Assembly: GCA_049667605.1 (NCBI GenBank)
Contig: JBATIF010000204.1
Coordinates: 1 to 58,281 of the forward strand
Length of the DNA: 58,281 nucleotides
Direction of reading: 5' to 3'
DNA from: Gammaproteobacteria bacterium
GTDB lineage: Bacteria > Pseudomonadota > Gammaproteobacteria > UBA9214
The notes below the pieces were generated by a model. It saw nothing but the letters and a program-made list of their open reading frames with translations. It was not told where the DNA came from and did no database searches. Position 1 is the first letter of the stretch, and each line of letters starts with the position of its first letter. Below, piece after piece: positions 1 through 58,281 of the stretch. Made by a program: the position numbers and the translations under genes.

Positions 1-123
1 GACGGGGGGCATTGCCGCCCGGGTGACCTGGCTCCATGGCAGGCCCAGCAGGAGGCAGAGCGCGATCTGGCGAAATACGGTTATTGGTCTGGCGAGGAAT
101 TGGCGCATAGTCGTGATAGTTAG
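1..123 (+). CDS. 3' end of an unidentified CDS entering from the left edge (partial)
   Basis: Frame 1 is open from nt 1 to TAG at 121-123 (...DLAKYGYWSGEELAHSRDS*). Its stop overlaps the mfd stop by 4 nt in convergent orientation. No family is recognisable from 40 aa. Confidence 0.3.
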   Translation, partial: DGGHCRPGDLAPWQAQQEAERDLAKYGYWSGEELAHSRDS

Positions 124-3100
124 TGTAGTAGTCGGGTTTCTTGCCCTGAAAGCAGGGCAAGCATATCTGAAATAATACTGAAACGCTCCTCTTCCGTGGG
201 GAAATCCCCGTAGAGTCTCAGCTTGTTGCCGCCTTCAAAGCGGAACCTGTCCGGTTTGACCTGGATCAGTTCCACCAGGCTGGCAGTGTCGATGTCGGGC
301 TCGCTGCCAAACAGGATGCGGCCTTCGGTGCTGCCGATCTCGATTTTCCCGATGCCCATGGGCGCCGCGAGCAGTTTCAGTTCCGATATCCTGAACAGGG
401 TTTTGGCAGCCTGCGGTAACAGGCCGAAGCGGTCGATCAGTTCCACCTGCAACTCCCTGAGATCCTTTTTTGTCTCCATGCCGGCGATGCGCTTGTAGAC
501 GACCAGCCGTGTATGCACGTCGGCTATGTAGTCATCAGGCAGCAGCGAGGCGGTCAGCAGGTCAATTTCAGGCCCCTGGTGCAGCGGTTGATCCAGCTTC
601 GGGGTGCGTCCCTCCTTCAGCGACTTGACCGCGCGTTCCAGCAAATCTGTATACAGCGTATAGCCGATTTCATGGATTTGCCCGCTTTGGTCATCGCCGA
701 GCAGCTCACCGGCACCACGGATCTCGAGGTCGTGTGTCGCCAGGGTAAAACCGGCACCGAGTTCTTCCATGGACTCAACCGCGGCCAGCCGCTTTTCGGC
801 ATCTGCCGTCATTGTAGTGCGCGGCGGGATAATCAGGTAGGCATAGGCGCGATGATGGGAGCGGCCGACACGCCCGCGCAGCTGGTGCAGCTGGGCAAGA
901 CCGAGCTTGTCGGCGCGGTTCATCAGAATCGTGTTGGCACTCGGGACATCGATGCCGCTCTCGATAATCGTGCTGCACAGCAGTATGTTGAAACGGCGGT
1001 GGTAAAAATCCAGCATGACCTGCTCGAGTGCCTGCTCGCGCATCTGGCCATGCGCAATCTCGATACTGGCCTCGGGGATTATCTTGCCGAGTTCCTCGGC
1101 CATGCGATCGATTGATTCAACCTGGTTGTGCAGGAAGTACACCTGTCCGCCGCGTTTTATCTCGCGCAGGCAGGCCTCGCGGATAATCGCGCTGTCCCAT
1201 TCGCACACGAAGGTTTTAACGGCGAGCCGGTTTTCCGGCGGGGTGGAGATGATGGAGAGATCACGCATGCCCGCGAGCGACATGTTCAGCGTGCGCGGTA
1301 TCGGTGTTGCCGTCAGGGTGAGAATGTCGATTTCCGCGCGCAGTTTCTTGATCAGTTCCTTCTGGCGCACGCCGAAACGGTGCTCCTCGTCGATAATCAG
1401 CAGCCCGAGCCGCTTGAACTTTATGGCAGGCTGCAGCAGCTTGTGGGTGCCGATCACGATATCGACGCGGCCTGTCTCCAGCCCCTCGAGTACGATGTTC
1501 TGCTGTTTACCGGTGCGAAAGCGTGACAGCAACTCGACGCGTACCGGCCACTCGGAGAAGCGGTCGGAAAAATTCTGGTAGTGCTGTTGCGCCAGCAGCG
1601 TGGTCGGCACCAGGATGGCGACCTGCCTGCCGTCCTGCACCGCGAGGAACGCCGCGCGCATGGCAACTTCTGTCTTGCCGAAACCGACATCTCCGCAGAC
1701 CAGCCGGTCCATGGGTGTGCTCGCTTGCATGTCCGCGAGCACCTTGCTGATAGCTTCCTCCTGGTGAGGGGTTTCCTCGAAGGGAAAGCTGGATGCAAAC
1801 GCGGCATATTCACTCCCCGGGGTGGCATAGGCATGGCCTTTACGGGCGGCCCGCCGGGCGTAAATATCAAGCAATTCGGCGGCAACATCATGGATGCGTT
1901 TGGCAGCCTTGCGCCGGGCACGATCCCACTGGTCGGTGCCGAGTTTGTGCAACGGGGCAGACTCAGCAGAGGCACCGGTATAGCGGCTCACCAGCGCAAG
2001 CGATGCAACCGGGACATAGAGTTTGTCAGCGCCGGCATATTCAAGGGCGAGGAACTCGTTTTCTATCTCACCCAGATCGAGTTTTACAAGGCCAAGATAG
2101 CGGCCGACACCATGTTCTTCATGGACGACTGGGGCATTGATTTCAAGGTCGGTGAGGTTCCTGATGATAGCGGCCGGGTCGCGTGCCGGTTTTCGCCGGC
2201 GGGATTGCCGCGCACGGTCGCCGAAAATGGCCGTTTCAGGAATGATTGCCAGGGCAGGGGATTCCAGTACCAGCCCATGTTCGAGCGGTGCAACGGTGAT
2301 GGAGAGCGCGTGTTCCGCATCAAGGAAGGCCTGCCAGCTGTCGACCAGCTGCGGGCGTATGCCGAAACCCCGGAGCTGGTCGATCAGGGCCTCCCGCCGG
2401 CCCGTGGATTCCGCCGTCAGCAGGGTGCGGCAGGGCGTGTTGTTCAGAAAATCCTGCAGGGCGATGGCCGGCTGGTCGCCGCGTGGCCTGATGCGCAGAC
2501 CGCCGGGAAGCTTTACCTTATGATCAACCGTTCCCTTGCCGGCATGCACTTCCCTGAACAGGCTGATATTGACCAGCGGATACCCGGTCAGTTGCTGCTG
2601 CAGCTGTTCCAGCTCGATAAAAAGCATATCGGGCGGCAATACGGGCCTTTGAATGTCATGGCGCCTGGATTCATAGCGCTCCAGCAACTGGATGTAAAAA
2701 TTTTCACAGGCCTGGTCGGTGGCATCCGGTTTAATGATGCAGCTGCTGTTTGGGAGATACTCAAACAGGGTGCTGGTTCTTTCAAAGAACAGCGGCAGGT
2801 AGTACTCGATCCCGGCCGAGGCAATCCCCTGGCTGACCTCACGGTATATATTGCAGTTCTGCGGGTCACCCTCGAAGCGGGCACGGTAACGCCGGCGAAA
2901 AGAGCGGATTGCATTTTCGTCCATCGGAAATTCACGTGCCGGCAACATCTTTATCGCGTCGCAGTGTTCAACAGTGCGCTGGGTTTCCGGGTCGAACGTC
3001 CTGATTGACTCGATTTCCCGGTCAAAGAAATCAATTCGCAAGGGCTGTTCACTGCCCATGGGAAACAGGTCGAGGAGAGAGCCGCGCACGGCAAACTCGC

Positions 3101-3623
3101 CGTGCTCCATTACCTGGGAAACGCATCGATAGCCTGCAGCGTCCAGGCGCAGCCGCATTTCTGCCGGGTCAAGCGGGTCGCCGGTTTTCAGTAGCAGGCT
3201 GTTGTTGAGTATGTAGTCCGGCGGCGGCAGCCGCTGCATGACGGTCGGGGCAGAGACGATCAGCAGTCCGCGATGAAATTCCGGCAACCGGTACAGGGAA
3301 GCCAGCCGCTGGGAAATAATGTCCTGGTGCGGTGAAAAATTGTCGTAGGGCAGGGTTTCCCAGTCAGGAAAGATAATGGCAGGCTTGTCTGTGTCTGAGC
3401 TGAAAAAATTGTACTGCTCAAACAGCAGTTCGGCAGACTGCATGTCGGGAGTGATTACGACCAGCAGGCCTGCGTGGTTTTGTACCGCGGTGCTGATGGC
3501 AAGCGGCAGGCTGTCGCCCGACAGGCCGGTCCAGAGCTGTGCTTCACCCCTGCCCGGTAATGCGGACACAAGTGTGCCGTGGTTAGCGTGGGCTGTGGAA
3601 CTGGAATTGGCGGGTTGTGACAT
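120..3623 (-). CDS. mfd: transcription-repair coupling factor Mfd
   Basis: The 1179-aa ORF has a UvrB-homology N-terminus and a CarD-like segment (VVHEEHGVGRY). It has superfamily-2 helicase motifs (GDVGFGKTEVA, DEEHRFGV, QLRGRVGRS) and a TRCF C-terminal domain. The start is ambiguous: GTG at 3659 or ATG at 3623, and neither has a clear SD. The ATG is listed. Confidence 0.93.
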   Translation of the reverse strand: MSQPANSSSTAHANHGTLVSALPGRGEAQLWTGLSGDSLPLAISTAVQNHAGLLVVITPDMQSAELLFEQYNFFSSDTDKPAIIFPDWETLPYDNFSPHQDIISQRLASLYRLPEFHRGLLIVSAPTVMQRLPPPDYILNNSLLLKTGDPLDPAEMRLRLDAAGYRCVSQVMEHGEFAVRGSLLDLFPMGSEQPLRIDFFDREIESIRTFDPETQRTVEHCDAIKMLPAREFPMDENAIRSFRRRYRARFEGDPQNCNIYREVSQGIASAGIEYYLPLFFERTSTLFEYLPNSSCIIKPDATDQACENFYIQLLERYESRRHDIQRPVLPPDMLFIELEQLQQQLTGYPLVNISLFREVHAGKGTVDHKVKLPGGLRIRPRGDQPAIALQDFLNNTPCRTLLTAESTGRREALIDQLRGFGIRPQLVDSWQAFLDAEHALSITVAPLEHGLVLESPALAIIPETAIFGDRARQSRRRKPARDPAAIIRNLTDLEINAPVVHEEHGVGRYLGLVKLDLGEIENEFLALEYAGADKLYVPVASLALVSRYTGASAESAPLHKLGTDQWDRARRKAAKRIHDVAAELLDIYARRAARKGHAYATPGSEYAAFASSFPFEETPHQEEAISKVLADMQASTPMDRLVCGDVGFGKTEVAMRAAFLAVQDGRQVAILVPTTLLAQQHYQNFSDRFSEWPVRVELLSRFRTGKQQNIVLEGLETGRVDIVIGTHKLLQPAIKFKRLGLLIIDEEHRFGVRQKELIKKLRAEIDILTLTATPIPRTLNMSLAGMRDLSIISTPPENRLAVKTFVCEWDSAIIREACLREIKRGGQVYFLHNQVESIDRMAEELGKIIPEASIEIAHGQMREQALEQVMLDFYHRRFNILLCSTIIESGIDVPSANTILMNRADKLGLAQLHQLRGRVGRSHHRAYAYLIIPPRTTMTADAEKRLAAVESMEELGAGFTLATHDLEIRGAGELLGDDQSGQIHEIGYTLYTDLLERAVKSLKEGRTPKLDQPLHQGPEIDLLTASLLPDDYIADVHTRLVVYKRIAGMETKKDLRELQVELIDRFGLLPQAAKTLFRISELKLLAAPMGIGKIEIGSTEGRILFGSEPDIDTASLVELIQVKPDRFRFEGGNKLRLYGDFPTEEERFSIISDMLALLSGQETRLLH

Positions 3624-3699
3624 GCGTGTTCTTGACAAATGCCCGGTGCCGGGCTGCACGGGGCATAATACTTGAGTTGATCGTTGTCTTATACCCGGT

Positions 3700-3882
3700 T
3701 CAGGGCGGGCTGCCTGAATCCCGGCCTTTAAAACCAGGTTTGCTGAAGATCATGTGTCCCGGGCAGAAGCCGATAACGCCAGCGAACAGTAAAGCAAGGG
3801 GCGGGATATACAAAAGCCAAAGGACATTATTGAAGCCACCAGGCCATCTACCCGGTGCAACAAAGCCCGCATAAGAAGGCAT
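3700..3882 (-). CDS. hypothetical small membrane protein (60 aa)
   Basis: The ORF lies just upstream of mfd on the same strand and has one hydrophobic span (VLWLLYIPPLALLFAGVIGFCPG). It weakly resembles the GxCP end of DUF2892-type proteins. There is no convincing SD. Confidence 0.3.
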   Translation of the reverse strand: MPSYAGFVAPGRWPGGFNNVLWLLYIPPLALLFAGVIGFCPGHMIFSKPGFKGRDSGSPP

Positions 3883-4109
3883 TACATTCGGCTGGTTCCC
3901 TGCCGGTGTATCTCTGATTATTGTTTAACAAATAAACGCTTATGTCTGGTCACGGGTTGGAATGGGCCACGTCGAGACTGTATATTACAAGCCGGTGGAA
4001 AAGCAGCCAGTACGCGCAGCTGTCAGCTCGCTCATACATTTTGCAGATAGCGGCTGTCAGCCCGAATGCCAGGCAAGCAGCCTGACCAGACCGGAATAAG
4101 GATTAATTC

Positions 4110-6386
4110 ATGGCTAAGACATATGGAGAATGGCTGGTCCGCTGGAAGATTCCCGTCCTGCTGGTGTCTTTGCTGCTGGTGGCCCTGGCCGGCAGTGGCG
4201 TCAGGTTTCTTCAGTTCAAAACCGACTACCGGATGTTCTTCAGCGAAGACAATCCGCAGATGCAGGCATTTGAGCAGCTGCAGAACACCTATACCAAAAC
4301 AGACAATGTGTTATTTGTGCTTGCACCAAAAGACGGGCGGGTGTTTACCCCGGAAACCCTCGCAAGTGTCGCCTGGCTGACTGAGGCCTCCTGGCAATTA
4401 CCTTATTCCATCCGCGTCGACTCGATTAGCAACTACCAGCACACCCGGGCAGAAGAAGATGACCTGGTTGTTGACGACCTTGTGCCGGATGCGGCAAATA
4501 TTGATGCTGCAGGTCTTCAGTCCATCCGCGACATCGCCATTAACGAGCCGCTGCTTGTTCATCGCCTGATCGCACCTGATGGCCGGGTCACCGGTGTCAA
4601 TGTAACCATCCAGCTACCTGATAACGGCAGCGGCGAGGAAGTGCCGGAAGTAACTGCGTTTGCACGCGATCTTGTCGAGCAGGTAAAGGCCGGGAATCCG
4701 AACCTGGATGTTTACCTTACCGGCATGGTCATTATGAATAACTCCTTCCCCGAGGTCAGTATTCGTGATCAGCAAACCTTGATTCCGATGATGTTTGCAG
4801 TCGTCATCCTGACACTTCTGCTGCTGCTGCATTCGTTTACGGCTGCGCTCGCCACTTTTTTTGTAATTGTTTTTTCCATAGTGGCTGCCATGGGTCTGGC
4901 TGGATGGCTGCGAATCCCGCTGACACCACCGTCAGCCTCTGCACCCACAATTATCCTGACCCTTGCAGTGGCTGACTGCGTGCATGTGCTCATCAGCTTG
5001 TTGCATGACATGCGCAGGGGGCTGGATAAGACCTCCGCCATCATCGACAGCCTGCGGATCAACCTTCAGCCGGTTTTTCTGACAACATTGACGACAGCCA
5101 TCGGTTTCATGAGCATGAACTTCAGCGATGCGCCGCCGTTTCGTGACCTGGGCAATATTGTTGCCATGGGTGTCGGCATTGCTTTTGTTCTATCCGTGGG
5201 CTTTCTCCCTGCGCTGATGCTGTGCCTGCCTGTGCGCGTAAAGGTTGGTGAGACTCGGCGTGCACGGGCGATGGACCGTCTGGCAGAGACTGTTATTAAA
5301 CAGCGCAATTACCTGTTCTGGGGAATGGGTTTTATCGTTATTGGCCTGGTAATCTTTATCCCGCGCAATGAATTAAATGACGAGTTTGTCAAATACTTTG
5401 ACACCTCAGTTGACTTCAGGAATGCAACCGATTTCGCAACCAGCAACCTGACCGGCGTCTATACAATTGATTATTCGCTCGGTACGGGTGAGAGCGGGGG
5501 CATCAGTGAGCCGGATTTTCTCAGGGATGTTGATCGCTTTGCGGAGTGGTACCGGCAACAGCCCGGTGTGCTGCACGTCAATACACTGACCGACATAATG
5601 AAGCGTTTGAACAGGAATATGCATGGCGATGACCCGCAATGGCATCGCTTGCCTGGTCAGCGCGATCTGTCGGCACAGTACCTGCTGCTCTACGAGATGT
5701 CCCTGCCCTATGGACTTGACCTGAATAACCAGATCGATATCGGCAAAACCGCCACGCGCATGACGGTCTCCCTGGAGAGTGTCTCAACCAACGAAATGCT
5801 TGCCCTTGATCAAGAAGCACAGGCCTGGCTGGGAGAAAATGCACCTCATATGAAGACTGACGGGGCAAGTCCGTCTGTCATGTTTGCACATATCGGCTAT
5901 CGAAATATCCGCAGCATGTTAACGGGCACGACAATCGCCCTGGTACTGATATCCGTGGTGCTGGTTATTGCGCTGCGCTCTGTCAAAATAGGCCTGGTAA
6001 GCCTGGTGCCGAACCTGATCCCTGCGGCCATGGGCTTCGGACTGTGGGGTTTGCTGGTGGGGGAGGTGGGGCTGGCACTTTCAGTGGTTACCGGTATGAC
6101 CCTGGGTATCGTGGTCGACGATACTGTGCATTTTCTCAGCAAGTACCTGCGCGCAAGGCGTGAGCAGGGCCTGCATTCCGCCGACGCCGTGCGCTACGCC
6201 TTCTCTACGGTTGGTATGGCGTTGTGGGTGACATCGTTTGTACTGATCGCCGGTTTCATGGTCCTGACCCAGTCGGCCTTCAAACTGAATGCCGACATGG
6301 GCCTGCTTACAGCCATCACTATCGGTTTTGCTCTTATAGCTGACTTCCTTTTTCTTCCGCCGCTGTTGATGAAAATCGATAAATAG
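4110..6386 (+). CDS. RND-superfamily exporter, MMPL/HpnN-like (COG1033 type)
   Basis: The 758-aa protein has two repeated halves. Each half has one N-terminal TM, a large soluble loop and a 5-TM bundle (SSD-like blocks LTLAVADCVH..., GIVVDDTVHFLSKY). This is the typical MMPL architecture. Confidence 0.85.
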   Translation: MAKTYGEWLVRWKIPVLLVSLLLVALAGSGVRFLQFKTDYRMFFSEDNPQMQAFEQLQNTYTKTDNVLFVLAPKDGRVFTPETLASVAWLTEASWQLPYSIRVDSISNYQHTRAEEDDLVVDDLVPDAANIDAAGLQSIRDIAINEPLLVHRLIAPDGRVTGVNVTIQLPDNGSGEEVPEVTAFARDLVEQVKAGNPNLDVYLTGMVIMNNSFPEVSIRDQQTLIPMMFAVVILTLLLLLHSFTAALATFFVIVFSIVAAMGLAGWLRIPLTPPSASAPTIILTLAVADCVHVLISLLHDMRRGLDKTSAIIDSLRINLQPVFLTTLTTAIGFMSMNFSDAPPFRDLGNIVAMGVGIAFVLSVGFLPALMLCLPVRVKVGETRRARAMDRLAETVIKQRNYLFWGMGFIVIGLVIFIPRNELNDEFVKYFDTSVDFRNATDFATSNLTGVYTIDYSLGTGESGGISEPDFLRDVDRFAEWYRQQPGVLHVNTLTDIMKRLNRNMHGDDPQWHRLPGQRDLSAQYLLLYEMSLPYGLDLNNQIDIGKTATRMTVSLESVSTNEMLALDQEAQAWLGENAPHMKTDGASPSVMFAHIGYRNIRSMLTGTTIALVLISVVLVIALRSVKIGLVSLVPNLIPAAMGFGLWGLLVGEVGLALSVVTGMTLGIVVDDTVHFLSKYLRARREQGLHSADAVRYAFSTVGMALWVTSFVLIAGFMVLTQSAFKLNADMGLLTAITIGFALIADFLFLPPLLMKIDK

Positions 6387-6532
6387 GTTTTATCCTTGCG
6401 GGCGAGGCACTCTTCTTTATTGCGCTAACTTGCAGGGGCCAGCGCCAGCTGGCGAGGTGTTTGCGAGCTGTCGCTCGCTCCTGCAGAATAATCAAGAGGA
6501 AGTACGTGACCCGCCATGGTGAAGCCGCTTGC

Positions 6533-7051
6533 CTAGCGGATTTCTTCAATAGATAACTTTTTCTCCATGACCATCGGCGTGATCAGTGCATGGCCTTGCA
6601 GTTGCCAATGGGCCAGTTCGGTGATCGCCGACGGGACCACGTCTATGAATTCATAAAAGTCGCCGGTTGCATAACCATAGTCTTCTGCTGCCATACCGCA
6701 CACCTTGAATTCCACGCCCAGGCTTGCGTAATAACGCATGCGCTCTACAGCATCCCGGTATTTCTCATAGTTCTTGCGGGCAACGGTGACAATCTCCGTG
6801 CCATGGATTACGACCTTGATATCCATGAACTCGGGTGCCAGCCCGTAGGGCTCAGCCATCAGGGGGTTGACCAGTGAACGAATCCAGAAGAGGGCGGAAT
6901 TGATTTTCTGCGGGTCGTCCAGGTAAAAATCATAGACGACTTTTTGTTCGGTGTAGGGAGTTTCAACCAGTTTAGATACTTCTTCGTCCGCCGGCAGGGA
7001 ATGGCAGAGCAGCAATGTGATTACAATGAAGAGGGCCTTTAGTGGCTGCAT
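6533..7051 (-). CDS. DsrE/DsrF-like family protein with N-terminal signal peptide
   Basis: The KVVYDFY...IKVVIHGTEI...VEFKVCGMAAE pattern fits the DsrE-fold family. ATG at 7051 (MQPLKALFIVITLLLCHSLPA) is preceded by GGAG at good spacing. The longer ORF to 7078 is less likely. Confidence 0.7.
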   Translation of the reverse strand: MQPLKALFIVITLLLCHSLPADEEVSKLVETPYTEQKVVYDFYLDDPQKINSALFWIRSLVNPLMAEPYGLAPEFMDIKVVIHGTEIVTVARKNYEKYRDAVERMRYYASLGVEFKVCGMAAEDYGYATGDFYEFIDVVPSAITELAHWQLQGHALITPMVMEKKLSIEEIR

Positions 7052-7178
7052 ATTTCGACTCCAGCGCTGTGTTGTCACTTCCCAACTATAGTCTATTCAC
7101 GGCTCTATTGTTGCCTGCAGCCGATATCCACCCGCTCAGGGTGAATATTTACCGGGGTATAAAAAATTCAGGCCCGCA

Positions 7179-8312
7179 TCAGGCTGCAGAGGCGACAGCA
7201 GTACGATGGGCTTCGCAAAGCGCCAGGCGTTTCTCATAGGCCTCCCGGGCTACCCTGATATCGTCCAGAAAATACCCCAGTTCATTCATGCGCAAGGCCT
7301 GTGGCCCGTCCACCAGGGCCTTGCTCGGTACCGGATGGAAATCAACCAGCACCATGTTGGCGCCTGCGATCACACCTTGTGCCGTTACATGAAAGACATC
7401 GAGGATACCTTCCGGTGTAGAGTCACGGCTGCCTACCGAGTGTGATGGATCAATACAGACCGGCATGCGCGTCAGGCGCTTGACGACCGGAACGTGGGCA
7501 AAATCGATAAAATTGCGATGCGGGTCGCCCATGTTGGTCTTCATGCCACGCAGACCGAACACCACGCGCCGGTTGCCTTCACTGGCGAGATATTCCGCGG
7601 CATTGAGTGATTCTTCCAGGGTGATACCAAAGCCGCGTTTCAGCAGCACCGGGAAATCCGGGTCACGCCCGATCGACTTGAGTAATTCGAAGTTCTGCGT
7701 ATTGCGGGTGCCGATCTGCAGCATCACGCCGGTCGGGTTGCCGGTCAGTTCCAGGGCTTCATGGATCTCGGCGACATGCGAGTCGTGGGTGACTTCCATG
7801 GCAACGACTTTTATATCGTATTTTCCGGCGAGCTCGAAAACAAAAGGCAGGCAGCTCTTTCCATGACCCTGGAAAGAGTAGGGGTTGGTGCGCGGCTTGT
7901 ATGCGCCCATGCGGGTGCATTGCTGGCCATGCTCCTTCAATGCCTTCATCATTTGTTCGACATGTTCGGGATTGTCTACCGCGCAAAGACCGGCGAATAC
8001 GTTCAGGTTATCCTGGCCGAAGCGGATACCGTTGTAATCAAAGTGCGTGGGGCGCACATCATCATGATGGCGTCCGAGTACACGGTATTCCTCTGATACG
8101 CGCACAACGCGGTCTACACAGGGCAGGCTCTGCATATCCTCGATTATCAGTGAAGCCGTATCTCCGACCAGGTAGATTTCGGTGAGGGTTTGCAGGATGC
8201 CTTTTTCGTCATGCACGCGCGACTGAATATTTTTCAGGTGCGACAGGAAATCCATCAACTGCCGATATTCGGACCCGTCCTTATCAGTGTCGGCGTGCAA
8301 AATCAGGATCAT
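7179..8312 (-). CDS. 3-deoxy-7-phosphoheptulonate (DAHP) synthase, type I-beta, with N-terminal ferredoxin-like regulatory domain
   Basis: The protein has the KPRTNPYSFQG motif and a (beta/alpha)8 core (GLRGMKTN..., CIDPSHS). About 90 aa of N-terminal extension resemble the Thermotoga-type regulated enzyme. Confidence 0.88.
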   Translation of the reverse strand: MILILHADTDKDGSEYRQLMDFLSHLKNIQSRVHDEKGILQTLTEIYLVGDTASLIIEDMQSLPCVDRVVRVSEEYRVLGRHHDDVRPTHFDYNGIRFGQDNLNVFAGLCAVDNPEHVEQMMKALKEHGQQCTRMGAYKPRTNPYSFQGHGKSCLPFVFELAGKYDIKVVAMEVTHDSHVAEIHEALELTGNPTGVMLQIGTRNTQNFELLKSIGRDPDFPVLLKRGFGITLEESLNAAEYLASEGNRRVVFGLRGMKTNMGDPHRNFIDFAHVPVVKRLTRMPVCIDPSHSVGSRDSTPEGILDVFHVTAQGVIAGANMVLVDFHPVPSKALVDGPQALRMNELGYFLDDIRVAREAYEKRLALCEAHRTAVASAA

Positions 8313-8463
8313 GCGCTTTTCCCAGCGGTTGTCAGGGGAAAATATTATCCATGAATATCATGCCCCTGACCACAGTTTTGCCCGGCCTTGTGCCGTCATT
8401 AGCCAGGAGCTATGCCGGGCACCGGCCGACAGGGCCGATAGCCGGCAGAGCAGTGGTTTCAGA

Positions 8464-8976
8464 TCAGTTACGGTTCGGGCGGTGGACGACGGAGTGCAAC
8501 ACCAGGTTGTATTCGAAATACACGGAAAAGTCTTTATATTCCCAGCGTGTGATGGGTGGATCGCCAATGCTGCTGCCTTCGGATATTGGAGTGCCGAACT
8601 GGCGGCGGACCATGTCCATCGTCATGCCATTACGCGGAGTTTTCATGTCCGGTGCCGACTGAATGCTGTCAATAAGCAGGACATCACCTGTCGTTCTCGT
8701 TGTGGAAGTTTCTTGGGAGCCCATTGGTGAGGCAACAGGCACATTCCCGCTATCGGGCCTCTCCTCCATAACCGGCATGGTTGCCGGCATTTCATTTGCC
8801 GTGGCCGCGTCCTCGGCAGTCTTTGTCATCTCGGCTTTCTTGCCGCCCTGTTGCTCTTTTTCCCACCAGGAATCCCCGGGTTGCCAGGGTTCGTAAGGCT
8901 GGGATGAACAACCGGCGAGGCCCACCAGGGCAACACCCGCGAGTATCAGAAGTACGCTGTTTTTGTTACAAGTCAT
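8464..8976 (-). CDS. lipoprotein of unknown function (possible BamE/SmpA_OmlA-like C-terminal domain)
   Basis: A lipobox is present (LVGLAGC|SS) after MTCNKNSVLLILAG. The middle is low-complexity and acidic. The C-terminus reads NGMTMDMVRRQFGTP...WEY, which is BamE-like. The ORF extends to 9042, but the internal ATG at 8976 gives a canonical signal peptide. Confidence 0.6.
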   Translation of the reverse strand: MTCNKNSVLLILAGVALVGLAGCSSQPYEPWQPGDSWWEKEQQGGKKAEMTKTAEDAATANEMPATMPVMEERPDSGNVPVASPMGSQETSTTRTTGDVLLIDSIQSAPDMKTPRNGMTMDMVRRQFGTPISEGSSIGDPPITRWEYKDFSVYFEYNLVLHSVVHRPNRN

Positions 8977-9167
8977 TTTCGGACAAGCCCCGTATCGTTG
9001 GTGAAAATCTCTGGCATGTTGGTATATTGTGAAATCAAACATTTTATCCCTTAAATATTTTTTGACTATATCACCGAGACGATTGATACAAAAGCGTTAA
9101 ATTAGGATTTGTGCAAGCCATCACCCGGCGGCCGGAGCGCGTATCGGCGTCTATATTATCGGGGCAA

Positions 9168-10235
9168 ATGGCCGGTTTTCAGCCAGTGGGCAAATATAAC
9201 AGGGGTGTGGCCATTTCCAGGCGTATAAACCATCGTTTTTCCGTGGCGCCCATGATGGACTGGACGGATCGTCATTGTCGCTATCTACTGCGTCTGGTTA
9301 CTGCAGATACCCTGTTGTATACCGAGATGGTGACTACACATGCCCTGTTGTACGGCGACAGGGACCGTTTCCTCAGGTTCAATAGTCCTGAACACCCGCT
9401 AGTCCTGCAGCTCGGTGGTAGCGATCCGCTTGCGTTGGCTGAGTGCGCGCGCCTTGCAATGGAATACGGCTATGACGAGATCAACCTGAATGTCGGCTGC
9501 CCCAGTGACCGGGTTCAGTCGGGCCGCTTTGGCGCATGCCTGATGGCCGAACCCGGACTGGTGGCTGATTGTGTCGCGGCAATGCAGGATGCCGTGGCGC
9601 TCCCGGTGACCGTCAAGTGCCGTACCGGGATTGATGAGCGGGATTCGTATGAAGAGCTTGCCGGATTTATCCGCACGGTCAGTAATGCCGGCTGCGGCAC
9701 CTTTATCATCCACGCGCGCAAGGCCTTTCTGCAGGGCTTGAGCCCGAAGGAAAACCGCACAGTCCCGCCCCTGAACTACGATTATGTCTACCGGATCAAG
9801 CAGCAATTTCCGGGTCTTGAAATAATAATAAATGGTGGTATCCGTGATCTGGATAGTGCGCAAGCCCATTTAGGACAGGTCGATGGCGTGATGCTTGGCA
9901 GGGTGGCCTATCATGAACCCTATATGCTGGCCGGGGTTGATGCACGTTTCTACGGCGCCGCGCAAAAGCCCCGCGGGCGTGAGGAGATTGTTCACCAGAT
10001 GCTGGCATACATCGAAGCGGAACTTGCAGCGGGTACACTGCTCAAACACATCACCCGCCATATGCTGGGCCTGTTTGCCGGTGAACCGGGTGCCAGGCAC
10101 TGGCGGCGCTATCTGGGCCAATACGCACACAAGCCGGGGGCGGGCACCGAGGTAGTGCTTGAAGCGCTCGAAATCGTTTCTCAATTCAGCAAGGCTGCAG
10201 CAGCAAAATCAGGGTGCGTTCAACAGCATGGATGA
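9168..10235 (+). CDS. dusA: tRNA dihydrouridine(20/20a) synthase DusA
   Basis: The RFSVAPMMDWTDRHCRY signature and FMN TIM-barrel motifs (NLNVGCPS, VKCRTG, IIHARKA) are present. The start is uncertain: the ORF opens at GTG 9111, and the ATG at 9168 is listed. Confidence 0.9.
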   Translation: MAGFQPVGKYNRGVAISRRINHRFSVAPMMDWTDRHCRYLLRLVTADTLLYTEMVTTHALLYGDRDRFLRFNSPEHPLVLQLGGSDPLALAECARLAMEYGYDEINLNVGCPSDRVQSGRFGACLMAEPGLVADCVAAMQDAVALPVTVKCRTGIDERDSYEELAGFIRTVSNAGCGTFIIHARKAFLQGLSPKENRTVPPLNYDYVYRIKQQFPGLEIIINGGIRDLDSAQAHLGQVDGVMLGRVAYHEPYMLAGVDARFYGAAQKPRGREEIVHQMLAYIEAELAAGTLLKHITRHMLGLFAGEPGARHWRRYLGQYAHKPGAGTEVVLEALEIVSQFSKAAAAKSGCVQQHG

Positions 10236-11079
10236 GGCGATAACAAGTTGGGAGCCAGTCGTCAGGATCGCTATGTTTTTCGGGGTTTTCGCGGCAATGG
10301 CTGTCTGGGAGATGCTCGCGCCGCGTCGTCCGCTCAGCCAGCCAAAACCGCTGCGCTGGCTGAATAATATTTCACTGGTGATGATAAATACGTTGCTCCT
10401 GCGACTTGTTTTTCCCGCTGCAGCAGTGGGTGTGGCGGACCAGGCAATACAGCAGCAATGGGGGCTGTTCAACCAGCTTGAGGCTCCTTTTCTGGTGGCC
10501 ACAGTGATCTCGGTCATTATTCTCGACGGCGCTATCTATCTGCAGCATGTGATGCTGCATGCGGTCCCTGCATTATGGCGCCTGCACCGTGTTCATCACG
10601 CCGACCTCGATTTTGACGTCACCACCGGATCGCGCTTCCACCCGCTGGAAATACTGTTATCCATGTTGATCAAGTTTGCTGTCATCCTGCTGCTTGGGCC
10701 GCCGCTGCTTGCCGTGGTGATATTCGAGGTATTGCTGAATGCTACCTCGATGTTCAACCACAGCAATGTTCGCTTGCCATTGCCAATAGATCGAATCCTG
10801 AGATTGTTTATTGTCACCCCGGACATGCACCGTGTACATCATTCGCATCTTCAGCATGAAACCAATAGTAATTTCGGTTTCAATCTGTCCATCTGGGACC
10901 GCCTGTTTGGAACCTACCGCGACCAGCCACAGGACGGGCATGCAGGAATGACAATCGGTATCGACACCTTCAGGGATCCCGTGCAATGCGTAAAACTTCC
11001 CGGCCTGTTGCTGATGCCCTTTATCGGCAGGGTAACGGACTACGCCATCAACCGTCGACGCCGGGATAGCGATGAATAG
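10228..11079 (+). CDS. fatty acid hydroxylase / sterol desaturase family membrane protein
   Basis: Di-iron histidine boxes are present (HRVHHAD, HRVHHSH) within 4-5 TM segments. ATG at 10228 overlaps the dusA stop (ATGGATGA). The ORF opens earlier, at 10159. Confidence 0.8.
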   Translation: MDEAITSWEPVVRIAMFFGVFAAMAVWEMLAPRRPLSQPKPLRWLNNISLVMINTLLLRLVFPAAAVGVADQAIQQQWGLFNQLEAPFLVATVISVIILDGAIYLQHVMLHAVPALWRLHRVHHADLDFDVTTGSRFHPLEILLSMLIKFAVILLLGPPLLAVVIFEVLLNATSMFNHSNVRLPLPIDRILRLFIVTPDMHRVHHSHLQHETNSNFGFNLSIWDRLFGTYRDQPQDGHAGMTIGIDTFRDPVQCVKLPGLLLMPFIGRVTDYAINRRRRDSDE

Positions 11080-11737
11080 CCCGCCTGAGAACATGCGACG
11101 TATTGGCTTGCTGCTAATCCTTGCAATTGGCATTGGCACTGCCCTTGTATACCGCGAGCACATCTCCGTTGCAGCGCTCGAACAGTGGCTCGGTCAGCTC
11201 GGCTGGGCAGCACCCCTGGTTTTTATTGCGTGCTACGCGATAGCCACCGTGTTTTTCATGCCGGGGCTGTTATTCACCCTTGCAGGGGGAGCATTGTTCG
11301 GGCCGGTATTCGGCACCCTGTATAACCTGGCAGGCGCCACCCTCGGAGCCATGCTTGCCTTTCTGGCGGCACGCTATATCGCCAGTGACTGGGCAACACG
11401 GCGTGCCGGCAAACGTTTGCGGCAACTGGTTGAAGGTGTCGAAAACGAGGGCTGGCGCTTTGTCGCATTTGTGCGGCTGGTGCCACTGTTTCCTTTTAAT
11501 GTGCTTAACTATGCGCTTGGCCTGACAAGAATCAGGCTGCTTACCTATGTCGTTACATCCTTTGTCTTCATGGCTCCCGGTGGCGCCGCTTATACCTACT
11601 TGGGTTATGCCGGACGCGAACTGGTTGCCGGTGGTGAGGACATTGTCAAGAAGGCGTTGCTGGCAATTGCGGTTGTTGCGACCGTTGCCTTTGGTTCGCG
11701 AATAATTATGCGCTTGCGGCGCAACAGGACAGGCTAG
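11072..11737 (+). CDS. TVP38/TMEM64 (SNARE-associated, DedA-related) family membrane protein
   Basis: The family motif is present (FMPG...LAGGALFG ... RLVPLFPFNVLNYALGLT). The start overlaps the upstream stop by 8 nt. Confidence 0.85.
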   Translation: MNSPPENMRRIGLLLILAIGIGTALVYREHISVAALEQWLGQLGWAAPLVFIACYAIATVFFMPGLLFTLAGGALFGPVFGTLYNLAGATLGAMLAFLAARYIASDWATRRAGKRLRQLVEGVENEGWRFVAFVRLVPLFPFNVLNYALGLTRIRLLTYVVTSFVFMAPGGAAYTYLGYAGRELVAGGEDIVKKALLAIAVVATVAFGSRIIMRLRRNRTG

Positions 11738-11747
11738 GACTATTCTC

Positions 11748-12434
11748 ATGGGCAGGAAGCAGGATCTGGTGGTCATTGGCGGGGGTCCGGGTGGGCTGGT
11801 TGCCGCGGGCCGGCGCCCGTGTATCCATAATACGGGGCTGGAACAGGCCGGAGTAGTGTATGGCAAGAAAGGTATTACGGTTGACCGCCGTCTGCGCACA
11901 TCAAGAAAACACATTTTCGCAGTAGGCGATGTCGCCGGTCCATACCAGTTTACCCACATGGCTGAATACCAGGCGGGTATTGCCCTTGCCAATATCGTGT
12001 TTCGCATCCCGAAAAAGACCGATTACCGGGTTGTCCCGCGGGTTGTTTATACTGACCAGGATGTGGCTGCCGTTGGCCTTACGGAAGTAGAAGCAGACGA
12101 GCAGGGTATCAGCTATCAGCTGGCCCGCTTCAATATGCAGGATGTGGATCGCGCTTTTACCGACGGAGAACAGGCAGGGTTTTTGAAGATCCTGATCAGC
12201 AAGGGTCGCGTCCTTGGGGCTGCTCTGGTTGGCGCACAGGCCGGGGAATTGATCCACGAGCTTGCACTGGCCATGAAAGTTAACGCGAAAGTAAAGGATA
12301 TTGCCGAGCTGGTGCATGCCTACCCGAATTACGCACAGGTTCACCGGCGTACAATCAACAGCAGCTATTCACATTTATTGAAGGCAAGAAAAGTACGCTT
12401 CCTGGTCGGCTTGCTGAACAGGATTGTTCCATGA
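11748..12434 (+). CDS. pyridine nucleotide-disulfide oxidoreductase remnant (internal in-frame deletion; likely non-functional)
   Basis: The N-terminal FAD dinucleotide fold (DLVVIGGGPGGLVAAG) runs directly into the late FAD motif (IFAVGDVAG) and the C-terminal dimerisation domain (...HAYPNY). The redox CxxxxC and the whole NAD(P)H domain are missing. Confidence 0.75.
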   Translation: MGRKQDLVVIGGGPGGLVAAGRRPCIHNTGLEQAGVVYGKKGITVDRRLRTSRKHIFAVGDVAGPYQFTHMAEYQAGIALANIVFRIPKKTDYRVVPRVVYTDQDVAAVGLTEVEADEQGISYQLARFNMQDVDRAFTDGEQAGFLKILISKGRVLGAALVGAQAGELIHELALAMKVNAKVKDIAELVHAYPNYAQVHRRTINSSYSHLLKARKVRFLVGLLNRIVP

Positions 12435-12454
12435 TAATCAGCGGGTAAACGATA

Positions 12455-13420
12455 ATGCATGCAACCCTGCCATTGTTGATCGAGAGCGATTTTCCAAAAA
12501 TCAGTCGCGGCCGCCTGGAAACCCTGCAGGTGAATCTTGGCTACAAGTGCAACCAGTCGTGTTTGCACTGCCATGTCAATGCGGGTCCCGGACGCACCGA
12601 AATGATGGACAGGGATACACTCGATGCAGTGATCCGCTTTTTGGATACATCAAACGTCAGCACGGTTGATCTCACCGGCGGAGCCCCGGAGATCAGTCCC
12701 CTGTTCAGGGATATCGTCAGCGCTGCGACAAGCCGCGGGATGACTGTCATAGACCGTTGCAACCTGACCATCCTGCTCGAGCCCGGGCAGCAGGATACGG
12801 CGAATTTTCTTGCCAGGAAAAAGGTTAAGATAGTTGCGTCATTACCCTGTTATATAAAGGAAAATGTCGACACCCAACGCGGTGACGGGACGTTCGAGGC
12901 AAGCCTGGAAGCACTGCGTTTGCTGAATGGGCTTGGCTACGGGCAGGCGGGCTCGGGACTGGAGCTCGACCTGGTATTTAATCCCCAGGGTGCGGTCCTG
13001 CCGCCGCCGCAGGATACGCTGCAGCAGGATTACAAAAAGCACCTGGAAGATGAATACGGTATTTATTTCAACCGGCTGCTGACGCTGGCGAATATGCCCA
13101 TCAAGCGATTTGGCAGCACGCTGGTAAGCAAGGGGAAATTCGCAGCCTACATGGCGTTATTGCGTGGTGCTCACAGTGATACAAACCTGTCCGCCGTTAT
13201 GTGCCGCTCGTTGATCAGTATCGACTGGCAGGGATACGTCTACGATTGTGATTTCAACCAGATGCTCGATATTCCGACGCAGCTTGAGAAGAAAACCAGA
13301 TTGCATATATCAGACCTGCAGGCTGACCATCTGACCGGTACGCCGATCAGGGTTGCGGATCATTGTTACGGCTGTACGGCGGGCCAGGGGTCGGGTTGCA
13401 GTGGTGCGCTTGGCGGATGA
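12455..13420 (+). CDS. arsS: arsenosugar-biosynthesis radical SAM protein ArsS (radical SAM/Cys-rich domain family)
   Basis: The radical SAM CxxxCxxC motif is present (GYKCNQSCLHCHV). The Cys-rich C-terminus reads HCYGCTAGQGSGCSGA, which is characteristic of this family. The gene sits next to an arsM-like methyltransferase and the two partner transferases. Confidence 0.82.
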   Translation: MHATLPLLIESDFPKISRGRLETLQVNLGYKCNQSCLHCHVNAGPGRTEMMDRDTLDAVIRFLDTSNVSTVDLTGGAPEISPLFRDIVSAATSRGMTVIDRCNLTILLEPGQQDTANFLARKKVKIVASLPCYIKENVDTQRGDGTFEASLEALRLLNGLGYGQAGSGLELDLVFNPQGAVLPPPQDTLQQDYKKHLEDEYGIYFNRLLTLANMPIKRFGSTLVSKGKFAAYMALLRGAHSDTNLSAVMCRSLISIDWQGYVYDCDFNQMLDIPTQLEKKTRLHISDLQADHLTGTPIRVADHCYGCTAGQGSGCSGALGG

Positions 13421-13447
13421 GTGAGAAATTACACCAGGAGAATTTAC

Positions 13448-14539
13448 ATGACTATGAATGTTGAAAGCAGTGTCCGCGAGCGGTATTCAGAAGGTGCCAG
13501 GGAGCGGCAGGAAGCCCTGTGCTGCCCGGTGGATTATGACTCGGGGCTGCTGGCCATGCTGCCGGATGAGATAATCGAAAAGGACTATGGCTGCGGCGAC
13601 CCTTCACGCTACGTGCAGACAGGTGACGTCGTGCTTGACCTTGGTTCGGGCGGCGGCAAGATTTGCTACATGGCTGCACAGCTGGTCGGCAAGGGCGGCC
13701 AGGTGATCGGTGTCGACATGAATGATGACATGCTCGCACTGGCACGCAGGCACCAGCAGGAAATGGCAGCGAGGCTGTGCGATGATCGTGTTCGTTTTAT
13801 CAAGGGGCACATACAGGATCTTGCACTGGATATCGAGGCCCTGGAGAAATATCTGGCCACGAACCCGGTCCAAAGTCACAAGGACTTCGGTGCACTCAAG
13901 CACTGGGAAATGCGCCAGCGTAAGGAGAACCCGCTGATAGCGGATAATTCCGTTGACCTGGTGATTTCCAACTGCGTCCTTAACCTGGTATCTGACGAAG
14001 AAAAGCAACAGCTTGTCAGTGAGATATTCAGGGTCCTGAGACCGGGTGGCCGTGTAGCCATATCCGATATCATCAGCGATCAAACCATTCCGCTGTCGAT
14101 GAAGAATAATCCCGAGCTATGGAGCGGGTGTATTTCCGGCGCTTTCGAAGAATCGGAGTTCCTGCAGGTGTTTGCTGACTGCGGTTTCCATGCGCCCTGC
14201 TATGACAAGTGGGATGCCCGCCCCTGGCAGGTTGTAGAAGGGATTGAATTTCGTTCGGTGACACTGACGGCAGTAAAACCGGCCCAGCTGTCCGGCCGAC
14301 ACAATGAAGCCAGCGTGATATATCGGGGCCCTTTTGCCGAGGTTACTGATGACGCGGGTAACTGCTACCAGCGTGGTAAGCGGGTGCCGGTCAATGGCCA
14401 CACCCATGACCTGCTTACCGGGCATGCCTACAAGGGATATTTTATAAGCCTTTCTCCCGGGGCTGAAACAGCTGCCTGTTGTGAAGGCGAACAGCAAGCC
14501 GCCGCAGCGCAACAGTCTCGTGGCAATAGCTGCTGTTAA
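13448..14539 (+). CDS. arsM: arsenite S-adenosylmethionine methyltransferase ArsM-like
   Basis: The SAM motif I is present (VLDLGSGGGKICY). Cysteines sit in the expected ArsM contexts (CCPVDYD, DYGCGDP, SNCVLNLV, SGCISGA). ATG at 13448 follows AGGAGA. The ORF opens at GTG 13421. Confidence 0.8.
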   Translation: MTMNVESSVRERYSEGARERQEALCCPVDYDSGLLAMLPDEIIEKDYGCGDPSRYVQTGDVVLDLGSGGGKICYMAAQLVGKGGQVIGVDMNDDMLALARRHQQEMAARLCDDRVRFIKGHIQDLALDIEALEKYLATNPVQSHKDFGALKHWEMRQRKENPLIADNSVDLVISNCVLNLVSDEEKQQLVSEIFRVLRPGGRVAISDIISDQTIPLSMKNNPELWSGCISGAFEESEFLQVFADCGFHAPCYDKWDARPWQVVEGIEFRSVTLTAVKPAQLSGRHNEASVIYRGPFAEVTDDAGNCYQRGKRVPVNGHTHDLLTGHAYKGYFISLSPGAETAACCEGEQQAAAAQQSRGNSCC

Positions 14540-15227
14540 TCCAAGGATCAGTATTGTCATTCCCACCCTGAACGAGGAGGGCTGCATCGCCCGCACGCTT
14601 GAAAGGCTGCAGGCCATGCGTCAGCGTGGTCATGAACTTATCGTGGTCGATGGTGGCAGTAATGATAATACTGTGGCTGTCAGTACTGCATTCGCCGACC
14701 GGCTTATCCGCGCACCGCGGGGCCGGGCGAGTCAAATGCGTGCCGGTGTTGCCGTGGCGAATGGCAGCGTCATCTGGTTGCTGCACGCCGATACGCTCCC
14801 CGTGAATGGTGCGGACAGGCTTATCCTCGGATGTTTATCCCGGCCCGCTGTGCAGTGGGGACGTTTTAACATCGAGTTTTCCGGTGAACGCCGCGTCTTT
14901 AAAATGATTGCCTTGTTTATGAATTTACGCTCCCGGCTAAGCGGTATTGCCACCGGTGACCAGGGAATATTCCTCGCGCGCGAACTCTACGAGCAGGTTG
15001 GCGGAATTCCGGATATTCCCCTGATGGAAGATGTCGCACTGAGCCGCAGACTGAAACGCTATTCCCGCCCGGCTGTTGTCAGGCAAAAACTGACCTCATC
15101 GCCCCGGCGCTGGGAAAAGCACGGCATAGCAAGGACCGTCCTGAAGATGTGGGTGCTGCGGTTTGCATACTTTGTCGGTATTGACCCGGTGCGGCTGGCA
15201 AGATACTACGCCGTTGACAAGCCATGA
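14481..15227 (+). CDS. family-2 glycosyltransferase, rSAM/selenodomain-associated type (TIGR04283-like)
   Basis: ISIVIPTLNEE is followed by VVDGGSND (GT-A fold). The start is either ATG 14481 (59-nt overlap with arsM) or in-frame GTG 14520. Confidence 0.8.
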   Translation: MKANSKPPQRNSLVAIAAVNPRISIVIPTLNEEGCIARTLERLQAMRQRGHELIVVDGGSNDNTVAVSTAFADRLIRAPRGRASQMRAGVAVANGSVIWLLHADTLPVNGADRLILGCLSRPAVQWGRFNIEFSGERRVFKMIALFMNLRSRLSGIATGDQGIFLARELYEQVGGIPDIPLMEDVALSRRLKRYSRPAVVRQKLTSSPRRWEKHGIARTVLKMWVLRFAYFVGIDPVRLARYYAVDKP

Positions 15228-15877
15228 AGTATCCGCACGCCAGGATCCTGGTATTCAGCAAGGCGCCTGAACCGGGCCGGGTCAAGACCAGGTTGATAGC
15301 GACGCTTGGTGCAGGCGGTGCGGCAGATCTCTATCGCGAGCTGCTCTGCTCCACGCTGGAGATGGTGACCGGTTCTGCCTTATGCCCGGTGGAACTGTGG
15401 TGCAGCCCGGCCATGGCGGATCCCTTTTTCGAGCAATGCAGGCAGCAATATGCAGTCCAGCTGCATGAGCAAGTCCAGGGTGATCTTGGCGGCCGCATGT
15501 CACATGCACTGCAAGCCGCGGGAAAACCCGAACAGCCGGTGCTGCTGATTGGCGCTGATTGCCCGACATTATGCGCTGCTGACCTGGATGAAGCGTTGAC
15601 CTGGCTTGAACGGGATGCCGGCGTTGTACTCGGTCCCGCCGAAGACGGCGGTTACTACCTGATCGGCATGCGCGGACGCTATCCGTATGTATTTGACGAT
15701 GTCCCCTGGAGTACCCCGGCAGTACTGGAGTTGACCAAGGCCCGCCTTCAGCAGCGGCGGGTTAAATTGCACTGCCTGACGCGGCGCCGTGACCTCGATA
15801 CGGCAGATGACTATCGTGCCTGGCTGGAATGCTGCGGCAATGTCATTAACGGGCTCCCGCCCGGGGTGCCGCTATAA
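15224..15877 (+). CDS. DUF2064 / TIGR04282-like nucleotidyl- or glycosyl-transferase-like protein (arsenosugar cluster partner)
   Basis: The protein has ILVFSKAPEPGRVKTRL and GGYYLIG motifs. There is an ATGA overlap with the upstream gene. Confidence 0.8.
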   Translation: MKYPHARILVFSKAPEPGRVKTRLIATLGAGGAADLYRELLCSTLEMVTGSALCPVELWCSPAMADPFFEQCRQQYAVQLHEQVQGDLGGRMSHALQAAGKPEQPVLLIGADCPTLCAADLDEALTWLERDAGVVLGPAEDGGYYLIGMRGRYPYVFDDVPWSTPAVLELTKARLQQRRVKLHCLTRRRDLDTADDYRAWLECCGNVINGLPPGVPL

Positions 15878-16008
15878 TGCGCCGCGGACGTAATTGTTCT
15901 TTAGTACTGGCACACGCAGGAAATGTGTCCTATATTCGGCACTATAAATGCTTGCTGGCATTTGAAACCAAAATATAACTTGAGTCCGCTAAGGACAAGG
16001 GGTCAATC

Positions 16009-16524
16009 ATGAGAAGGCTTTATTTCCTAATTCCCGGTGTAGAGAGTGCAAAAACCATTGTCGACGAGTTACTGCTTGCCAGGATAGAGCAGCGTCATAT
16101 ACATATTGCCGCGGCCGATCATCACGCCCTGCTGGAAGCCAACCTGCCGGAAGCAAACCTGTTGCAGGAAAGTGATTTTGTTCCCGCGGTTGAACGGGGT
16201 GTTGCCATTGGTGGCGCTACCGGCATCCTTGCGGGTATTGCAGCGGTTGCTCTTCCGGGCGTCGGCCTGGCGCTTGGCGGGGGTGCAATCCTGGGTATCG
16301 GTCTTGCCGGTGCCGGCGTCGGCGCCTGGATGTCCGGCATGATCGGTATTTCTGCACCGAGTACGCGTTTGAAGGATTTTGAGAAGGCGATCGAGGAGGG
16401 CAATCTATTGATGATGGTGGATGTACCCAAGACCAGGGTCGAGGAAATGACCGAGTTGGTCAAGAAACATCACCCTGAAGCACACGTCGAAGGAACCGAG
16501 CCGGTTATCCCCGCGTTTCCCTGA
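16009..16524 (+). CDS. hypothetical membrane protein with glycine-zipper segment
   Basis: The 171-aa protein has a central GxxxG-rich hydrophobic region (GVAIGGATGILAGIAAVALPGVGLALGGGAILGIGLAGAGVGAW) flanked by soluble ends. A good SD-like AAGGACAAGGGG lies upstream, and a terminator follows. Confidence 0.6.
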   Translation: MRRLYFLIPGVESAKTIVDELLLARIEQRHIHIAAADHHALLEANLPEANLLQESDFVPAVERGVAIGGATGILAGIAAVALPGVGLALGGGAILGIGLAGAGVGAWMSGMIGISAPSTRLKDFEKAIEEGNLLMMVDVPKTRVEEMTELVKKHHPEAHVEGTEPVIPAFP

Positions 16525-16552
16525 TTACGGGTTTAACAAGTAGACTTTACAA

Positions 16553-16578
16553 GGCGGCAGGAAACTGCCGCTTTTTTT
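16553..16578 (+). terminator. rho-independent terminator
   Basis: GCGGCAG-GAAA-CTGCCGC hairpin followed by TTTTTTT, 29 nt after the stop at 16524. Confidence 0.8.
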
Positions 16579-16579
16579 A

Positions 16580-17119
16580 CTACAGGTCCAGGCGGCGCGT
16601 TTCCACGTCAGCTTCGGCGTGTTCCCAGACTTCCATGAAGTATTTCCCCAGATCCCGGGCCATACCCGGATTGTTAATACTTGCACTGCATTCAAAGCGT
16701 CCCGGCGGCGGGCAAAGCAGGTAACCCGCCCGGTCATTCAGCAGGATCGTTTTCTGGAAGTCGCGGTGCTGGGGTGCCGGTCGCCGGAACTGAATCTGTG
16801 AACTCATGCGACGTGCAAGTTCGATCAAGCGGTTACTCTGCTGTATGGCCTTGCGTCCATCCTGGACCAGGATCAGGAAACGCGCCTCATGGTGATTCAG
16901 TACAAATCGGGTTACCGCGTCCAGGAAAGGACGTTGATCGAAAATAGCGGCTTCCAGGTTCATGGTATGAAGCAGCAGGTTGTGATTCGCCTGCCGGGCA
17001 ATTTCAACGGCTGTTGTGCGGATATCATCCCGTGACTGGAGAAACCTGTCCCCGCCTGTCTGGCCGGCTGCGGACATGCCGTCATCCGGACCGGCGGCCG
17101 TTTGTTCGTGTTTCTTCAT
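16580..17119 (-). CDS. hypothetical protein
   Basis: The 179-aa ORF has normal composition and is convergent with the previous gene. No family is recognised. Confidence 0.55.
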   Translation of the reverse strand: MKKHEQTAAGPDDGMSAAGQTGGDRFLQSRDDIRTTAVEIARQANHNLLLHTMNLEAAIFDQRPFLDAVTRFVLNHHEARFLILVQDGRKAIQQSNRLIELARRMSSQIQFRRPAPQHRDFQKTILLNDRAGYLLCPPPGRFECSASINNPGMARDLGKYFMEVWEHAEADVETRRLDL

Positions 17120-17329
17120 TGTTTTCCCCCAGGATCGCTATATTTATCAACACTAAACAGTATCATCCATATTGGCGCTGTTTTACAGTCCGGACCATTC
17201 CCCGCACGGACGAGGTGCAGGCGCGCTGTCCGCGATCTAACTGTAAGACCTTTGTACAATTGAATTTATTGCCAGAATCATCAATTATTTACTTCAATAC
17301 TGGCAACCCGATACCACAGGTAAAAAACA

Positions 17330-17512
17330 ATGAATGATCGAAGAATAATAGCCGACCGGCGGATCGCAGGCCTGGCCGCAGCAGAGCTGGACGATCTGCA
17401 TAATCGTCGGCAGCGACCGGACCGGCGCCTGAACAGCATATGCGCCGAATGGATCCCGCTGGAAGACATCAAGCTGCATCCCGCAACCCGGCTGGTGTTC
17501 AGCAGGCGCTGA
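17330..17512 (+). CDS. hypothetical small protein with repeated (D/N)RR motifs
   Basis: The 60-aa ORF reads MNDRRIIADRRIAG...HNRRQRPDRRLN. It sits in an otherwise empty 550-nt gap and has a weak RBS. Confidence 0.3.
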   Translation: MNDRRIIADRRIAGLAAAELDDLHNRRQRPDRRLNSICAEWIPLEDIKLHPATRLVFSRR

Positions 17513-17671
17513 GATGTTCTGAAGCGGTTTCAGATTTCCTGCCCGGCGGCGCCTTGCCGGGTAGTCTCGACGTGTTTCCCGGAACTGTCAGGTAGCGCCT
17601 GTGTCTTACAGGAGAACAGGCATTTTCCCGTTTTTTCCCGGATCGGCTATTCATTAAGGTTCATTCTCGGG

Positions 17672-18118
17672 ATGAATCTTTTTCGGGATATTCAGGCAAT
17701 GAAGACAGATTGCATATTGATTCGTGTTGCAGCGCTTGTGGTGTTGGTGGTGCCGCTTAAAACTCTTGCAGAAGAAGTGTACAGCTGGACTGGTGATGAC
17801 GGACAAGTGCATTTCAGTGACCGTGCGCCGCAGCATGGACAGGCAGAAATAAACACTATAACTCCGGCTTCCGGTAAGGCCTCTCCATATAGTGAAAGGG
17901 GTTTGCGTGCTGCAGAGCACAAGTTGCTGGAACAATCACGGCGCCGTGAGAAGCAGGGCATGCAGGCCAGGCGTCTGTTTGTAAGCAGGCATGCGGCAGT
18001 GAAGTCGAGCTGCAGTGATGCAAGGCTGCGCTATGATCAAGCAAAGAGGAAGCCGGGTGCTGCAAAGTCGCCGCGAGTCAAGGTTTACTACGAACAAATG
18101 AGAGAGCGTTGTCGCTGA
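17672..18118 (+). CDS. DUF4124 domain-containing protein
   Basis: A signal peptide is followed by VYSWTGDDGQVHFSDRAP, the DUF4124 hallmark. An alternative start is ATG 17699 (MKTDCILIRV...). Confidence 0.72.
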   Translation: MNLFRDIQAMKTDCILIRVAALVVLVVPLKTLAEEVYSWTGDDGQVHFSDRAPQHGQAEINTITPASGKASPYSERGLRAAEHKLLEQSRRREKQGMQARRLFVSRHAAVKSSCSDARLRYDQAKRKPGAAKSPRVKVYYEQMRERCR

Positions 18119-18169
18119 TGCAGACAATTCCCCGGCACGGTTTTCGCAGGGACAACTGAATTTACCAGG

Positions 18170-22233
<4,064 letters not shown>

Positions 22234-22345
22234 GCAAACTCCTGACGATCTGCTGCTGGACTCAGCCACGCTGGTATATTCGAGGCCACGAAAAGCCGCG
22301 ATTATACACTGAAATATCGTGAGTGGTCCGTGTTGCGCGGACCTG

Positions 22346-22972
22346 TCAGGATATCTTCTGCAACTGCTCCCGTGCACAATCAAGCAACTGCCTGCGCTGA
22401 AAAATGAGCCTTAACCGGGTGCCTCCTGACTGGCGCAACAGGACAGCAGAACGAATGCCGGCGAGCAGCAGGGCGCGCACCATGTTTTTGCTGTCGGTGT
22501 TGCCAAGTACTGTCGGTTCGCCATTGACGAGCAGTCTGGGTGTCAGGGTACTGATGGTCTGTTTATAGGTATCCGCCAGCATGGCAATGACCGGCGCCTG
22601 AAACTCTTTTTCCGGCTCGCTGAGTTGCTTGCATGTCTCGATTCCGGAGCGAATCAGTTGCAGCAGATGCGGCTGCCTTTTCAGCCTGTTCTCCAGGTGA
22701 ATAAGTGTTACGGCATAACGGGTCAGTTCTATATCCCGGCTGTTATCGACATTGCCAAGTTGCCGAACCAGCACTTCCAGGCCGGTGCCAATGCCTGTAA
22801 TGCCGCCGTAAACATCCTCTATGTTTGCAGGGTCAATGTTGAAGATGCTGTTGAGACTGGCTGCAGTCGACTCACTGTCGCGCGGTTCGCCGCGGGCCGT
22901 TTGCTGCACCAGCCTGGCTGCCTGGAATATGCCGGCAAGTGCAAGGGTGCGGGAATAGACAGACTTGCTCAT
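22346..22972 (-). CDS. hflD: high frequency of lysogenization protein HflD
   Basis: [16 protein letters not shown] and [16 protein letters not shown] blocks match HflD. The position between purB and mnmA is as in enterics. Confidence 0.85.
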
Positions 22973-24066
22973 GCAGCCATGCTCTCATGGGGCAGGGCCT
23001 CCTCGATGAGAGCCCCGCCCAGGCACTCGTCGTTGTCATAAAAGACAACCGACTGCCCGGGCGTGACTGCACGCTGGGGGAGCTCAAAACTGACGCTGCA
23101 GGATGTTTGCTGCTTTATGGTGACAGTGCAGCGCTGCAATGCCTGCTGATGGCGAATGCGCGCCATGCAAACCAGGGATGCCGGTGACGGGTCTGCGGCT
23201 ATCCAGTGTAACTGGCTGGCGCGTAATCCCTGTTTGAAGAGCGCCGGGTGGTTAACGCCCTGCACGACCCGCAGAATATTGGATTCGATCTCTTTGCCGG
23301 CGACATACCAGGGTTCTGCGGTAGCGGATTTGCGTCCGCCGATACCCAGTCCCTGGCGTTGCCCGATGGTATAGAACATCAGGCCGTCATGTGTGCCAAT
23401 GACTTCATCCTCAAGGGTTCGTATTTCACCGGGATTCTTTTGCAGGTAGCGGGCGAGGAAGTCGCTGAAACGGCGTTCTCCTATAAAACAGATGCCGGTG
23501 CTGTCTTTTTTATCATGCACGGGGAGACCACACTCACGTGCCAGTTTGCGCACATCTGACTTCTGCATATCGCCAAGCGGAAACAGACTCTTGCCGAGTT
23601 GTTCCCTGGAAAGGCGATGTAGAAAATAGGTTTGATCCTTGTCGGCATCGACCCCCCTGAGAAGGCGGATACGCGGATCTTTTTCGATACGTGCGTAATG
23701 ACCCGTGGCGATGAAGTCGGCCCCGCGTCCGATGGCATGGTCTAGAAATGCCCTGAACTTGATTTCACGGTTGCAGATGATGTCAGGACTGGGGGTCCGC
23801 CCGGCCTCGTATTCATCAAGAAACTGCCTGAACACCCGATTCCAGTATTCAGCAGAGAAACTGACTGTATGCAGTTCGATATCAAGTTTTTCGGCTATTG
23901 CGCGTGCATCCGCCAGGTCCTCTTCGGCAGGGCAATAATCGGCTTCATCTTCCTCATCCCAGTTCTTCATGAAGACGCCACTGACATCATGTCCCTGCCG
24001 CTTCAGCAGCAGCGTGGCAACGGCGGAATCAACACCGCCGGATAATCCCATGATGATCCTGCTCAT
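22969..24066 (-). CDS. mnmA: tRNA 2-thiouridine(34) synthase MnmA
   Basis: The PP-loop GLSGGVDSAV is present. Catalytic Cys contexts are also present (ICNREIKF, STGICFIGER). ATG at 24066 gives 365 aa. The ORF is open further upstream. Confidence 0.95.
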   Translation of the reverse strand: MSRIIMGLSGGVDSAVATLLLKRQGHDVSGVFMKNWDEEDEADYCPAEEDLADARAIAEKLDIELHTVSFSAEYWNRVFRQFLDEYEAGRTPSPDIICNREIKFRAFLDHAIGRGADFIATGHYARIEKDPRIRLLRGVDADKDQTYFLHRLSREQLGKSLFPLGDMQKSDVRKLARECGLPVHDKKDSTGICFIGERRFSDFLARYLQKNPGEIRTLEDEVIGTHDGLMFYTIGQRQGLGIGGRKSATAEPWYVAGKEIESNILRVVQGVNHPALFKQGLRASQLHWIAADPSPASLVCMARIRHQQALQRCTVTIKQQTSCSVSFELPQRAVTPGQSVVFYDNDECLGGALIEEALPHESMAA

Positions 24067-24686
24067 TCCGGCTGGTCGCCCGGGTCCCAGCCTTTCTTCC
24101 ATGCCGACAGTTCTATGATGGCCGGCGGCACACCATTGTCGAAGAACCATGAATCGACTGCATAACGGGTATGCGTGTCGATTTCCTCGATGACTGCCGT
24201 TGTATGCGGCATTCCCGCAAAGATCCCGAATCGTGTCGAGCGCTCCTGCAGTTTGTGCCATTTCAAATAACCTGCTTTTTCGAGCATATACAGATACGTC
24301 GTGGAATTGGTTGATTCATCAATGCAGTCCATTTGCCCGGATCTGCCGAGGCCGCGCATGTTTTTACCCAGGTCCCTATAGGTGCCGGTTCGTCGCCCGA
24401 CAATTTCTTCCATGATAGCGATGGCTATAGCAATTGCGCCGCGTTCTTCCTCTGCAGAACCGGCCGGTTGTTGCAGCGGAGTAGAGATACGCCTCCATTC
24501 CTGTTCGCTAATCGAGAGGGTATCGACGCTGTGACAGCTATGATCAAAACATACAGAGAACCCCGCAAGTGTCGGTGTTTCGATGATCTCTTGTTCATCA
24601 TAGAGATCCTGGCTGAAGCTGTAGGCTGGCAACCGGGCCGGCCCCGCGAGAATCGCGATTGCAAGAACATATTTAACGATTTTCAA
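24063..24686 (-). CDS. hypothetical exported protein
   Basis: The 207-aa protein has an N-terminal signal-like segment (MKIVKYVLAIAILAGPARLPA). It overlaps mnmA (ATGA) and the nudix gene, so it is probably co-transcribed with them. No family is recognised. Confidence 0.55.
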   Translation of the reverse strand: MKIVKYVLAIAILAGPARLPAYSFSQDLYDEQEIIETPTLAGFSVCFDHSCHSVDTLSISEQEWRRISTPLQQPAGSAEEERGAIAIAIAIMEEIVGRRTGTYRDLGKNMRGLGRSGQMDCIDESTNSTTYLYMLEKAGYLKWHKLQERSTRFGIFAGMPHTTAVIEEIDTHTRYAVDSWFFDNGVPPAIIELSAWKKGWDPGDQPE

Positions 24687-25125
24687 TCTCGGTCCACAAA
24701 GTCAGTGGCCAGGCATGTCCAGCCAGGTAATCATCGATTGAGCGCATTACCATGGGGCTGCGCAGCCTGTGTTGCTGTTTTCTGATTTCCCCGGGACTGA
24801 GCCAGAGGGTGCGTTCGATACCCTCATCCAGCTGTATATCCGGATCTTGATGCAACCCCTGGCCCCTGAAGCTGACGCGCACGAAGGTCTCCCTGGTGTC
24901 GGGTTGGCGCCAGCGGTAGATGCCGATGATGGCCTCAGGTATGAAGTGCCAGGCTGTCTCTTCGAGTGTTTCGCGCACTACCGCGCCAAGCAGGGTTTCG
25001 TTGTCCTCGAGGTGCCCGGCCGGCTGGTTGTAAACCGATTGCCCTGCAATCTTTTCCTCTACCAGCAGGAAACGACCGGATTCTTCAATCACGGCGGCAA
25101 CGGTCAAGTGTGGCTTCCAAATCAT
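24673..25125 (-). CDS. NUDIX hydrolase (NudJ-like)
   Basis: The Nudix box is GHLEDNETLLGAVVRETLEETA. The position upstream of mnmA is as in enterics. Confidence 0.85.
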   Translation of the reverse strand: MIWKPHLTVAAVIEESGRFLLVEEKIAGQSVYNQPAGHLEDNETLLGAVVRETLEETAWHFIPEAIIGIYRWRQPDTRETFVRVSFRGQGLHQDPDIQLDEGIERTLWLSPGEIRKQQHRLRSPMVMRSIDDYLAGHAWPLTLWTEIENR

Positions 25126-25371
25126 GATAATTAATTCAATTAGTTATAATGTATTTGTAATATTATTTTTAAGATATGAGTCAATAACTATGGTTTTGGT
25201 ATCTTCCAATGATCAAAATCACGCTACTCGCACAATGCGAATGGTTCCCATATACTTCGCAACTCATTAAAGGCGCTAGGGTTAGCTGAGCTATCGAAGG
25301 CAACACCTCATCGCTTCAATGTAACATAGATAAAACCAACTATTTTATAAGAGCGTCTGGAGGAAACAACT

Positions 25372-26289
25372 ATGATAGCCGTGTTAAGAAATACACTAAT
25401 AGCAGCATCCCTATTAATACTTTCAGCAAATAGTGCCCTGGCAGAAGAAATTCTGATGCCGTTCGTCCTTGCCTACACAAGCAGCAGTGATGTCAGTTCC
25501 GTGGCAACTGAAGTCAAGTCAAAGCTCACGGCGGCTGGTTTTGAAATCGTCGGTGAATATTCACCCTATGGTGATGCTGACATCATCGTTGTCACCAGTA
25601 ATGCGCTCAAGAACCATGCTGCAAAATCCGATTTCGGCGCCTATGGTGCTGCACAGCGCGTGTCGGTTACCAGGAATGGTGACATGACTGAAGTCGTCTA
25701 CACCAACCCGGTTTACATGGCAGCAGCCTACCGTATGGCCAGCGAGCTTTCTGATATTCGCGCCCAGCTTGAGGGCGCACTGGGTGCCGAGAAAGATTTC
25801 GGATCCGAGAAGAATCTCACCGCTGCCAAGCTACGGAAATTTCATTACACCGTGATGATGGAGTACTTCGATGATCCGAGTAAGCTGGCTGAATACGACA
25901 GCCAGGCAGAAGCGGTAAAGGCGGTGGAAGATTCACTGGCTGCCGGCCTCGGTAGTAGCTCAAAGGTTTACCGCATCGATATTCCCGGCAAGGATGAGAC
26001 TGTCTTCGGCGTTGCGCTGAAAGGCAAGAATGCCGATGACTGCAGTGGTGATGAGTTCATCATGTCCAGAATCGACAAGGCCAACCCGCGTTCAACAGCG
26101 CACCTGCCCTATGAAATCGTGGTCTCCGACGGTACGGCCTATGCACTGTATGCGCGTTTTCGCATCGCTATCAACTGGCCGCATCTGCCGATGATGGCAA
26201 GCGCAACCGGTGCGACGTTCATGAGCATCATGTGTTCTCCGGATGCTATCGAAGAAGCCCTGATCATGGCATCTGGTGAAGAGCCCTAG
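25372..26289 (+). CDS. hypothetical exported protein
   Basis: The 305-aa protein has a signal peptide (LLILSANSALA|EE), GGAGGA 8 nt upstream of the ATG, and a terminator downstream. The N-terminal part is faintly DUF302-like. Confidence 0.65.
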   Translation: MIAVLRNTLIAASLLILSANSALAEEILMPFVLAYTSSSDVSSVATEVKSKLTAAGFEIVGEYSPYGDADIIVVTSNALKNHAAKSDFGAYGAAQRVSVTRNGDMTEVVYTNPVYMAAAYRMASELSDIRAQLEGALGAEKDFGSEKNLTAAKLRKFHYTVMMEYFDDPSKLAEYDSQAEAVKAVEDSLAAGLGSSSKVYRIDIPGKDETVFGVALKGKNADDCSGDEFIMSRIDKANPRSTAHLPYEIVVSDGTAYALYARFRIAINWPHLPMMASATGATFMSIMCSPDAIEEALIMASGEEP

Positions 26290-26345
26290 GCATCAAAAGC
26301 TTGTCCGGGTAAACTCAAGACAAACGAAGACAAGCAAACAAACCA

Positions 26346-26374
26346 AAGCCCCTGCTCTTGCGGGGGCTTTTTTT
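26346..26374 (+). terminator. rho-independent terminator
   Basis: AGCCCC-TGCTCTTGC-GGGGCT hairpin followed by TTTTTTT. Confidence 0.8.
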
Positions 26375-26423
26375 CGGGTACAATCCCGTACTAAGTTAAT
26401 TAATCAACCAGGATTATTCACAG

Positions 26424-27677
26424 ATGTATGAAAATATTGTTGTTCCGGAGTCCGCTGAAAAGATACAGGTCAACGCTGATTTTTCCCTGCAGGTGCCTGA
26501 CCGGCCAATCATTCCCTATATAGAGGGTGATGGAATCGGCGTGGATATTACGCCTGTCATGCGCCATGTCGTCGATACTGTTGTTGCAAGCGCTTATGGT
26601 GGTACGCGGTCAATCGCCTGGATGGAGATCTATGCCGGTGAAAAGGCCAACGAGGTTTATGCCCCGGATACCTGGTTACCGCAGGAAACACTCGATGCTA
26701 TCCGTGACTTCAGTGTGGCGATCAAGGGCCCGTTGACCACCCCGGTCGGGGGTGGCATACGCTCACTGAATGTTGCGTTACGTCAGGAACTTGACCTGTA
26801 CTTGTGTCTCAGGCCGATACGTTATTTTGATGGCACGCCAAGCCCTGTCCGGCATCCGGAAAAGACAAACATGGTGATCTTCAGGGAAAACTCGGAAGAT
26901 ATCTATGCAGGCATTGAATGGCAGGCAGGTAGCGATGAAGTCAAAAAACTTATTGCTTTTCTGCAGGATGAAATGGGTGTTACCAAAATCCGCTTCCCGG
27001 ATTCTTCAGGTATCGGTATCAAACCGGTATCAGCAGAAGGAACCAAACGCCTGGTACGCAAGGCACTTCAGTATGCGGTTGACCAGGATCGTAGCTCAGT
27101 GACCCTGATTCACAAGGGTAATATCATGAAATTCACGGAAGGCGCCTTCAAAAGCTGGGGCTACGAACTCGCGCAGGACGAGTTTGGTGCAAAATTGATT
27201 GACGCCGGTCCCTGGTGTTCGTTTAAAAACCCTAAAACCGGTAATGAGATTATCGTCAAGGATGTTATTGCCGACGCTTTTTTACAACAGATCCTGTTGC
27301 GTCCAGCCGAGTACAGCGTCATCGCGACACTGAATCTCAATGGAGACTACATATCAGATGCCCTCGCTGCGCAGGTCGGTGGTATCGGAATGGCACCGGG
27401 TGCGAATCTCTCGGACTCGATTGCATTGTTCGAGGCCACTCATGGTACTGCGCCTAGCTATGCAGGCAAGAACCAGGTGAACCCGAGCTCGTTAATACTT
27501 TCTGCTGAAATGATGTTGCGCCATATCGGCTGGAATGAAGCGGCAGACAGGATTATTCGCGGTATTTCGGGTGCGATCGCTGCCGGCACGGTCACCTATG
27601 ATTTGCACCGATTGATGAAAGGGGCGACCAAGGTCAGTTGCTCTGCATTCGGTGATGCGATCATTGCCAACGCCTGA
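26424..27677 (+). CDS. icd: NADP-dependent isocitrate dehydrogenase
   Basis: The 417-aa protein has [19 protein letters not shown] and [17 protein letters not shown] motifs, as in the E. coli-type dimeric Icd. Confidence 0.95.
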
Positions 27678-27704
27678 TCTAATCCCGCTCAACCAGGCAG
27701 ACAA

Positions 27705-27730
27705 ACCACACACTGGCTGTGTGGTCTTTT
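27705..27730 (+). terminator. rho-independent terminator
   Basis: ACCACACA-CTGGC-TGTGTGGT hairpin followed by a T-rich tract (CTTTTGCTTCCTTTT). Confidence 0.7.
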
Positions 27731-27992
27731 GCTTCCTTTTCAGGGTTTTCCGCCAGTCTTCATAGCGTGTTCGGGTAACTGCAAACACGCGCTGCAGGGC
27801 GCCGCTGCACTGGCAATAGCGGTTAGTAAATAATCTCCAGTACGGTTAAGTAAGCATCAAAAATGCCGATTGGAGTGTAATCACGCCCGTGCGAATTGAC
27901 GCCGAACGTCGATTTGATAGCGTCTGCAGCGTCTGTCTCATGGTAAAATAATCATATAGCTGGTATTTATGTAATATGAACCGGACGGAACG

Positions 27993-28319
27993 GTGATAAT
28001 GGCAAACGAACAGGAACACAGAAGCGATGAAGGGCTGGCCCTGGAAGAGGCCAAACCGAAACTACAAAAACCCTCGATGTATAAGGTTTTTTTACTGAAT
28101 GATGATTACACACCGATGGAGTTTGTCGTCGAGTTACTGGAAAAAATCTTTGGCATGGATCGTGAGAAGGCTACCCGCGTCATGTTGACGGTGCACTCAC
28201 ATGGAAAAGGCGTGTGTGGCATTTATACATTCGAGGTGGCGGAAACCAAAATTGCGCAGGTCAGCGAATATTCAGAGCGTCATCAACACCCGCTGCTTTG
28301 TAGTATGGAAGCGGTGTAG
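27993..28319 (+). CDS. clpS: ATP-dependent Clp protease adaptor ClpS
   Basis: [18 protein letters not shown] is the ClpS core. The start is GTG 27993 or ATG 27999. Confidence 0.95.
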
Positions 28320-28340
28320 GGTATCTCCGGGGGCTAATCC

Positions 28341-30596
28341 ATGTTGAGTAAGGAGCTTGAATTCACACTGAATCTCGCATTCAAGGAAGCGCGCGAGAAA
28401 AATCACGAATTCATGACAGTTGAACACCTGCTTTTTGCACTGCTGGGTAATCCTACTGCGGTCACCGTTTTGCGCGCCTGTGGCGCAGACCTGGACCTGC
28501 TTAAAAAAGAAGTCGGCAACTTTCTCGAGGAAACAACACCCAGGCTTTCGAAAGATGATACCCGGGAAACGCAACCCACCCTGGGATTCCAGAGAGTCCT
28601 GCAGCGTGCCGTGTTTCATGTTCAGTCATCAGACAAAACCGAGGTAACGGGCGCAAATGTTCTGGTCGCGATTTTCAGTGAACAGGAGTCGCAGGCCGTC
28701 TACTTTCTCAACAAGTCGGATATCACCCGGCTCGATGTCGTTAATTACATCTCCCACGGTATTTCGAAGGTGTATGACCAGCCCGAGGAAGACCTGGGTA
28801 ATGCAGATCAGGGCGAACTGCCCGATTCGACTGCCAAGCAGCCGCTGGAGAGTTTTGCAAGCAACCTGAATGAATTGGCTGCGCAGGGTCGCATCGACCC
28901 CCTGATAGGCAGACGGGATGAGATTCAGCGAACCATCCAGATTCTTTGTCGCCGTCGCAAAAACAATCCCCTGTTCGTAGGCGAGGCCGGCGTAGGCAAG
29001 ACTGCCCTGGCTGAAGGGCTGGCAAAGATGATCGTTGACGGAGATGTGCCCGAGGTCCTGTTAAACAGCACGATCTACTCCCTGGACATGGGTTCCCTGG
29101 TTGCCGGAACCAAGTATCGTGGTGATTTTGAAAAGAGACTGAAAGCCGTACTCGGGCAAATAAAGAAGGAGGAGGGTGCCATCCTCTTTATCGACGAGAT
29201 CCACACCATGATTGGTGCAGGTGCAGCATCCGGCGGTGTTATGGATGCCTCCAACCTGATGAAGCCCATGCTCGCAAGTGGCGATCTCAAGTGCATCGGT
29301 TCAACCACATACCAGGAGTACCGCGGAATCTTCGAGAAAGACCATGCCCTGTCCAGGCGTTTCCAGAAAATTGACATAAACGAGCCCAGTGTTGAAGAGA
29401 CCGTTACGATTCTTAAAGGCCTGAAATCCCGCTTTGAGGAATACCACAATGTTAAATACTCACCGCGCGCACTGCGCATCGCGGCTGAGTTGTCAGATCG
29501 CTACATCAATGACCGCCACCTGCCTGACAAGGCGGTTGACGTCATTGATGAGGCCGGGGCAAGTCAGCGCTTGCGGCCGGCATCAAAGCGCAAAAAGACG
29601 ATCGGGGTTGTCGATATAGAACATGTCATTGCCCAGATGGCCCGTATTCCTGAAAAATCAGTCTCCGCCTCTGACAAGGCTACGCTTGAAACCATGGAGC
29701 GTGATTTGAAAATGGTGGTATACGGCCAGGACCCTGCCATCGAGACCTTGACGGCAGCCATCAAAATGTCACGTTCCGGCCTTGGTAACAAAGACAAGCC
29801 TATCGGTTCATTTTTATTCGCCGGTCCCACCGGTGTAGGCAAGACAGAGGTGACCCGGCAACTTGCCAGGATTATGGGGCTGGAACTGGTGCGTTTTGAC
29901 ATGTCCGAGTACATGGAGCGGCACACGGTTTCACGCCTTATCGGCGCCCCCCCGGGCTATGTTGGCTATGACCAGGGTGGATTGTTAACCGAGGCCATTT
30001 CAAAAAATCCGCATTCGGTGCTGTTGCTTGATGAGATCGAAAAGGCCCATCCTGATGTTTTTAACCTGCTGTTGCAGGTTATGGATCACGGAGCGCTGAC
30101 CGATAACAATGGCCGCCAGGCAGATTTTCGTCATGTGGTGCTGGTAATGACGACCAATGCCGGTGCCCATGAGATGAGCCGCGCATCAATCGGGTTTACG
30201 CGCCAGGACCATTCATCGGATGCAATGGAAATTATCAAGAAGATGTTCACCCCGGAATTCAGAAATCGCCTTGACTCAATCGTGCATTTCAACGCCCTTG
30301 GCCCAAGCGTTATGGAGAAGGTGGTGGACAAGTTTATCTTCGAGCTGGAGGCGCAACTGCAGGAACAGCACGTCACGATTGAAGTAGATGAATCAGCGCG
30401 CCTGTGGCTGGCCGTACACGGTCACGATGAGAAAATGGGCGCGCGCCCGATGGCGCGTATCATCCAGCAACATATCAAGAAGCCGCTTGCCGATGAACTG
30501 TTGTTCGGCAGACTGGCCCATGGCGGACACGTGATCGTGCACCTGGAAGGTGCTGGCCTGGCATTCGAAATTCAGGAAAAAGAGACAGCGCACTGA
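28341..30596 (+). CDS. clpA: ATP-dependent Clp protease ATP-binding subunit ClpA
   Basis: A Clp N-domain is followed by two AAA+ modules ([16 protein letters not shown]). The length is 751 aa. Confidence 0.97.
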
Positions 30597-30612
30597 AGAG
30601 CGCTGGTCAGAA

Positions 30613-30831
30613 CTAGCGTGCCCGGTAAGTAATCCGGCCCTTGCTGAGATCGTACGGGGTTAATTCAACGGTGACCGTGTCGCCGCGCAAGATCCTTATA
30701 TAGTGCTTGCGCATCTTGCCTGAAATATGGGCCGTAACAATGTGGCCATTTTCCAGTTCGACCCGGAACATGGTATTGGGAAGGGTTTCGGTCACCGTTC
30801 CTTCCATCTCGATGTGTTCTTCTTTTGCCAT
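30613..30831 (-). CDS. infA: translation initiation factor IF-1
   Basis: The 72-aa product [30 protein letters not shown]... is near-identical to the canonical IF-1 pattern. The ORF is open 12 codons further upstream. Confidence 0.95.
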
Positions 30832-30924
30832 AAGTGTCTGCAGTATCAGGTTTGGACTGGCGCGCATTATACCCGATATACCCCGTTTTAATATCCCCTG
30901 CAGCGTGGATAAGCGCTGATCACG

Positions 30925-31093
30925 CCAGGAGCCTGTCGGACTTGGGACTGATCTACTGCGCCGGCGGGACAGCGGCCCATTTTCCCGATCCTCCTCGTCA
31001 AATAGCTACGGCTATTCTCCTCGAACGATCGAAAAAATGACCTGGTTCTCCCACCCGGCTCGCTACGATCGCCCAAGTCCGACAAGCTCCTGG
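30925..31093. repeat. long-range imperfect inverted repeat; the right arm is the aat 3' end
   Basis: 30925-30946 (CCAGGAGCCTGTCGGACTTGGG) is the reverse complement of 31072-31093, which encodes the last aat codons, with one mismatch. Weaker similarity continues for about 20 more nt inward on both arms. Confidence 0.8.
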
Positions 31094-31821
31094 ACAAGAC
31101 TGATATCTGCATCCAGGCGCCAGCCGGGGATAGTAACCTGTGGGTGGCATTCCCGCTGCAGAATTTCGCAGAACTGCTGACGGGGCATCAAGGACGCCCC
31201 CAGGCTTTCCAGATGACTGGTGTGAACCTGGCAGTCGATCAGCGGGAAATCCCAGCGTTCCAGCTGGCGGGCCAGGGCTACAAAAGCGACCTTGGAGGCA
31301 TCAGTGACCTGGGTAAACATGGATTCGCCAAAAAATATCCGGCCAATAGACACTCCATAGAGGCCACCGGCAAGCTTGCCATTACACCAGCATTCCACCG
31401 AGTGGGCATAACCGGCCGTGTGTAAATCCGTGTAGGCTGACTGCATTTCAGCACTGATCCAGGTGCCCGCCTGATTCGGCCGCCGGCTGGAACAGGCCCT
31501 GATGACCTCGCTAAAGCAGCTGTCCATGGTGAGCGTAAACTTGCCCTGCCTGAGTGTCTTCCGCAGGCTGCGCGAGACTTTCAGCCTGGCGGGTTCAAGG
31601 ACCAGGCGCGGGTCAGGCGCCCACCACAAAATCGGTTGCTGTGGATCAAACCAGGGGAAGATGCCTCTTGAGTAGGCAAGTAGCAGCCGCTCCCTGGAAA
31701 GATCTCCGCCGATCGCCAGTAGACCGTTGGGTTCACGCAAGGCAAGCTTTACATCCGGAAAATCAATAACCGGGGCACCCGGGTCTATCCAGTAGGGTGC
31801 GTTGCCGTGGTGGCGGGTCAT
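31063..31821 (-). CDS. aat: leucyl/phenylalanyl-tRNA--protein transferase
   Basis: AYSRGIFPW, WISAEMQSAY and GESMF motifs are present. The position next to infA is as in enterics. Confidence 0.9.
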   Translation of the reverse strand: MTRHHGNAPYWIDPGAPVIDFPDVKLALREPNGLLAIGGDLSRERLLLAYSRGIFPWFDPQQPILWWAPDPRLVLEPARLKVSRSLRKTLRQGKFTLTMDSCFSEVIRACSSRRPNQAGTWISAEMQSAYTDLHTAGYAHSVECWCNGKLAGGLYGVSIGRIFFGESMFTQVTDASKVAFVALARQLERWDFPLIDCQVHTSHLESLGASLMPRQQFCEILQRECHPQVTIPGWRLDADISLVQELVGLGRS

Positions 31822-32978
31822 GCGGGATTCCCTGCAGCAGTCTTTCGAAACGGTGAAGTGCCTGACAGCTCGTTGGCATAATCGACCACCATTTCATGCT
31901 CCTGCTGCAGGTAGCGCTCAATCACCGGTCTGAAGTCCTCATCCTGTACCCAGTGTGCAGACCAGGTAAGGGTCGGTAAAAAGCCGCGACTTATTTTATG
32001 CTCGCCCTGGGCGCCCGGCTCAAACAGGCCAAGGCCATGTTTGATGCTGTAGTCAATTCCCTGGTAGTAACAGGTTTCGAAGTGCAGGCTGTGGTAGTCC
32101 TGCAGGCACCCCCAATGCCGTCCATAAAGAGCATCATCGCCACGCAGCATGATAGCGCCTGCAACTGCGCGGTTTCTCAGGCTGGCAAAAACCAGCACAA
32201 CCTGGTCACCCATGGTGCGACTGATCTCGTGAAAAAAACCCATTGACAGGGTCGGGATACCCGACTTCTTTTCAAACGTTGTCCGGTAGAAATGATGCAT
32301 GATCTCCCACTGTTGCTCTGTCGCCTTGCTGCCATGCACGATCGACATCTGAATGCCGGCTTCCTCGACATGGCGGCGTTCACGCTTGATTTTCTTGCGC
32401 TTGCGGGACGTCATTTCCGAGAGGAATTCCTCGAAGTTACGGTAGCCACGGTTGGTCCAGTGGAAATGACAACCGGTGCGCCGCATCAGGCCATGTTCAA
32501 CCAGCGTATCAGTGTCACGTTTATCGGTAAACAACCAGTGCAACGACGATGCCTGGCTGGTTTCGGTCAGTGACAGCGCTGCTTCAATTAACGCATTGAC
32601 CACAGCGTCGCGGTTTGCACCGGGATCCACCAGCAGCCTCGGGCCGGTAGCAGGTGTGTAGGGAATTGCCGCCACCAGCTTTGGATAATAGGATTTGCCG
32701 GCACGCTGCCAGGCATCGGCCCAGGCCCAGTCAAAGACAAATTCACCGTAGGAATTATCCTTCTGATAAAGGGGTACCAGTCCTGCCAGTTTACCGTCGT
32801 CGTCGTAGGCAGCAAGATGCCGGGGTAGCCAGCCAAACTGTTCACCGACGCATTGTTGCTGTTCCAGCGCAGCAAGAAATTCAAAGCGCAGGAAAGGATT
32901 CCCGGTGCCGGCCACACGATTCCACTGCGTTGCAGGAATGTCTCTAATCTGCTGGATGACGGCTGTATGCATGAACAA
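31818..32978 (-). CDS. GNAT/FemAB-like N-acetyltransferase family protein (DUF482 type)
   Basis: The 386-aa protein has NPFLRFEFLAALEQ near the N-terminus and a C-terminal GNAT-like half. There is an ATGA overlap with the aat start. Confidence 0.7.
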   Translation of the reverse strand: MFMHTAVIQQIRDIPATQWNRVAGTGNPFLRFEFLAALEQQQCVGEQFGWLPRHLAAYDDDGKLAGLVPLYQKDNSYGEFVFDWAWADAWQRAGKSYYPKLVAAIPYTPATGPRLLVDPGANRDAVVNALIEAALSLTETSQASSLHWLFTDKRDTDTLVEHGLMRRTGCHFHWTNRGYRNFEEFLSEMTSRKRKKIKRERRHVEEAGIQMSIVHGSKATEQQWEIMHHFYRTTFEKKSGIPTLSMGFFHEISRTMGDQVVLVFASLRNRAVAGAIMLRGDDALYGRHWGCLQDYHSLHFETCYYQGIDYSIKHGLGLFEPGAQGEHKISRGFLPTLTWSAHWVQDEDFRPVIERYLQQEHEMVVDYANELSGTSPFRKTAAGNPA

Positions 32979-33007
32979 ACATCAGCTTGGCTGATGCCGG
33001 ACTGTTT

Positions 33008-34012
<1,005 letters not shown>

Positions 34013-34147
34013 TTAACTGATAGCTGATGACACTAAAACGGCCAGGCCAGAAAGGTTGTATTCACAGACAGGGCATCCAGTGGTTGGTTCCGGATGAGGG
34101 ACCAGGCAAATGCGAATGGTACGGAAGTTGGGAGATAGGGTAAAGCC

Positions 34148-35215
34148 ATGCGTATAGGGATTCCGCGCGAAATCAAGCCTGTGGAAGGCCGGGTTGCGCT
34201 CACCCCGCAAGCATGCCGTGAACTGTCGAACGCCGGACATAAGGTCTTTGTAGAGCATAATGCCGGCGCATTATCCGGCTATCCTGATGATCAATACATT
34301 GCTGCCGGTGCCAGTATCGGGGCCGATGCAGCGGCAACCTATGGTGAAGACGGCTTAATCGTCAAGGTCAAGGAACCTGTCGCGGGTGATCTGCAGCACC
34401 TGCGCAGCAATCACCTGTTGTTCTGTTACCTGCACCTCGCTCCCAACCCGAAGCTGATACTCGCCTTGCAAAAAATCGGCCTGACAGCAGTCGCCTTTGA
34501 AACCGTAGAGACCGAAACTGGCGAGCTTCCCCTGCTTGCGCCGATGAGCGATATTGCCGGCCGGCTGGCGGTACAGGTGAGCACCTTCCTGCTGCATCAG
34601 CCACAGGGCGGCAAGGGTCTGCTACTCGGCGGAATAACAGGCGCGGAGCCGGGCAGGGTGGTCATAATCGGGGCAGGTAACGCGGGCAGTCATGCGGCCA
34701 TGCTGGCAGCGGCCTGCGGCGCTGAAGTTGTGGTTTTCGACGTGCGCACTGAGCGCCTCTCCGCAATGCGATCGCTGGGTGACAATGTCACGGCGCTGAT
34801 CCCCGATCCCGGAAATCTTGCCAGGGAAGTTGCCGCGGCCGATGTGCTGATTGGCGCAGCGCTCAAAACGGGCGGAAAATCACCCCATATCGTCTCACGC
34901 GAAATGATCAGGCAAATGATGGCTGGCAGCGTTGTTGTGGATATTTCGGTTGACCAGGGCGGCTGTATAGAAACCACGCGCCCGACGACATACGAAAACC
35001 CGACCTATATTGATGAAGGTGTGCTGCATTTCTGTGTCACCAATATGCCAGGTGCGGTGCCTCGTACCGCCACACAGGTACTTTCGACGACCTTGCTGCC
35101 GTATGTGCGGGCGATCTGCGAAGCCGACTGGAAATCGATACCCGAGTTGCAAAAAGGGATAAACATTGAAGCGGGTGCTATCATCCACCCGGCCCTGATA
35201 GAATCACCTGCCTGA
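34148..35215 (+). CDS. ald: alanine dehydrogenase
   Basis: MRIGIPREIKPVEGRVALTP and the NAD fold VVIIGAGNAGSHAA are present. Confidence 0.9.
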   Translation: MRIGIPREIKPVEGRVALTPQACRELSNAGHKVFVEHNAGALSGYPDDQYIAAGASIGADAAATYGEDGLIVKVKEPVAGDLQHLRSNHLLFCYLHLAPNPKLILALQKIGLTAVAFETVETETGELPLLAPMSDIAGRLAVQVSTFLLHQPQGGKGLLLGGITGAEPGRVVIIGAGNAGSHAAMLAAACGAEVVVFDVRTERLSAMRSLGDNVTALIPDPGNLAREVAAADVLIGAALKTGGKSPHIVSREMIRQMMAGSVVVDISVDQGGCIETTRPTTYENPTYIDEGVLHFCVTNMPGAVPRTATQVLSTTLLPYVRAICEADWKSIPELQKGINIEAGAIIHPALIESPA

Positions 35216-35255
35216 AGTATATCTGGCGCAATGACTACCTACGGAAATACATGAT

Positions 35256-37568
35256 TTGGCACAGGCACGACGAAAAAACAATACTGCAGAACGACTGACA
35301 TACCAGGTGTCGCGCGGGTTGCGCGAAGGCGCCTTGCTGATACTCGGTGCCATAGCGATTTATCTGCTGGTATCGCTGGCCAGTTACTACCCGGCTGATC
35401 CGGGATGGTCAAGCAGCGGGGCCGTTACCTACATCAAGAATGTAGGTGGCCTGATTGGTGCCTGGTTGGCTGATATCCTGCTTTATCTTCTCGGTTACCT
35501 TGCCTACCTGTTTCCGGTCATGATTGGCTACAGCGGCTGGCTGGTGTATCGCGGACATACCCCCACGGGCGGCATCGATCTGCACGTTCTGGCAATACGC
35601 TGGGCCGGATTCCTGATGACGGTCGGTGCAGGTTGCGGACTGGCTGCAATACAACCCGACGCAGCACAGAGTGCATTGCCTGCGGGTTCCGGTGGCGTCC
35701 TCGGTGAGGTGATCGGCAACAGCCTGATCGATCTGGTGAGCCCGGTTGGCGCCAGCCTGTTTCTGCTGGCGTCGTTTCTGACCGGGGCAACACTGTTCAC
35801 CGGGCTGTCCTGGCTGGCAGTCATGGATTTCATCGGTAAATACACCCTGCAGTTTACAGACTGGCTGATCGAACATGCCCGGGAAATACCTGCCAGGCTC
35901 GAAGCCAGGCGCAACCGCCTGCAGCGTGAAGAAGTCGTCAGGGCCAGCCAGGAAAAAGTTGCGCAGCGCAAACCGATCCGGATAGAACCTGTCATCCAGA
36001 AAACCAAACCCAGCGAGCGTATAGAGCGCGAGCGCCAGGTACCATTATTCGATCCACCGCCGAATACCGAGTTGCCACCGCTGTCATTACTGGATGGACC
36101 GGCACCTTCGCAGGATGGCTACTCGCCCTCGGCGCTGGAAGCCATGTCACGTCTTGTTGAAATGAAGCTGCTCGACTTCAATATCGAGGTCGAGGTCGTC
36201 GCAGTCAATCCCGGCCCCATCATTACACGTTTTGAACTCGATCTCGGTGCCGGTGTCAAAGTCAGTCAGGTCACCAACCTGGCCAAGGATATTGCCCGTG
36301 CACTCTCTGCCATCAGTGTTCGGGTTGTTGAAGTGATTCCCGGGAAATCGGTCATTGGACTTGAAATACCGAACGAGTACCGCGAGATAGTCAGTCTCGG
36401 CGAAATCCTTGCTTCACATGAATACGATGAGTCGGGCTCGTCGTTAACCATGGCGCTGGGTAAGGATATCAGCGGTGTGCCGGTCGTCGTGGACCTTGCA
36501 AAGATGCCGCATCTGCTGGTAGCCGGTACAACCGGGTCCGGCAAATCCGTGGCCGTAAACGCAATGATATTGAGCCTGCTTTACAAGGCACTGCCAAAAA
36601 ATGTACGCCTGATTATGATAGATCCGAAAATGCTGGAATTGTCCGTGTACGAAGGGATTCCGCACCTGTTGACGCCGGTTGTGACCGATATGAACGAGGC
36701 CGCCAATGCCTTGCGCTGGTGTGTTGGCGAAATGGAGCGGCGTTACCGCCTGATGGCTGCACTGGGCGTGCGTAACATCACCAGTTACAACCGCAAGGTC
36801 AAGGATGCGATTTACGCCGGTAGCCCGATACCGGATCCATTGTTTAAACCTGAAGAAGCCCTTGAGGGCACCGAGCATCCCCAACTGCAGGAGCTGCCCT
36901 TCATCGTCATTGTCATTGATGAGTTGGCCGACATGATGATGGTGGTCGGCAAGAAGGTCGAGGAACTGATTGCGCGTCTCGCACAGAAGGCACGTGCTGC
37001 CGGTGTCCACCTGATTCTGGCGACCCAGCGTCCCTCGGTGGATGTGATTACCGGGCTGATCAAGGCCAATATTCCTACGCGGATTGCTTTCCAGGTGTCT
37101 TCGAAGATTGATTCCCGGACGATTCTTGACCAGATGGGGGCAGAGCAGTTACTGGGACACGGCGACATGTTGTATATGCCGCCGGGTACCGCGGTGCCCG
37201 TTCGCGTACACGGCGCGTTTGTCTCCGACCAGGAGGTTCACAGGGTTGCTTCGCATCTCAAGGGCAAGTCCGGGCCGGAATACATGAGCGAGATACTCGA
37301 GGCACAGACAGACCCGGTTCCCGGTCTGTCGCCCGAAAAAGGCGGTGGCGGGGGTGATGACACGGAGTCCGACCCCCTTTACGACCAGGCGGTTGCCATC
37401 GTCACACAGACGCGCCGCGCATCCATTTCCGGGGTACAGCGGCGCCTGAAAATCGGTTACAACCGTGCCGCGCGCATGATAGAGCACATGGAGCTAACCG
37501 GCATAGTCGGGCCGATGGAAAACAATGGCAGCCGGGAAGTGCTCGCTCCACCGCCACCTGACGCATGA
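35256..37568 (+). CDS. ftsK: DNA translocase FtsK
   Basis: N-terminal TM segments are followed by a linker, the motor domain ([24 protein letters not shown]) and a gamma winged-helix domain ([21 protein letters not shown]). The only in-frame start at the ORF head is TTG 35256. Confidence 0.95.
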
Positions 37569-38197
37569 ACACATTCGTACACCGATTCGTTGCTGCCTGG
37601 CTGCTACTGCTGCCGGGCGCAGGCATCCAGGCCGATCCAGGGCAGGGTTATGCAAAGGATTATTTCAACAATCTGCGCACCCTGGAGGCTGATTTTAACC
37701 AGCAGGTGGTCGACAGCGAGCACAACTTACAGCAGTCTTCGCAAGGTCATATGTGGATACAGCGCCCGGGGCTTTTCCGCTGGGATTACGAAACACCCTA
37801 CCGCCAGCAAATTGTAGCCGATGGAGAACGCCTCTGGTCATATGATGAAGATCTCGAACAGGTATCCGTACAAAACGTGACTGATGTGCTGACGTCGACA
37901 CCGGCCATGCTGTTGAGCGGTTCCCGGCCAATGGAGGATGTCTTTGCTATCGAGGAGCCGGCATCCGACAGTCCAGCCAGGCAGGTGCTGCTGACACCCA
38001 AGTCCGGCGACAGTAATGTTACCGCGATCACCCTGTATTTCGATGCCGATACGCTGGTGGGAATGCGGGCACTCGACAGTTTCGGTAATACAACGACATT
38101 TTCTTTTTTCAATCTCGAGCGCAACCGGGATATTGACCCGCAACTCTTCCGCTTTATTCCTCCGGCCAATACCGATGTAATCGGAGATGCCGGGTAA
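37565..38197 (+). CDS. lolA: outer-membrane lipoprotein carrier protein LolA
   Basis: A signal peptide and F.Q........[14 protein letters not shown] are present. There is an ATGA overlap with ftsK. Confidence 0.9.
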
Positions 38198-38218
38198 CCG
38201 TTTCGTGTTGCAAGCCGG

Positions 38219-39538
38219 ATGACGCATGCAGCTGAAGCCTGGAGACCCCTGGCTGACCGGATGCGTCCACGCACGCTGGCTGCATTCGCCGGCCAGTCCC
38301 ATATCCTGGGTGTTGGCAAACCCCTGCGTCGTGCCATAGAAGAGGGCAACCTGCACTCTATGGTGCTGTGGGGCCCGCCGGGGACGGGGAAAACCACCCT
38401 GGCGAGACTACTGGCGGAGCAGACGCAGGCAGAATTTCTGCCTCTGTCGGCCGTACTTGCCGGCGTCAAGGATATCCGCAATGCCGTTGCGACCGCACGG
38501 CGGGTGCGGGAGCTGGAATCCCGCCTGACCATTCTTTTTATCGACGAGGCACACCGCTTCAACAAGGCACAGCAGGACGCCTTCCTGCCTCATGTAGAAG
38601 ACGGTACCGTCATTTTTATTGGCGCGACAACCGAGAATCCGTCTTTTGAACTAAACAGCGCATTGTTATCGCGCGCCAGGACCTACGTACTGAAACGCCT
38701 CGAGGCGCAGGACCTGCGTAAAATCATCGATCTGGCGTTAAGCGATCGTATCAACGGGCTGGGCGGGCGCGAGATCGAGTTGGCTGAGGAACTGCGTGAC
38801 CGGCTTGTACAGGCCGCTGATGGTGATGCCCGGCGCGCACTCAACCTGCTGGAGATCGTTGCGGACCTGGCAGATGAGACCGGGGACAGGCCTGTTGTGC
38901 ACGAGTCGATACTTAACGAGGTCATTACCGGTGGCAGCCGGCGCTTTGACAAGGGCGGCGATGATTTCTATGACCAGATTTCAGCGTTGCACAAATCAGT
39001 TCGCGGTTCGTCGCCTGATGCAGCACTCTACTGGCTGACACGCATGCTGGATGGGGGATGCGATCCCCTGTATGTCGCGCGACGCATCGTGCGGATGGCG
39101 TCCGAAGACATCGGTAACGCGGATCCGCGCGCACTGGCCCTGAGCCTGGATGCCTGGGATGTACAGGAGCGTCTTGGCAGTCCGGAGGGGGAGCTGGCGC
39201 TGGCGCAGGCGGTAATTTACCTTGCCTGTGCCGCCAAGAGTAATGCGGTCTACAAGGCCTATAACGCCGCCAGGTCGGACATCGGCAAGACAGGGTCACT
39301 GGAAGTGCCGGTCCATCTGCGCAACGCGCCTACCAGGCTGATGAAGGAACTCGGTTATGGCAAGGCCTACCGTTATGCACACGATGAAGCGGAAGGCTAT
39401 GCTGCGGGTGAAGACTATTTTCCGGAAGACATGCCGGCGCGTGACTATTACCAGCCGGTCGCGCGCGGCCTGGAGATAAAAATCGCTGAAAAGCTGGCAC
39501 ATCTTCGCGAGCTCGACAAGAAACATAAGCCAGGCTGA
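38219..39538 (+). CDS. rarA: replication-associated recombination protein A
   Basis: The AAA+ motifs [10 protein letters not shown] and [11 protein letters not shown] are present, with a MgsA C-terminal domain ([20 protein letters not shown]). Confidence 0.95.
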
Positions 39539-39552
39539 TTTATTACTTTTGC

Positions 39553-39615
39553 AGGAGCGCCTTGCAGGCGCGAATTAGTCTCATGCAGCGGCATCGCACC
39601 TGCAGGCAAACCTAC
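39553..39615. repeat. REP-like palindromic element, degenerate copy
   Basis: The left arm AGGAGCGCCTTGCAGGCGCGA is identical to 58040-58060. The right arm ATCGCACCTGCAGGCAAACCTAC is a decayed version of 58079-58102. Confidence 0.75.
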
Positions 39616-39655
39616 GGCTGGAGGGGGGCGCTGCCTGCGTGTACCATTACACCCC

Positions 39656-40051
39656 ATGATTACCATGGCTACTCAGATGACGCAGTTGCTTGCCATAGCG
39701 GCTGGTGGCGCGATTGGTGCCGTACTGCGTTACTGGCTGTCCACGGCTATACAAAGCCGCACGGCATCGGCCTTCCCGTATGGCACGCTCACGGTTAACG
39801 TGGTCGGCAGCCTGCTCATCGGCTTCCTCTATATATGGCTGACCGAGCGCATGGTTGTCGGGCCGGCCGGCCGTGCGTTTGTGCTGATTGGCGTACTCGG
39901 TGCCTTTACAACCTTTTCGACATTCTCCATCGAAACGCTGAATCTCATGGAATCCGGCCAGCCCGGCAAGGCCCTTGTCAATGTGCTGGCCAGTGTTATT
40001 GTATGCGTCAGCGCCGCTGCTGCCGGCGTGCTTGCAGCGAGGCAGTTATGA
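39656..40051 (+). CDS. crcB: fluoride efflux channel CrcB/FluC
   Basis: The 131-aa protein has 4 TM segments and the motifs GGAIGAVLRY and GVLGAFTTFSTFS. Confidence 0.9.
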   Translation: MITMATQMTQLLAIAAGGAIGAVLRYWLSTAIQSRTASAFPYGTLTVNVVGSLLIGFLYIWLTERMVVGPAGRAFVLIGVLGAFTTFSTFSIETLNLMESGQPGKALVNVLASVIVCVSAAAAGVLAARQL

Positions 40052-40353
40052 ATACGCTTGATGTCGTTTTTGTGCGGATTTACCTGACCGAGGGTGAGGC
40101 TCGGATGGAGAAACTCCTGCAGTGCCTGCACGATGACGAAAAGGTACAGGGGGTAACGGTATTCAGGGGGATCGCCGGATTCGGCAAATCCGGGGAAATG
40201 CACTCGTCCTCGTTACTCGATATGTCACTGGATTTGCCGTTGGTGGTTGAATTTTTTGACGTGCCGGCGAAAGTGAACATTATCCTCGAGCATATTCGCA
40301 AGGATATCGAACCGGGCCATATTGTCAGCTGGCCGGGAACACTGGTCGTTTAG
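40048..40353 (+). CDS. DUF190 (PII-like) domain protein, crcB-associated
   Basis: MNTLDVVFVRIYLTEGE...GVTVFRGIAGFG matches the DUF190 pattern. There is an ATGA overlap with the crcB stop. The listed ORF (39835..) only becomes plausible from this ATG. Confidence 0.78.
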   Translation: MNTLDVVFVRIYLTEGEARMEKLLQCLHDDEKVQGVTVFRGIAGFGKSGEMHSSSLLDMSLDLPLVVEFFDVPAKVNIILEHIRKDIEPGHIVSWPGTLVV

Positions 40354-40406
40354 AAATACGCAGCGCCATCCACCGCTACACCGATCCCGCAACAGATAAA
40401 GAGTAG

Positions 40407-41690
<1,284 letters not shown>

Positions 41691-41756
41691 TTTTAACTCC
41701 TCACATCAAGCCTCTCCCTGAGGGAGAGGGAGTGAACGGGGTAATATTCCGATTCT

Positions 41757-43148
41757 ATGCAACTTTCAAGAACAGAGCGTTTTCTGCAAATCTTCACGGA
41801 GGTGCGACCAGGTGAGGGCTCTACTGCGCTCCTCATGTTCGCCAATGTCTTTCTGATTCTCTGTGCCTACTATTTTATCAAGCCATTGAGAGAGGGCTGG
41901 ATTTCAATATCGGATATCTCGGGATTGTCAAAGATGGAGGTCAAGGCCTATTCCAGCTTTGCACAGAGTGTAGTCTTGCTGTTCATCGTCGGCTGGTATG
42001 CACGCCTGTCCGGGCGCTGGGACCGGTCCAGCTTGATTACACGGGCAACCCTGTTCTGTATTTCAAACATGGTCATCTTCTGGTTCCTCCAGCCAGGATT
42101 CTTTTTTGAGCAATTACCGGCTTCAGGTATCTTCTTCTATCTTTGGGTTGGTATGTTCGGAGTATTCGTTGTTGCCCAGTTCTGGACTTTCTGTGCCGAT
42201 GTCTATACCAACGAGTCCGGTAAGCGTCTGTTACCCCTGATCGCCATCGGCGCGACATCCGGGGCGGCGGCAGGTTCATGGATTGTCGATCTGCTGGTGG
42301 AAAACGGGATTATACCCACCGAGGGTTTGCTGCTGGTGGCGACAATACCGCTGTTTATTTCTATCATCTTGACTCGCATAGTTGATGCACGCCAACGCAG
42401 CATTATAAAAACCGTCGACAATATCCCCGGGGAGACCGCTGAAGTAGCGCTGGAGAAGGGTGCCGCCTTCCTGCTAAGTGGTGCCAGGCTTGTTCTTATC
42501 AGCCGATTTATGCTTGCAGCGGCATTGGTGACGCTATTGACCAACTGGGTGAATACCAATGGAGAGAACCTGTTGTTCCAGGTTATTCAGGCTAGCCTGA
42601 CGGAGCAGGCAGCCGCAGAGGGTGTGACTGCCCCGGAGGCAATCCGCATATTCACCCGCGACGGGACTACTGCATTCTACGGGAATTTTTATTTTTGGGT
42701 GAATGTCGTGGCATTGCTGCTGCAATCCCTGGTGGCCTCGCGACTACTGAAGTACGGTGGCTTTGCAGCGATACTGCTGATCCTGCCCGTAATCGCCCTG
42801 GTGTCGTACACTACGATGGCATTGCTGCCGATTCTGGTCATCGTGAAAATGATGAAGATAGCTGAAAATGCTACAGACTACTCGATTAACAACACTTCAC
42901 GCCATGTGCTCTGGTTGCCGATAAGTTCGGCCCTGAAATTTCGTGGCAAGCCGGCCATCGATACGCTCTATGTGCGCATTGGTGACGGACTTGCAGCATT
43001 GACCGTACTGGTTGGCGTGCAGTTCCTTTCGCTAGCAACCGAGCAGTTCTTTATGTTCAATGTATTCCTTGTGTTGCTATGGCTGGTCGCCGGTATCATA
43101 CTGGTACGAGAACACCGCAAGGCGTCGTCAGAAGAATCCATGGTGTAA
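41757..43148 (+). CDS. TLC-type (ATP/ADP translocase-like, Npt1/Npt2 family) polytopic transporter
   Basis: The 463-aa protein has about 11-12 TM segments. Its N-terminal block (FANVFLILCAYYFIKPLREG) resembles the conserved first helix of the TLC/COG3202 family. Confidence 0.6.
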   Translation: MQLSRTERFLQIFTEVRPGEGSTALLMFANVFLILCAYYFIKPLREGWISISDISGLSKMEVKAYSSFAQSVVLLFIVGWYARLSGRWDRSSLITRATLFCISNMVIFWFLQPGFFFEQLPASGIFFYLWVGMFGVFVVAQFWTFCADVYTNESGKRLLPLIAIGATSGAAAGSWIVDLLVENGIIPTEGLLLVATIPLFISIILTRIVDARQRSIIKTVDNIPGETAEVALEKGAAFLLSGARLVLISRFMLAAALVTLLTNWVNTNGENLLFQVIQASLTEQAAAEGVTAPEAIRIFTRDGTTAFYGNFYFWVNVVALLLQSLVASRLLKYGGFAAILLILPVIALVSYTTMALLPILVIVKMMKIAENATDYSINNTSRHVLWLPISSALKFRGKPAIDTLYVRIGDGLAALTVLVGVQFLSLATEQFFMFNVFLVLLWLVAGIILVREHRKASSEESMV

Positions 43149-43161
43149 TGCGGTATTGCAA

Positions 43162-43995
43162 CTATTTATCGAGCGTCAGAATTTTCTGTCGTAGTTGCTC
43201 ATTATGGGGTAGTGCGTAATCAAAGTTGTAAATGGATGATTCCCAGTGCCCATACATCGGGTTTGGCAGGATGATCCATTGACGCCCCCACCGGCCTTCA
43301 TAGTCCCGGGCCAACTTGCGGCGGATACCGGGAGCAGTTTTTGACCCATCCACAAAGTCTTCCAGGTTGTCACCGAGTAGCAACAGGATACGATAATTCT
43401 GAGCCACATGCCTACGTCGATCTGACTTTGACATTCCATTGCTTAAAAAAAGTCTGGATTCAACGGGTAGGGGTAATTTCAGTTGATGCAGGTTGCGCAA
43501 GGTGCATTCACGCAGCTTTTCCCTGCGTGCGCTGTAATAAAAGATAGCAACCCCCTTTTCTGCCGCATGATCAAGGAAAGTCTTTGCCCCCGTCACCGCA
43601 GGTGCATTGTTTTCCCTGCACCAGTCGGCAAAGCTGGAATGGGTATATTGCCCGAGTTGATTTATGATCAGGACTTCATAGGCGGTGTTATCCAGAACGG
43701 TTTCATCCAGATCGAGCATGATCGCGGGGGGCAGGTTGTTGTAGTCAGTGTCTTGCTCGAGGGCTGCGGACCATTGTGGGTCTGCAAGTGCCTTGTCGAG
43801 ATTGTATTTTGCAAGTTGCCATGCCTGACTGGTAACGCCGATGTATTCAGCAGAGGTCCGTTGCCACAAGGTGGCGTTGAGCATTTCGTGCGACCCTGTC
43901 CTGACTGCGGGGTTGATGCATCCGGTCAATGATAGCGACAGACATGCCGTTATGAGGCCCGTAGATAAGCCATATCGTTTGTTTGCCTTGTCCAT
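43162..43995 (-). CDS. 5'-nucleotidase / class C acid phosphatase, lipoprotein e(P4) family
   Basis: A lipobox is present (LSLTGC). The HAD motifs DLDETVLDNT and LLLGDNLEDF align closely with Haemophilus e(P4). Confidence 0.85.
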   Translation of the reverse strand: MDKANKRYGLSTGLITACLSLSLTGCINPAVRTGSHEMLNATLWQRTSAEYIGVTSQAWQLAKYNLDKALADPQWSAALEQDTDYNNLPPAIMLDLDETVLDNTAYEVLIINQLGQYTHSSFADWCRENNAPAVTGAKTFLDHAAEKGVAIFYYSARREKLRECTLRNLHQLKLPLPVESRLFLSNGMSKSDRRRHVAQNYRILLLLGDNLEDFVDGSKTAPGIRRKLARDYEGRWGRQWIILPNPMYGHWESSIYNFDYALPHNEQLRQKILTLDK

Positions 43996-44183
43996 CAGGT
44001 AATCGCTAAGTGAAAGAGCAACTGGTACAGGTTCAGCGAAGTTTACAAGGGCTCATCATACATCGCAAAACAATCAAAATGCTTTGACAATAGCCCGCTG
44101 CACAGAAGTACAGCCATAATTGGCTGTATGGGGGCAGGTAGTGGTTTCCTGGTAGCGTTTGCCGCGGGGGCAGATCCTGGAAG

Positions 44184-45080
44184 TTACTGGTTGGTGTTGC
44201 TCGCCAGCCTTTTGGGTACCATGAACTGGTGGATAGGCCTGATCATGCTTTTCAACCATTTGCCACCGTTCTTGTTTTCAGCCAAGCCCACGATGATGTA
44301 CTTATGGCCATCAGCCTCAACAATTGCACTGTCAGCATGCCAGCGGCTCCAGGAGCCGGACTTGCGAAAGATCTTTGCATCAGGAAAAGAAGCAAGGCCC
44401 TTTACGAACTTGTGATTGATACCCGGGTTACCCAGCATCGCTTTCATTTCACTTGTCAACTCGGGATTTGCCACGCGGCCGGTTTCCATCAGGTAGTACA
44501 ACCTTGCCGCCTGCATGGCAGTGGCTCCGTGAGAGAGGTTGTGCAGAGGGTCGCGTTTGTAGGCGGCGGATTTGCCATATTCCTTGCCAATCCAGAGTCC
44601 ACCATTTACTCGCTCGTCATACAGGTGAAATTTATCGTCTTGCAGGATTTCCAGCAACCGGTTTTTGCCAACGTGATTCAGCATGCGGGTTGCATCGGCG
44701 TTTGATGACTTTCTGATCATGCGGGTCAAGGAAGCTCGAGTGTCCTCATCCAGGACCATGTTGCCATGGTCGATCTCTACAAAAGCGCCCAGCAAGATTG
44801 CGATCTTCGGGAGGCTTGCTGCATAGAGCATCGTGTCCCCGTTGACAGAGGCCACCAGGGGCTCTTCCGGATCGGTAATATCAACCAGGGTGACACCCAG
44901 TTTTTTGTCACGCACAGCCTTATTGAGGCCCAGGTCTTCAAGGACACCTTCAAGTTGCACCTGAAGACCGTGGTCATAGCTCTCCCACAGGGTAGGGTAG
45001 CCATCCATACCGTCGGCGGAAACCTGGGCAGAAGCGAATATCGCCATGAGTGCAACAACGGTTGTACGCAGGTTGCTCAT
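44184..45080 (-). CDS. exported class A beta-lactamase-fold serine hydrolase
   Basis: A signal peptide is present (VVALMAIFASAQVSA). All three motifs are present: SxxK (SLPK), SxN (SSN) and KxG (KSG). ATG at 45080 is preceded by GGAG. The ORF is open to 45116. Confidence 0.75.
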   Translation of the reverse strand: MSNLRTTVVALMAIFASAQVSADGMDGYPTLWESYDHGLQVQLEGVLEDLGLNKAVRDKKLGVTLVDITDPEEPLVASVNGDTMLYAASLPKIAILLGAFVEIDHGNMVLDEDTRASLTRMIRKSSNADATRMLNHVGKNRLLEILQDDKFHLYDERVNGGLWIGKEYGKSAAYKRDPLHNLSHGATAMQAARLYYLMETGRVANPELTSEMKAMLGNPGINHKFVKGLASFPDAKIFRKSGSWSRWHADSAIVEADGHKYIIVGLAENKNGGKWLKSMIRPIHQFMVPKRLASNTNQ

Positions 45081-45188
45081 TATGACTCCAGAAATGGTTG
45101 TACGTGAGTTGCACATGTAAGCTAGGATTGTAACATTATTTACTGTTACGACCTAACCAAAGTCGGCTTGAATTATCATGGAAACAGG

Positions 45189-45202
45189 TGTGAATATTCA
45201 CA
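45189..45202. promoter_or_regulatory. perfect 14-bp palindrome TGTGAATATTCACA in a divergent promoter region (candidate operator)
   Basis: The sequence is self-complementary over all 14 nt. It lies in the AT-rich gap between the divergent hydrolase (start 45080) and the TLC-HEAT transporter (start 45425). Confidence 0.45.
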
Positions 45203-45424
45203 ATAATTTTCCCGCTAGCTCCACGAAACACTATTCTAAGATACTGAATAACATAATAAATATTCAATTACAAGCTGCATTTTTCATTAAATCACGGTCC
45301 CGGCCCAAATTGCAGCGTCAAGCCAACATTACGATTGCGCCGGGATTCATGATCGGGATGCCTGAGATGATACTGGCGTGAAACTCACCCTGAATGCCAG
45401 CAATAAAACGGTCCGCTACCAGCC

Positions 45425-47599
45425 ATGGTGAACGCCAGGCAGTCAGATTCCAGGGCTCTGCTGTTTGCGTTATTTGCAGCAACCACCATGATCGCACAGC
45501 AGGTCGCCGGCAAGGCAACCCGGGATGCCTTGTTTCTTTCTAATTTTGATGTAACCAATCTTCCCAAGATGGTAATCACGGCGGCATTTGTCTCCATGGG
45601 CGGCGTTATGCTGATGTCATGGCTGCTTTCGCACATTACGCCCGCGAAACTTGTCCCCGGCATATTCGGACTAAGCGCTATTTTGTTTATTGGCGAATGG
45701 GTAATACTCGGGTATCAACCGAACATCGCATCTGTCATTCTATATCTGCACATGGCCGTCTTTGGCGCTATCCTGATCAGCGGTTTCTGGTCGATCATCA
45801 ATGAACGTTTCGACCCGCATTCAGCAAAACAGCGGGTCGCCCGTATTGCTGCTGCGGCCACGCTTGGTGGTGTTATCGGCGGTATGCTCGCAGACACGGT
45901 CGCCACACAACTAAATGTACGCAGTATGTTGCTGTTTCTGAGCGGCCTGCACGTGATCTGCCTGATAGCCGTCATGGGAATTGGAACTCAAACCAGGGCA
46001 GCGCCGGTAGAGCAACATGTCAGGACCCGCTCCGCCTTCACGATCATTTCACACACCCCGTATCTGCAGTGGATGGCACTCCTGATGGTGCTGGTTGCAG
46101 TCATGGCGGCGCTGGTGGACTACGCGTTCAAGGCCGAAGCAGTTGCCCATTACAAGGATACAGAGTCACTGGTCGCATTCTTCGGATCATTTTATGCCTT
46201 TGTCGGGGTGCTGGGGTTTGTCTTGCAGACATTACTCGGTCGTCGCATTTTGCAGCGATTTGGTATCGGTGCCACGATTGCCATATTGCCTGCCGTGGTT
46301 GCCCTGTTTGGAGTTTTCGGAACGGCAGTTACGCATCTCTGGACGATGATCATGATGCGCGGCAGCCATGCCGTTTTTGTCACTTCCTTTTTCCGCTCCG
46401 CTTTTGAGCTTCTGTATACGCCATTACCCCCTCACAAGAAGCGTCCTACCAAGACCATCATTGATGTGGCGAGTGACCGGCTCGGTGACTTGATCGGCAG
46501 TGGTTTTATCCTGCTTTTGCTGTTTCTTCTGCCTGATCTGCCGACGGCCATTGTGGCCGCTTGTGCGGTGCTTGTCGCCATAGTCGCACTTTATGTGATT
46601 ACGCGTCTCAATCGTGGCTATATCAACCAGCTGGCAAGCAGCCTGCGCAAGGGTGTTGTGCAGATCGAGGAGGAAGACATTATCGATGCCACAACCCAGC
46701 ATATCCTGGCAGAGTCCAACGCGTATTCAGAAAGGGACTTCCTGCAAACAAAAATTGACGCCATGCAGGAACGCAAGACCGGCGAAGGATATTCCATTGA
46801 TGAAGTGGACGAGAGTGCATCCCTGGCGGACCTGATTGCCGATCTTTGCTCCAATGACACTAACCGCATACAGCATGCCCTGATCGCCTCTCTGGCCGAT
46901 ATCCGTCTCACACCCTACATGATCCCCCTGCTGGCTAATGATGACATTGCCGACGATGTACGCACAGAGTTACGCTGGCTGGTACCAAGAATTCCCGGGC
47001 AGTTAACGGATGCCTTGCTGGATCCTGATGTGCCAATGCTGGCACGACAACGATTGCCAGGTGTCCTCGAAGCCAGCCACAATCCACGTTCCATTGACGG
47101 GTTATTGCTGGGCATGATGGATGCGTCTTTTAACGTACGTTACAGTAGCGCCAGGGCACTGGCGCGCATGCGCTCAAGAAATGCCAACCTGAAAATTCCC
47201 AGCGAAACAATTTACACTGCAATTCATAAGGAACTTGATGTTTCACTGGATGAGTGGGAGGTGCCCGGCGAGGAACTGAATCTCGGCGATGAGCAGGTGG
47301 AAGACGCGGGAAGTTCTCGCATCAACCGCAACCTGGAACACGTGTTCACCTTGTTAGCGCTTACCCTCGACCCGGATGCCGTCCATATGTGCAAGCAAGC
47401 TGCATTCAGCAAGGACCTCAATCTGCGCGGTACCGCACTTGAATACCTTGAGAATGTTTTGCCGGCCGGACTTTATCAGGCCCTGGTAGAGCGACTCGGG
47501 CTCAGCGAGGAAGAGCGCAGTAGTTCACGCTCCTTGCGTGAAGTCATGAAAGAGCTGAAATCGGTTGTACAGAGCGCGGGGCCGCATTGGTCTGATTAA
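45425..47599 (+). CDS. TLC-type transporter fused to a C-terminal HEAT-repeat domain
   Basis: The N-terminal ~420 aa are polytopic, with the block VAGKATRDALFLSNF, the same pattern as the 41757 gene. The C-terminal ~300 aa are soluble with HEAT/PBS-lyase-like repeats (NVRYSSARALARM, LNLRGTALEYLENVLP). Confidence 0.62.
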   Translation: MVNARQSDSRALLFALFAATTMIAQQVAGKATRDALFLSNFDVTNLPKMVITAAFVSMGGVMLMSWLLSHITPAKLVPGIFGLSAILFIGEWVILGYQPNIASVILYLHMAVFGAILISGFWSIINERFDPHSAKQRVARIAAAATLGGVIGGMLADTVATQLNVRSMLLFLSGLHVICLIAVMGIGTQTRAAPVEQHVRTRSAFTIISHTPYLQWMALLMVLVAVMAALVDYAFKAEAVAHYKDTESLVAFFGSFYAFVGVLGFVLQTLLGRRILQRFGIGATIAILPAVVALFGVFGTAVTHLWTMIMMRGSHAVFVTSFFRSAFELLYTPLPPHKKRPTKTIIDVASDRLGDLIGSGFILLLLFLLPDLPTAIVAACAVLVAIVALYVITRLNRGYINQLASSLRKGVVQIEEEDIIDATTQHILAESNAYSERDFLQTKIDAMQERKTGEGYSIDEVDESASLADLIADLCSNDTNRIQHALIASLADIRLTPYMIPLLANDDIADDVRTELRWLVPRIPGQLTDALLDPDVPMLARQRLPGVLEASHNPRSIDGLLLGMMDASFNVRYSSARALARMRSRNANLKIPSETIYTAIHKELDVSLDEWEVPGEELNLGDEQVEDAGSSRINRNLEHVFTLLALTLDPDAVHMCKQAAFSKDLNLRGTALEYLENVLPAGLYQALVERLGLSEEERSSSRSLREVMKELKSVVQSAGPHWSD

Positions 47600-47680
47600 T
47601 CCTGTCGCAGCTTACTCCGGCTTATGCAAATATTTCCGTTCATGGCGATTGCGGCCTTATGGCCCCAAACAGGGAACCGG

Positions 47681-49057
47681 TTACCTGGAGATTGCCGCAT
47701 CGGGCTGCTCACCGACCGATGTATTCTCAGGTGTATCGTCAGGAGTGTCTTCAGGTGTGTCGTCCGGATCGACCTCGGCAGCCGGCTCCGATGATAATGA
47801 CGTATTGGCTCTTTGCATGATCCGGTGGATGCGTGTTCCCATGGTTTGATGGTCCACGGCCGAGTTCTTGCGCAGGACATTCGAGATCAGCGTAGCGATG
47901 TAATGCAGCGGGCGAGCTTCGTTGAAGCTTTCAATGATCGCGACCGAGTTCATGTAGTTCTTTTTGTTACCCATGTACTTGCCGCATTTGAAACCTTCTT
48001 CCTCCTGGCAGCTGTAGAGGGAACCGGATTTGAAATACACGGCCGAGTCCCGCAGTGCCGGGGCTGAGGCATAGCGAATACGCCGCTCGGTCATGTAGAG
48101 CAGGCGCTTCATCTCGCGGCTGGAAAACTCGTCCACCAGCCGGCCCTGTTCCATGCGCAGGGTGAATAACATCAGTTCCCGGGCCGTGCCGTAGCTGTTG
48201 CCGCCGCCGGCTACCTTGTTCTTGCCGGTGCGCGTAAAAAAGCTTCCTTGGCGCAAAAGGTTGATATCCAGACCGTTACGGGTAATCGGCTCGAAGAAGG
48301 TGGCCTGGAACAGTGCGGTGAGTTCCTTTCTCGGGGTTTCCTTGAAGAACCGCTGGATCTCCTCTTCAGGTGGCGGGTAGCTTTTGCCGTAATGCTTGAG
48401 CAACATGGCATCGCGCATGGTCATGGCAGCCGCGGCATTGGAACTGACGGACAGGGTCCAGTCGAGATATTCCCAGAGCGATCCGCGGTCACCATCCTTC
48501 ATGGTTCGCCGTGTCAGTTTTTGCGTCTCGACATCGAACAGGCGGATCTTGTGATGGTCCCAGTGACAGAATTCATCAGCGGTAATGTACGTGTTCTTCA
48601 GGATACCCCGGCGCTTTGCAAGGTCGTCCGGCCAGGCATCGGCGAGCGCCTGGAACAGGCCAAGTGCCACGACTATTTTGCCGACACTGCCGACATTCTG
48701 TTTGTAATCACCGCGATGCTCGGCATAGCGAGGATTTTCCGGGTCGCTCAAATCGAGTACGGCGATGCCGTAACGGCTGGCATTGTTTCCCAGCAAATTC
48801 AGGATTTCCCGATTCAACTCAGGGTCGGGGGCGGGAAGATCAATATCGGGGTAATTCAGCAGACGCAGGTCCACTTCTGCCGTTGAAAGCTGTGCGCCCG
48901 GAGGCTGCTTGCGACCGCGTATAATGCCTTCATTTTCGAGACGGGCGCCTTCTACCCGCCGGATACCGGTTTCCGCGTAACCATCCAGTGGATAGGCCGT
49001 CACCAGGGAAGGGATGCCGAGCACCAGCAAAAGCGGCACTGCCAGGTATTTAATCAT
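47681..49057 (-). CDS. exported class A beta-lactamase-fold serine hydrolase with acidic repeat tail
   Basis: A signal peptide is present (LLLVLGIPSLVTA). SVGK, SSN and KSG motifs are present. The C-terminal tail reads PDDTPEDTPDDTPENT. The start overlaps the upstream stop (ATGA). Confidence 0.75.
   Translation of the reverse strand: MIKYLAVPLLLVLGIPSLVTAYPLDGYAETGIRRVEGARLENEGIIRGRKQPPGAQLSTAEVDLRLLNYPDIDLPAPDPELNREILNLLGNNASRYGIAVLDLSDPENPRYAEHRGDYKQNVGSVGKIVVALGLFQALADAWPDDLAKRRGILKNTYITADEFCHWDHHKIRLFDVETQKLTRRTMKDGDRGSLWEYLDWTLSVSSNAAAAMTMRDAMLLKHYGKSYPPPEEEIQRFFKETPRKELTALFQATFFEPITRNGLDINLLRQGSFFTRTGKNKVAGGGNSYGTARELMLFTLRMEQGRLVDEFSSREMKRLLYMTERRIRYASAPALRDSAVYFKSGSLYSCQEEEGFKCGKYMGNKKNYMNSVAIIESFNEARPLHYIATLISNVLRKNSAVDHQTMGTRIHRIMQRANTSLSSEPAAEVDPDDTPEDTPDDTPENTSVGEQPDAAISR
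47729..47776. repeat. four imperfect 12-nt tandem units inside a CDS
   Basis: The units are AGGTGTATCGTC / AGGAGTGTCTTC / AGGTGTGTCGTC / CGGATCGACCTC. On the minus strand they encode the D(D/E)TP repeats. Confidence 0.8.
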
Positions 49058-51993
49058 CGTGGTATCTCCTGCATTGTTACATTCTGATCAAGACGGCCTG
49101 CCAGTGCCTTGTCCATGCTATTAAGGTAACTGCTGCCCCGGGCCTGCTTGCTTTCCAGGAACGGGCGTAATTGAAACAGGTGCAGTTTGCCGTTCAGAAA
49201 ACCGAATTCAACATCCGCTGGTGCCGGCTTGCCTTCATCATCCGTAATCGAGGGAAACTTTTGCGGCAGTTCCTTTGCAAACTGTATGAGCTGCCTGATC
49301 TCGCCCGGCTGTAACACCGTATCACTGCCGCTGGTCGGGACCTTCTCGACGCCACCGCTGGCTATCGGGTTGCGTCGCCATGGGGCAGTTGCCATTGCCA
49401 GTACCCGCACCGAGCCATCGCGCATATCGATGCGTAGGGATTCAGCCGACTGGCCATCGACCGCGCCACCGACCCCTTCATTGACGGCGACTGATAGCAC
49501 CGCGCGGTCACCCGTATCAATGTCCTGGGTCACCATAACGCCGGACTTGTCATTCGATACCGACTGCAGCAACAGCACGGCAGGGTAGACATGTTCCGGT
49601 GTATCCATGTGCGACTGCCGCCATGCAAAGGCGCGTGCCGTGAACGGTGATGCCCAGACCCGCGGGATGGCGTTGATGACGTTATCCACCCCGATTACAT
49701 TCGGCAGGGTCAGGTTCAGACCAGCGCCGGTAAAACCGGCAAGGTCTTCCACGTTGGTGTCAGACCGTACAAACACGCCATAGCTACCGGTACCGAAGGC
49801 CTGGTTCATCGCCTTGCGCAGTCCACTTCTGAACGTATCATCAAGCTTTGCCGATGCAATCCGTTTGTACACCTCGGCACGGAAGCGTTCGGTAAATTCC
49901 AGCCTTTGCGTTGAGTCCTCCGGCATTGTCTGCATTTTACGATACTGCTCGACCATCCATTCGAAGACAGTCTTGCCCGTACCATCGTAGGGCTTGTCCA
50001 GCACTGTTTCCCGGAACACGCCAAAAGGAATGGCTACACCCTGGGCCACGGCGTCAGGATAGGCGTGACGCAATTCACCGAGCTTTGCGGCCTTTGGGCC
50101 GACAACGCGTCCGGAGTCATCCGCACGCAGCATGTCCAGGTTAAGGAAGTCCTTGACGGACAGGTCGAGTTTCTCCAGATCCGGCCTGATGACAGCAGCG
50201 CCCGCCTGGTTGTCCTTGCCAAACACTGCATCCCAGTTGGCACCATCCGGACCCAGTTCAACCAGTCCCGCGGGGCTGACAGCCATCACCACGGCCTGGC
50301 CGTCATGCTTGCGTATGGATGGAATCAGTTCCTCGTCCACGCCCACGTTGGGTATACCCAGGTTGCGCGCCAGCAACTGAACATGCGACAGGGGATTGCC
50401 TTCACCGGCCGTCATGATGCCCGCAACCGGCGGAAGCTCGGAGATGGTTTCCGGCAACAGGTAGATACCATGTGCCTCAAATCCGGCATGTTCATCGAGG
50501 TCCGGGGTGGCATGCAGCACGCCGCGTGCCAGTCCCGGGTTGAGGGCGCGGAAGCCGACACCGATTTCCTTGCCAAAGAGTTTGTGCTCGACACCCGCCA
50601 GGCGGTTTGCATCCTGCAGCAGTCCATCGAGGATTTGCGAATAAAACAGCAGCGGGCTGCCACGTAACTGGTCCTGGATGAAAAGTAACGCCAGTGGTTC
50701 GATCTCGGCCAGCTTGTCCATGGATTCATAGAACTGGAAACGCAGGCCCTGGGTCCCCCAGCCGGGCACCCGCCCGAGGTAGCCGAGCGTTTTCATATAA
50801 TCTGCAAGCGAAATACTTGAACCGGCAAGTGAGTCAAGGGAAGCAAGCAATTCACCTTGACCCCTGCGGTTGATACTGCCGGTTCCATAGGCGGCGTTGA
50901 CGGTCGCCTTCAGCCACTCGACACGTTGATGTCGTGTTGCCTTTGGCAGTCTTGAACGCAGGTCTGCGCTGGCACTGAAATTCACAGTCTCAACCGCAAG
51001 GCCCAGGTCGAGTATCCGTAACCGGGCTGCTGCACTTTTTATCCTGGGTAGCACATCACGCAATTCGGCCAGCAGGCCGGCCGTCACCGCGTATTGGTGA
51101 TCGGCTGACGGGTCCTTATTCAGCTGCTGTGCGGCCGAGCGCAGGATCTTTTGCAACCAGGGGCCCGCGGAAAACACCTCGGCAGTTGCATTGAGCTGCT
51201 CGGGTAACGGGGCAGACTGGTAAACCCGGTCAATGTCACTGGCAAGGATTTCGTATTTTTTCCTGAGTGCCGGATCGCTGGTTCCAGCCGCGTAATCGCG
51301 AACCAGCTTTGCATCACTTGCTTCCGGGGTACCGTGGATCTTGCCGCGGATATCCTTGAAGCCCTTGTCCTCTTCTGACAGTGAAGCCGAGAACTGGCGG
51401 ACCTTCTGGACGGAGGCGGTGTCCTCGCCATGCGGCAACAAGCCCACACCGATGCGCAGGGCCGGGTAACGAAAACCAATCCAGACCGGGTCTGCCGCCA
51501 GGGTCAGCAACAGGTCCCGACCGCCGTTACGCTCGTCTTCTTCCTGGATGGCACCCCGGTAGAAGAGGGCACGACGCCATATCCAGCCATCGTCCATCCG
51601 TATCAGGAATTTTTCGATCAACAGCTGGTTATAGGCGTCGAGGAATTCAGGCGAATTTATGTCAACATCGGTTTTATACCCGGCCAGTAAATTTGCAATC
51701 AGGTAGCCCTCATCCCTCAGCTTCCTGGTCTTGTCGCTCCATGAACCATGCTGATGGCCGCCGCCATGTTCGACACAGGCATATTCCCTGGGTGGTAGTA
51801 TGGATCCGTCATTACAGAACCAGCGTAACTCCTTGAAAGGACCCCTTTCACGGACCTTCATTTCATTGATCCAGCGCCGGTGTTCGGTGTTGTCTCCAGC
51901 CGCGGCCGCAGTGTTATCCGATGAGGCGGGAGCGCCTGCTGATATCCAAATGCCGAAGGCGAACAATATTGTTTTTATTAATCGAATTTTCAT
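49054..51993 (-). CDS. PEP-utilising / ATP-grasp (PPDK_N-like) dikinase-family protein with N-terminal signal peptide
   Basis: The N-terminus reads MKIRLIKTILFAFGIWISAGAPASS. A ~470-aa domain of unknown function follows. Next comes a swivelling phosphohistidine motif (GIMTAGEGNPLSHVQLLARNLGIPNV). An ATP-grasp PEP/pyruvate-binding-like region follows (VGPKAAKLGEL, VRSDTNVEDLAGFTGAGLNLT, DVEFGF..GKLHLFQLRP). Confidence 0.72.
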   Translation of the reverse strand: MKIRLIKTILFAFGIWISAGAPASSDNTAAAAGDNTEHRRWINEMKVRERGPFKELRWFCNDGSILPPREYACVEHGGGHQHGSWSDKTRKLRDEGYLIANLLAGYKTDVDINSPEFLDAYNQLLIEKFLIRMDDGWIWRRALFYRGAIQEEDERNGGRDLLLTLAADPVWIGFRYPALRIGVGLLPHGEDTASVQKVRQFSASLSEEDKGFKDIRGKIHGTPEASDAKLVRDYAAGTSDPALRKKYEILASDIDRVYQSAPLPEQLNATAEVFSAGPWLQKILRSAAQQLNKDPSADHQYAVTAGLLAELRDVLPRIKSAAARLRILDLGLAVETVNFSASADLRSRLPKATRHQRVEWLKATVNAAYGTGSINRRGQGELLASLDSLAGSSISLADYMKTLGYLGRVPGWGTQGLRFQFYESMDKLAEIEPLALLFIQDQLRGSPLLFYSQILDGLLQDANRLAGVEHKLFGKEIGVGFRALNPGLARGVLHATPDLDEHAGFEAHGIYLLPETISELPPVAGIMTAGEGNPLSHVQLLARNLGIPNVGVDEELIPSIRKHDGQAVVMAVSPAGLVELGPDGANWDAVFGKDNQAGAAVIRPDLEKLDLSVKDFLNLDMLRADDSGRVVGPKAAKLGELRHAYPDAVAQGVAIPFGVFRETVLDKPYDGTGKTVFEWMVEQYRKMQTMPEDSTQRLEFTERFRAEVYKRIASAKLDDTFRSGLRKAMNQAFGTGSYGVFVRSDTNVEDLAGFTGAGLNLTLPNVIGVDNVINAIPRVWASPFTARAFAWRQSHMDTPEHVYPAVLLLQSVSNDKSGVMVTQDIDTGDRAVLSVAVNEGVGGAVDGQSAESLRIDMRDGSVRVLAMATAPWRRNPIASGGVEKVPTSGSDTVLQPGEIRQLIQFAKELPQKFPSITDDEGKPAPADVEFGFLNGKLHLFQLRPFLESKQARGSSYLNSMDKALAGRLDQNVTMQEIPR

Positions 51994-52048
51994 ACTCTTT
52001 TCTCAGGGAAGGATGATGACTGGATCAGGTCGCAATGCAGAGGATAGC

Positions 52049-52079
52049 AAAAACAGGGGGCCGGCAGCATCAGGCCGGC
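52049..52079 (-). terminator. possible rho-independent terminator
   Basis: On the minus strand, GCCGGC-CTGATGCT-GCCGGC is followed by CCCCTGTTTTT. The T-run is not immediately adjacent to the stem. Confidence 0.4.
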
Positions 52080-52143
52080 ATATATACTGGAAATGCCGGT
52101 CAGGCAATCCCGCGACCTGGCACACCAAGGATTCGGGCCCGGT

Positions 52144-52872
52144 CTAAAAAGTCCGAATGCCCCTGTTCAGCGGTCGTTGTTGGAACACCAGCACCTGACC
52201 CGAGGCATCCTGAAGAAGTAACCGGGTCTGGTTTCTGGCGAAAGTATACTGCGTAACGGTCCCCGTTTGTTTTGCAAGCAGGTTAACAATATTGTCTTTT
52301 ATCCGCACCGTGCCACTGATTACCGTCCGTCTGTTCTGTAGTCGGAATTGATTTCCCCTGACCTCCAGGATCTCGCCTGTATTTCCATACCAGCGTCCAT
52401 TGAGCAAGGCGCTGGAAGAATACTGGCCATGCGGGTTGGCGGCACCATATCCCGCCGGATAGCCGTTGCGCGCTATTCCAAAAGGGGTCGTATAGGCGGG
52501 AGACATGAACGGGTTGTACGGCGTGCTCCACGGATTGCCCGCCAGGGCCGGGGACCAGGGCGAGAGTCCCATACTGTTGAGAGGTAATCCACCATAGCCG
52601 GACCAGGGGTTCATGCCGCTCATACCCCATGGGCTCACACCGGTCATGCCGCCCAGCATGGGCAGGGTCGTCATGCCGAGACCAAGGGAATTACCGCCGC
52701 CCCAGCCGAGGTTACCAGTGCCATCACCCGCAACGTCCGACATGGCTCTCATCATGCTCAGCATCATGCGAAACATAAGGCTGAACATGTCACCGTAATC
52801 GTCAGCCGCGACCGGCCGTGCAAGCAACAAGGCACAAATCAGCAGGTAGATGGCGGGTCTGTTTCTTTTCAT
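52144..52872 (-). CDS. secreted low-complexity Met/Gly/Pro/Trp-rich protein
   Basis: A signal peptide is present (LLICALLLARPVAA). A Met-rich segment follows (MFSLMFRMMLSMMRAM). Four xPW repeats sit in a G/M/S/P-rich stretch. The last ~90 aa form a beta-rich, ordinary-composition C-terminal domain. Confidence 0.6.
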   Translation of the reverse strand: MKRNRPAIYLLICALLLARPVAADDYGDMFSLMFRMMLSMMRAMSDVAGDGTGNLGWGGGNSLGLGMTTLPMLGGMTGVSPWGMSGMNPWSGYGGLPLNSMGLSPWSPALAGNPWSTPYNPFMSPAYTTPFGIARNGYPAGYGAANPHGQYSSSALLNGRWYGNTGEILEVRGNQFRLQNRRTVISGTVRIKDNIVNLLAKQTGTVTQYTFARNQTRLLLQDASGQVLVFQQRPLNRGIRTF

Positions 52873-53132
52873 TAAACAAAGATGCCTTTGGCTGGTTCTT
52901 CTTTAGGGTAAATATAACCAGACTGCTTAACGACATAAATATTGTAATATTACTACATATTGTGACATGCGACCTAAGACATCCTACATTTAGTAGCTGC
53001 AAAGCCACCGGCGTCGGTCAGTGATTCTCATGGCAGGGCGAATTAGATGCTACGGCACGGGAAAAGTTGCTGGCAGGCAAATAATGGCACTCATGTTACA
53101 CTTTGCCAGATAACCCTATTTCACTGAAACAC

Positions 53133-56100
53133 ATGAAAAAAATCACTGAATTACTGGATGAGCGCATTCTCTTCCTGGATGGCGCCATGGGAACCATGAT
53201 CCAGCGTCACAAGCTGGAGGAGGCGGATTACCGTGGTGAGCGCTTCGCCGACTGGCCCTCGGACCTGAAGGGTAACAATGACCTGCTGAGCCTGACCCGG
53301 CCCGGGGTCATCCGCGAAATCCATACGCAGTACCTGGAGGCGGGCGCGGATATCATCGAGACCAACACCTTCAACTCGACGCGTGTTGCCATGGCCGACT
53401 ATGGCATGGAGGAGCTGTCCTTCGAAATCAATGTCGCCTCGGCACGGCTTGCCCGCGAGGCGGCAGATGAACTGAGCGCAAAAACACCTGACAAGCCTCG
53501 CTTCGTCGCCGGTGTACTGGGTCCAACCAACCGTACGGCCTCGATATCCCCCGACGTCAACGACCCGGGTTTCCGTAACATTTATTTTGACGAACTGGTC
53601 GATGCCTACACCGAGTCTGTCCGCGCCCTGATTGAGGGTGGCGTCGATATCATCCTGATCGAGACCATATTCGATACCCTGAACGCAAAGGCCGCGGTTT
53701 TTGCCGTTGAACAGCACTTTGAGGACTCGGGCAGCCGCTTGCCGGTGATGATTTCCGGCACCATCACCGATGCCTCCGGTCGTACACTGACCGGACAGGT
53801 AACCGAGGCGTTCCTCAATTCATTGCGCCATGCAAGACCGCTGTCTATCGGACTCAACTGTGCACTCGGTGCTGACCAGTTGCGCCAGTACGTCGAGGAA
53901 CTGTCTCAGCTTGCTGATATGCGTATCTCGGCACATCCAAATGCCGGTCTACCGAATGAGTTTGGCGAATACGATGAAACCCCGCAACACATAGCCGCAG
54001 AACTGGGTGACTGGGCCGCCAACGGCTTTCTGAATATTGTCGGTGGCTGCTGCGGCACCACGCCGGATCACATCAGGGCAATCGTCGCGGCGGTTAGTCC
54101 ACATCCGCCGCGCCAGGTGCCCGTCATAGAAAAACAATGCCGCCTGTCGGGGCTTGAACCCTGCAACATCGGCAGCGACAGTCTTTTCGTCAATGTCGGC
54201 GAGCGTACCAATGTCACCGGCTCGGCGCGCTTCAAGCGCCTTGTCATGGAAGGCGATTACGAGACCGCACTGGCTGTTGCGCGCGAGCAGGTTGAAAACG
54301 GTGCGCAGATCATCGATATCAACATGGATGAGGGCATGCTCGAGTCACGGGACGCCATGGTGCGCTTTCTCAACCTGGTTTCAGCAGAACCGGATATTTC
54401 CCGCGTACCGGTCATGATTGACTCATCCAAGTGGGAGATCATTGAAGCCGGGCTGAAATGCATACAGGGGAAAGGTGTTGTGAATTCCATCAGTCTCAAG
54501 GAGGGTGAAGCGGAGTTTATCCACCATGCAAAACTGGTGCAGCGCTACGGTGCCGCCGCGATTGTCATGGCCTTCGATGAAAAAGGCCAGGCCGATACCC
54601 AGGCCCGTAAGGTCGAAATTTGCACACGCGCCTATGGGATACTGACTGAAAAAGTCGGCTTCAACCCGGAAGATATTATTTTCGATCCGAATATTTTTGC
54701 GATTGGCACCGGCATCGAGGAACACAACAACTACGGAGTTGATTTCATTGAGGCAACCCGTGAAATAAAGGAAAAACTGCCCTATGCACTGGTCTCCGGC
54801 GGGGTTTCCAATGTTTCATTTTCATTCCGCGGCAATAACCCGGTACGCGAGGCAATTCACTCGGTATTTCTCTTTCACGCCATCAAGGCCGGTATGGACA
54901 TGGGCATCGTTAACGCCGGGCAACTGGCAATCTACGAAGAGATCCCTGCCGCGCTGCGCGAGCGTGTTGAAGATGTCGTACAGAACCGCCGCGAAGATGC
55001 GACAGAACGCCTGCTGGATATCGCCGCTGAATATGCAGGTGATGGCAAAAAAGTCATTGCGGAAGATCCGGCATGGCGCCAGTGGGAGATCAACAAGCGC
55101 CTGGAACATTCACTGGTCAAGGGCATTGCGGATTTTATCGAGGACGATACCGAGGAAGCCCGGCTTGCGGCGCTGCGGCCACTGGACGTGATTGAAGGCC
55201 CCCTAATGGACGGGATGAATGTAGTTGGCGACCTGTTCGGGGCCGGCAAGATGTTTCTGCCACAGGTGGTCAAATCCGCACGTGTCATGAAAAAGGCGGT
55301 GGCCTACCTGCTGCCTTACATGGAAACGGGCAAGGATGAAGAGGTGCAGACCAATGGCCGCATCCTGATGGCGACTGTCAAGGGTGACGTACACGATATT
55401 GGCAAAAATATCGTCGGCGTCGTGCTGCAGTGCAACCGTTACGAGGTCATCGATCTCGGGGTTATGGTGGCGGCTGAAACCATTCTGAAAACGGCACGTG
55501 AGAAAAATGTCGATATCATTGGCTTGTCTGGGCTGATTACGCCATCACTGGACGAGATGGTTCACCTTGGCAAGGAAATGCAGCGCCAGGGCTTTACCAT
55601 ACCACTTATGATCGGTGGTGCAACGACTTCACAAATACACACCTCGGTAAAGATAGACCCGCAGTACAGCGGGGCGGTGGTTTATGTCCCCGATGCCTCC
55701 CGCGCTGTCGGCGTTGCCAGTGCGTTGTTGAGCAAGGACAAGCGCGAGGCCTACATCGCCGGAATCAAGGAAAAATATCTGCAGCTGCGTGAGCAGCGTG
55801 CCGGCCAGCAGCAGTCACGCCAGTTCGCCACACTTGCAGAGGCACGCACCAACAAGTTCAGCACCGACTGGAGCAACTACCAGCCAGCCAAACCGGTGTT
55901 ACTGGGTATGAAGGTGTTCGATGACTATCCCCTGGCCGAACTGGTGTCGCATATCGACTGGAGCCCGTTTTTCAAGGCGTGGGAGCTGGCTGGCAAATAT
56001 CCAAAAATTCTCGATGATGAAGTCGTCGGCAAGGAGGCTACCCGCCTGTTCAGTGATGCACAGGCCATGCTGGAGAGGATTGTCAGTGAGAAATGGCTGC

Positions 56101-56807
56101 AGGCCCGCGCCGTCATTGGCATTTTTCCTGCCAATTCCATCGATGACAGTGACGTGGAAATCTTTACGGATGACACGCGCGGTGAAGTGCGGACCGTTTT
56201 CCATTTCCTGCGCCAGCAGATGAAACACCGCAACCAGGCCCCCAACTACAGCCTGGCCGATTACATTGCGCCGAAAGAGTCCGGGGTAAAGGATTACATG
56301 GGTGCGTTTGCAGTCACTGCAGGTATCGGTATCGAAGAGAAGGTTGCAGAGTTCGAGGCCGACCATGATGATTACAACAGCATCCTGCTGAAAGCACTTG
56401 CAGACCGGCTCGCCGAGGCCTTTGCCGAACGCATGCATGAGCGCGTACGCAAGGAATTCTGGGGATATGCAACGGCTGAAAATCTGAGCAATGAAGAATT
56501 GATCAAAGAGCAGTACCGCGGCATCCGCCCGGCGCCAGGATACCCGGCTTGTCCCGATCATACGGAGAAAGGCCTGCTCTGGGAGCTGATTGACCCGGCT
56601 GCAAATGCAGGTATGACCCTCACCGGGAGTTTTGCCATGTTGCCCACGGCCTCGGTTTCCGGTTTCTACTTTTCCCACCCGGAAGCCCGCTATTTCGGTA
56701 TCGGCAAGCTGGCACGCGACCAGGTCGAGGCCTACGCACAGCGCAAGGGCATGAATATCGCGGAAGCCGAGCGCTGGCTGGCGCCCGTCCTTGGTTATGA
56801 CACCTAG
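53133..56807 (+). CDS. metH: cobalamin-dependent methionine synthase
   Basis: All modules are present: Hcy-binding ([11 protein letters not shown]), pterin-binding, B12-binding ([11 protein letters not shown]) and the AdoMet activation domain. ATG at 53133 ([21 protein letters not shown]) is preferred over TTG at 53103. Confidence 0.97.
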
Positions 56808-56879
56808 CCGTGTGGCTGCATGCTGGCGGTTGATGAAAGTTTTCTGCCTTGAAACGGGTTTAATGCTTACAATCAACCT

Positions 56880-58010
56880 ATGAGATCATCAACATTCAAG
56901 GCGGCCTGCGCCCGTGGCGAAACATGGCAGTCGGTTATCGATCAGTGCCTCGTAAATCTTGGCACAGAGCCGTCCTCAGCCAACCTGGGGCTGCTGTACC
57001 TGACAGAAGCGCTGGCTCCCTACCTGGATAACCTGGTTGAATATTTGCGCAAGGAAACAGGCATCACCGACTGGGTTGGTACGGTCGGCAGTGGCATCTG
57101 CTACAGCAACCTGGAGATTTACGAAGAGCCGGCAGCCGTTGTTATGCTGGCCACATTGCCCGCGGACAGCTATCGTCTGATTCCCTCGGGGCTGGAAGCA
57201 CTGGCCGACATGCTTGGCAAGAACAAAAACTGGATAGCCGAGCACTCCGCGCATTTCTGCATCGTTCATGGTGATCCGCGTAATACCCATATCGCACAAT
57301 TGATCGAGTCCCTCTCGGCAGAGCTGGACCCCGGTTTTCTCGTCGGCGGCCTGTCTTCTGCCGCCAATGAAGACCTCCAGTTCCAGGTGGCCGGTGAGAT
57401 CTATGAGTATGGGCTGTCGGGTGTGCTGTTCTCCTCTGAAATCCGGGTGATAAGCGCAGTGACCCAGGGCTGCACGCCACTGGGACAGAAGCACATGATT
57501 TCCGGGTGCCAGGGCAATATCGTCGCTGAACTCGATGGCAGACCGGCGCTGGAAGTCTTCAAGGAGGATGTCGGGGAGGTTCTTGCAAAGGATCTTTCAC
57601 GTGTGGCCGGTTATATCTTTGCCGGGTTGCCGGTGAGCGGGTCTGACACCGGCGATTACCTGGTACGCAACCTGATCGGCATCGATCCGGAGCAGCAGCT
57701 GCTGGCCATCGGAGACAACCTCGAGGAAGACGCGACCATCATGTTCTGCAAGCGGGACGGCGACACGGCTCGCGAGGATATGATCCGCATGTTGCAGGAC
57801 CTTAGAAAACGCACCACGGGTGAGATCAGGGGCGGGGTGTATTACAGCTGCCTTGGACGTGGTCGCAACCAGTTCGGAAATAATTCCGAAGAATTAAAGC
57901 TGATCCACGAACAGCTTGGCGACTTTCCGCTGGTCGGGTTCTTCGCCAATGGCGAGATTTCACATAACCGTCTGTATGGTTATACCGGGGTTTTGACGTT
58001 GTTCTTGTAG
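56880..58010 (+). CDS. FIST N/C domain-containing sensory protein
   Basis: The 376-aa protein has no TM segment. Its overall pattern (GLLYLTE...VGTVGSG... / GGLSS... / FFANGEI near the C-terminus) matches stand-alone FIST proteins. Confidence 0.65.
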   Translation: MRSSTFKAACARGETWQSVIDQCLVNLGTEPSSANLGLLYLTEALAPYLDNLVEYLRKETGITDWVGTVGSGICYSNLEIYEEPAAVVMLATLPADSYRLIPSGLEALADMLGKNKNWIAEHSAHFCIVHGDPRNTHIAQLIESLSAELDPGFLVGGLSSAANEDLQFQVAGEIYEYGLSGVLFSSEIRVISAVTQGCTPLGQKHMISGCQGNIVAELDGRPALEVFKEDVGEVLAKDLSRVAGYIFAGLPVSGSDTGDYLVRNLIGIDPEQQLLAIGDNLEEDATIMFCKRDGDTAREDMIRMLQDLRKRTTGEIRGGVYYSCLGRGRNQFGNNSEELKLIHEQLGDFPLVGFFANGEISHNRLYGYTGVLTLFL

Positions 58011-58036
58011 CACACGCACTGCTATCGAAACTTCCG

Positions 58037-58102
58037 GTAGGAGCGCCTTGCAGGCGCGATGCCCATGCATGAGTCCCTATCGCGCCTGCAAGGCGCTCCT
58101 AC
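58037..58102. repeat. REP-like palindromic element (perfect 24-bp arms, 18-nt spacer)
   Basis: GTAGGAGCGCCTTGCAGGCGCGAT (58037-58060) is the exact reverse complement of 58079-58102. The element lies between the convergent FIST gene and fpr. Its left arm recurs at 39553-39573. Confidence 0.9.
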
Positions 58103-58126
58103 GCGACGAAAACCTTTGTACTTCCC

Positions 58127-58281
58127 TTAATCCTTCCAGTATTGCTCCGTCGTTATGTGTCCCGGTTCGCGGCGTTTGTTCTTTTTCAGGCCGCGGGCCT
58201 CAAGTATGGCCTGGGTGTCACGCACCATGGCAGGATTGCCACAGATCATCACCTGCGAGTTCCCGGGCGACAGTGTCAGGC
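58127..58281 (-). CDS. fpr: ferredoxin--NADP(+) reductase, C-terminal fragment (runs off the right edge)
   Basis: The minus-strand translation ...VMICGNPAMVRDTQAILEARGLKKNKRREPGHITTEQYWKD* matches the Fpr C-terminus (LCGNPQMVRDTQ...RRPGHMTAEHYW). Confidence 0.8.
   Translation of the reverse strand, partial: LTLSPGNSQVMICGNPAMVRDTQAILEARGLKKNKRREPGHITTEQYWKD

What the first reader, a model, noticed from the sequence alone, without database searches (positions are those of the whole stretch)
41757..52872. 11-kb cluster between serS and metH: TLC-type transporters, exported hydrolases and an exported dikinase-like enzyme (candidate undescribed envelope system)
Seven consecutive genes show no housekeeping logic:
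- TLC-type transporter (41757-43148, +)
- e(P4)-type lipoprotein 5'-nucleotidase (43162-43995, -)
- class-A beta-lactamase-fold hydrolase (44184-45080, -)
- TLC-type transporter fused to HEAT repeats (45425-47599, +)
- second beta-lactamase-fold hydrolase (47681-49057, -), start/stop-overlapped (ATGA) with the next gene
- 979-aa PEP-utilising/ATP-grasp protein carrying a signal peptide (49054-51993, -)
- secreted Met/Gly/Pro/Trp-rich protein (52144-52872, -)

Five of the seven products have a signal peptide or lipobox. The other two belong to the transporter family that exchanges ATP/ADP/NAD in obligate intracellular bacteria and plastids.

The transporter-plus-hydrolase pairing appears twice, which suggests a duplicated module.

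Inference: these genes may form a machinery that supplies or processes nucleotides, or a phosphorylated envelope component, outside the cytoplasm. In that scheme a nucleotide carrier would feed an ATP-grasp enzyme located where ATP is normally absent. I know of no described system with this composition.
Basis: partly seen in the sequence, partly recalled or inferred. Interest (0 to 1): 0.75.

Follow-up and report, generated by a model that had tools for sequence, protein, structure and literature searches.

The report
Exported dikinase plus nucleotide-carrier envelope module
Four of the seven flagged genes form a module conserved from Gammaproteobacteria to Bacteroidota and not described in the searched literature: an exported ATP-using phosphotransferase, two exported serine hydrolases and an ATP/ADP-translocase-type membrane carrier, which together suggest deliberate ATP use in the supposedly ATP-free periplasm.

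Summary
All seven ORFs exist as described. Comparative genomics reduces the proposed seven-gene system to four core genes.

- **g6:** 979-aa exported His-swivel/ATP-grasp enzyme
- **g5:** exported beta-lactamase-fold hydrolase, ATGA-coupled to g6
- **g3:** exported PBP-A-like hydrolase
- **g4 or g1:** an NTT/TLC-family carrier, either HEAT-fused (g4) or HEAT-less (g1)

In 85 related loci, g5 lies directly downstream of g6 in 53 of 58 loci with room. Among 40 loci with at least 8 kb of flank, g3 is present in 28 and a TLC-like carrier in 30. Six of six Bacteroidota loci, five of them named cultured species (Lacinutrix, Formosa, Muricauda, Nonlabens, Portibacter), carry all four genes in unrelated flanks.

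Signal peptides, two invariant cysteines, the catalytic His537 and the ATP-grasp motifs persist down to 30% identity. The 470-aa N-domain has no known fold relative.

The e(P4)-type phosphatase (g2) is a lineage-specific accessory. g7 is an unrelated neighbour. The "duplicated transporter-plus-hydrolase module" idea is not supported.

Best reading (about 0.45): a periplasmic "X, water dikinase" fed with ATP by the NTT-type carrier. The substrate is unknown. No paper describing the module was found.

The parts
49054..51993 (-). g6, core: exported 979-aa His-swivel/ATP-grasp 'X, water dikinase'-like enzyme. Layout: signal peptide (residues 1-24), novel helical N-domain (about 30-470), phosphohistidine domain (about 480-600), PPDK_N ATP-grasp (630-953).
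   Evidence: Pfam and NCBIfam. PDB sequence match to PEPS, with LSH aligning to the catalytic TSH. More than 450 clusters at 50% identity have the same about 970-aa architecture. Invariant residues in A1/A2. AF2 models.
51922..51993 (-). Signal peptide of g6: MKIRLIKTILFAFGIWISAGAPAS.
   Evidence: Read from the sequence. All 20 diverse homologues inspected (30-51% identity) have an N-terminal signal-like segment. The strict heuristic passes 288 of 355 family members; the listed failures were mostly truncated starts or AQ-type sites.
51775..51816 (-). Cys60...Cys73, the only two cysteines in g6 (WFCxDG...C motif). Putative periplasmic disulfide.
   Evidence: Cysteine count is 2 in 979 residues. 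Both are invariant in A1, A2 and A4.
50383..50385 (-). Codon of His537, the predicted phospho-carrier histidine (GNPLSHVQLLARNLGIPN).
   Evidence: S536-H537 is invariant in 46 sequences at 30-49% identity. It aligns to the TSH motif of PEP synthase 8a8e.
47681..49057 (-). g5, core: exported 458-aa beta-lactamase-fold serine hydrolase, translationally coupled to g6 (ATGA).
   Evidence: Pfam. ATGA overlap. Directly downstream of g6 in 53 of 58 loci. Invariant SVGK / SxN / KSG plus two invariant Cys. No PDB sequence relative.
44184..45080 (-). g3, core: exported about 300-aa PBP-A / class-A beta-lactamase-like serine hydrolase.
   Evidence: Pfam 2e-14. Invariant SLPK / SxN / KSG. Weak profile hit to PBP-A Tll2115. 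Present in 28 of 40 loci with at least 8 kb flank and in 6 of 6 Bacteroidota loci. Ancient paralogue of g5.
45425..47599 (+). g4, core: NTT/TLC-family carrier fused to cytoplasmic HEAT repeats. Orthologue of the single carrier in the Bacteroidota modules.
   Evidence: Pfam TLC plus weak MFS_1. HEAT_2. Best BLAST partner of the Bacteroidota TLC-HEAT proteins, including the HEAT part.
41757..43148 (+). g1: HEAT-less NTT/TLC-family carrier, a paralogue of g4. It is the only carrier in many gammaproteobacterial versions of the module.
   Evidence: Profile hits to solved NTTs at 2e-21 and 1e-19. 13 of 17 orthologues hit PF03219. Named ATP:ADP antiporter or Npt1/Npt2 by sources. Two of three independently chosen homologues sit beside g6/g5.
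43162..43995 (-). g2, lineage-specific accessory: class C acid phosphatase / e(P4)-type lipoprotein, a probable periplasmic nucleotidase.
   Evidence: Pfam and TIGR01533. Lipobox and DDDD motifs in the sequence. Present in 12 of 40 loci. Always within 3 kb of a carrier when both are present and often adjacent to one. Its gene overlaps the carrier gene by 10 nt in L093.
52060..52079 (-). Terminator-like GC hairpin with a T-run between g7 and g6. Likely upstream boundary of the g6-g5 operon.

Best explanation
The region holds a conserved four-component extracytoplasmic module.

**g6** is Sec-exported and is a swivelling-histidine phosphotransferase of the PEP-synthase / glucan-water-dikinase mechanistic class. 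The proposed chemistry is ATP + E-His -> E-His~P + AMP + Pi, followed by transfer of the phosphoryl group to an acceptor bound by a novel 470-aa helical N-domain.

**The carrier** is needed because the enzyme sits where ATP is normally absent. The co-conserved inner-membrane NTT/TLC-family carrier (g4, with a cytoplasmic HEAT domain; g1 is a HEAT-less paralogue) is proposed to deliver cytoplasmic ATP to the periplasm, and possibly to retrieve spent nucleotide or Pi.

**g5 and g3**, the two exported serine hydrolases of the beta-lactamase/PBP fold, act on the same unknown substrate or product. g5 is translationally coupled to g6 and may be physically associated with it.

**g2**, in this lineage, is an e(P4)-type lipoprotein nucleotidase that would dispose of or recycle the AMP produced.

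**Shown:** gene linkage across phyla, export signals, intact catalytic motifs, and family membership of the carriers.

**Inferred:** ATP as the transported species, the direction of transport, the phosphoryl acceptor, and the order of the hydrolase and kinase steps.
For: **Linkage**
- g5 is directly downstream of g6 in 53 of 58 loci.
- With at least 8 kb of flank, g5 is present in 37, g3 in 28 and a TLC-like carrier in 30 of 40 loci.
- metH and serS synteny is lost below about 65% g6 identity.
- Among 743 ORFs in 85 loci, only these five families recur.
- All four genes are present in 6 of 6 Bacteroidota loci, with different flanks and one rearranged order.
- Reverse test: two of three carrier homologues chosen without regard to g6 lie next to g6/g5.

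**Export**
- g6, g5 and g3 carry signal peptides in both phyla.
- g6 has only two Cys, both invariant. g5 has an invariant Cys pair.

**Catalysis**
- His537 and the GPKAA / VRSDTNxEDL / ExGF...QxRP ATP-grasp motifs are invariant at 30% identity.
- Foldseek matches the ATP-grasp domain to RPH and PEPS at about 1e-12.

**Carrier**
- The orthologue profile matches only NTT structures in the PDB, at 2e-21.

**Nucleotide link**
- The e(P4)-type phosphatase is embedded in the module, adjacent to the carrier, and overlaps it in L093.
Against: - No experiment supports any step.
- NTT-HEAT and g1-type carriers have no characterised member (PMC5381601), so ATP is assumed by family analogy.
- The dikinase product is AMP. 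From general knowledge, classical NTTs exchange ATP for ADP, so the counter-substrate is unexplained.
- ATP in the periplasm could leak through porins.
- 10 of 40 loci with at least 8 kb of flank, and one of three carrier loci, lack the partner within the sampled flank.
- The window's own g1 has no Pfam hit.
- The roles of the two hydrolases are not explained by any specific chemistry.
- Signal peptides were judged by a home-made heuristic and by eye, not by SignalP.
Confidence: 0.45

Rival explanations
1. Periplasmic salvage or catabolic pathway with import. The hydrolases and g6 convert an external compound into a phosphorylated or nucleotide-like product, and the NTT-family carrier imports that product, or imports scavenged external nucleotides. 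The carrier does not export ATP. The phosphoryl donor for g6 would come from another source.
For: All characterised NTTs work physiologically as importers (family knowledge; PMC5381601). An e(P4)-type nucleotidase, classically part of nucleotide or NAD salvage, is embedded in the module. The hosts are marine and sediment heterotrophs that scavenge dissolved organics.
Against: g6 keeps every ATP-grasp and phosphohistidine motif, so it still needs a nucleotide triphosphate outside the cytoplasm, and no other supplier is co-conserved. Dephosphorylation by e(P4) would destroy a nucleotide cargo. No known NTT carries non-nucleotide phosphoesters.
Confidence: 0.2
2. Intrinsic antibiotic or xenobiotic inactivation cluster. 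Two periplasmic beta-lactamases and a rifampin-phosphotransferase-like kinase each inactivate toxins independently, and the carrier is an efflux or supply accessory.
For: The closest structural relatives of the g6 ATP-grasp domain are rifampin phosphotransferases (5hv1, 1e-12). The NCBIfam rph model matches at 7.8e-23. g3 and g5 have intact SxxK / SxN / KSG motifs.
Against: The rph score is 80.7 bits against a cutoff of 999, the domain order differs, and the rifampin-binding domain is absent. g5 has no PDB relative, and g3 only a weak PBP-A hit. The module sits in core chromosome contexts without mobile elements and is conserved across phyla with fixed g6-g5 coupling. There were no PADLOC hits. 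Independent resistance genes would not keep a four-gene association through rearrangements.
Confidence: 0.1
3. Envelope (peptidoglycan) remodelling machine. The PBP-like hydrolases cut or acylate with stem peptides, and g6 uses ATP to phosphorylate or activate a muropeptide or envelope polymer, for example activating a carboxylate for re-ligation. This is a sub-case of the best explanation with a specific substrate.
For: g3 is nearest to PBP-A, a DD-peptidase-like protein. Both hydrolases belong to the penicillin-binding fold. All named members come from diderm (Gram-negative) phyla. PigC/RedH relatives of g6 use phosphoryl activation for condensation (NCBIfam hits).
Against: The PBP-A hit is weak (5e-4, 38 residues). 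No peptidoglycan-binding domains (LysM, SPOR, PG_binding) were detected. No peptidoglycan synthesis genes recur in the neighbourhoods.
Confidence: 0.15
4. The N-terminal hydrophobic segment of g6 is not an export signal (mis-called start or membrane tether with a cytoplasmic catalytic part). g6 would then be an ordinary cytoplasmic phosphotransferase, and the neighbourhood a loose metabolic cluster.
For: No SignalP or experimental topology is available. About 19% of family members fail my strict heuristic.
Against: The positive charges precede a 13-residue hydrophobic core followed by APA-S, a signal-peptide geometry too short for a transmembrane helix. All 20 diverse sequences inspected show the same layout, and the listed failures were mostly 5'-truncated gene calls. 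Two invariant Cys in 979 residues fit an oxidising compartment. Its operon partner g5 is also exported.
Confidence: 0.05

Closest known systems
NTT/TLC nucleotide transporters (Pfam PF03219, TC 2.A.12; Chlamydia/Rickettsia Npt/Tlc and plastid NTT1; structures 9j3n, 9j3j)
   Same: g1 and g4 belong to this family by profile. Shared signature stretches include FW.F..(D/E)......KR and GK.AID.
   Different: The hosts are free-living bacteria, not energy parasites or plastids. The carriers are genetically tied to exported enzymes. The proposed direction is outward. No substrate is known.
NTT-HEAT fusion proteins (Major, Embley and Williams 2017, PMC5381601)
   Same: g4 and the Bacteroidota orthologues have the NTT domain followed by C-terminal HEAT repeats. 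That paper reports the architecture as widespread in bacteria and functionally uncharacterised.
   Different: In the passages I read, that paper does not describe these neighbours. It mentions only a nearby cNMP-binding domain gene. Here the fusion is one component of a fixed four-gene module with an exported dikinase-like enzyme. Membership of the published monophyletic clade was not tested phylogenetically.
Alpha-glucan, water dikinase / phosphoglucan, water dikinase (plant GWD/PWD)
   Same: The domain order is the same: substrate-binding N-terminal region, then phosphohistidine domain, then C-terminal PPDK_N nucleotide-binding domain (GWD order from general knowledge). The implied chemistry is also the same (ATP + X + H2O -> AMP + X-P + Pi).
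   Different: There are no CBM45/CBM20 starch-binding modules. The N-domain is a helical fold with no PDB relative. The protein is exported rather than stromal or cytosolic.
PEP synthase / PPDK and rifampin phosphotransferase (RPH)
   Same: g6 has the ATP-grasp fold and motifs and a catalytic His on a mobile domain.
   Different: It lacks the PEP/pyruvate TIM-barrel and the rifampin-binding domain. The domain order is permuted. It carries a signal peptide. Database names such as 'phosphoenolpyruvate synthase' are therefore misannotations.
PBP-A (Tll2115) / class A beta-lactamases
   Same: The fold and the SxxK, SxN and KSG motifs are present in g3 and g5.
   Different: The relationship is very remote. 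g5 has about 100 extra residues and no PDB sequence match. Neither protein reached any NCBIfam model at E below 0.01.
Haemophilus e(P4) class C acid phosphatase (NMN/5'-nucleotidase lipoprotein)
   Same: g2 has the Pfam family match, a lipobox and both aspartate motifs.
   Different: It scores below the TIGR01533 equivalog cutoff (199.5 against 216). It sits inside this module next to an NTT-type carrier rather than in an NAD-salvage context.
Periplasmic ATP-dependent DNA ligase LigE (from my own knowledge, not tested here)
   Same: It is a precedent for a signal-peptide-bearing enzyme that needs ATP outside the cytoplasm.
   Different: It is an unrelated fold and has no dedicated nucleotide carrier described alongside it.

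Membership tests
NTT/TLC nucleotide transporter family (PF03219) | Significant match to the family profile or to solved members | tested here: met
   g4: PF03219 at 52.5 bits (cutoff 21), but only over residues 189-392. g1: no hit alone, but its orthologue profile hits 9j3n and 9j3j at 2.4e-21 and 1e-19 over about full length, with no other PDB protein at E below 1. 13 of 17 orthologues hit PF03219.
NTT/TLC nucleotide transporter family (PF03219) | About 12 transmembrane helices with cytoplasmic termini | tested here: inconclusive
   A crude hydropathy scan finds 9 strong segments in each of g1 and g4. No dedicated topology predictor was available.
NTT/TLC nucleotide transporter family (PF03219) | Transport of nucleotides (ATP/ADP exchange, NTP or NAD import) | not testable with these tools
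   This needs uptake assays in E. coli or proteoliposomes.
NTT/TLC nucleotide transporter family (PF03219) | Conserved charged residues required for transport in AtNTT1 (K155, E245, E385, K527; recalled from the literature) | tested here: inconclusive
   The HMM alignment shows the FW.F..(E/D) and GK.AID stretches conserved (K398 and D402 of g1 are invariant). I could not fix the residue numbering against AtNTT1, and the structure paper was not in the library.
NTT-HEAT fusion clade (Major et al. 2017) | NTT domain with C-terminal HEAT repeats | tested here: met
   g4: TLC plus HEAT_2 at 4.2e-5 (24.2 bits, under the 27.7 cutoff). Lacinutrix orthologue: HEAT_2 at 2.2e-14.
NTT-HEAT fusion clade (Major et al. 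2017) | Monophyly with the published clade | not tested
   No reference sequences from that study were available.
PEP synthase / PPDK | PPDK_N ATP-grasp nucleotide-binding domain | tested here: met
   PF01326 at 1.2e-25, residues 630-953. Foldseek to PEPS 2ols at 1.7e-11.
PEP synthase / PPDK | Mobile phosphohistidine domain with catalytic His | tested here: met
   PF00391 at 4.2e-4 (20.3 bits, under the 23.1 cutoff). LSH537 aligns with TSH of 8a8e. S536-H537 is invariant.
PEP synthase / PPDK | C-terminal PEP/pyruvate-binding TIM barrel (PF02896) and the order ATP-grasp, then His, then TIM | tested here: not met
   There is no PF02896 hit. The order is novel N-domain, then His, then ATP-grasp. 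All NCBIfam PEPS models score 10-fold below their cutoffs. g6 is therefore not a PEP synthase.
Glucan, water dikinase (GWD/PWD) | His domain upstream of a C-terminal nucleotide-binding domain | tested here: met
   Residues 512-556, then 630-953.
Glucan, water dikinase (GWD/PWD) | N-terminal starch-binding modules (CBM45/CBM20) | tested here: not met
   There was no Pfam hit in residues 30-500 even at E below 5. The confident helical model has no PDB fold match.
Rifampin phosphotransferase | Full-length match to the RPH equivalog, including the rifampin-binding domain | tested here: not met
   NF041857 scores 80.7 bits against a cutoff of 999. Only the ATP-grasp part aligns.
Class A beta-lactamase / PBP-A fold serine hydrolases | SxxK, SxN and K(T/S)G active-site motifs in the right order | tested here: met
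   g5: S124-VG-K127, S205-x-N207, K343-S-G345. g3: S89-LP-K92, S125-x-N127, K240-S-G242. All are invariant across phyla.
Class A beta-lactamase / PBP-A fold serine hydrolases | Beta-lactam hydrolysis or penicillin binding | not testable with these tools
   This needs nitrocefin or Bocillin assays.
e(P4) class C acid phosphatase | Lipoprotein signal and the two DDDD-superfamily motifs | tested here: met
   LSLTGC lipobox; IMLDLDETVLDNT and LLLLGDNLEDF motifs. PF03767 at 129.6 bits.
e(P4) class C acid phosphatase | Score above the TIGR01533 equivalog cutoff | tested here: not met
   199.5 bits against a cutoff of 216.05. g2 is a family member but not a certified equivalog.

The most novel reading that the evidence does not exclude
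Free-living diderm bacteria of at least two phyla run a dedicated periplasmic ATP economy. An NTT-type carrier, previously known only from energy parasites and plastids, works outward to supply ATP to an exported swivelling-histidine dikinase. That enzyme, together with two PBP-like hydrolases, phosphorylates or activates an envelope or external substrate. This would assign a first physiological role to the widespread NTT-HEAT proteins and contradict the rule that the periplasm has no ATP-driven chemistry.
Probability: 0.4. Interest if true: 0.92.

Novelty: categorically new. Interest (0 to 1): 0.8.

Why it matters
**The textbook assumption.** Periplasmic processes are taught to be ATP-independent, which is why envelope biogenesis relies on trans-envelope machines, pre-activated donors or the proton-motive force. 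A widely conserved, Sec-exported enzyme with a complete ATP-grasp and phosphohistidine apparatus challenges that assumption directly. So does its genetic linkage to a member of the only known ATP/ADP-translocase family of bacteria.

**An open question about NTT proteins.** Since 2017 it has been unclear why free-living bacteria keep NTT and NTT-HEAT proteins (PMC5381601). This module offers a concrete, testable answer.

**A new protein family.** The g6 family has more than 450 clusters at 50% identity, an N-domain with no known fold, and misleading names ("phosphoenolpyruvate synthase").

**Tractability.** The module occurs in cultured marine flavobacteria with complete genomes (Lacinutrix sp. 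WUR7, Formosa sediminum, Nonlabens, Muricauda), so genetics and biochemistry are feasible.

Tried and rejected
1. **Structural clue to the g6 substrate.** The full-length AF2 model (pLDDT 69) matched only ATP-grasp proteins. A dedicated N-domain model (pLDDT 87.5) found no PDB match at E <= 0.001. Pfam at E < 5 gave nothing.
2. **Closest solved relatives of the hydrolases.** g5 has none. g3 has only a weak PBP-A hit.
3. **Extra conserved partners.** All-vs-all clustering of 743 neighbouring ORFs found none. Occasional neighbours (ABC transporter, gamma-glutamyltranspeptidase, amidohydrolase, Na+/H+ exchanger, APH kinase, His_Phos_1, PliI/DUF3011) are each lineage-specific.
4. **Regulatory clues.** There were no Rfam families in the 58-kb window. 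Promoter-like sites were at the shuffled expectation (8 found, 8.6 expected) and terminator-like sites only slightly above it (18 found, 12.0 ± 3.6 expected). No convincing shared operator was found.
5. **Defence-system reading.** No PADLOC hits.
6. **Literature.** Eight successful searches on NTT-HEAT, periplasmic ATP or kinases, exported dikinases and the gene combination found no description of the module. The NTT structure paper could not be retrieved, so residue-level substrate-site comparison was dropped.
7. **Recent duplication idea.** Rejected.
8. **Wasted scan.** Breadth had to come from the metagenome scan and exact-protein look-ups instead.

Full report
**1. Observation**

The seven ORFs are present exactly as listed. 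Base composition is unremarkable: GC is 0.50-0.58 across the cluster against 0.49-0.60 for the whole window. The rest of the window is ordinary chromosome, including mfd, aconitase, purB and mnmA by Pfam, plus a rarA/crcB/serS/metH frame labelled by inspection.

Profile scans give these results.
- g2: Acid_phosphat_B at 1.7e-37. The e(P4) model TIGR01533 scores 199.5 bits, just under its 216 cutoff.
- g3: Beta-lactamase2 at 2e-14.
- g4: TLC at 4.6e-14 over residues 189-392, plus weak MFS_1.
- g5: Beta-lactamase2 at 5e-6.
- g6: a PEP-utilizers mobile domain (residues 512-556) followed by PPDK_N (residues 630-953, 1.2e-25).
- g1 and g7: nothing.

The C-terminus of g4 matches HEAT_2 at 4e-5, and its Lacinutrix orthologue matches at 2e-14.

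g1 scores no Pfam hit on its own, but it is a real NTT relative.
- A 17-member orthologue profile hits only the two solved NTT carriers in the PDB (9j3n at 2.4e-21, 9j3j at 1e-19), over nearly the whole length.
- 13 of 17 orthologues hit PF03219.
- IMG and NCBI name the homologues ATP:ADP antiporter or Npt1/Npt2.

The ATGA overlap between g6 and g5 is real. g2, g3, g5, g6 and g7 have Sec or lipoprotein-type N-termini.

**2. Is it a system?**

I collected 85 loci encoding g6 relatives at 45-90% identity from reference MAGs and metagenomes. I mapped the window proteins onto them with tblastn.

g5 lies directly downstream of g6 on the same strand, with a gap under 300 bp, in 53 of the 58 loci that have at least 1.5 kb of room.

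Presence among the 40 loci with at least 8 kb of total flank:

| Gene | Loci (of 40) |
|---|---|
| g5 | 37 |
| any TLC-like carrier | 30 |
| g3 | 28 |
| g2 | 12 |
| g4-type carrier | 10 |
| g7 | 8 |
| metH | 8 |
| serS | 3 |

Below 65% g6 identity the serS/metH frame, g7 and nearly all g2 and g4-type copies disappear. g5, g3 and a carrier remain.

An all-vs-all clustering of 743 ORFs from these loci found only the g6, g5, g3, TLC and g2 families recurring. Every other family occurs in nine loci or fewer. The sporadic neighbours are heterogeneous.

A search of 1.8 billion cluster representatives shows that g6 belongs to a large family with a constant length of about 970 aa. It has 453 clusters at E < 1e-30, with full-length matches down to 31% identity.

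Seeding a second search with a 31%-identical member reached cultured Bacteroidota. I inspected six loci:
- Lacinutrix sp. WUR7
- Muricauda sp. MAR_2010_75
- Portibacter marinus
- Formosa sediminum
- Nonlabens sp.
- one metagenomic contig

In all six the same four genes sit together:
- a PPDK_N protein of about 965 aa;
- a Beta-lactamase2 protein of 404-430 aa, immediately or closely downstream;
- a TLC/MFS-HEAT protein of 890-944 aa;
- a Beta-lactamase2 protein of 300-334 aa.

The flanks are mostly unrelated (Lacinutrix and Formosa share neighbouring acetyl-CoA carboxylase genes), and one locus has a rearranged gene order.

Two lie beside g6/g5 (one of these also has g3) together with an e(P4)-type gene. 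One stands alone within 10 kb on either side.

The core is therefore g6 + g5 + g3 + one NTT-family carrier.

**3. Anatomy of the parts**

*g6.* The N-terminus is MKIRLIKTILFAFGIWISAGAPA|SS. It has basic residues, a 13-residue hydrophobic core and an AxA-like cleavage site.
- All 20 diverse homologues I read (30-51% identity) have the same layout.
- A deliberately strict heuristic passes 288 of 355 family members. The listed failures were mostly truncated gene starts or Bacteroidota AQ-type sites.

The mature protein has exactly two cysteines, C60 and C73. Both are invariant in every alignment, as expected for a disulfide in an oxidising compartment.

S536-H537 is invariant and aligns with the catalytic TSH of PEP synthase. 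The GPKAA, VRSDTNxEDL and ExGF...QxRP ATP-grasp motifs are also invariant.

The domain order is N-domain, then His, then ATP-grasp. This is the order found in the glucan, water dikinases, not in PEPS/PPDK/RPH. There is no PEP/pyruvate TIM barrel, so the database name "phosphoenolpyruvate synthase" is wrong.

The N-domain (residues 30-470) models confidently (pLDDT 87.5, pTM 0.86) as a small beta unit plus a large helical bundle. It has no PDB fold relative: the best TM-score is 0.17 and no hit reaches E <= 0.001.

*g5 and g3.*
- Both keep SxxK, SxN and KSG in every orthologue, and both carry signal peptides in both phyla.
- g5 also has an invariant Cys pair and a conserved mature N-terminus, YP(L/I)DGY..TGI(R/K)R.
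- They are ancient paralogues: hhalign probability 98.3%, 23% identity, with g5 carrying an insertion of about 100 residues.
- g3 is weakly nearest to cyanobacterial PBP-A. g5 has no solved relative.

*Carriers.* The Bacteroidota TLC-HEAT proteins match g4 best, including the HEAT part, and match g1 less well. g1 and g4 share 27-31% identity over short blocks. g4 is therefore the ancestral component, and g1 is a HEAT-less paralogue that is the sole carrier in many Gammaproteobacteria.

*g2.* It has a lipobox and both class-C phosphatase motifs. When present it lies inside the module, and often next to the g1-type carrier. Its gene overlaps the carrier gene by 10 nt in L093.

*g7.* It has no family, travels only with metH synteny, and is separated from g6 by a GC hairpin with a T-run. 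I do not count it as part of the module.

**4. Mechanism**

*Shown:*
- A nucleotide-dependent swivelling-histidine phosphotransferase is exported.
- It is co-inherited with two exported serine hydrolases.
- It is co-inherited with a member of the nucleotide-translocase family.

*Inferred:*
- g6 catalyses ATP + X + H2O -> AMP + Pi + X-P, the chemistry of all characterised members of this enzyme class.
- g6 therefore needs ATP outside the cytoplasm.
- The only co-conserved candidate supplier is the NTT-type carrier.
- NTTs are reversible exchangers (family knowledge). In a respiring free-living cell the nucleotide gradient favours ATP exit.
- The e(P4)-type nucleotidase in this lineage fits removal or recycling of the AMP by-product.

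*Unresolved:*
- the phosphoryl acceptor;
- the role and order of the hydrolases;
- the counter-substrate, because classical NTTs take ADP and not AMP;
- how ATP loss through porins is limited;
- what the cytoplasmic HEAT domain does.

I put 0.9 on the four genes being one functional unit and 0.85 on g6 being extracytoplasmic. I put about 0.45 on the full ATP-supply model. Rival readings are listed separately: import or salvage, antibiotic inactivation, a peptidoglycan-specific variant, and mis-called topology.

**5. Comparison with the known**

NTT-HEAT fusions were catalogued as widespread in bacteria and functionally unknown (PMC5381601). In the passages I read, the only genomic neighbour that paper mentions is a cNMP-binding domain gene.

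Literature searches found no description of this module. They covered:
- NTT-HEAT proteins;
- periplasmic ATP or periplasmic kinases;
- exported PEP-utilising enzymes;
- the specific gene combination.

The library lacks many subscription papers, so absence of a hit is not proof of novelty. Each gene is a remote member of a known superfamily, but the assembly and the exported location of a PPDK-class enzyme have no counterpart I could find.

**6. Verdict**

- Novelty is high.
- Interest is 0.8.

The window probably comes from an uncultured sediment gammaproteobacterium. Its closest relatives are MAGs labelled Gammaproteobacteria, Thiohalobacterales or Thiogranum.

Noticed in passing
window 12455-14539 (+): A radical-SAM protein with DUF3641 is immediately followed by a SAM-dependent methyltransferase. 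From my own knowledge, this pair resembles ArsS/ArsM-type organoarsenical biosynthesis genes (Pfam).
   Followed up: no
window 52144-52872 (-): g7 is a secreted Met/Gly/Pro/Trp-rich 242-aa protein with no family hit. Its C-terminal about 90 residues are less biased in composition. It is conserved at 43-58% identity only in close relatives, always between metH and g6. A terminator-like hairpin (52060-52079) separates it from g6. Function unknown.
   Followed up: partly
window 45046-45116 (-): The 5' end of g3 contains two 35-nt copies, 36 nt apart and 74% identical. The alternative upstream start (45116) therefore encodes a near-duplicate of the first 12 codons (MCNSRTTISGVI / MSNLRTTVVALM). 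This looks like a small tandem duplication at the start of the gene.
   Followed up: no
window 47727-47768 (-): A 12-nt periodic repeat encodes the acidic (D/E)DTP repeat tail (DDTPEDTPDDTPE) at the C-terminus of g5. tblastn matches to relatives mostly end before this tail.
   Followed up: no
L003 19619-20830 and L005 19617-20921: Some relatives carry an additional g5 paralogue (49-50% identity to g5) between g3 and the e(P4) gene. The hydrolase set has therefore expanded in some lineages.
   Followed up: no
L093 9051-11404: The e(P4)-type phosphatase gene overlaps the start of the g1-type carrier gene by 10 nt on the same strand, which implies translational coupling of nucleotidase and carrier.
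   Followed up: partly
L031-L033 upstream of g6; L072, L086, L089 upstream of g6: A gamma-glutamyltranspeptidase lies upstream of g6 in three loci. An ABC_membrane + ABC_tran half-transporter lies upstream in three loci, including two flavobacterial genomes; L083 has an ABC ATPase without a membrane domain there. These may be lineage-specific accessories or coincidence.
   Followed up: partly
window 1-58281: No Rfam family reaches its gathering score anywhere in the 58-kb window. This includes no fluoride riboswitch ahead of crcB (39656).
   Followed up: no
window 45243-45264 and 52922-52943: A 22-nt AT-rich motif (ACTGNNTAAC...ATAAATATT, 77% identical) occurs in the g3/g4 divergent intergenic region and again in the g7/metH intergenic region. 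It could be a shared operator or chance.
   Followed up: no

Follow-up and report, generated by a model that had tools for sequence, protein, structure and literature searches.

The locus analysed here raises the question of how an enzyme assembled from ATP-using domains could act outside the cytoplasm. The periplasm is conventionally regarded as ATP-free, which counts against a periplasmic ATP-using enzyme; nevertheless, the window (the whole analysed stretch of 58,281 nucleotides) carries a gene, here termed DIK, for a dikinase-like protein with a predicted export signal. The open reading frame proposed in the preliminary description has been confirmed, and every sequence string quoted there is present in its translation: MKIRLIKTILFAFGIWISAGAPASS (aa 1-25), CNDGS...ACVEHGGGHQHG (aa 60-83), GNPLSHVQLLARNLGIPNV (aa 532-550, re-translated), VRSDTNVEDLAGFTGAGLNLT (aa 742-762) and DVEFGF..GKLHLFQLRP (aa 927-944). 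DIK is a real, strongly conserved gene. A homologue search returned at least 1288 homologues, with relatives forming 453 clusters at 50% identity (E<1e-30) and remaining full length down to 31% identity. A literature search turned up no paper describing the family. Flavobacteriaceae orthologues are annotated in databases as "phosphoenolpyruvate synthase" or "PEP synthase". This label is a misannotation; domain searches found no PEP/pyruvate TIM-barrel domain in DIK, and NCBIfam PEPS models match its ATP-grasp part with scores far under the cut-off (e.g. 103 bits against 883).

Table 1. Features of DIK and of the neighbouring genes in the window
Feature	Position	Strand	Basis or remarks
DIK, predicted exported His-swivel/ATP-grasp dikinase-like protein	49054..51993	(-)	979 aa, ATG-initiated ORF
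Predicted signal peptide, DIK aa 1-25	51919..51993	(-)	n-region MKIRLIK, h-region TILFAFGIWISAG, c-region APA|SS
Small beta unit, DIK aa 45-95	51709..51861	(-)	motif MK..RGPF..(I/L)RWFC.DG...C..GGG.QHG
All-helical domain, DIK aa ~108-465	50599..51672	(-)	AF2 secondary structure; about 21 helices, about 360 aa
Phosphohistidine swivel domain, DIK aa 470-582	50248..50586	(-)	PF00391 and PPDK His-domain profile match
Codon of catalytic H537	50383..50385	(-)	
ATP-grasp nucleotide-binding domain, DIK aa 630-953	49135..50106	(-)	PF01326
BLAL, 458-aa predicted exported beta-lactamase-fold serine hydrolase	47681..49057	(-)	PF13354, E=5e-6
NTT-HEAT, 724-aa NTT/TLC-type nucleotide-carrier homologue, C-terminal HEAT-like region	45425..47599	(+)	PF03219 TLC, E=5e-14
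BLAS, 310-aa predicted exported PBP-A/class-A beta-lactamase-like serine hydrolase	44184..45116	(-)	PF13354, E=2e-14
APH, 277-aa e(P4)-family class C acid phosphatase/5'-nucleotidase lipoprotein	43162..43995	(-)	PF03767, E=2e-37
O463, 463-aa multi-pass membrane protein, second divergent NTT-like carrier	41757..43148	(+)	hhalign
SP242, 242-aa predicted exported Gly/Met/Pro/Trp-rich protein, upstream of DIK	52144..52872	(-)	signal peptide visible in sequence
Terminator-like hairpin between SP242 and DIK	52060..52079	(-)	six G-C pairs and T-rich tail; consensus match only

Export signal and translation start

The n-h-c signal peptide described earlier for DIK proved to be a form kept across the family, as judged by heuristics and comparative evidence. 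Among 351 full-length members, a hydrophobic core is present in 341, a net-positive n-region in 316 and an AXA-like site in 272. The N-terminus varies in sequence while its n-h-c form is kept family-wide, and only the mature part is conserved in sequence. The signal peptide is thereby a family trait, and the soluble cassette partners likewise carry signal peptides or a lipobox. From these features, DIK is very probably exported.

A body left in the cytoplasm, either through a start at Met45 or through an uncleaved N-out/C-in anchor, would make DIK an ordinary cytoplasmic ATP-using dikinase. M45 indeed hardly varies across the family, and a small number of gene calls in databases begin there (e.g. 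P0115, P0133, P0168). However, virtually every member has an open frame upstream of M45 that includes an ATG and encodes a signal-like peptide, and Y38 and W41, both upstream of M45, are conserved, which places the translation start before M45; a GAGAAAAGAG stretch directly precedes the annotated ATG. Against an anchor, the positive n-region is followed by 15 residues that are net negative in the family comparison, giving an N-in/C-out orientation by the positive-inside rule, and the apolar run, mostly 8-17 aa among the full-length members, is too short to span as an anchor. As all soluble cassette partners are also predicted to be exported, a cytoplasmic DIK is considered very improbable.

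Domain architecture and relation to known dikinases

From the N- to the C-terminus, DIK consists of a Sec-type signal peptide, a two-Cys beta unit, an all-helical domain, a His swivel domain and an ATP-grasp domain (AF2 model with pLDDT 76.9 and pTM 0.72). The beta unit contains strands at residues 53-60 and 79-85 in the model. Its C60 and C73 are the only cysteines of the mature query and probably form a disulphide; neither varies across 78 sequences of 30-73% identity or across a further-spread set of 47. Of the Cys/His cluster proposed previously, two invariant cysteines and one nearly invariant histidine stand, but a disulphide-closed loop fits them better than a metal site. The N-terminal part of about 470 residues, which the preliminary description had left unassigned, stays so: the all-helical domain has no Pfam match, no PDB match by sequence profile and no PDB fold match (best Foldseek E=1.3). 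It is presumed to be the acceptor-binding domain; its invariant residues are W137, R146, G147, Q150, E154, H220 and G372, and in the model its helices run directly into the His domain.

The swivel motif precedes the ATP-grasp region, as originally claimed. Profile support for the two domains is uneven: PPDK_N (PF01326) matches aa 630-953 far above its cut-off (E=1.2e-25, 91 bits against 27), spanning profile positions 3-317 of 328, whereas PEP-utilizers (PF00391) matches aa 512-556 of the query at E=4e-4, its 20.3 bits falling slightly short of the Pfam cut-off of 23.1 bits. On the isolated His region the latter match reaches E=9e-5, and 29 of 47 diverse family members show it at E<=0.01; moreover, the family profile aligns aa 482-543 with the PPDK His domain. 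H537 is invariant in relatives of 30-73% identity, and the sequence context of this catalytic His does not vary among homologues either. The same invariance is found for K634, R743, T762, E929, Q941 and R943 of the ATP-grasp domain; in agreement with the earlier assignment, this domain is complete, with its ATP/Mg residues retained. The family profile matches PEPS and RPH structures in the PDB with E down to 7e-38.

The best structural and sequence match of this domain is rifampin phosphotransferase (RPH-Lm; PDB 5HV1, 5FBS; PMC4844700), with a Foldseek E~1e-12 and TM 0.78 for the RPH ATP-binding domain. The alignment pairs R743, T762 and E929 with RPH R117, T136 and E297, and K634 is the counterpart of K22 by motif, so that all four RPH residues have conserved counterparts in DIK. 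In RPH, mutation of K22, R117 or T136 abolished rifampin resistance, while E297A did not (PMC4844700). These residues make DIK a likely active His/nucleotide enzyme. By homology, DIK would share with RPH the His-swivel mechanism and the products AMP and Pi. Nevertheless, RPH is cytoplasmic, is arranged as ATP-grasp, RIF-binding and C-terminal His domain, and has an unrelated acceptor domain. PEP synthase and PPDK share with DIK the PPDK_N and PEP-utilizers domains and the catalytic His motif, but differ in their C-terminal PEP/pyruvate TIM barrel, reversed domain order and lack of export. The split dikinases (HpeHI, PDB 9GOJ; phenylphosphate synthase) also use ATP-grasp and His modules to phosphorylate non-pyruvate acceptors, and HpeI is among the structural matches of DIK; in contrast to DIK, they are cytoplasmic and multi-subunit, with aromatic acceptors.

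The permuted domain order noted earlier holds relative to PEPS, PPDK and RPH but is not unique, since it is normal in glucan,water dikinases (PMC13553574). StGWD1 is built from CBM45 modules, a 20-helix central domain without PDB equivalent, a His domain joined to it by a 4-aa link, and a C-terminal ATP-binding domain (PMC13553574). GWD1/PWD enzymes resemble DIK in an all-alpha acceptor domain of ~20 helices, a phosphohistidine domain and a C-terminal ATP-grasp domain, and by analogy in the predicted chemistry, with the beta-phosphate passing via His to the acceptor and the gamma-phosphate to water. The likeness of the two helical domains is one of position and helix number. DIK lacks CBM45 or CBM20 modules and significant matches to GWD-specific Pfam families (GWD1_pHisD: E=0.054 on the query, with just 2 of 47 members reaching E<=0.01). 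It is bacterial and predicted to be Sec-exported, whereas GWD1/PWD are plastid stromal. The GWD pathway teams its dikinase with hydrolases, a phosphatase and transporters of the products, a set-up that the DIK cassette parallels, although the partners are amylases there and beta-lactamase-fold peptidases here.

Organization and conservation of the cassette

The start of BLAL and the stop of DIK share 4 nt, and the two genes are translationally coupled. Of 61 loci whose sequence extends 1.5 kb or more downstream of DIK, 53 have BLAL directly after it, including loci in which DIK is only 31-39% identical. BLAS recurs in 32 of the 40 loci having at least 9 kb of flank. The SxxK, SxN and KSG motifs are conserved in both hydrolases. 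The best PDB match of the BLAS family profile is Tll2115 (2j7v, E=3e-8), which we take to be a PBP-A protein, ahead of typical beta-lactamases. DIK, BLAL and BLAS quite probably constitute a functional unit.

Among the 41 loci that reach 12 kb or more, 27 contain an NTT-like gene. NTT-HEAT matches the ADP,ATP carrier proteins 9j3n (E=3e-9) and 9j3j (E=1e-6) in the PDB, and its homologues adjoin DIK in L002, L003, L006, L008, L010, L011, L080, L092 and L093. O463 has no Pfam or NCBIfam match, but its family aligns with the NTT domain family at 100% probability (hhalign, E=2e-53), and at many loci a homologue of 38-89% identity neighbours DIK. Not every locus shows this adjacency: within 10 kb, L005, L007 and L009 lack both carrier types, and in L047, L052, L055, L058 and L082 an SDF-SBP3 symporter fusion replaces the NTT-like gene, while in about 20 other loci this fusion co-occurs with O463. 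NTT-HEAT and NTT-HEAT-cNBD fusion proteins are known from free-living bacteria, with substrates never determined and with neither a function nor a gene-neighbourhood link given (Major, Embley and Williams 2017, PMC5381601). Their NTT-HEAT architecture is exactly that of the 724-aa neighbour and of its Flavobacteriaceae and L010 counterparts; the link to an exported ATP-grasp enzyme is new.

The cassette is conserved across bacterial phyla, from Gammaproteobacteria to the cultured Flavobacteriaceae Muricauda and Lacinutrix. Loci whose DIK is 31-43% identical still bring together DIK, BLAL, BLAS and an NTT-like gene, in varying order and orientation. APH, with its lipobox LTGC and DLDET motif (TIGR01533: 199.5 bits, just under the cut-off of 216), occurs in the gammaproteobacterial subset of loci. 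SP242, without Pfam match and found only in the loci of close relatives, is a lineage-specific accessory gene.

Proposed reaction and alternative readings

The best reading, held at about even confidence, is that DIK is a periplasmic "X,water dikinase", possibly fuelled by ATP via NTT-like carriers; actual export, dikinase chemistry, ATP route and acceptor are what we infer for this system. DIK would belong to the His-swivel dikinase superfamily as a Sec-exported enzyme, laid out as the catalytic core of a glucan,water dikinase and leading a conserved envelope cassette. By homology, the reaction would proceed in the sequential order: the ATP-grasp domain binds MgATP; H537 attacks the beta-phosphate, whereby AMP leaves and the gamma-phosphate is freed as Pi; the His domain then swivels over to the N-terminal helical domain, where the bound acceptor X receives the phosphate. 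The net periplasmic reaction would be X + ATP + H2O -> X-P + AMP + Pi. BLAL and BLAS would share the substrate of DIK, probably a D-Ala-D-Ala-type or cell-wall-derived peptide compound, and in the lineage of the window APH could strip AMP or the product phosphate.

For the extracytoplasmic phosphoryl donor, the NTT/TLC-type carrier homologues of the same cassette offer a candidate answer: NTT-HEAT and O463 would bring cytoplasmic ATP to DIK, a delivery that we regard as tentative and somewhat short of even. Characterised NTTs are, to our knowledge, ATP/ADP exchangers, whereas AMP is what a dikinase produces; this mismatch counts against an NTT-fed DIK. An ATP-dependent enzyme with a signal peptide already has a precedent in Gram-negative bacteria, unrelated to DIK in fold and chemistry; the abstracts on it mention no dedicated nucleotide carrier. 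The DIK cassette points to an ATP-driven reaction outside the cytoplasm that is so far undescribed.

The carriers could also work inwards. The SDF-SBP3 fusion, an uptake symporter with a solute-binding domain, looks like an amino-acid/dicarboxylate product importer; it fills the carrier slot of the five loci named above and accompanies O463 elsewhere, and the NTT-like carriers, of which the NTT-HEAT and O463 types have no established substrate, could be importers too. In L047 and L055 the upstream genes include those for a DAO-type dehydrogenase and a LysR regulator, which suggests catabolism of an amino-acid-like product. DIK would then be exported and active, both carrier types would import the pathway product, and candidate donors would be nucleotides that are released or come from the environment, another NTP or polyphosphate; as a further option, DIK would start from a phosphorylated substrate and run in reverse in the manner of PPDK. 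We consider this possible but rather unlikely, given that the ATP site consists of invariant residues matching those of the ATP users RPH and PEPS, that NTT-like genes are rare in genomes yet often accompany DIK across phyla in shuffled gene order, and that a 5'-nucleotidase-family phosphatase fits periplasmic nucleotide turnover.

Improbable, in our judgement, is an antibiotic-resistance or detoxification unit in which a periplasmic RPH-like phosphotransferase inactivates a toxic small molecule beside two beta-lactamase-family enzymes. The RPH structures are the closest solved ones for the ATP-grasp domain, the cassette holds two PF13354 proteins, and one locus (L010) adds a metallo-beta-lactamase-fold gene. 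However, DIK has neither the RIF-binding domain nor the domain order of RPH, its NCBIfam search gave no resistance-family match, and the BLAS profile ranks Tll2115 first. The family is, moreover, broadly distributed and conserved across phyla, most of its loci contain few mobile elements, and an amino-acid-type symporter often accompanies it.

DIK domain order and active-site residues

DIK, the gene for a dikinase-like protein in the window, is real and strongly conserved. Every string quoted from it in the preliminary description was located in the reading frame, at the relative positions reported: the signal-like N-terminus (aa 1-25), CNDGS...ACVEHGGGHQHG (aa 60-83), GNPLSHVQLLARNLGIPNV (aa 532-550, confirmed by re-translation), VRSDTNVEDLAGFTGAGLNLT (aa 742-762) and DVEFGF..GKLHLFQLRP (aa 927-944). 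A word-indexed search returned at least 1288 homologues, the best 120 of which are almost all full length at 66-100% identity. An exhaustive HMMER search gave 4672 clusters at E<0.001, of which 453 remain at E<1e-30, with full-length matches (about 950-1000 aa) reaching down to 31% identity.

Profile searches confirmed both domains proposed from the sequence. PPDK_N (PF01326) covers aa 630-953 over the full profile (E=1.2e-25, 91 bits against a cut-off of 27) and is present in all 47 of the 47 diverse family members scanned. The PEP-utilizers domain (PF00391, aa 512-556) remains slightly under its cut-off of 23.1 bits in the query (E=4e-4, 20.3-22.4 bits). The assignment of this mobile domain is firmer at the family level, because PF00391 is found at E<=0.01 in 29/47 members (best E 6e-6), the family profile aligns aa 482-543 with the His domains of PPDK and Enzyme I, and the catalytic H537, placed within a (T/L)SH-type motif, is invariant. 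An AlphaFold2 model from a 73-sequence alignment (pLDDT 76.9, pTM 0.72) is arranged as follows: (i) an N-terminal helix corresponding to the signal; (ii) a small beta unit with strands 53-60 and 79-85; (iii) an all-helical domain of about 21 helices (aa ~108-465); (iv) an alpha/beta His domain (470-582); (v) an ATP-grasp domain (630-945). The Foldseek search of the PDB with the whole model gave ATP-grasp matches only, led by the ATP-binding domain of rifampin phosphotransferase (RPH; E~1e-12, TM 0.78 on the target) and followed by PEP synthase and HpeI.

The N-terminal region of about 470 aa, left unassigned in the preliminary description, is still without a match. The sole Pfam match at thresholds up to E=10, to DUF3319, is at chance level, no PDB sequence matched the family profile within aa 34-470, and an AlphaFold2 model of aa 34-472 alone (pLDDT 75.8) reached a best Foldseek E of 1.3 against the PDB, with TM<=0.17.

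The domain order had been described as permuted, and it is indeed reversed relative to PEP synthase (PEPS), pyruvate,phosphate dikinase (PPDK) and RPH; however, it has a precedent. In the plant and algal glucan,water dikinases (GWD) an acceptor domain, the His domain and then a C-terminal ATP-binding domain form the normal order, with a His domain that swings from the ATP site to the central domain and back (PMC13553574). PEPS and PPDK are built as ATP-grasp, His domain and TIM barrel, and Pfam gave no match in DIK to their C-terminal PEP/pyruvate barrel (PF02896). RPH has a central RIF-binding domain and a C-terminal His domain, whereas DIK lacks these and carries its His domain N-terminal to the ATP-grasp. 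The NCBIfam models of PEP synthase, RPH and PigC match only the ATP-grasp part of DIK, far under their cut-offs (31-103 bits against 598-1063 for the PEPS models, 80.7 against 999 for the RPH model NF041857).

The core plan of GWD is that of DIK, where the roughly 21 helices lead directly into the His domain and then the ATP-grasp, whereas the N-terminal starch-binding CBM45/CBM20 domains of GWD are absent from DIK (Pfam scans up to E=10). Sequence support for a specific kinship is weak: GWD1_pHisD matches the query at E=0.054 and reaches E<=0.01 in only 2/47 members. From this weak match and the absent CBMs, DIK is therefore filed as a GWD-like core only; it may work like the GWD core, the likeness being one of layout, and membership of the GWD family is not claimed. 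The GWD central-domain entries 9HA9 and 9QVI were not among the Foldseek or sequence matches of DIK in the PDB, and may post-date the copies searched. By architecture, the DIK family is the closest bacterial counterpart of the plant GWD catalytic core, which bears on the origin of the starch-phosphorylating enzymes.

The invariant columns of a 78-sequence alignment (30-73% identity to the query) include H537, K634, R743, S744, D745, T746, N747, E749, D750, T762, D927, E929, Q941 and R943; a second sample of wider spread agreed, and the conserved context proposed for the catalytic His holds in both. In the HMMER alignment with RPH-Lm, R743, T762 and E929 correspond to Arg117, Thr136 and Glu297, and Q941/R943 to Gln309/Arg311; K634, in the motif GPKAAKLGEL, is equated with Lys22 by motif only (GPK against GGK), with no printed alignment. 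Mutation of Lys22, Arg117 or Thr136 in RPH abolishes rifampin resistance; Lys22Ala has no in vitro activity left, the Arg117 and Thr136 variants do not transfer phosphate to rifampin, and Glu297 is a Mg2+ ligand whose alanine mutant is still active (PMC4844700). With an ATP-grasp, the ATP/Mg residues and a His domain all present, DIK is assigned by sequence to the His-swivel dikinase superfamily. From the invariance of its ATP/Mg and His residues it therefore looks, by homology, like an active nucleotide-using phosphohistidine enzyme and not a degenerate relic.

In the source databases DIK proteins are named "hypothetical", "PEP/pyruvate-binding domain-containing protein" or "phosphoenolpyruvate synthase", and the latter two names are carried by orthologues of cultured Flavobacteriaceae. 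Those called "phosphoenolpyruvate synthase" occur in Muricauda and Lacinutrix, also in Formosa, Nonlabens, Bizionia and Portibacter, and possess a signal peptide and no PEP/pyruvate domain. The label is wrong, and looks like a systematic misannotation.

Predicted export of DIK

By a heuristic reading, the N-terminus of the query consists of a positive n-region, a 13-aa h-region and an APA↓SS site. The family shares this n-h-c form, not the sequence, and conservation starts only at ..YRQWI..MK..RGPF..(I/L)RWFC.DG... Among 351 full-length members (heuristic counts) a hydrophobic core from about residue 8 is present in 341, a net-positive n-region in 316, with a net-negative stretch after the core, and an AXA-like cleavage site in 272; the apolar run is mostly 8-17 aa, the length of a signal peptide rather than an anchor. 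The export signal predicted from the query alone thus recurs as a family-wide pattern. Similar signals mark the remaining soluble proteins encoded in the cluster, namely signal peptides in BLAL, BLAS and SP242 and a lipobox in APH. The predicted export of DIK to the periplasm is well supported, not proven. A precedent for an ATP-dependent enzyme in this compartment is Lig E, which is periplasm-targeted.

A cytoplasmic body for DIK, arising from an inverted anchor or a misplaced start, is highly improbable. Initiation within the frame at M45, itself conserved, was rejected as unlikely: conservation extends upstream to Y38 and W41, and essentially all members retain the open upstream frame together with its signal-like peptide. 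The charge distribution predicts an N-in/C-out orientation, so that even an uncleaved protein would have its body outside the cytoplasm. A purine-rich GAGAAAAGAG stretch lies directly upstream of the annotated ATG.

The mature query contains exactly two cysteines, C60 and C73, both invariant, a pattern typical of a periplasmic disulphide. The Cys/His cluster pointed out in the preliminary description is present; a metal site was set aside as its explanation. Only the Cys pair is invariant and H82 nearly so, and because H76 and H80 vary, a disulphide fits better.

The gene cassette in the window and in other genomes

The neighbourhood of DIK is the main new result. Positions are collected in the table.

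Features of the DIK cassette in the window and at related loci
Feature	Position	Strand	Description
O463	41757..43148	(+)	463-aa multi-pass membrane protein
APH	43162..43995	(-)	e(P4)-family class C acid phosphatase/5'-nucleotidase lipoprotein
BLAS	44184..45116	(-)	serine hydrolase, PF13354; nearest PDB Tll2115
NTT-HEAT	45425..47599	(+)	TLC domain PF03219
BLAL	47681..49057	(-)	458-aa exported beta-lactamase-fold protein; SxxK, SxN, KSG kept
BLAL C-terminal tail	47681..47800	(-)	acidic Thr-Pro repeat (..DPDDTPEDTPDDTPENT..)
DIK	49054..51993	(-)	ORF, ATG start, 979 aa
H537 codon of DIK	50383..50385		
SP242	52144..52872	(-)	exported 242-aa protein, no family match
MetH-like gene	53103..56807	(+)	cobalamin-dependent methionine synthase, 1234 aa; flanks cassette
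FIST gene	56880..58010	(+)	FIST N/C-domain protein; flanks cassette
SDF-SBP3, L047	15296..17485		symporter/solute-binding fusion
SDF-SBP3, L058	15198..17396		same; about 25 other loci besides L047 and L058
SDF-SBP3, L065	~4950..7179		same
DAO and LysR genes, L047	7505..9722		directly upstream of DIK
DAO and LysR genes, L055	2..1786		directly upstream of DIK
L006			DIK 39% identical; DIK, BLAL, BLAS (opposite strand), TLC
L008			DIK 31% identical; DIK, BLAL, then NTT-HEAT + BLAS (opposite strand)
L010			DIK 34% identical; NTT-HEAT-cNBD (opposite strand), DIK, BLAL, BLAS (opposite strand)
L011			DIK 43% identical; DIK, TLC, BLAS
L092, Muricauda sp. MAR_2010_75 (JQNJ01000001.1)	10001..~18000		DIK, BLAL, then NTT-HEAT + BLAS (opposite strand)
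L093, Lacinutrix sp. WUR7 (CP045067.1)	10001..~18000		DIK, BLAL, then NTT-HEAT + BLAS (opposite strand)

The DIK stop and the BLAL start overlap by 4 nt, and DIK leads this translationally coupled pair. For BLAL a single-sequence search of the PDB was empty and the family profile stayed at E>=0.06 there; its Thr-Pro tail, not kept in relatives, may be a disordered linker or tail. The single-sequence PDB search was likewise empty for BLAS, and only the family profile reached Tll2115 (E=3e-8), which we take to be the PBP-A protein of Thermosynechococcus. NTT-HEAT matches PF03219 over profile positions 259-477 only (E=5e-14, 52.5 bits against a cut-off of 21) and the solved ADP,ATP carriers 9j3n (E=3e-9) and 9j3j (E=1e-6), and is assigned to the NTT/TLC nucleotide transporter family as a predicted carrier. 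O463, without a match in Pfam or NCBIfam, aligns as a family with the NTT domain of the NTT-HEAT family (hhalign probability 100%, E=2e-53) and is a divergent member of the NTT/TLC superfamily that looks to belong to an unmodelled NTT-like subfamily. It recurs next to DIK in many loci. APH, identified by TIGR01533 (199.5 bits) and its lipobox LTGC, is linked to the cassette in a gammaproteobacterial subset of loci. SP242, whose low-complexity middle is rich in Gly, Met, Pro and Trp and whose C-terminus is beta-rich, lies upstream of DIK only in close relatives, and the MetH-like and FIST genes, syntenic with the cassette in close relatives only, appear unrelated to it.

Where at least 1.5 kb of sequence follows DIK (61 loci), BLAL is the next gene downstream in 53. 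Among the 41 loci of at least 12 kb, an NTT-like gene is present in 27, a fusion of about 730 aa between an SDF symporter and a family-3 solute-binding protein (SDF-SBP3) in 15, one or the other in 34 and both in 8. The seven with neither carrier include only three with adequate flanks (L005, L007 and L009); L001 and L014 break off within an NTT-HEAT gene, and the sequence of L017 and L033 continues only a short way downstream. SDF-SBP3, which joins a PF00375 sodium:dicarboxylate symporter to a PF00497 periplasmic domain, is a recurrent partner absent from the window and takes the place of the NTT-like gene in some lineages; with such variant loci found, NTT as a universal partner of DIK was rejected. 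The 890-aa gene of L008 matches the NTT of the window at E=4e-30, and the Muricauda and Lacinutrix proteins are 31-32% (DIK), 41-42% (BLAL), 34-38% (BLAS) and 27-28% (NTT) identical to those of the window. The G+C of the DIK loci spans 33% to 66%. The association of the cassette outlasts deep divergence and gene-order shuffling.

Possible working of the cassette

On the most likely reading, MgATP would, by homology, bind at the ATP-grasp domain, H537 would accept the beta-phosphate while AMP and then Pi leave, and the His domain would swing to the helical domain and phosphorylate a bound acceptor there; by location, this reaction would take place in the periplasm. Gene linkage suggests that the acceptor or product may be processed by the two acyl-serine hydrolases, whose PBP-A/class-A type is suggestive of a peptide compound that resembles D-Ala-D-Ala or comes from the cell wall. 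The e(P4)-type phosphatase could remove AMP or the phosphate mark, and SDF-SBP3 suggests that a product resembling an amino acid or a dicarboxylate is imported. ATP would most obviously be supplied by the NTT-like carriers, which is the weakest step, because NTT adjacency is frequent, not universal, and the known NTTs, to our knowledge, exchange ATP for ADP, not AMP.

These steps may be joined into one system, a "polymer or peptide, water dikinase" driven by ATP in the periplasm and following the logic of starch phosphorylation. NTT-HEAT and O463 would export cytoplasmic ATP, with which DIK would phosphorylate a cell-wall-derived or other D-amino-acid peptide, possibly peptidoglycan itself; the two PBP-A/beta-lactamase-fold hydrolases would act on the substrate primed in this way, the phosphatase would clear AMP or the phosphate mark, and the SDF-SBP3 symporter would take up the product. 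That all five steps hold is unlikely. Somewhat less doubtful, and still tentative, is the reading in which the carriers import the product and the phosphoryl donor of DIK is something else. A resistance or detoxification unit working like RPH is improbable. If the water dikinase system is true, it would give the first function for the NTT-HEAT fusions of free-living bacteria and a regulated ATP supply to the Gram-negative periplasm.

The periplasm is usually treated as an ATP-free compartment, and an abundant, cross-phylum exported family with an intact ATP site beside nucleotide-carrier homologues directly challenges this view. The kind of enzyme, a His-swivel dikinase, is already known; new in DIK are the compartment, the predicted acceptor domain and the conserved envelope cassette. 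Literature searches gave no paper on the DIK family, on an exported or periplasmic dikinase or on a link between NTT-HEAT and an ATP-grasp enzyme, and nothing relevant on later NTT-HEAT work. The overall interpretation of the preliminary description stands, with the GWD precedent for the order as its correction. NTT-HEAT fusions are widespread in free-living bacteria, where no function has been assigned to them since 2017 (PMC5381601), and the cassette offers them a testable role. The cultured carriers Muricauda sp. MAR_2010_75 and Lacinutrix sp. WUR7 put this function within experimental reach, and the PBP-A/beta-lactamase-fold link points to a new step in envelope or D-amino-acid peptide metabolism of marine and sediment bacteria.

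An anti-phage defence reading was rejected, no cassette protein having a PADLOC match. Mobile or defence surroundings are seen at two of the three adequately flanked loci without a carrier partner: L007 is flanked by DruA, reverse transcriptase and transposase genes, with AAA_14/DUF4143 genes replacing the coupled BLAL, and L009 by BrxL and PglZ. The defence genes near both look coincidental. At two related loci, L047 and L055, the genes upstream of DIK encode a DAO-family FAD oxidoreductase (D-amino-acid-dehydrogenase-like) and a LysR regulator, a hint of D-amino-acid metabolism particular to these loci and not general.
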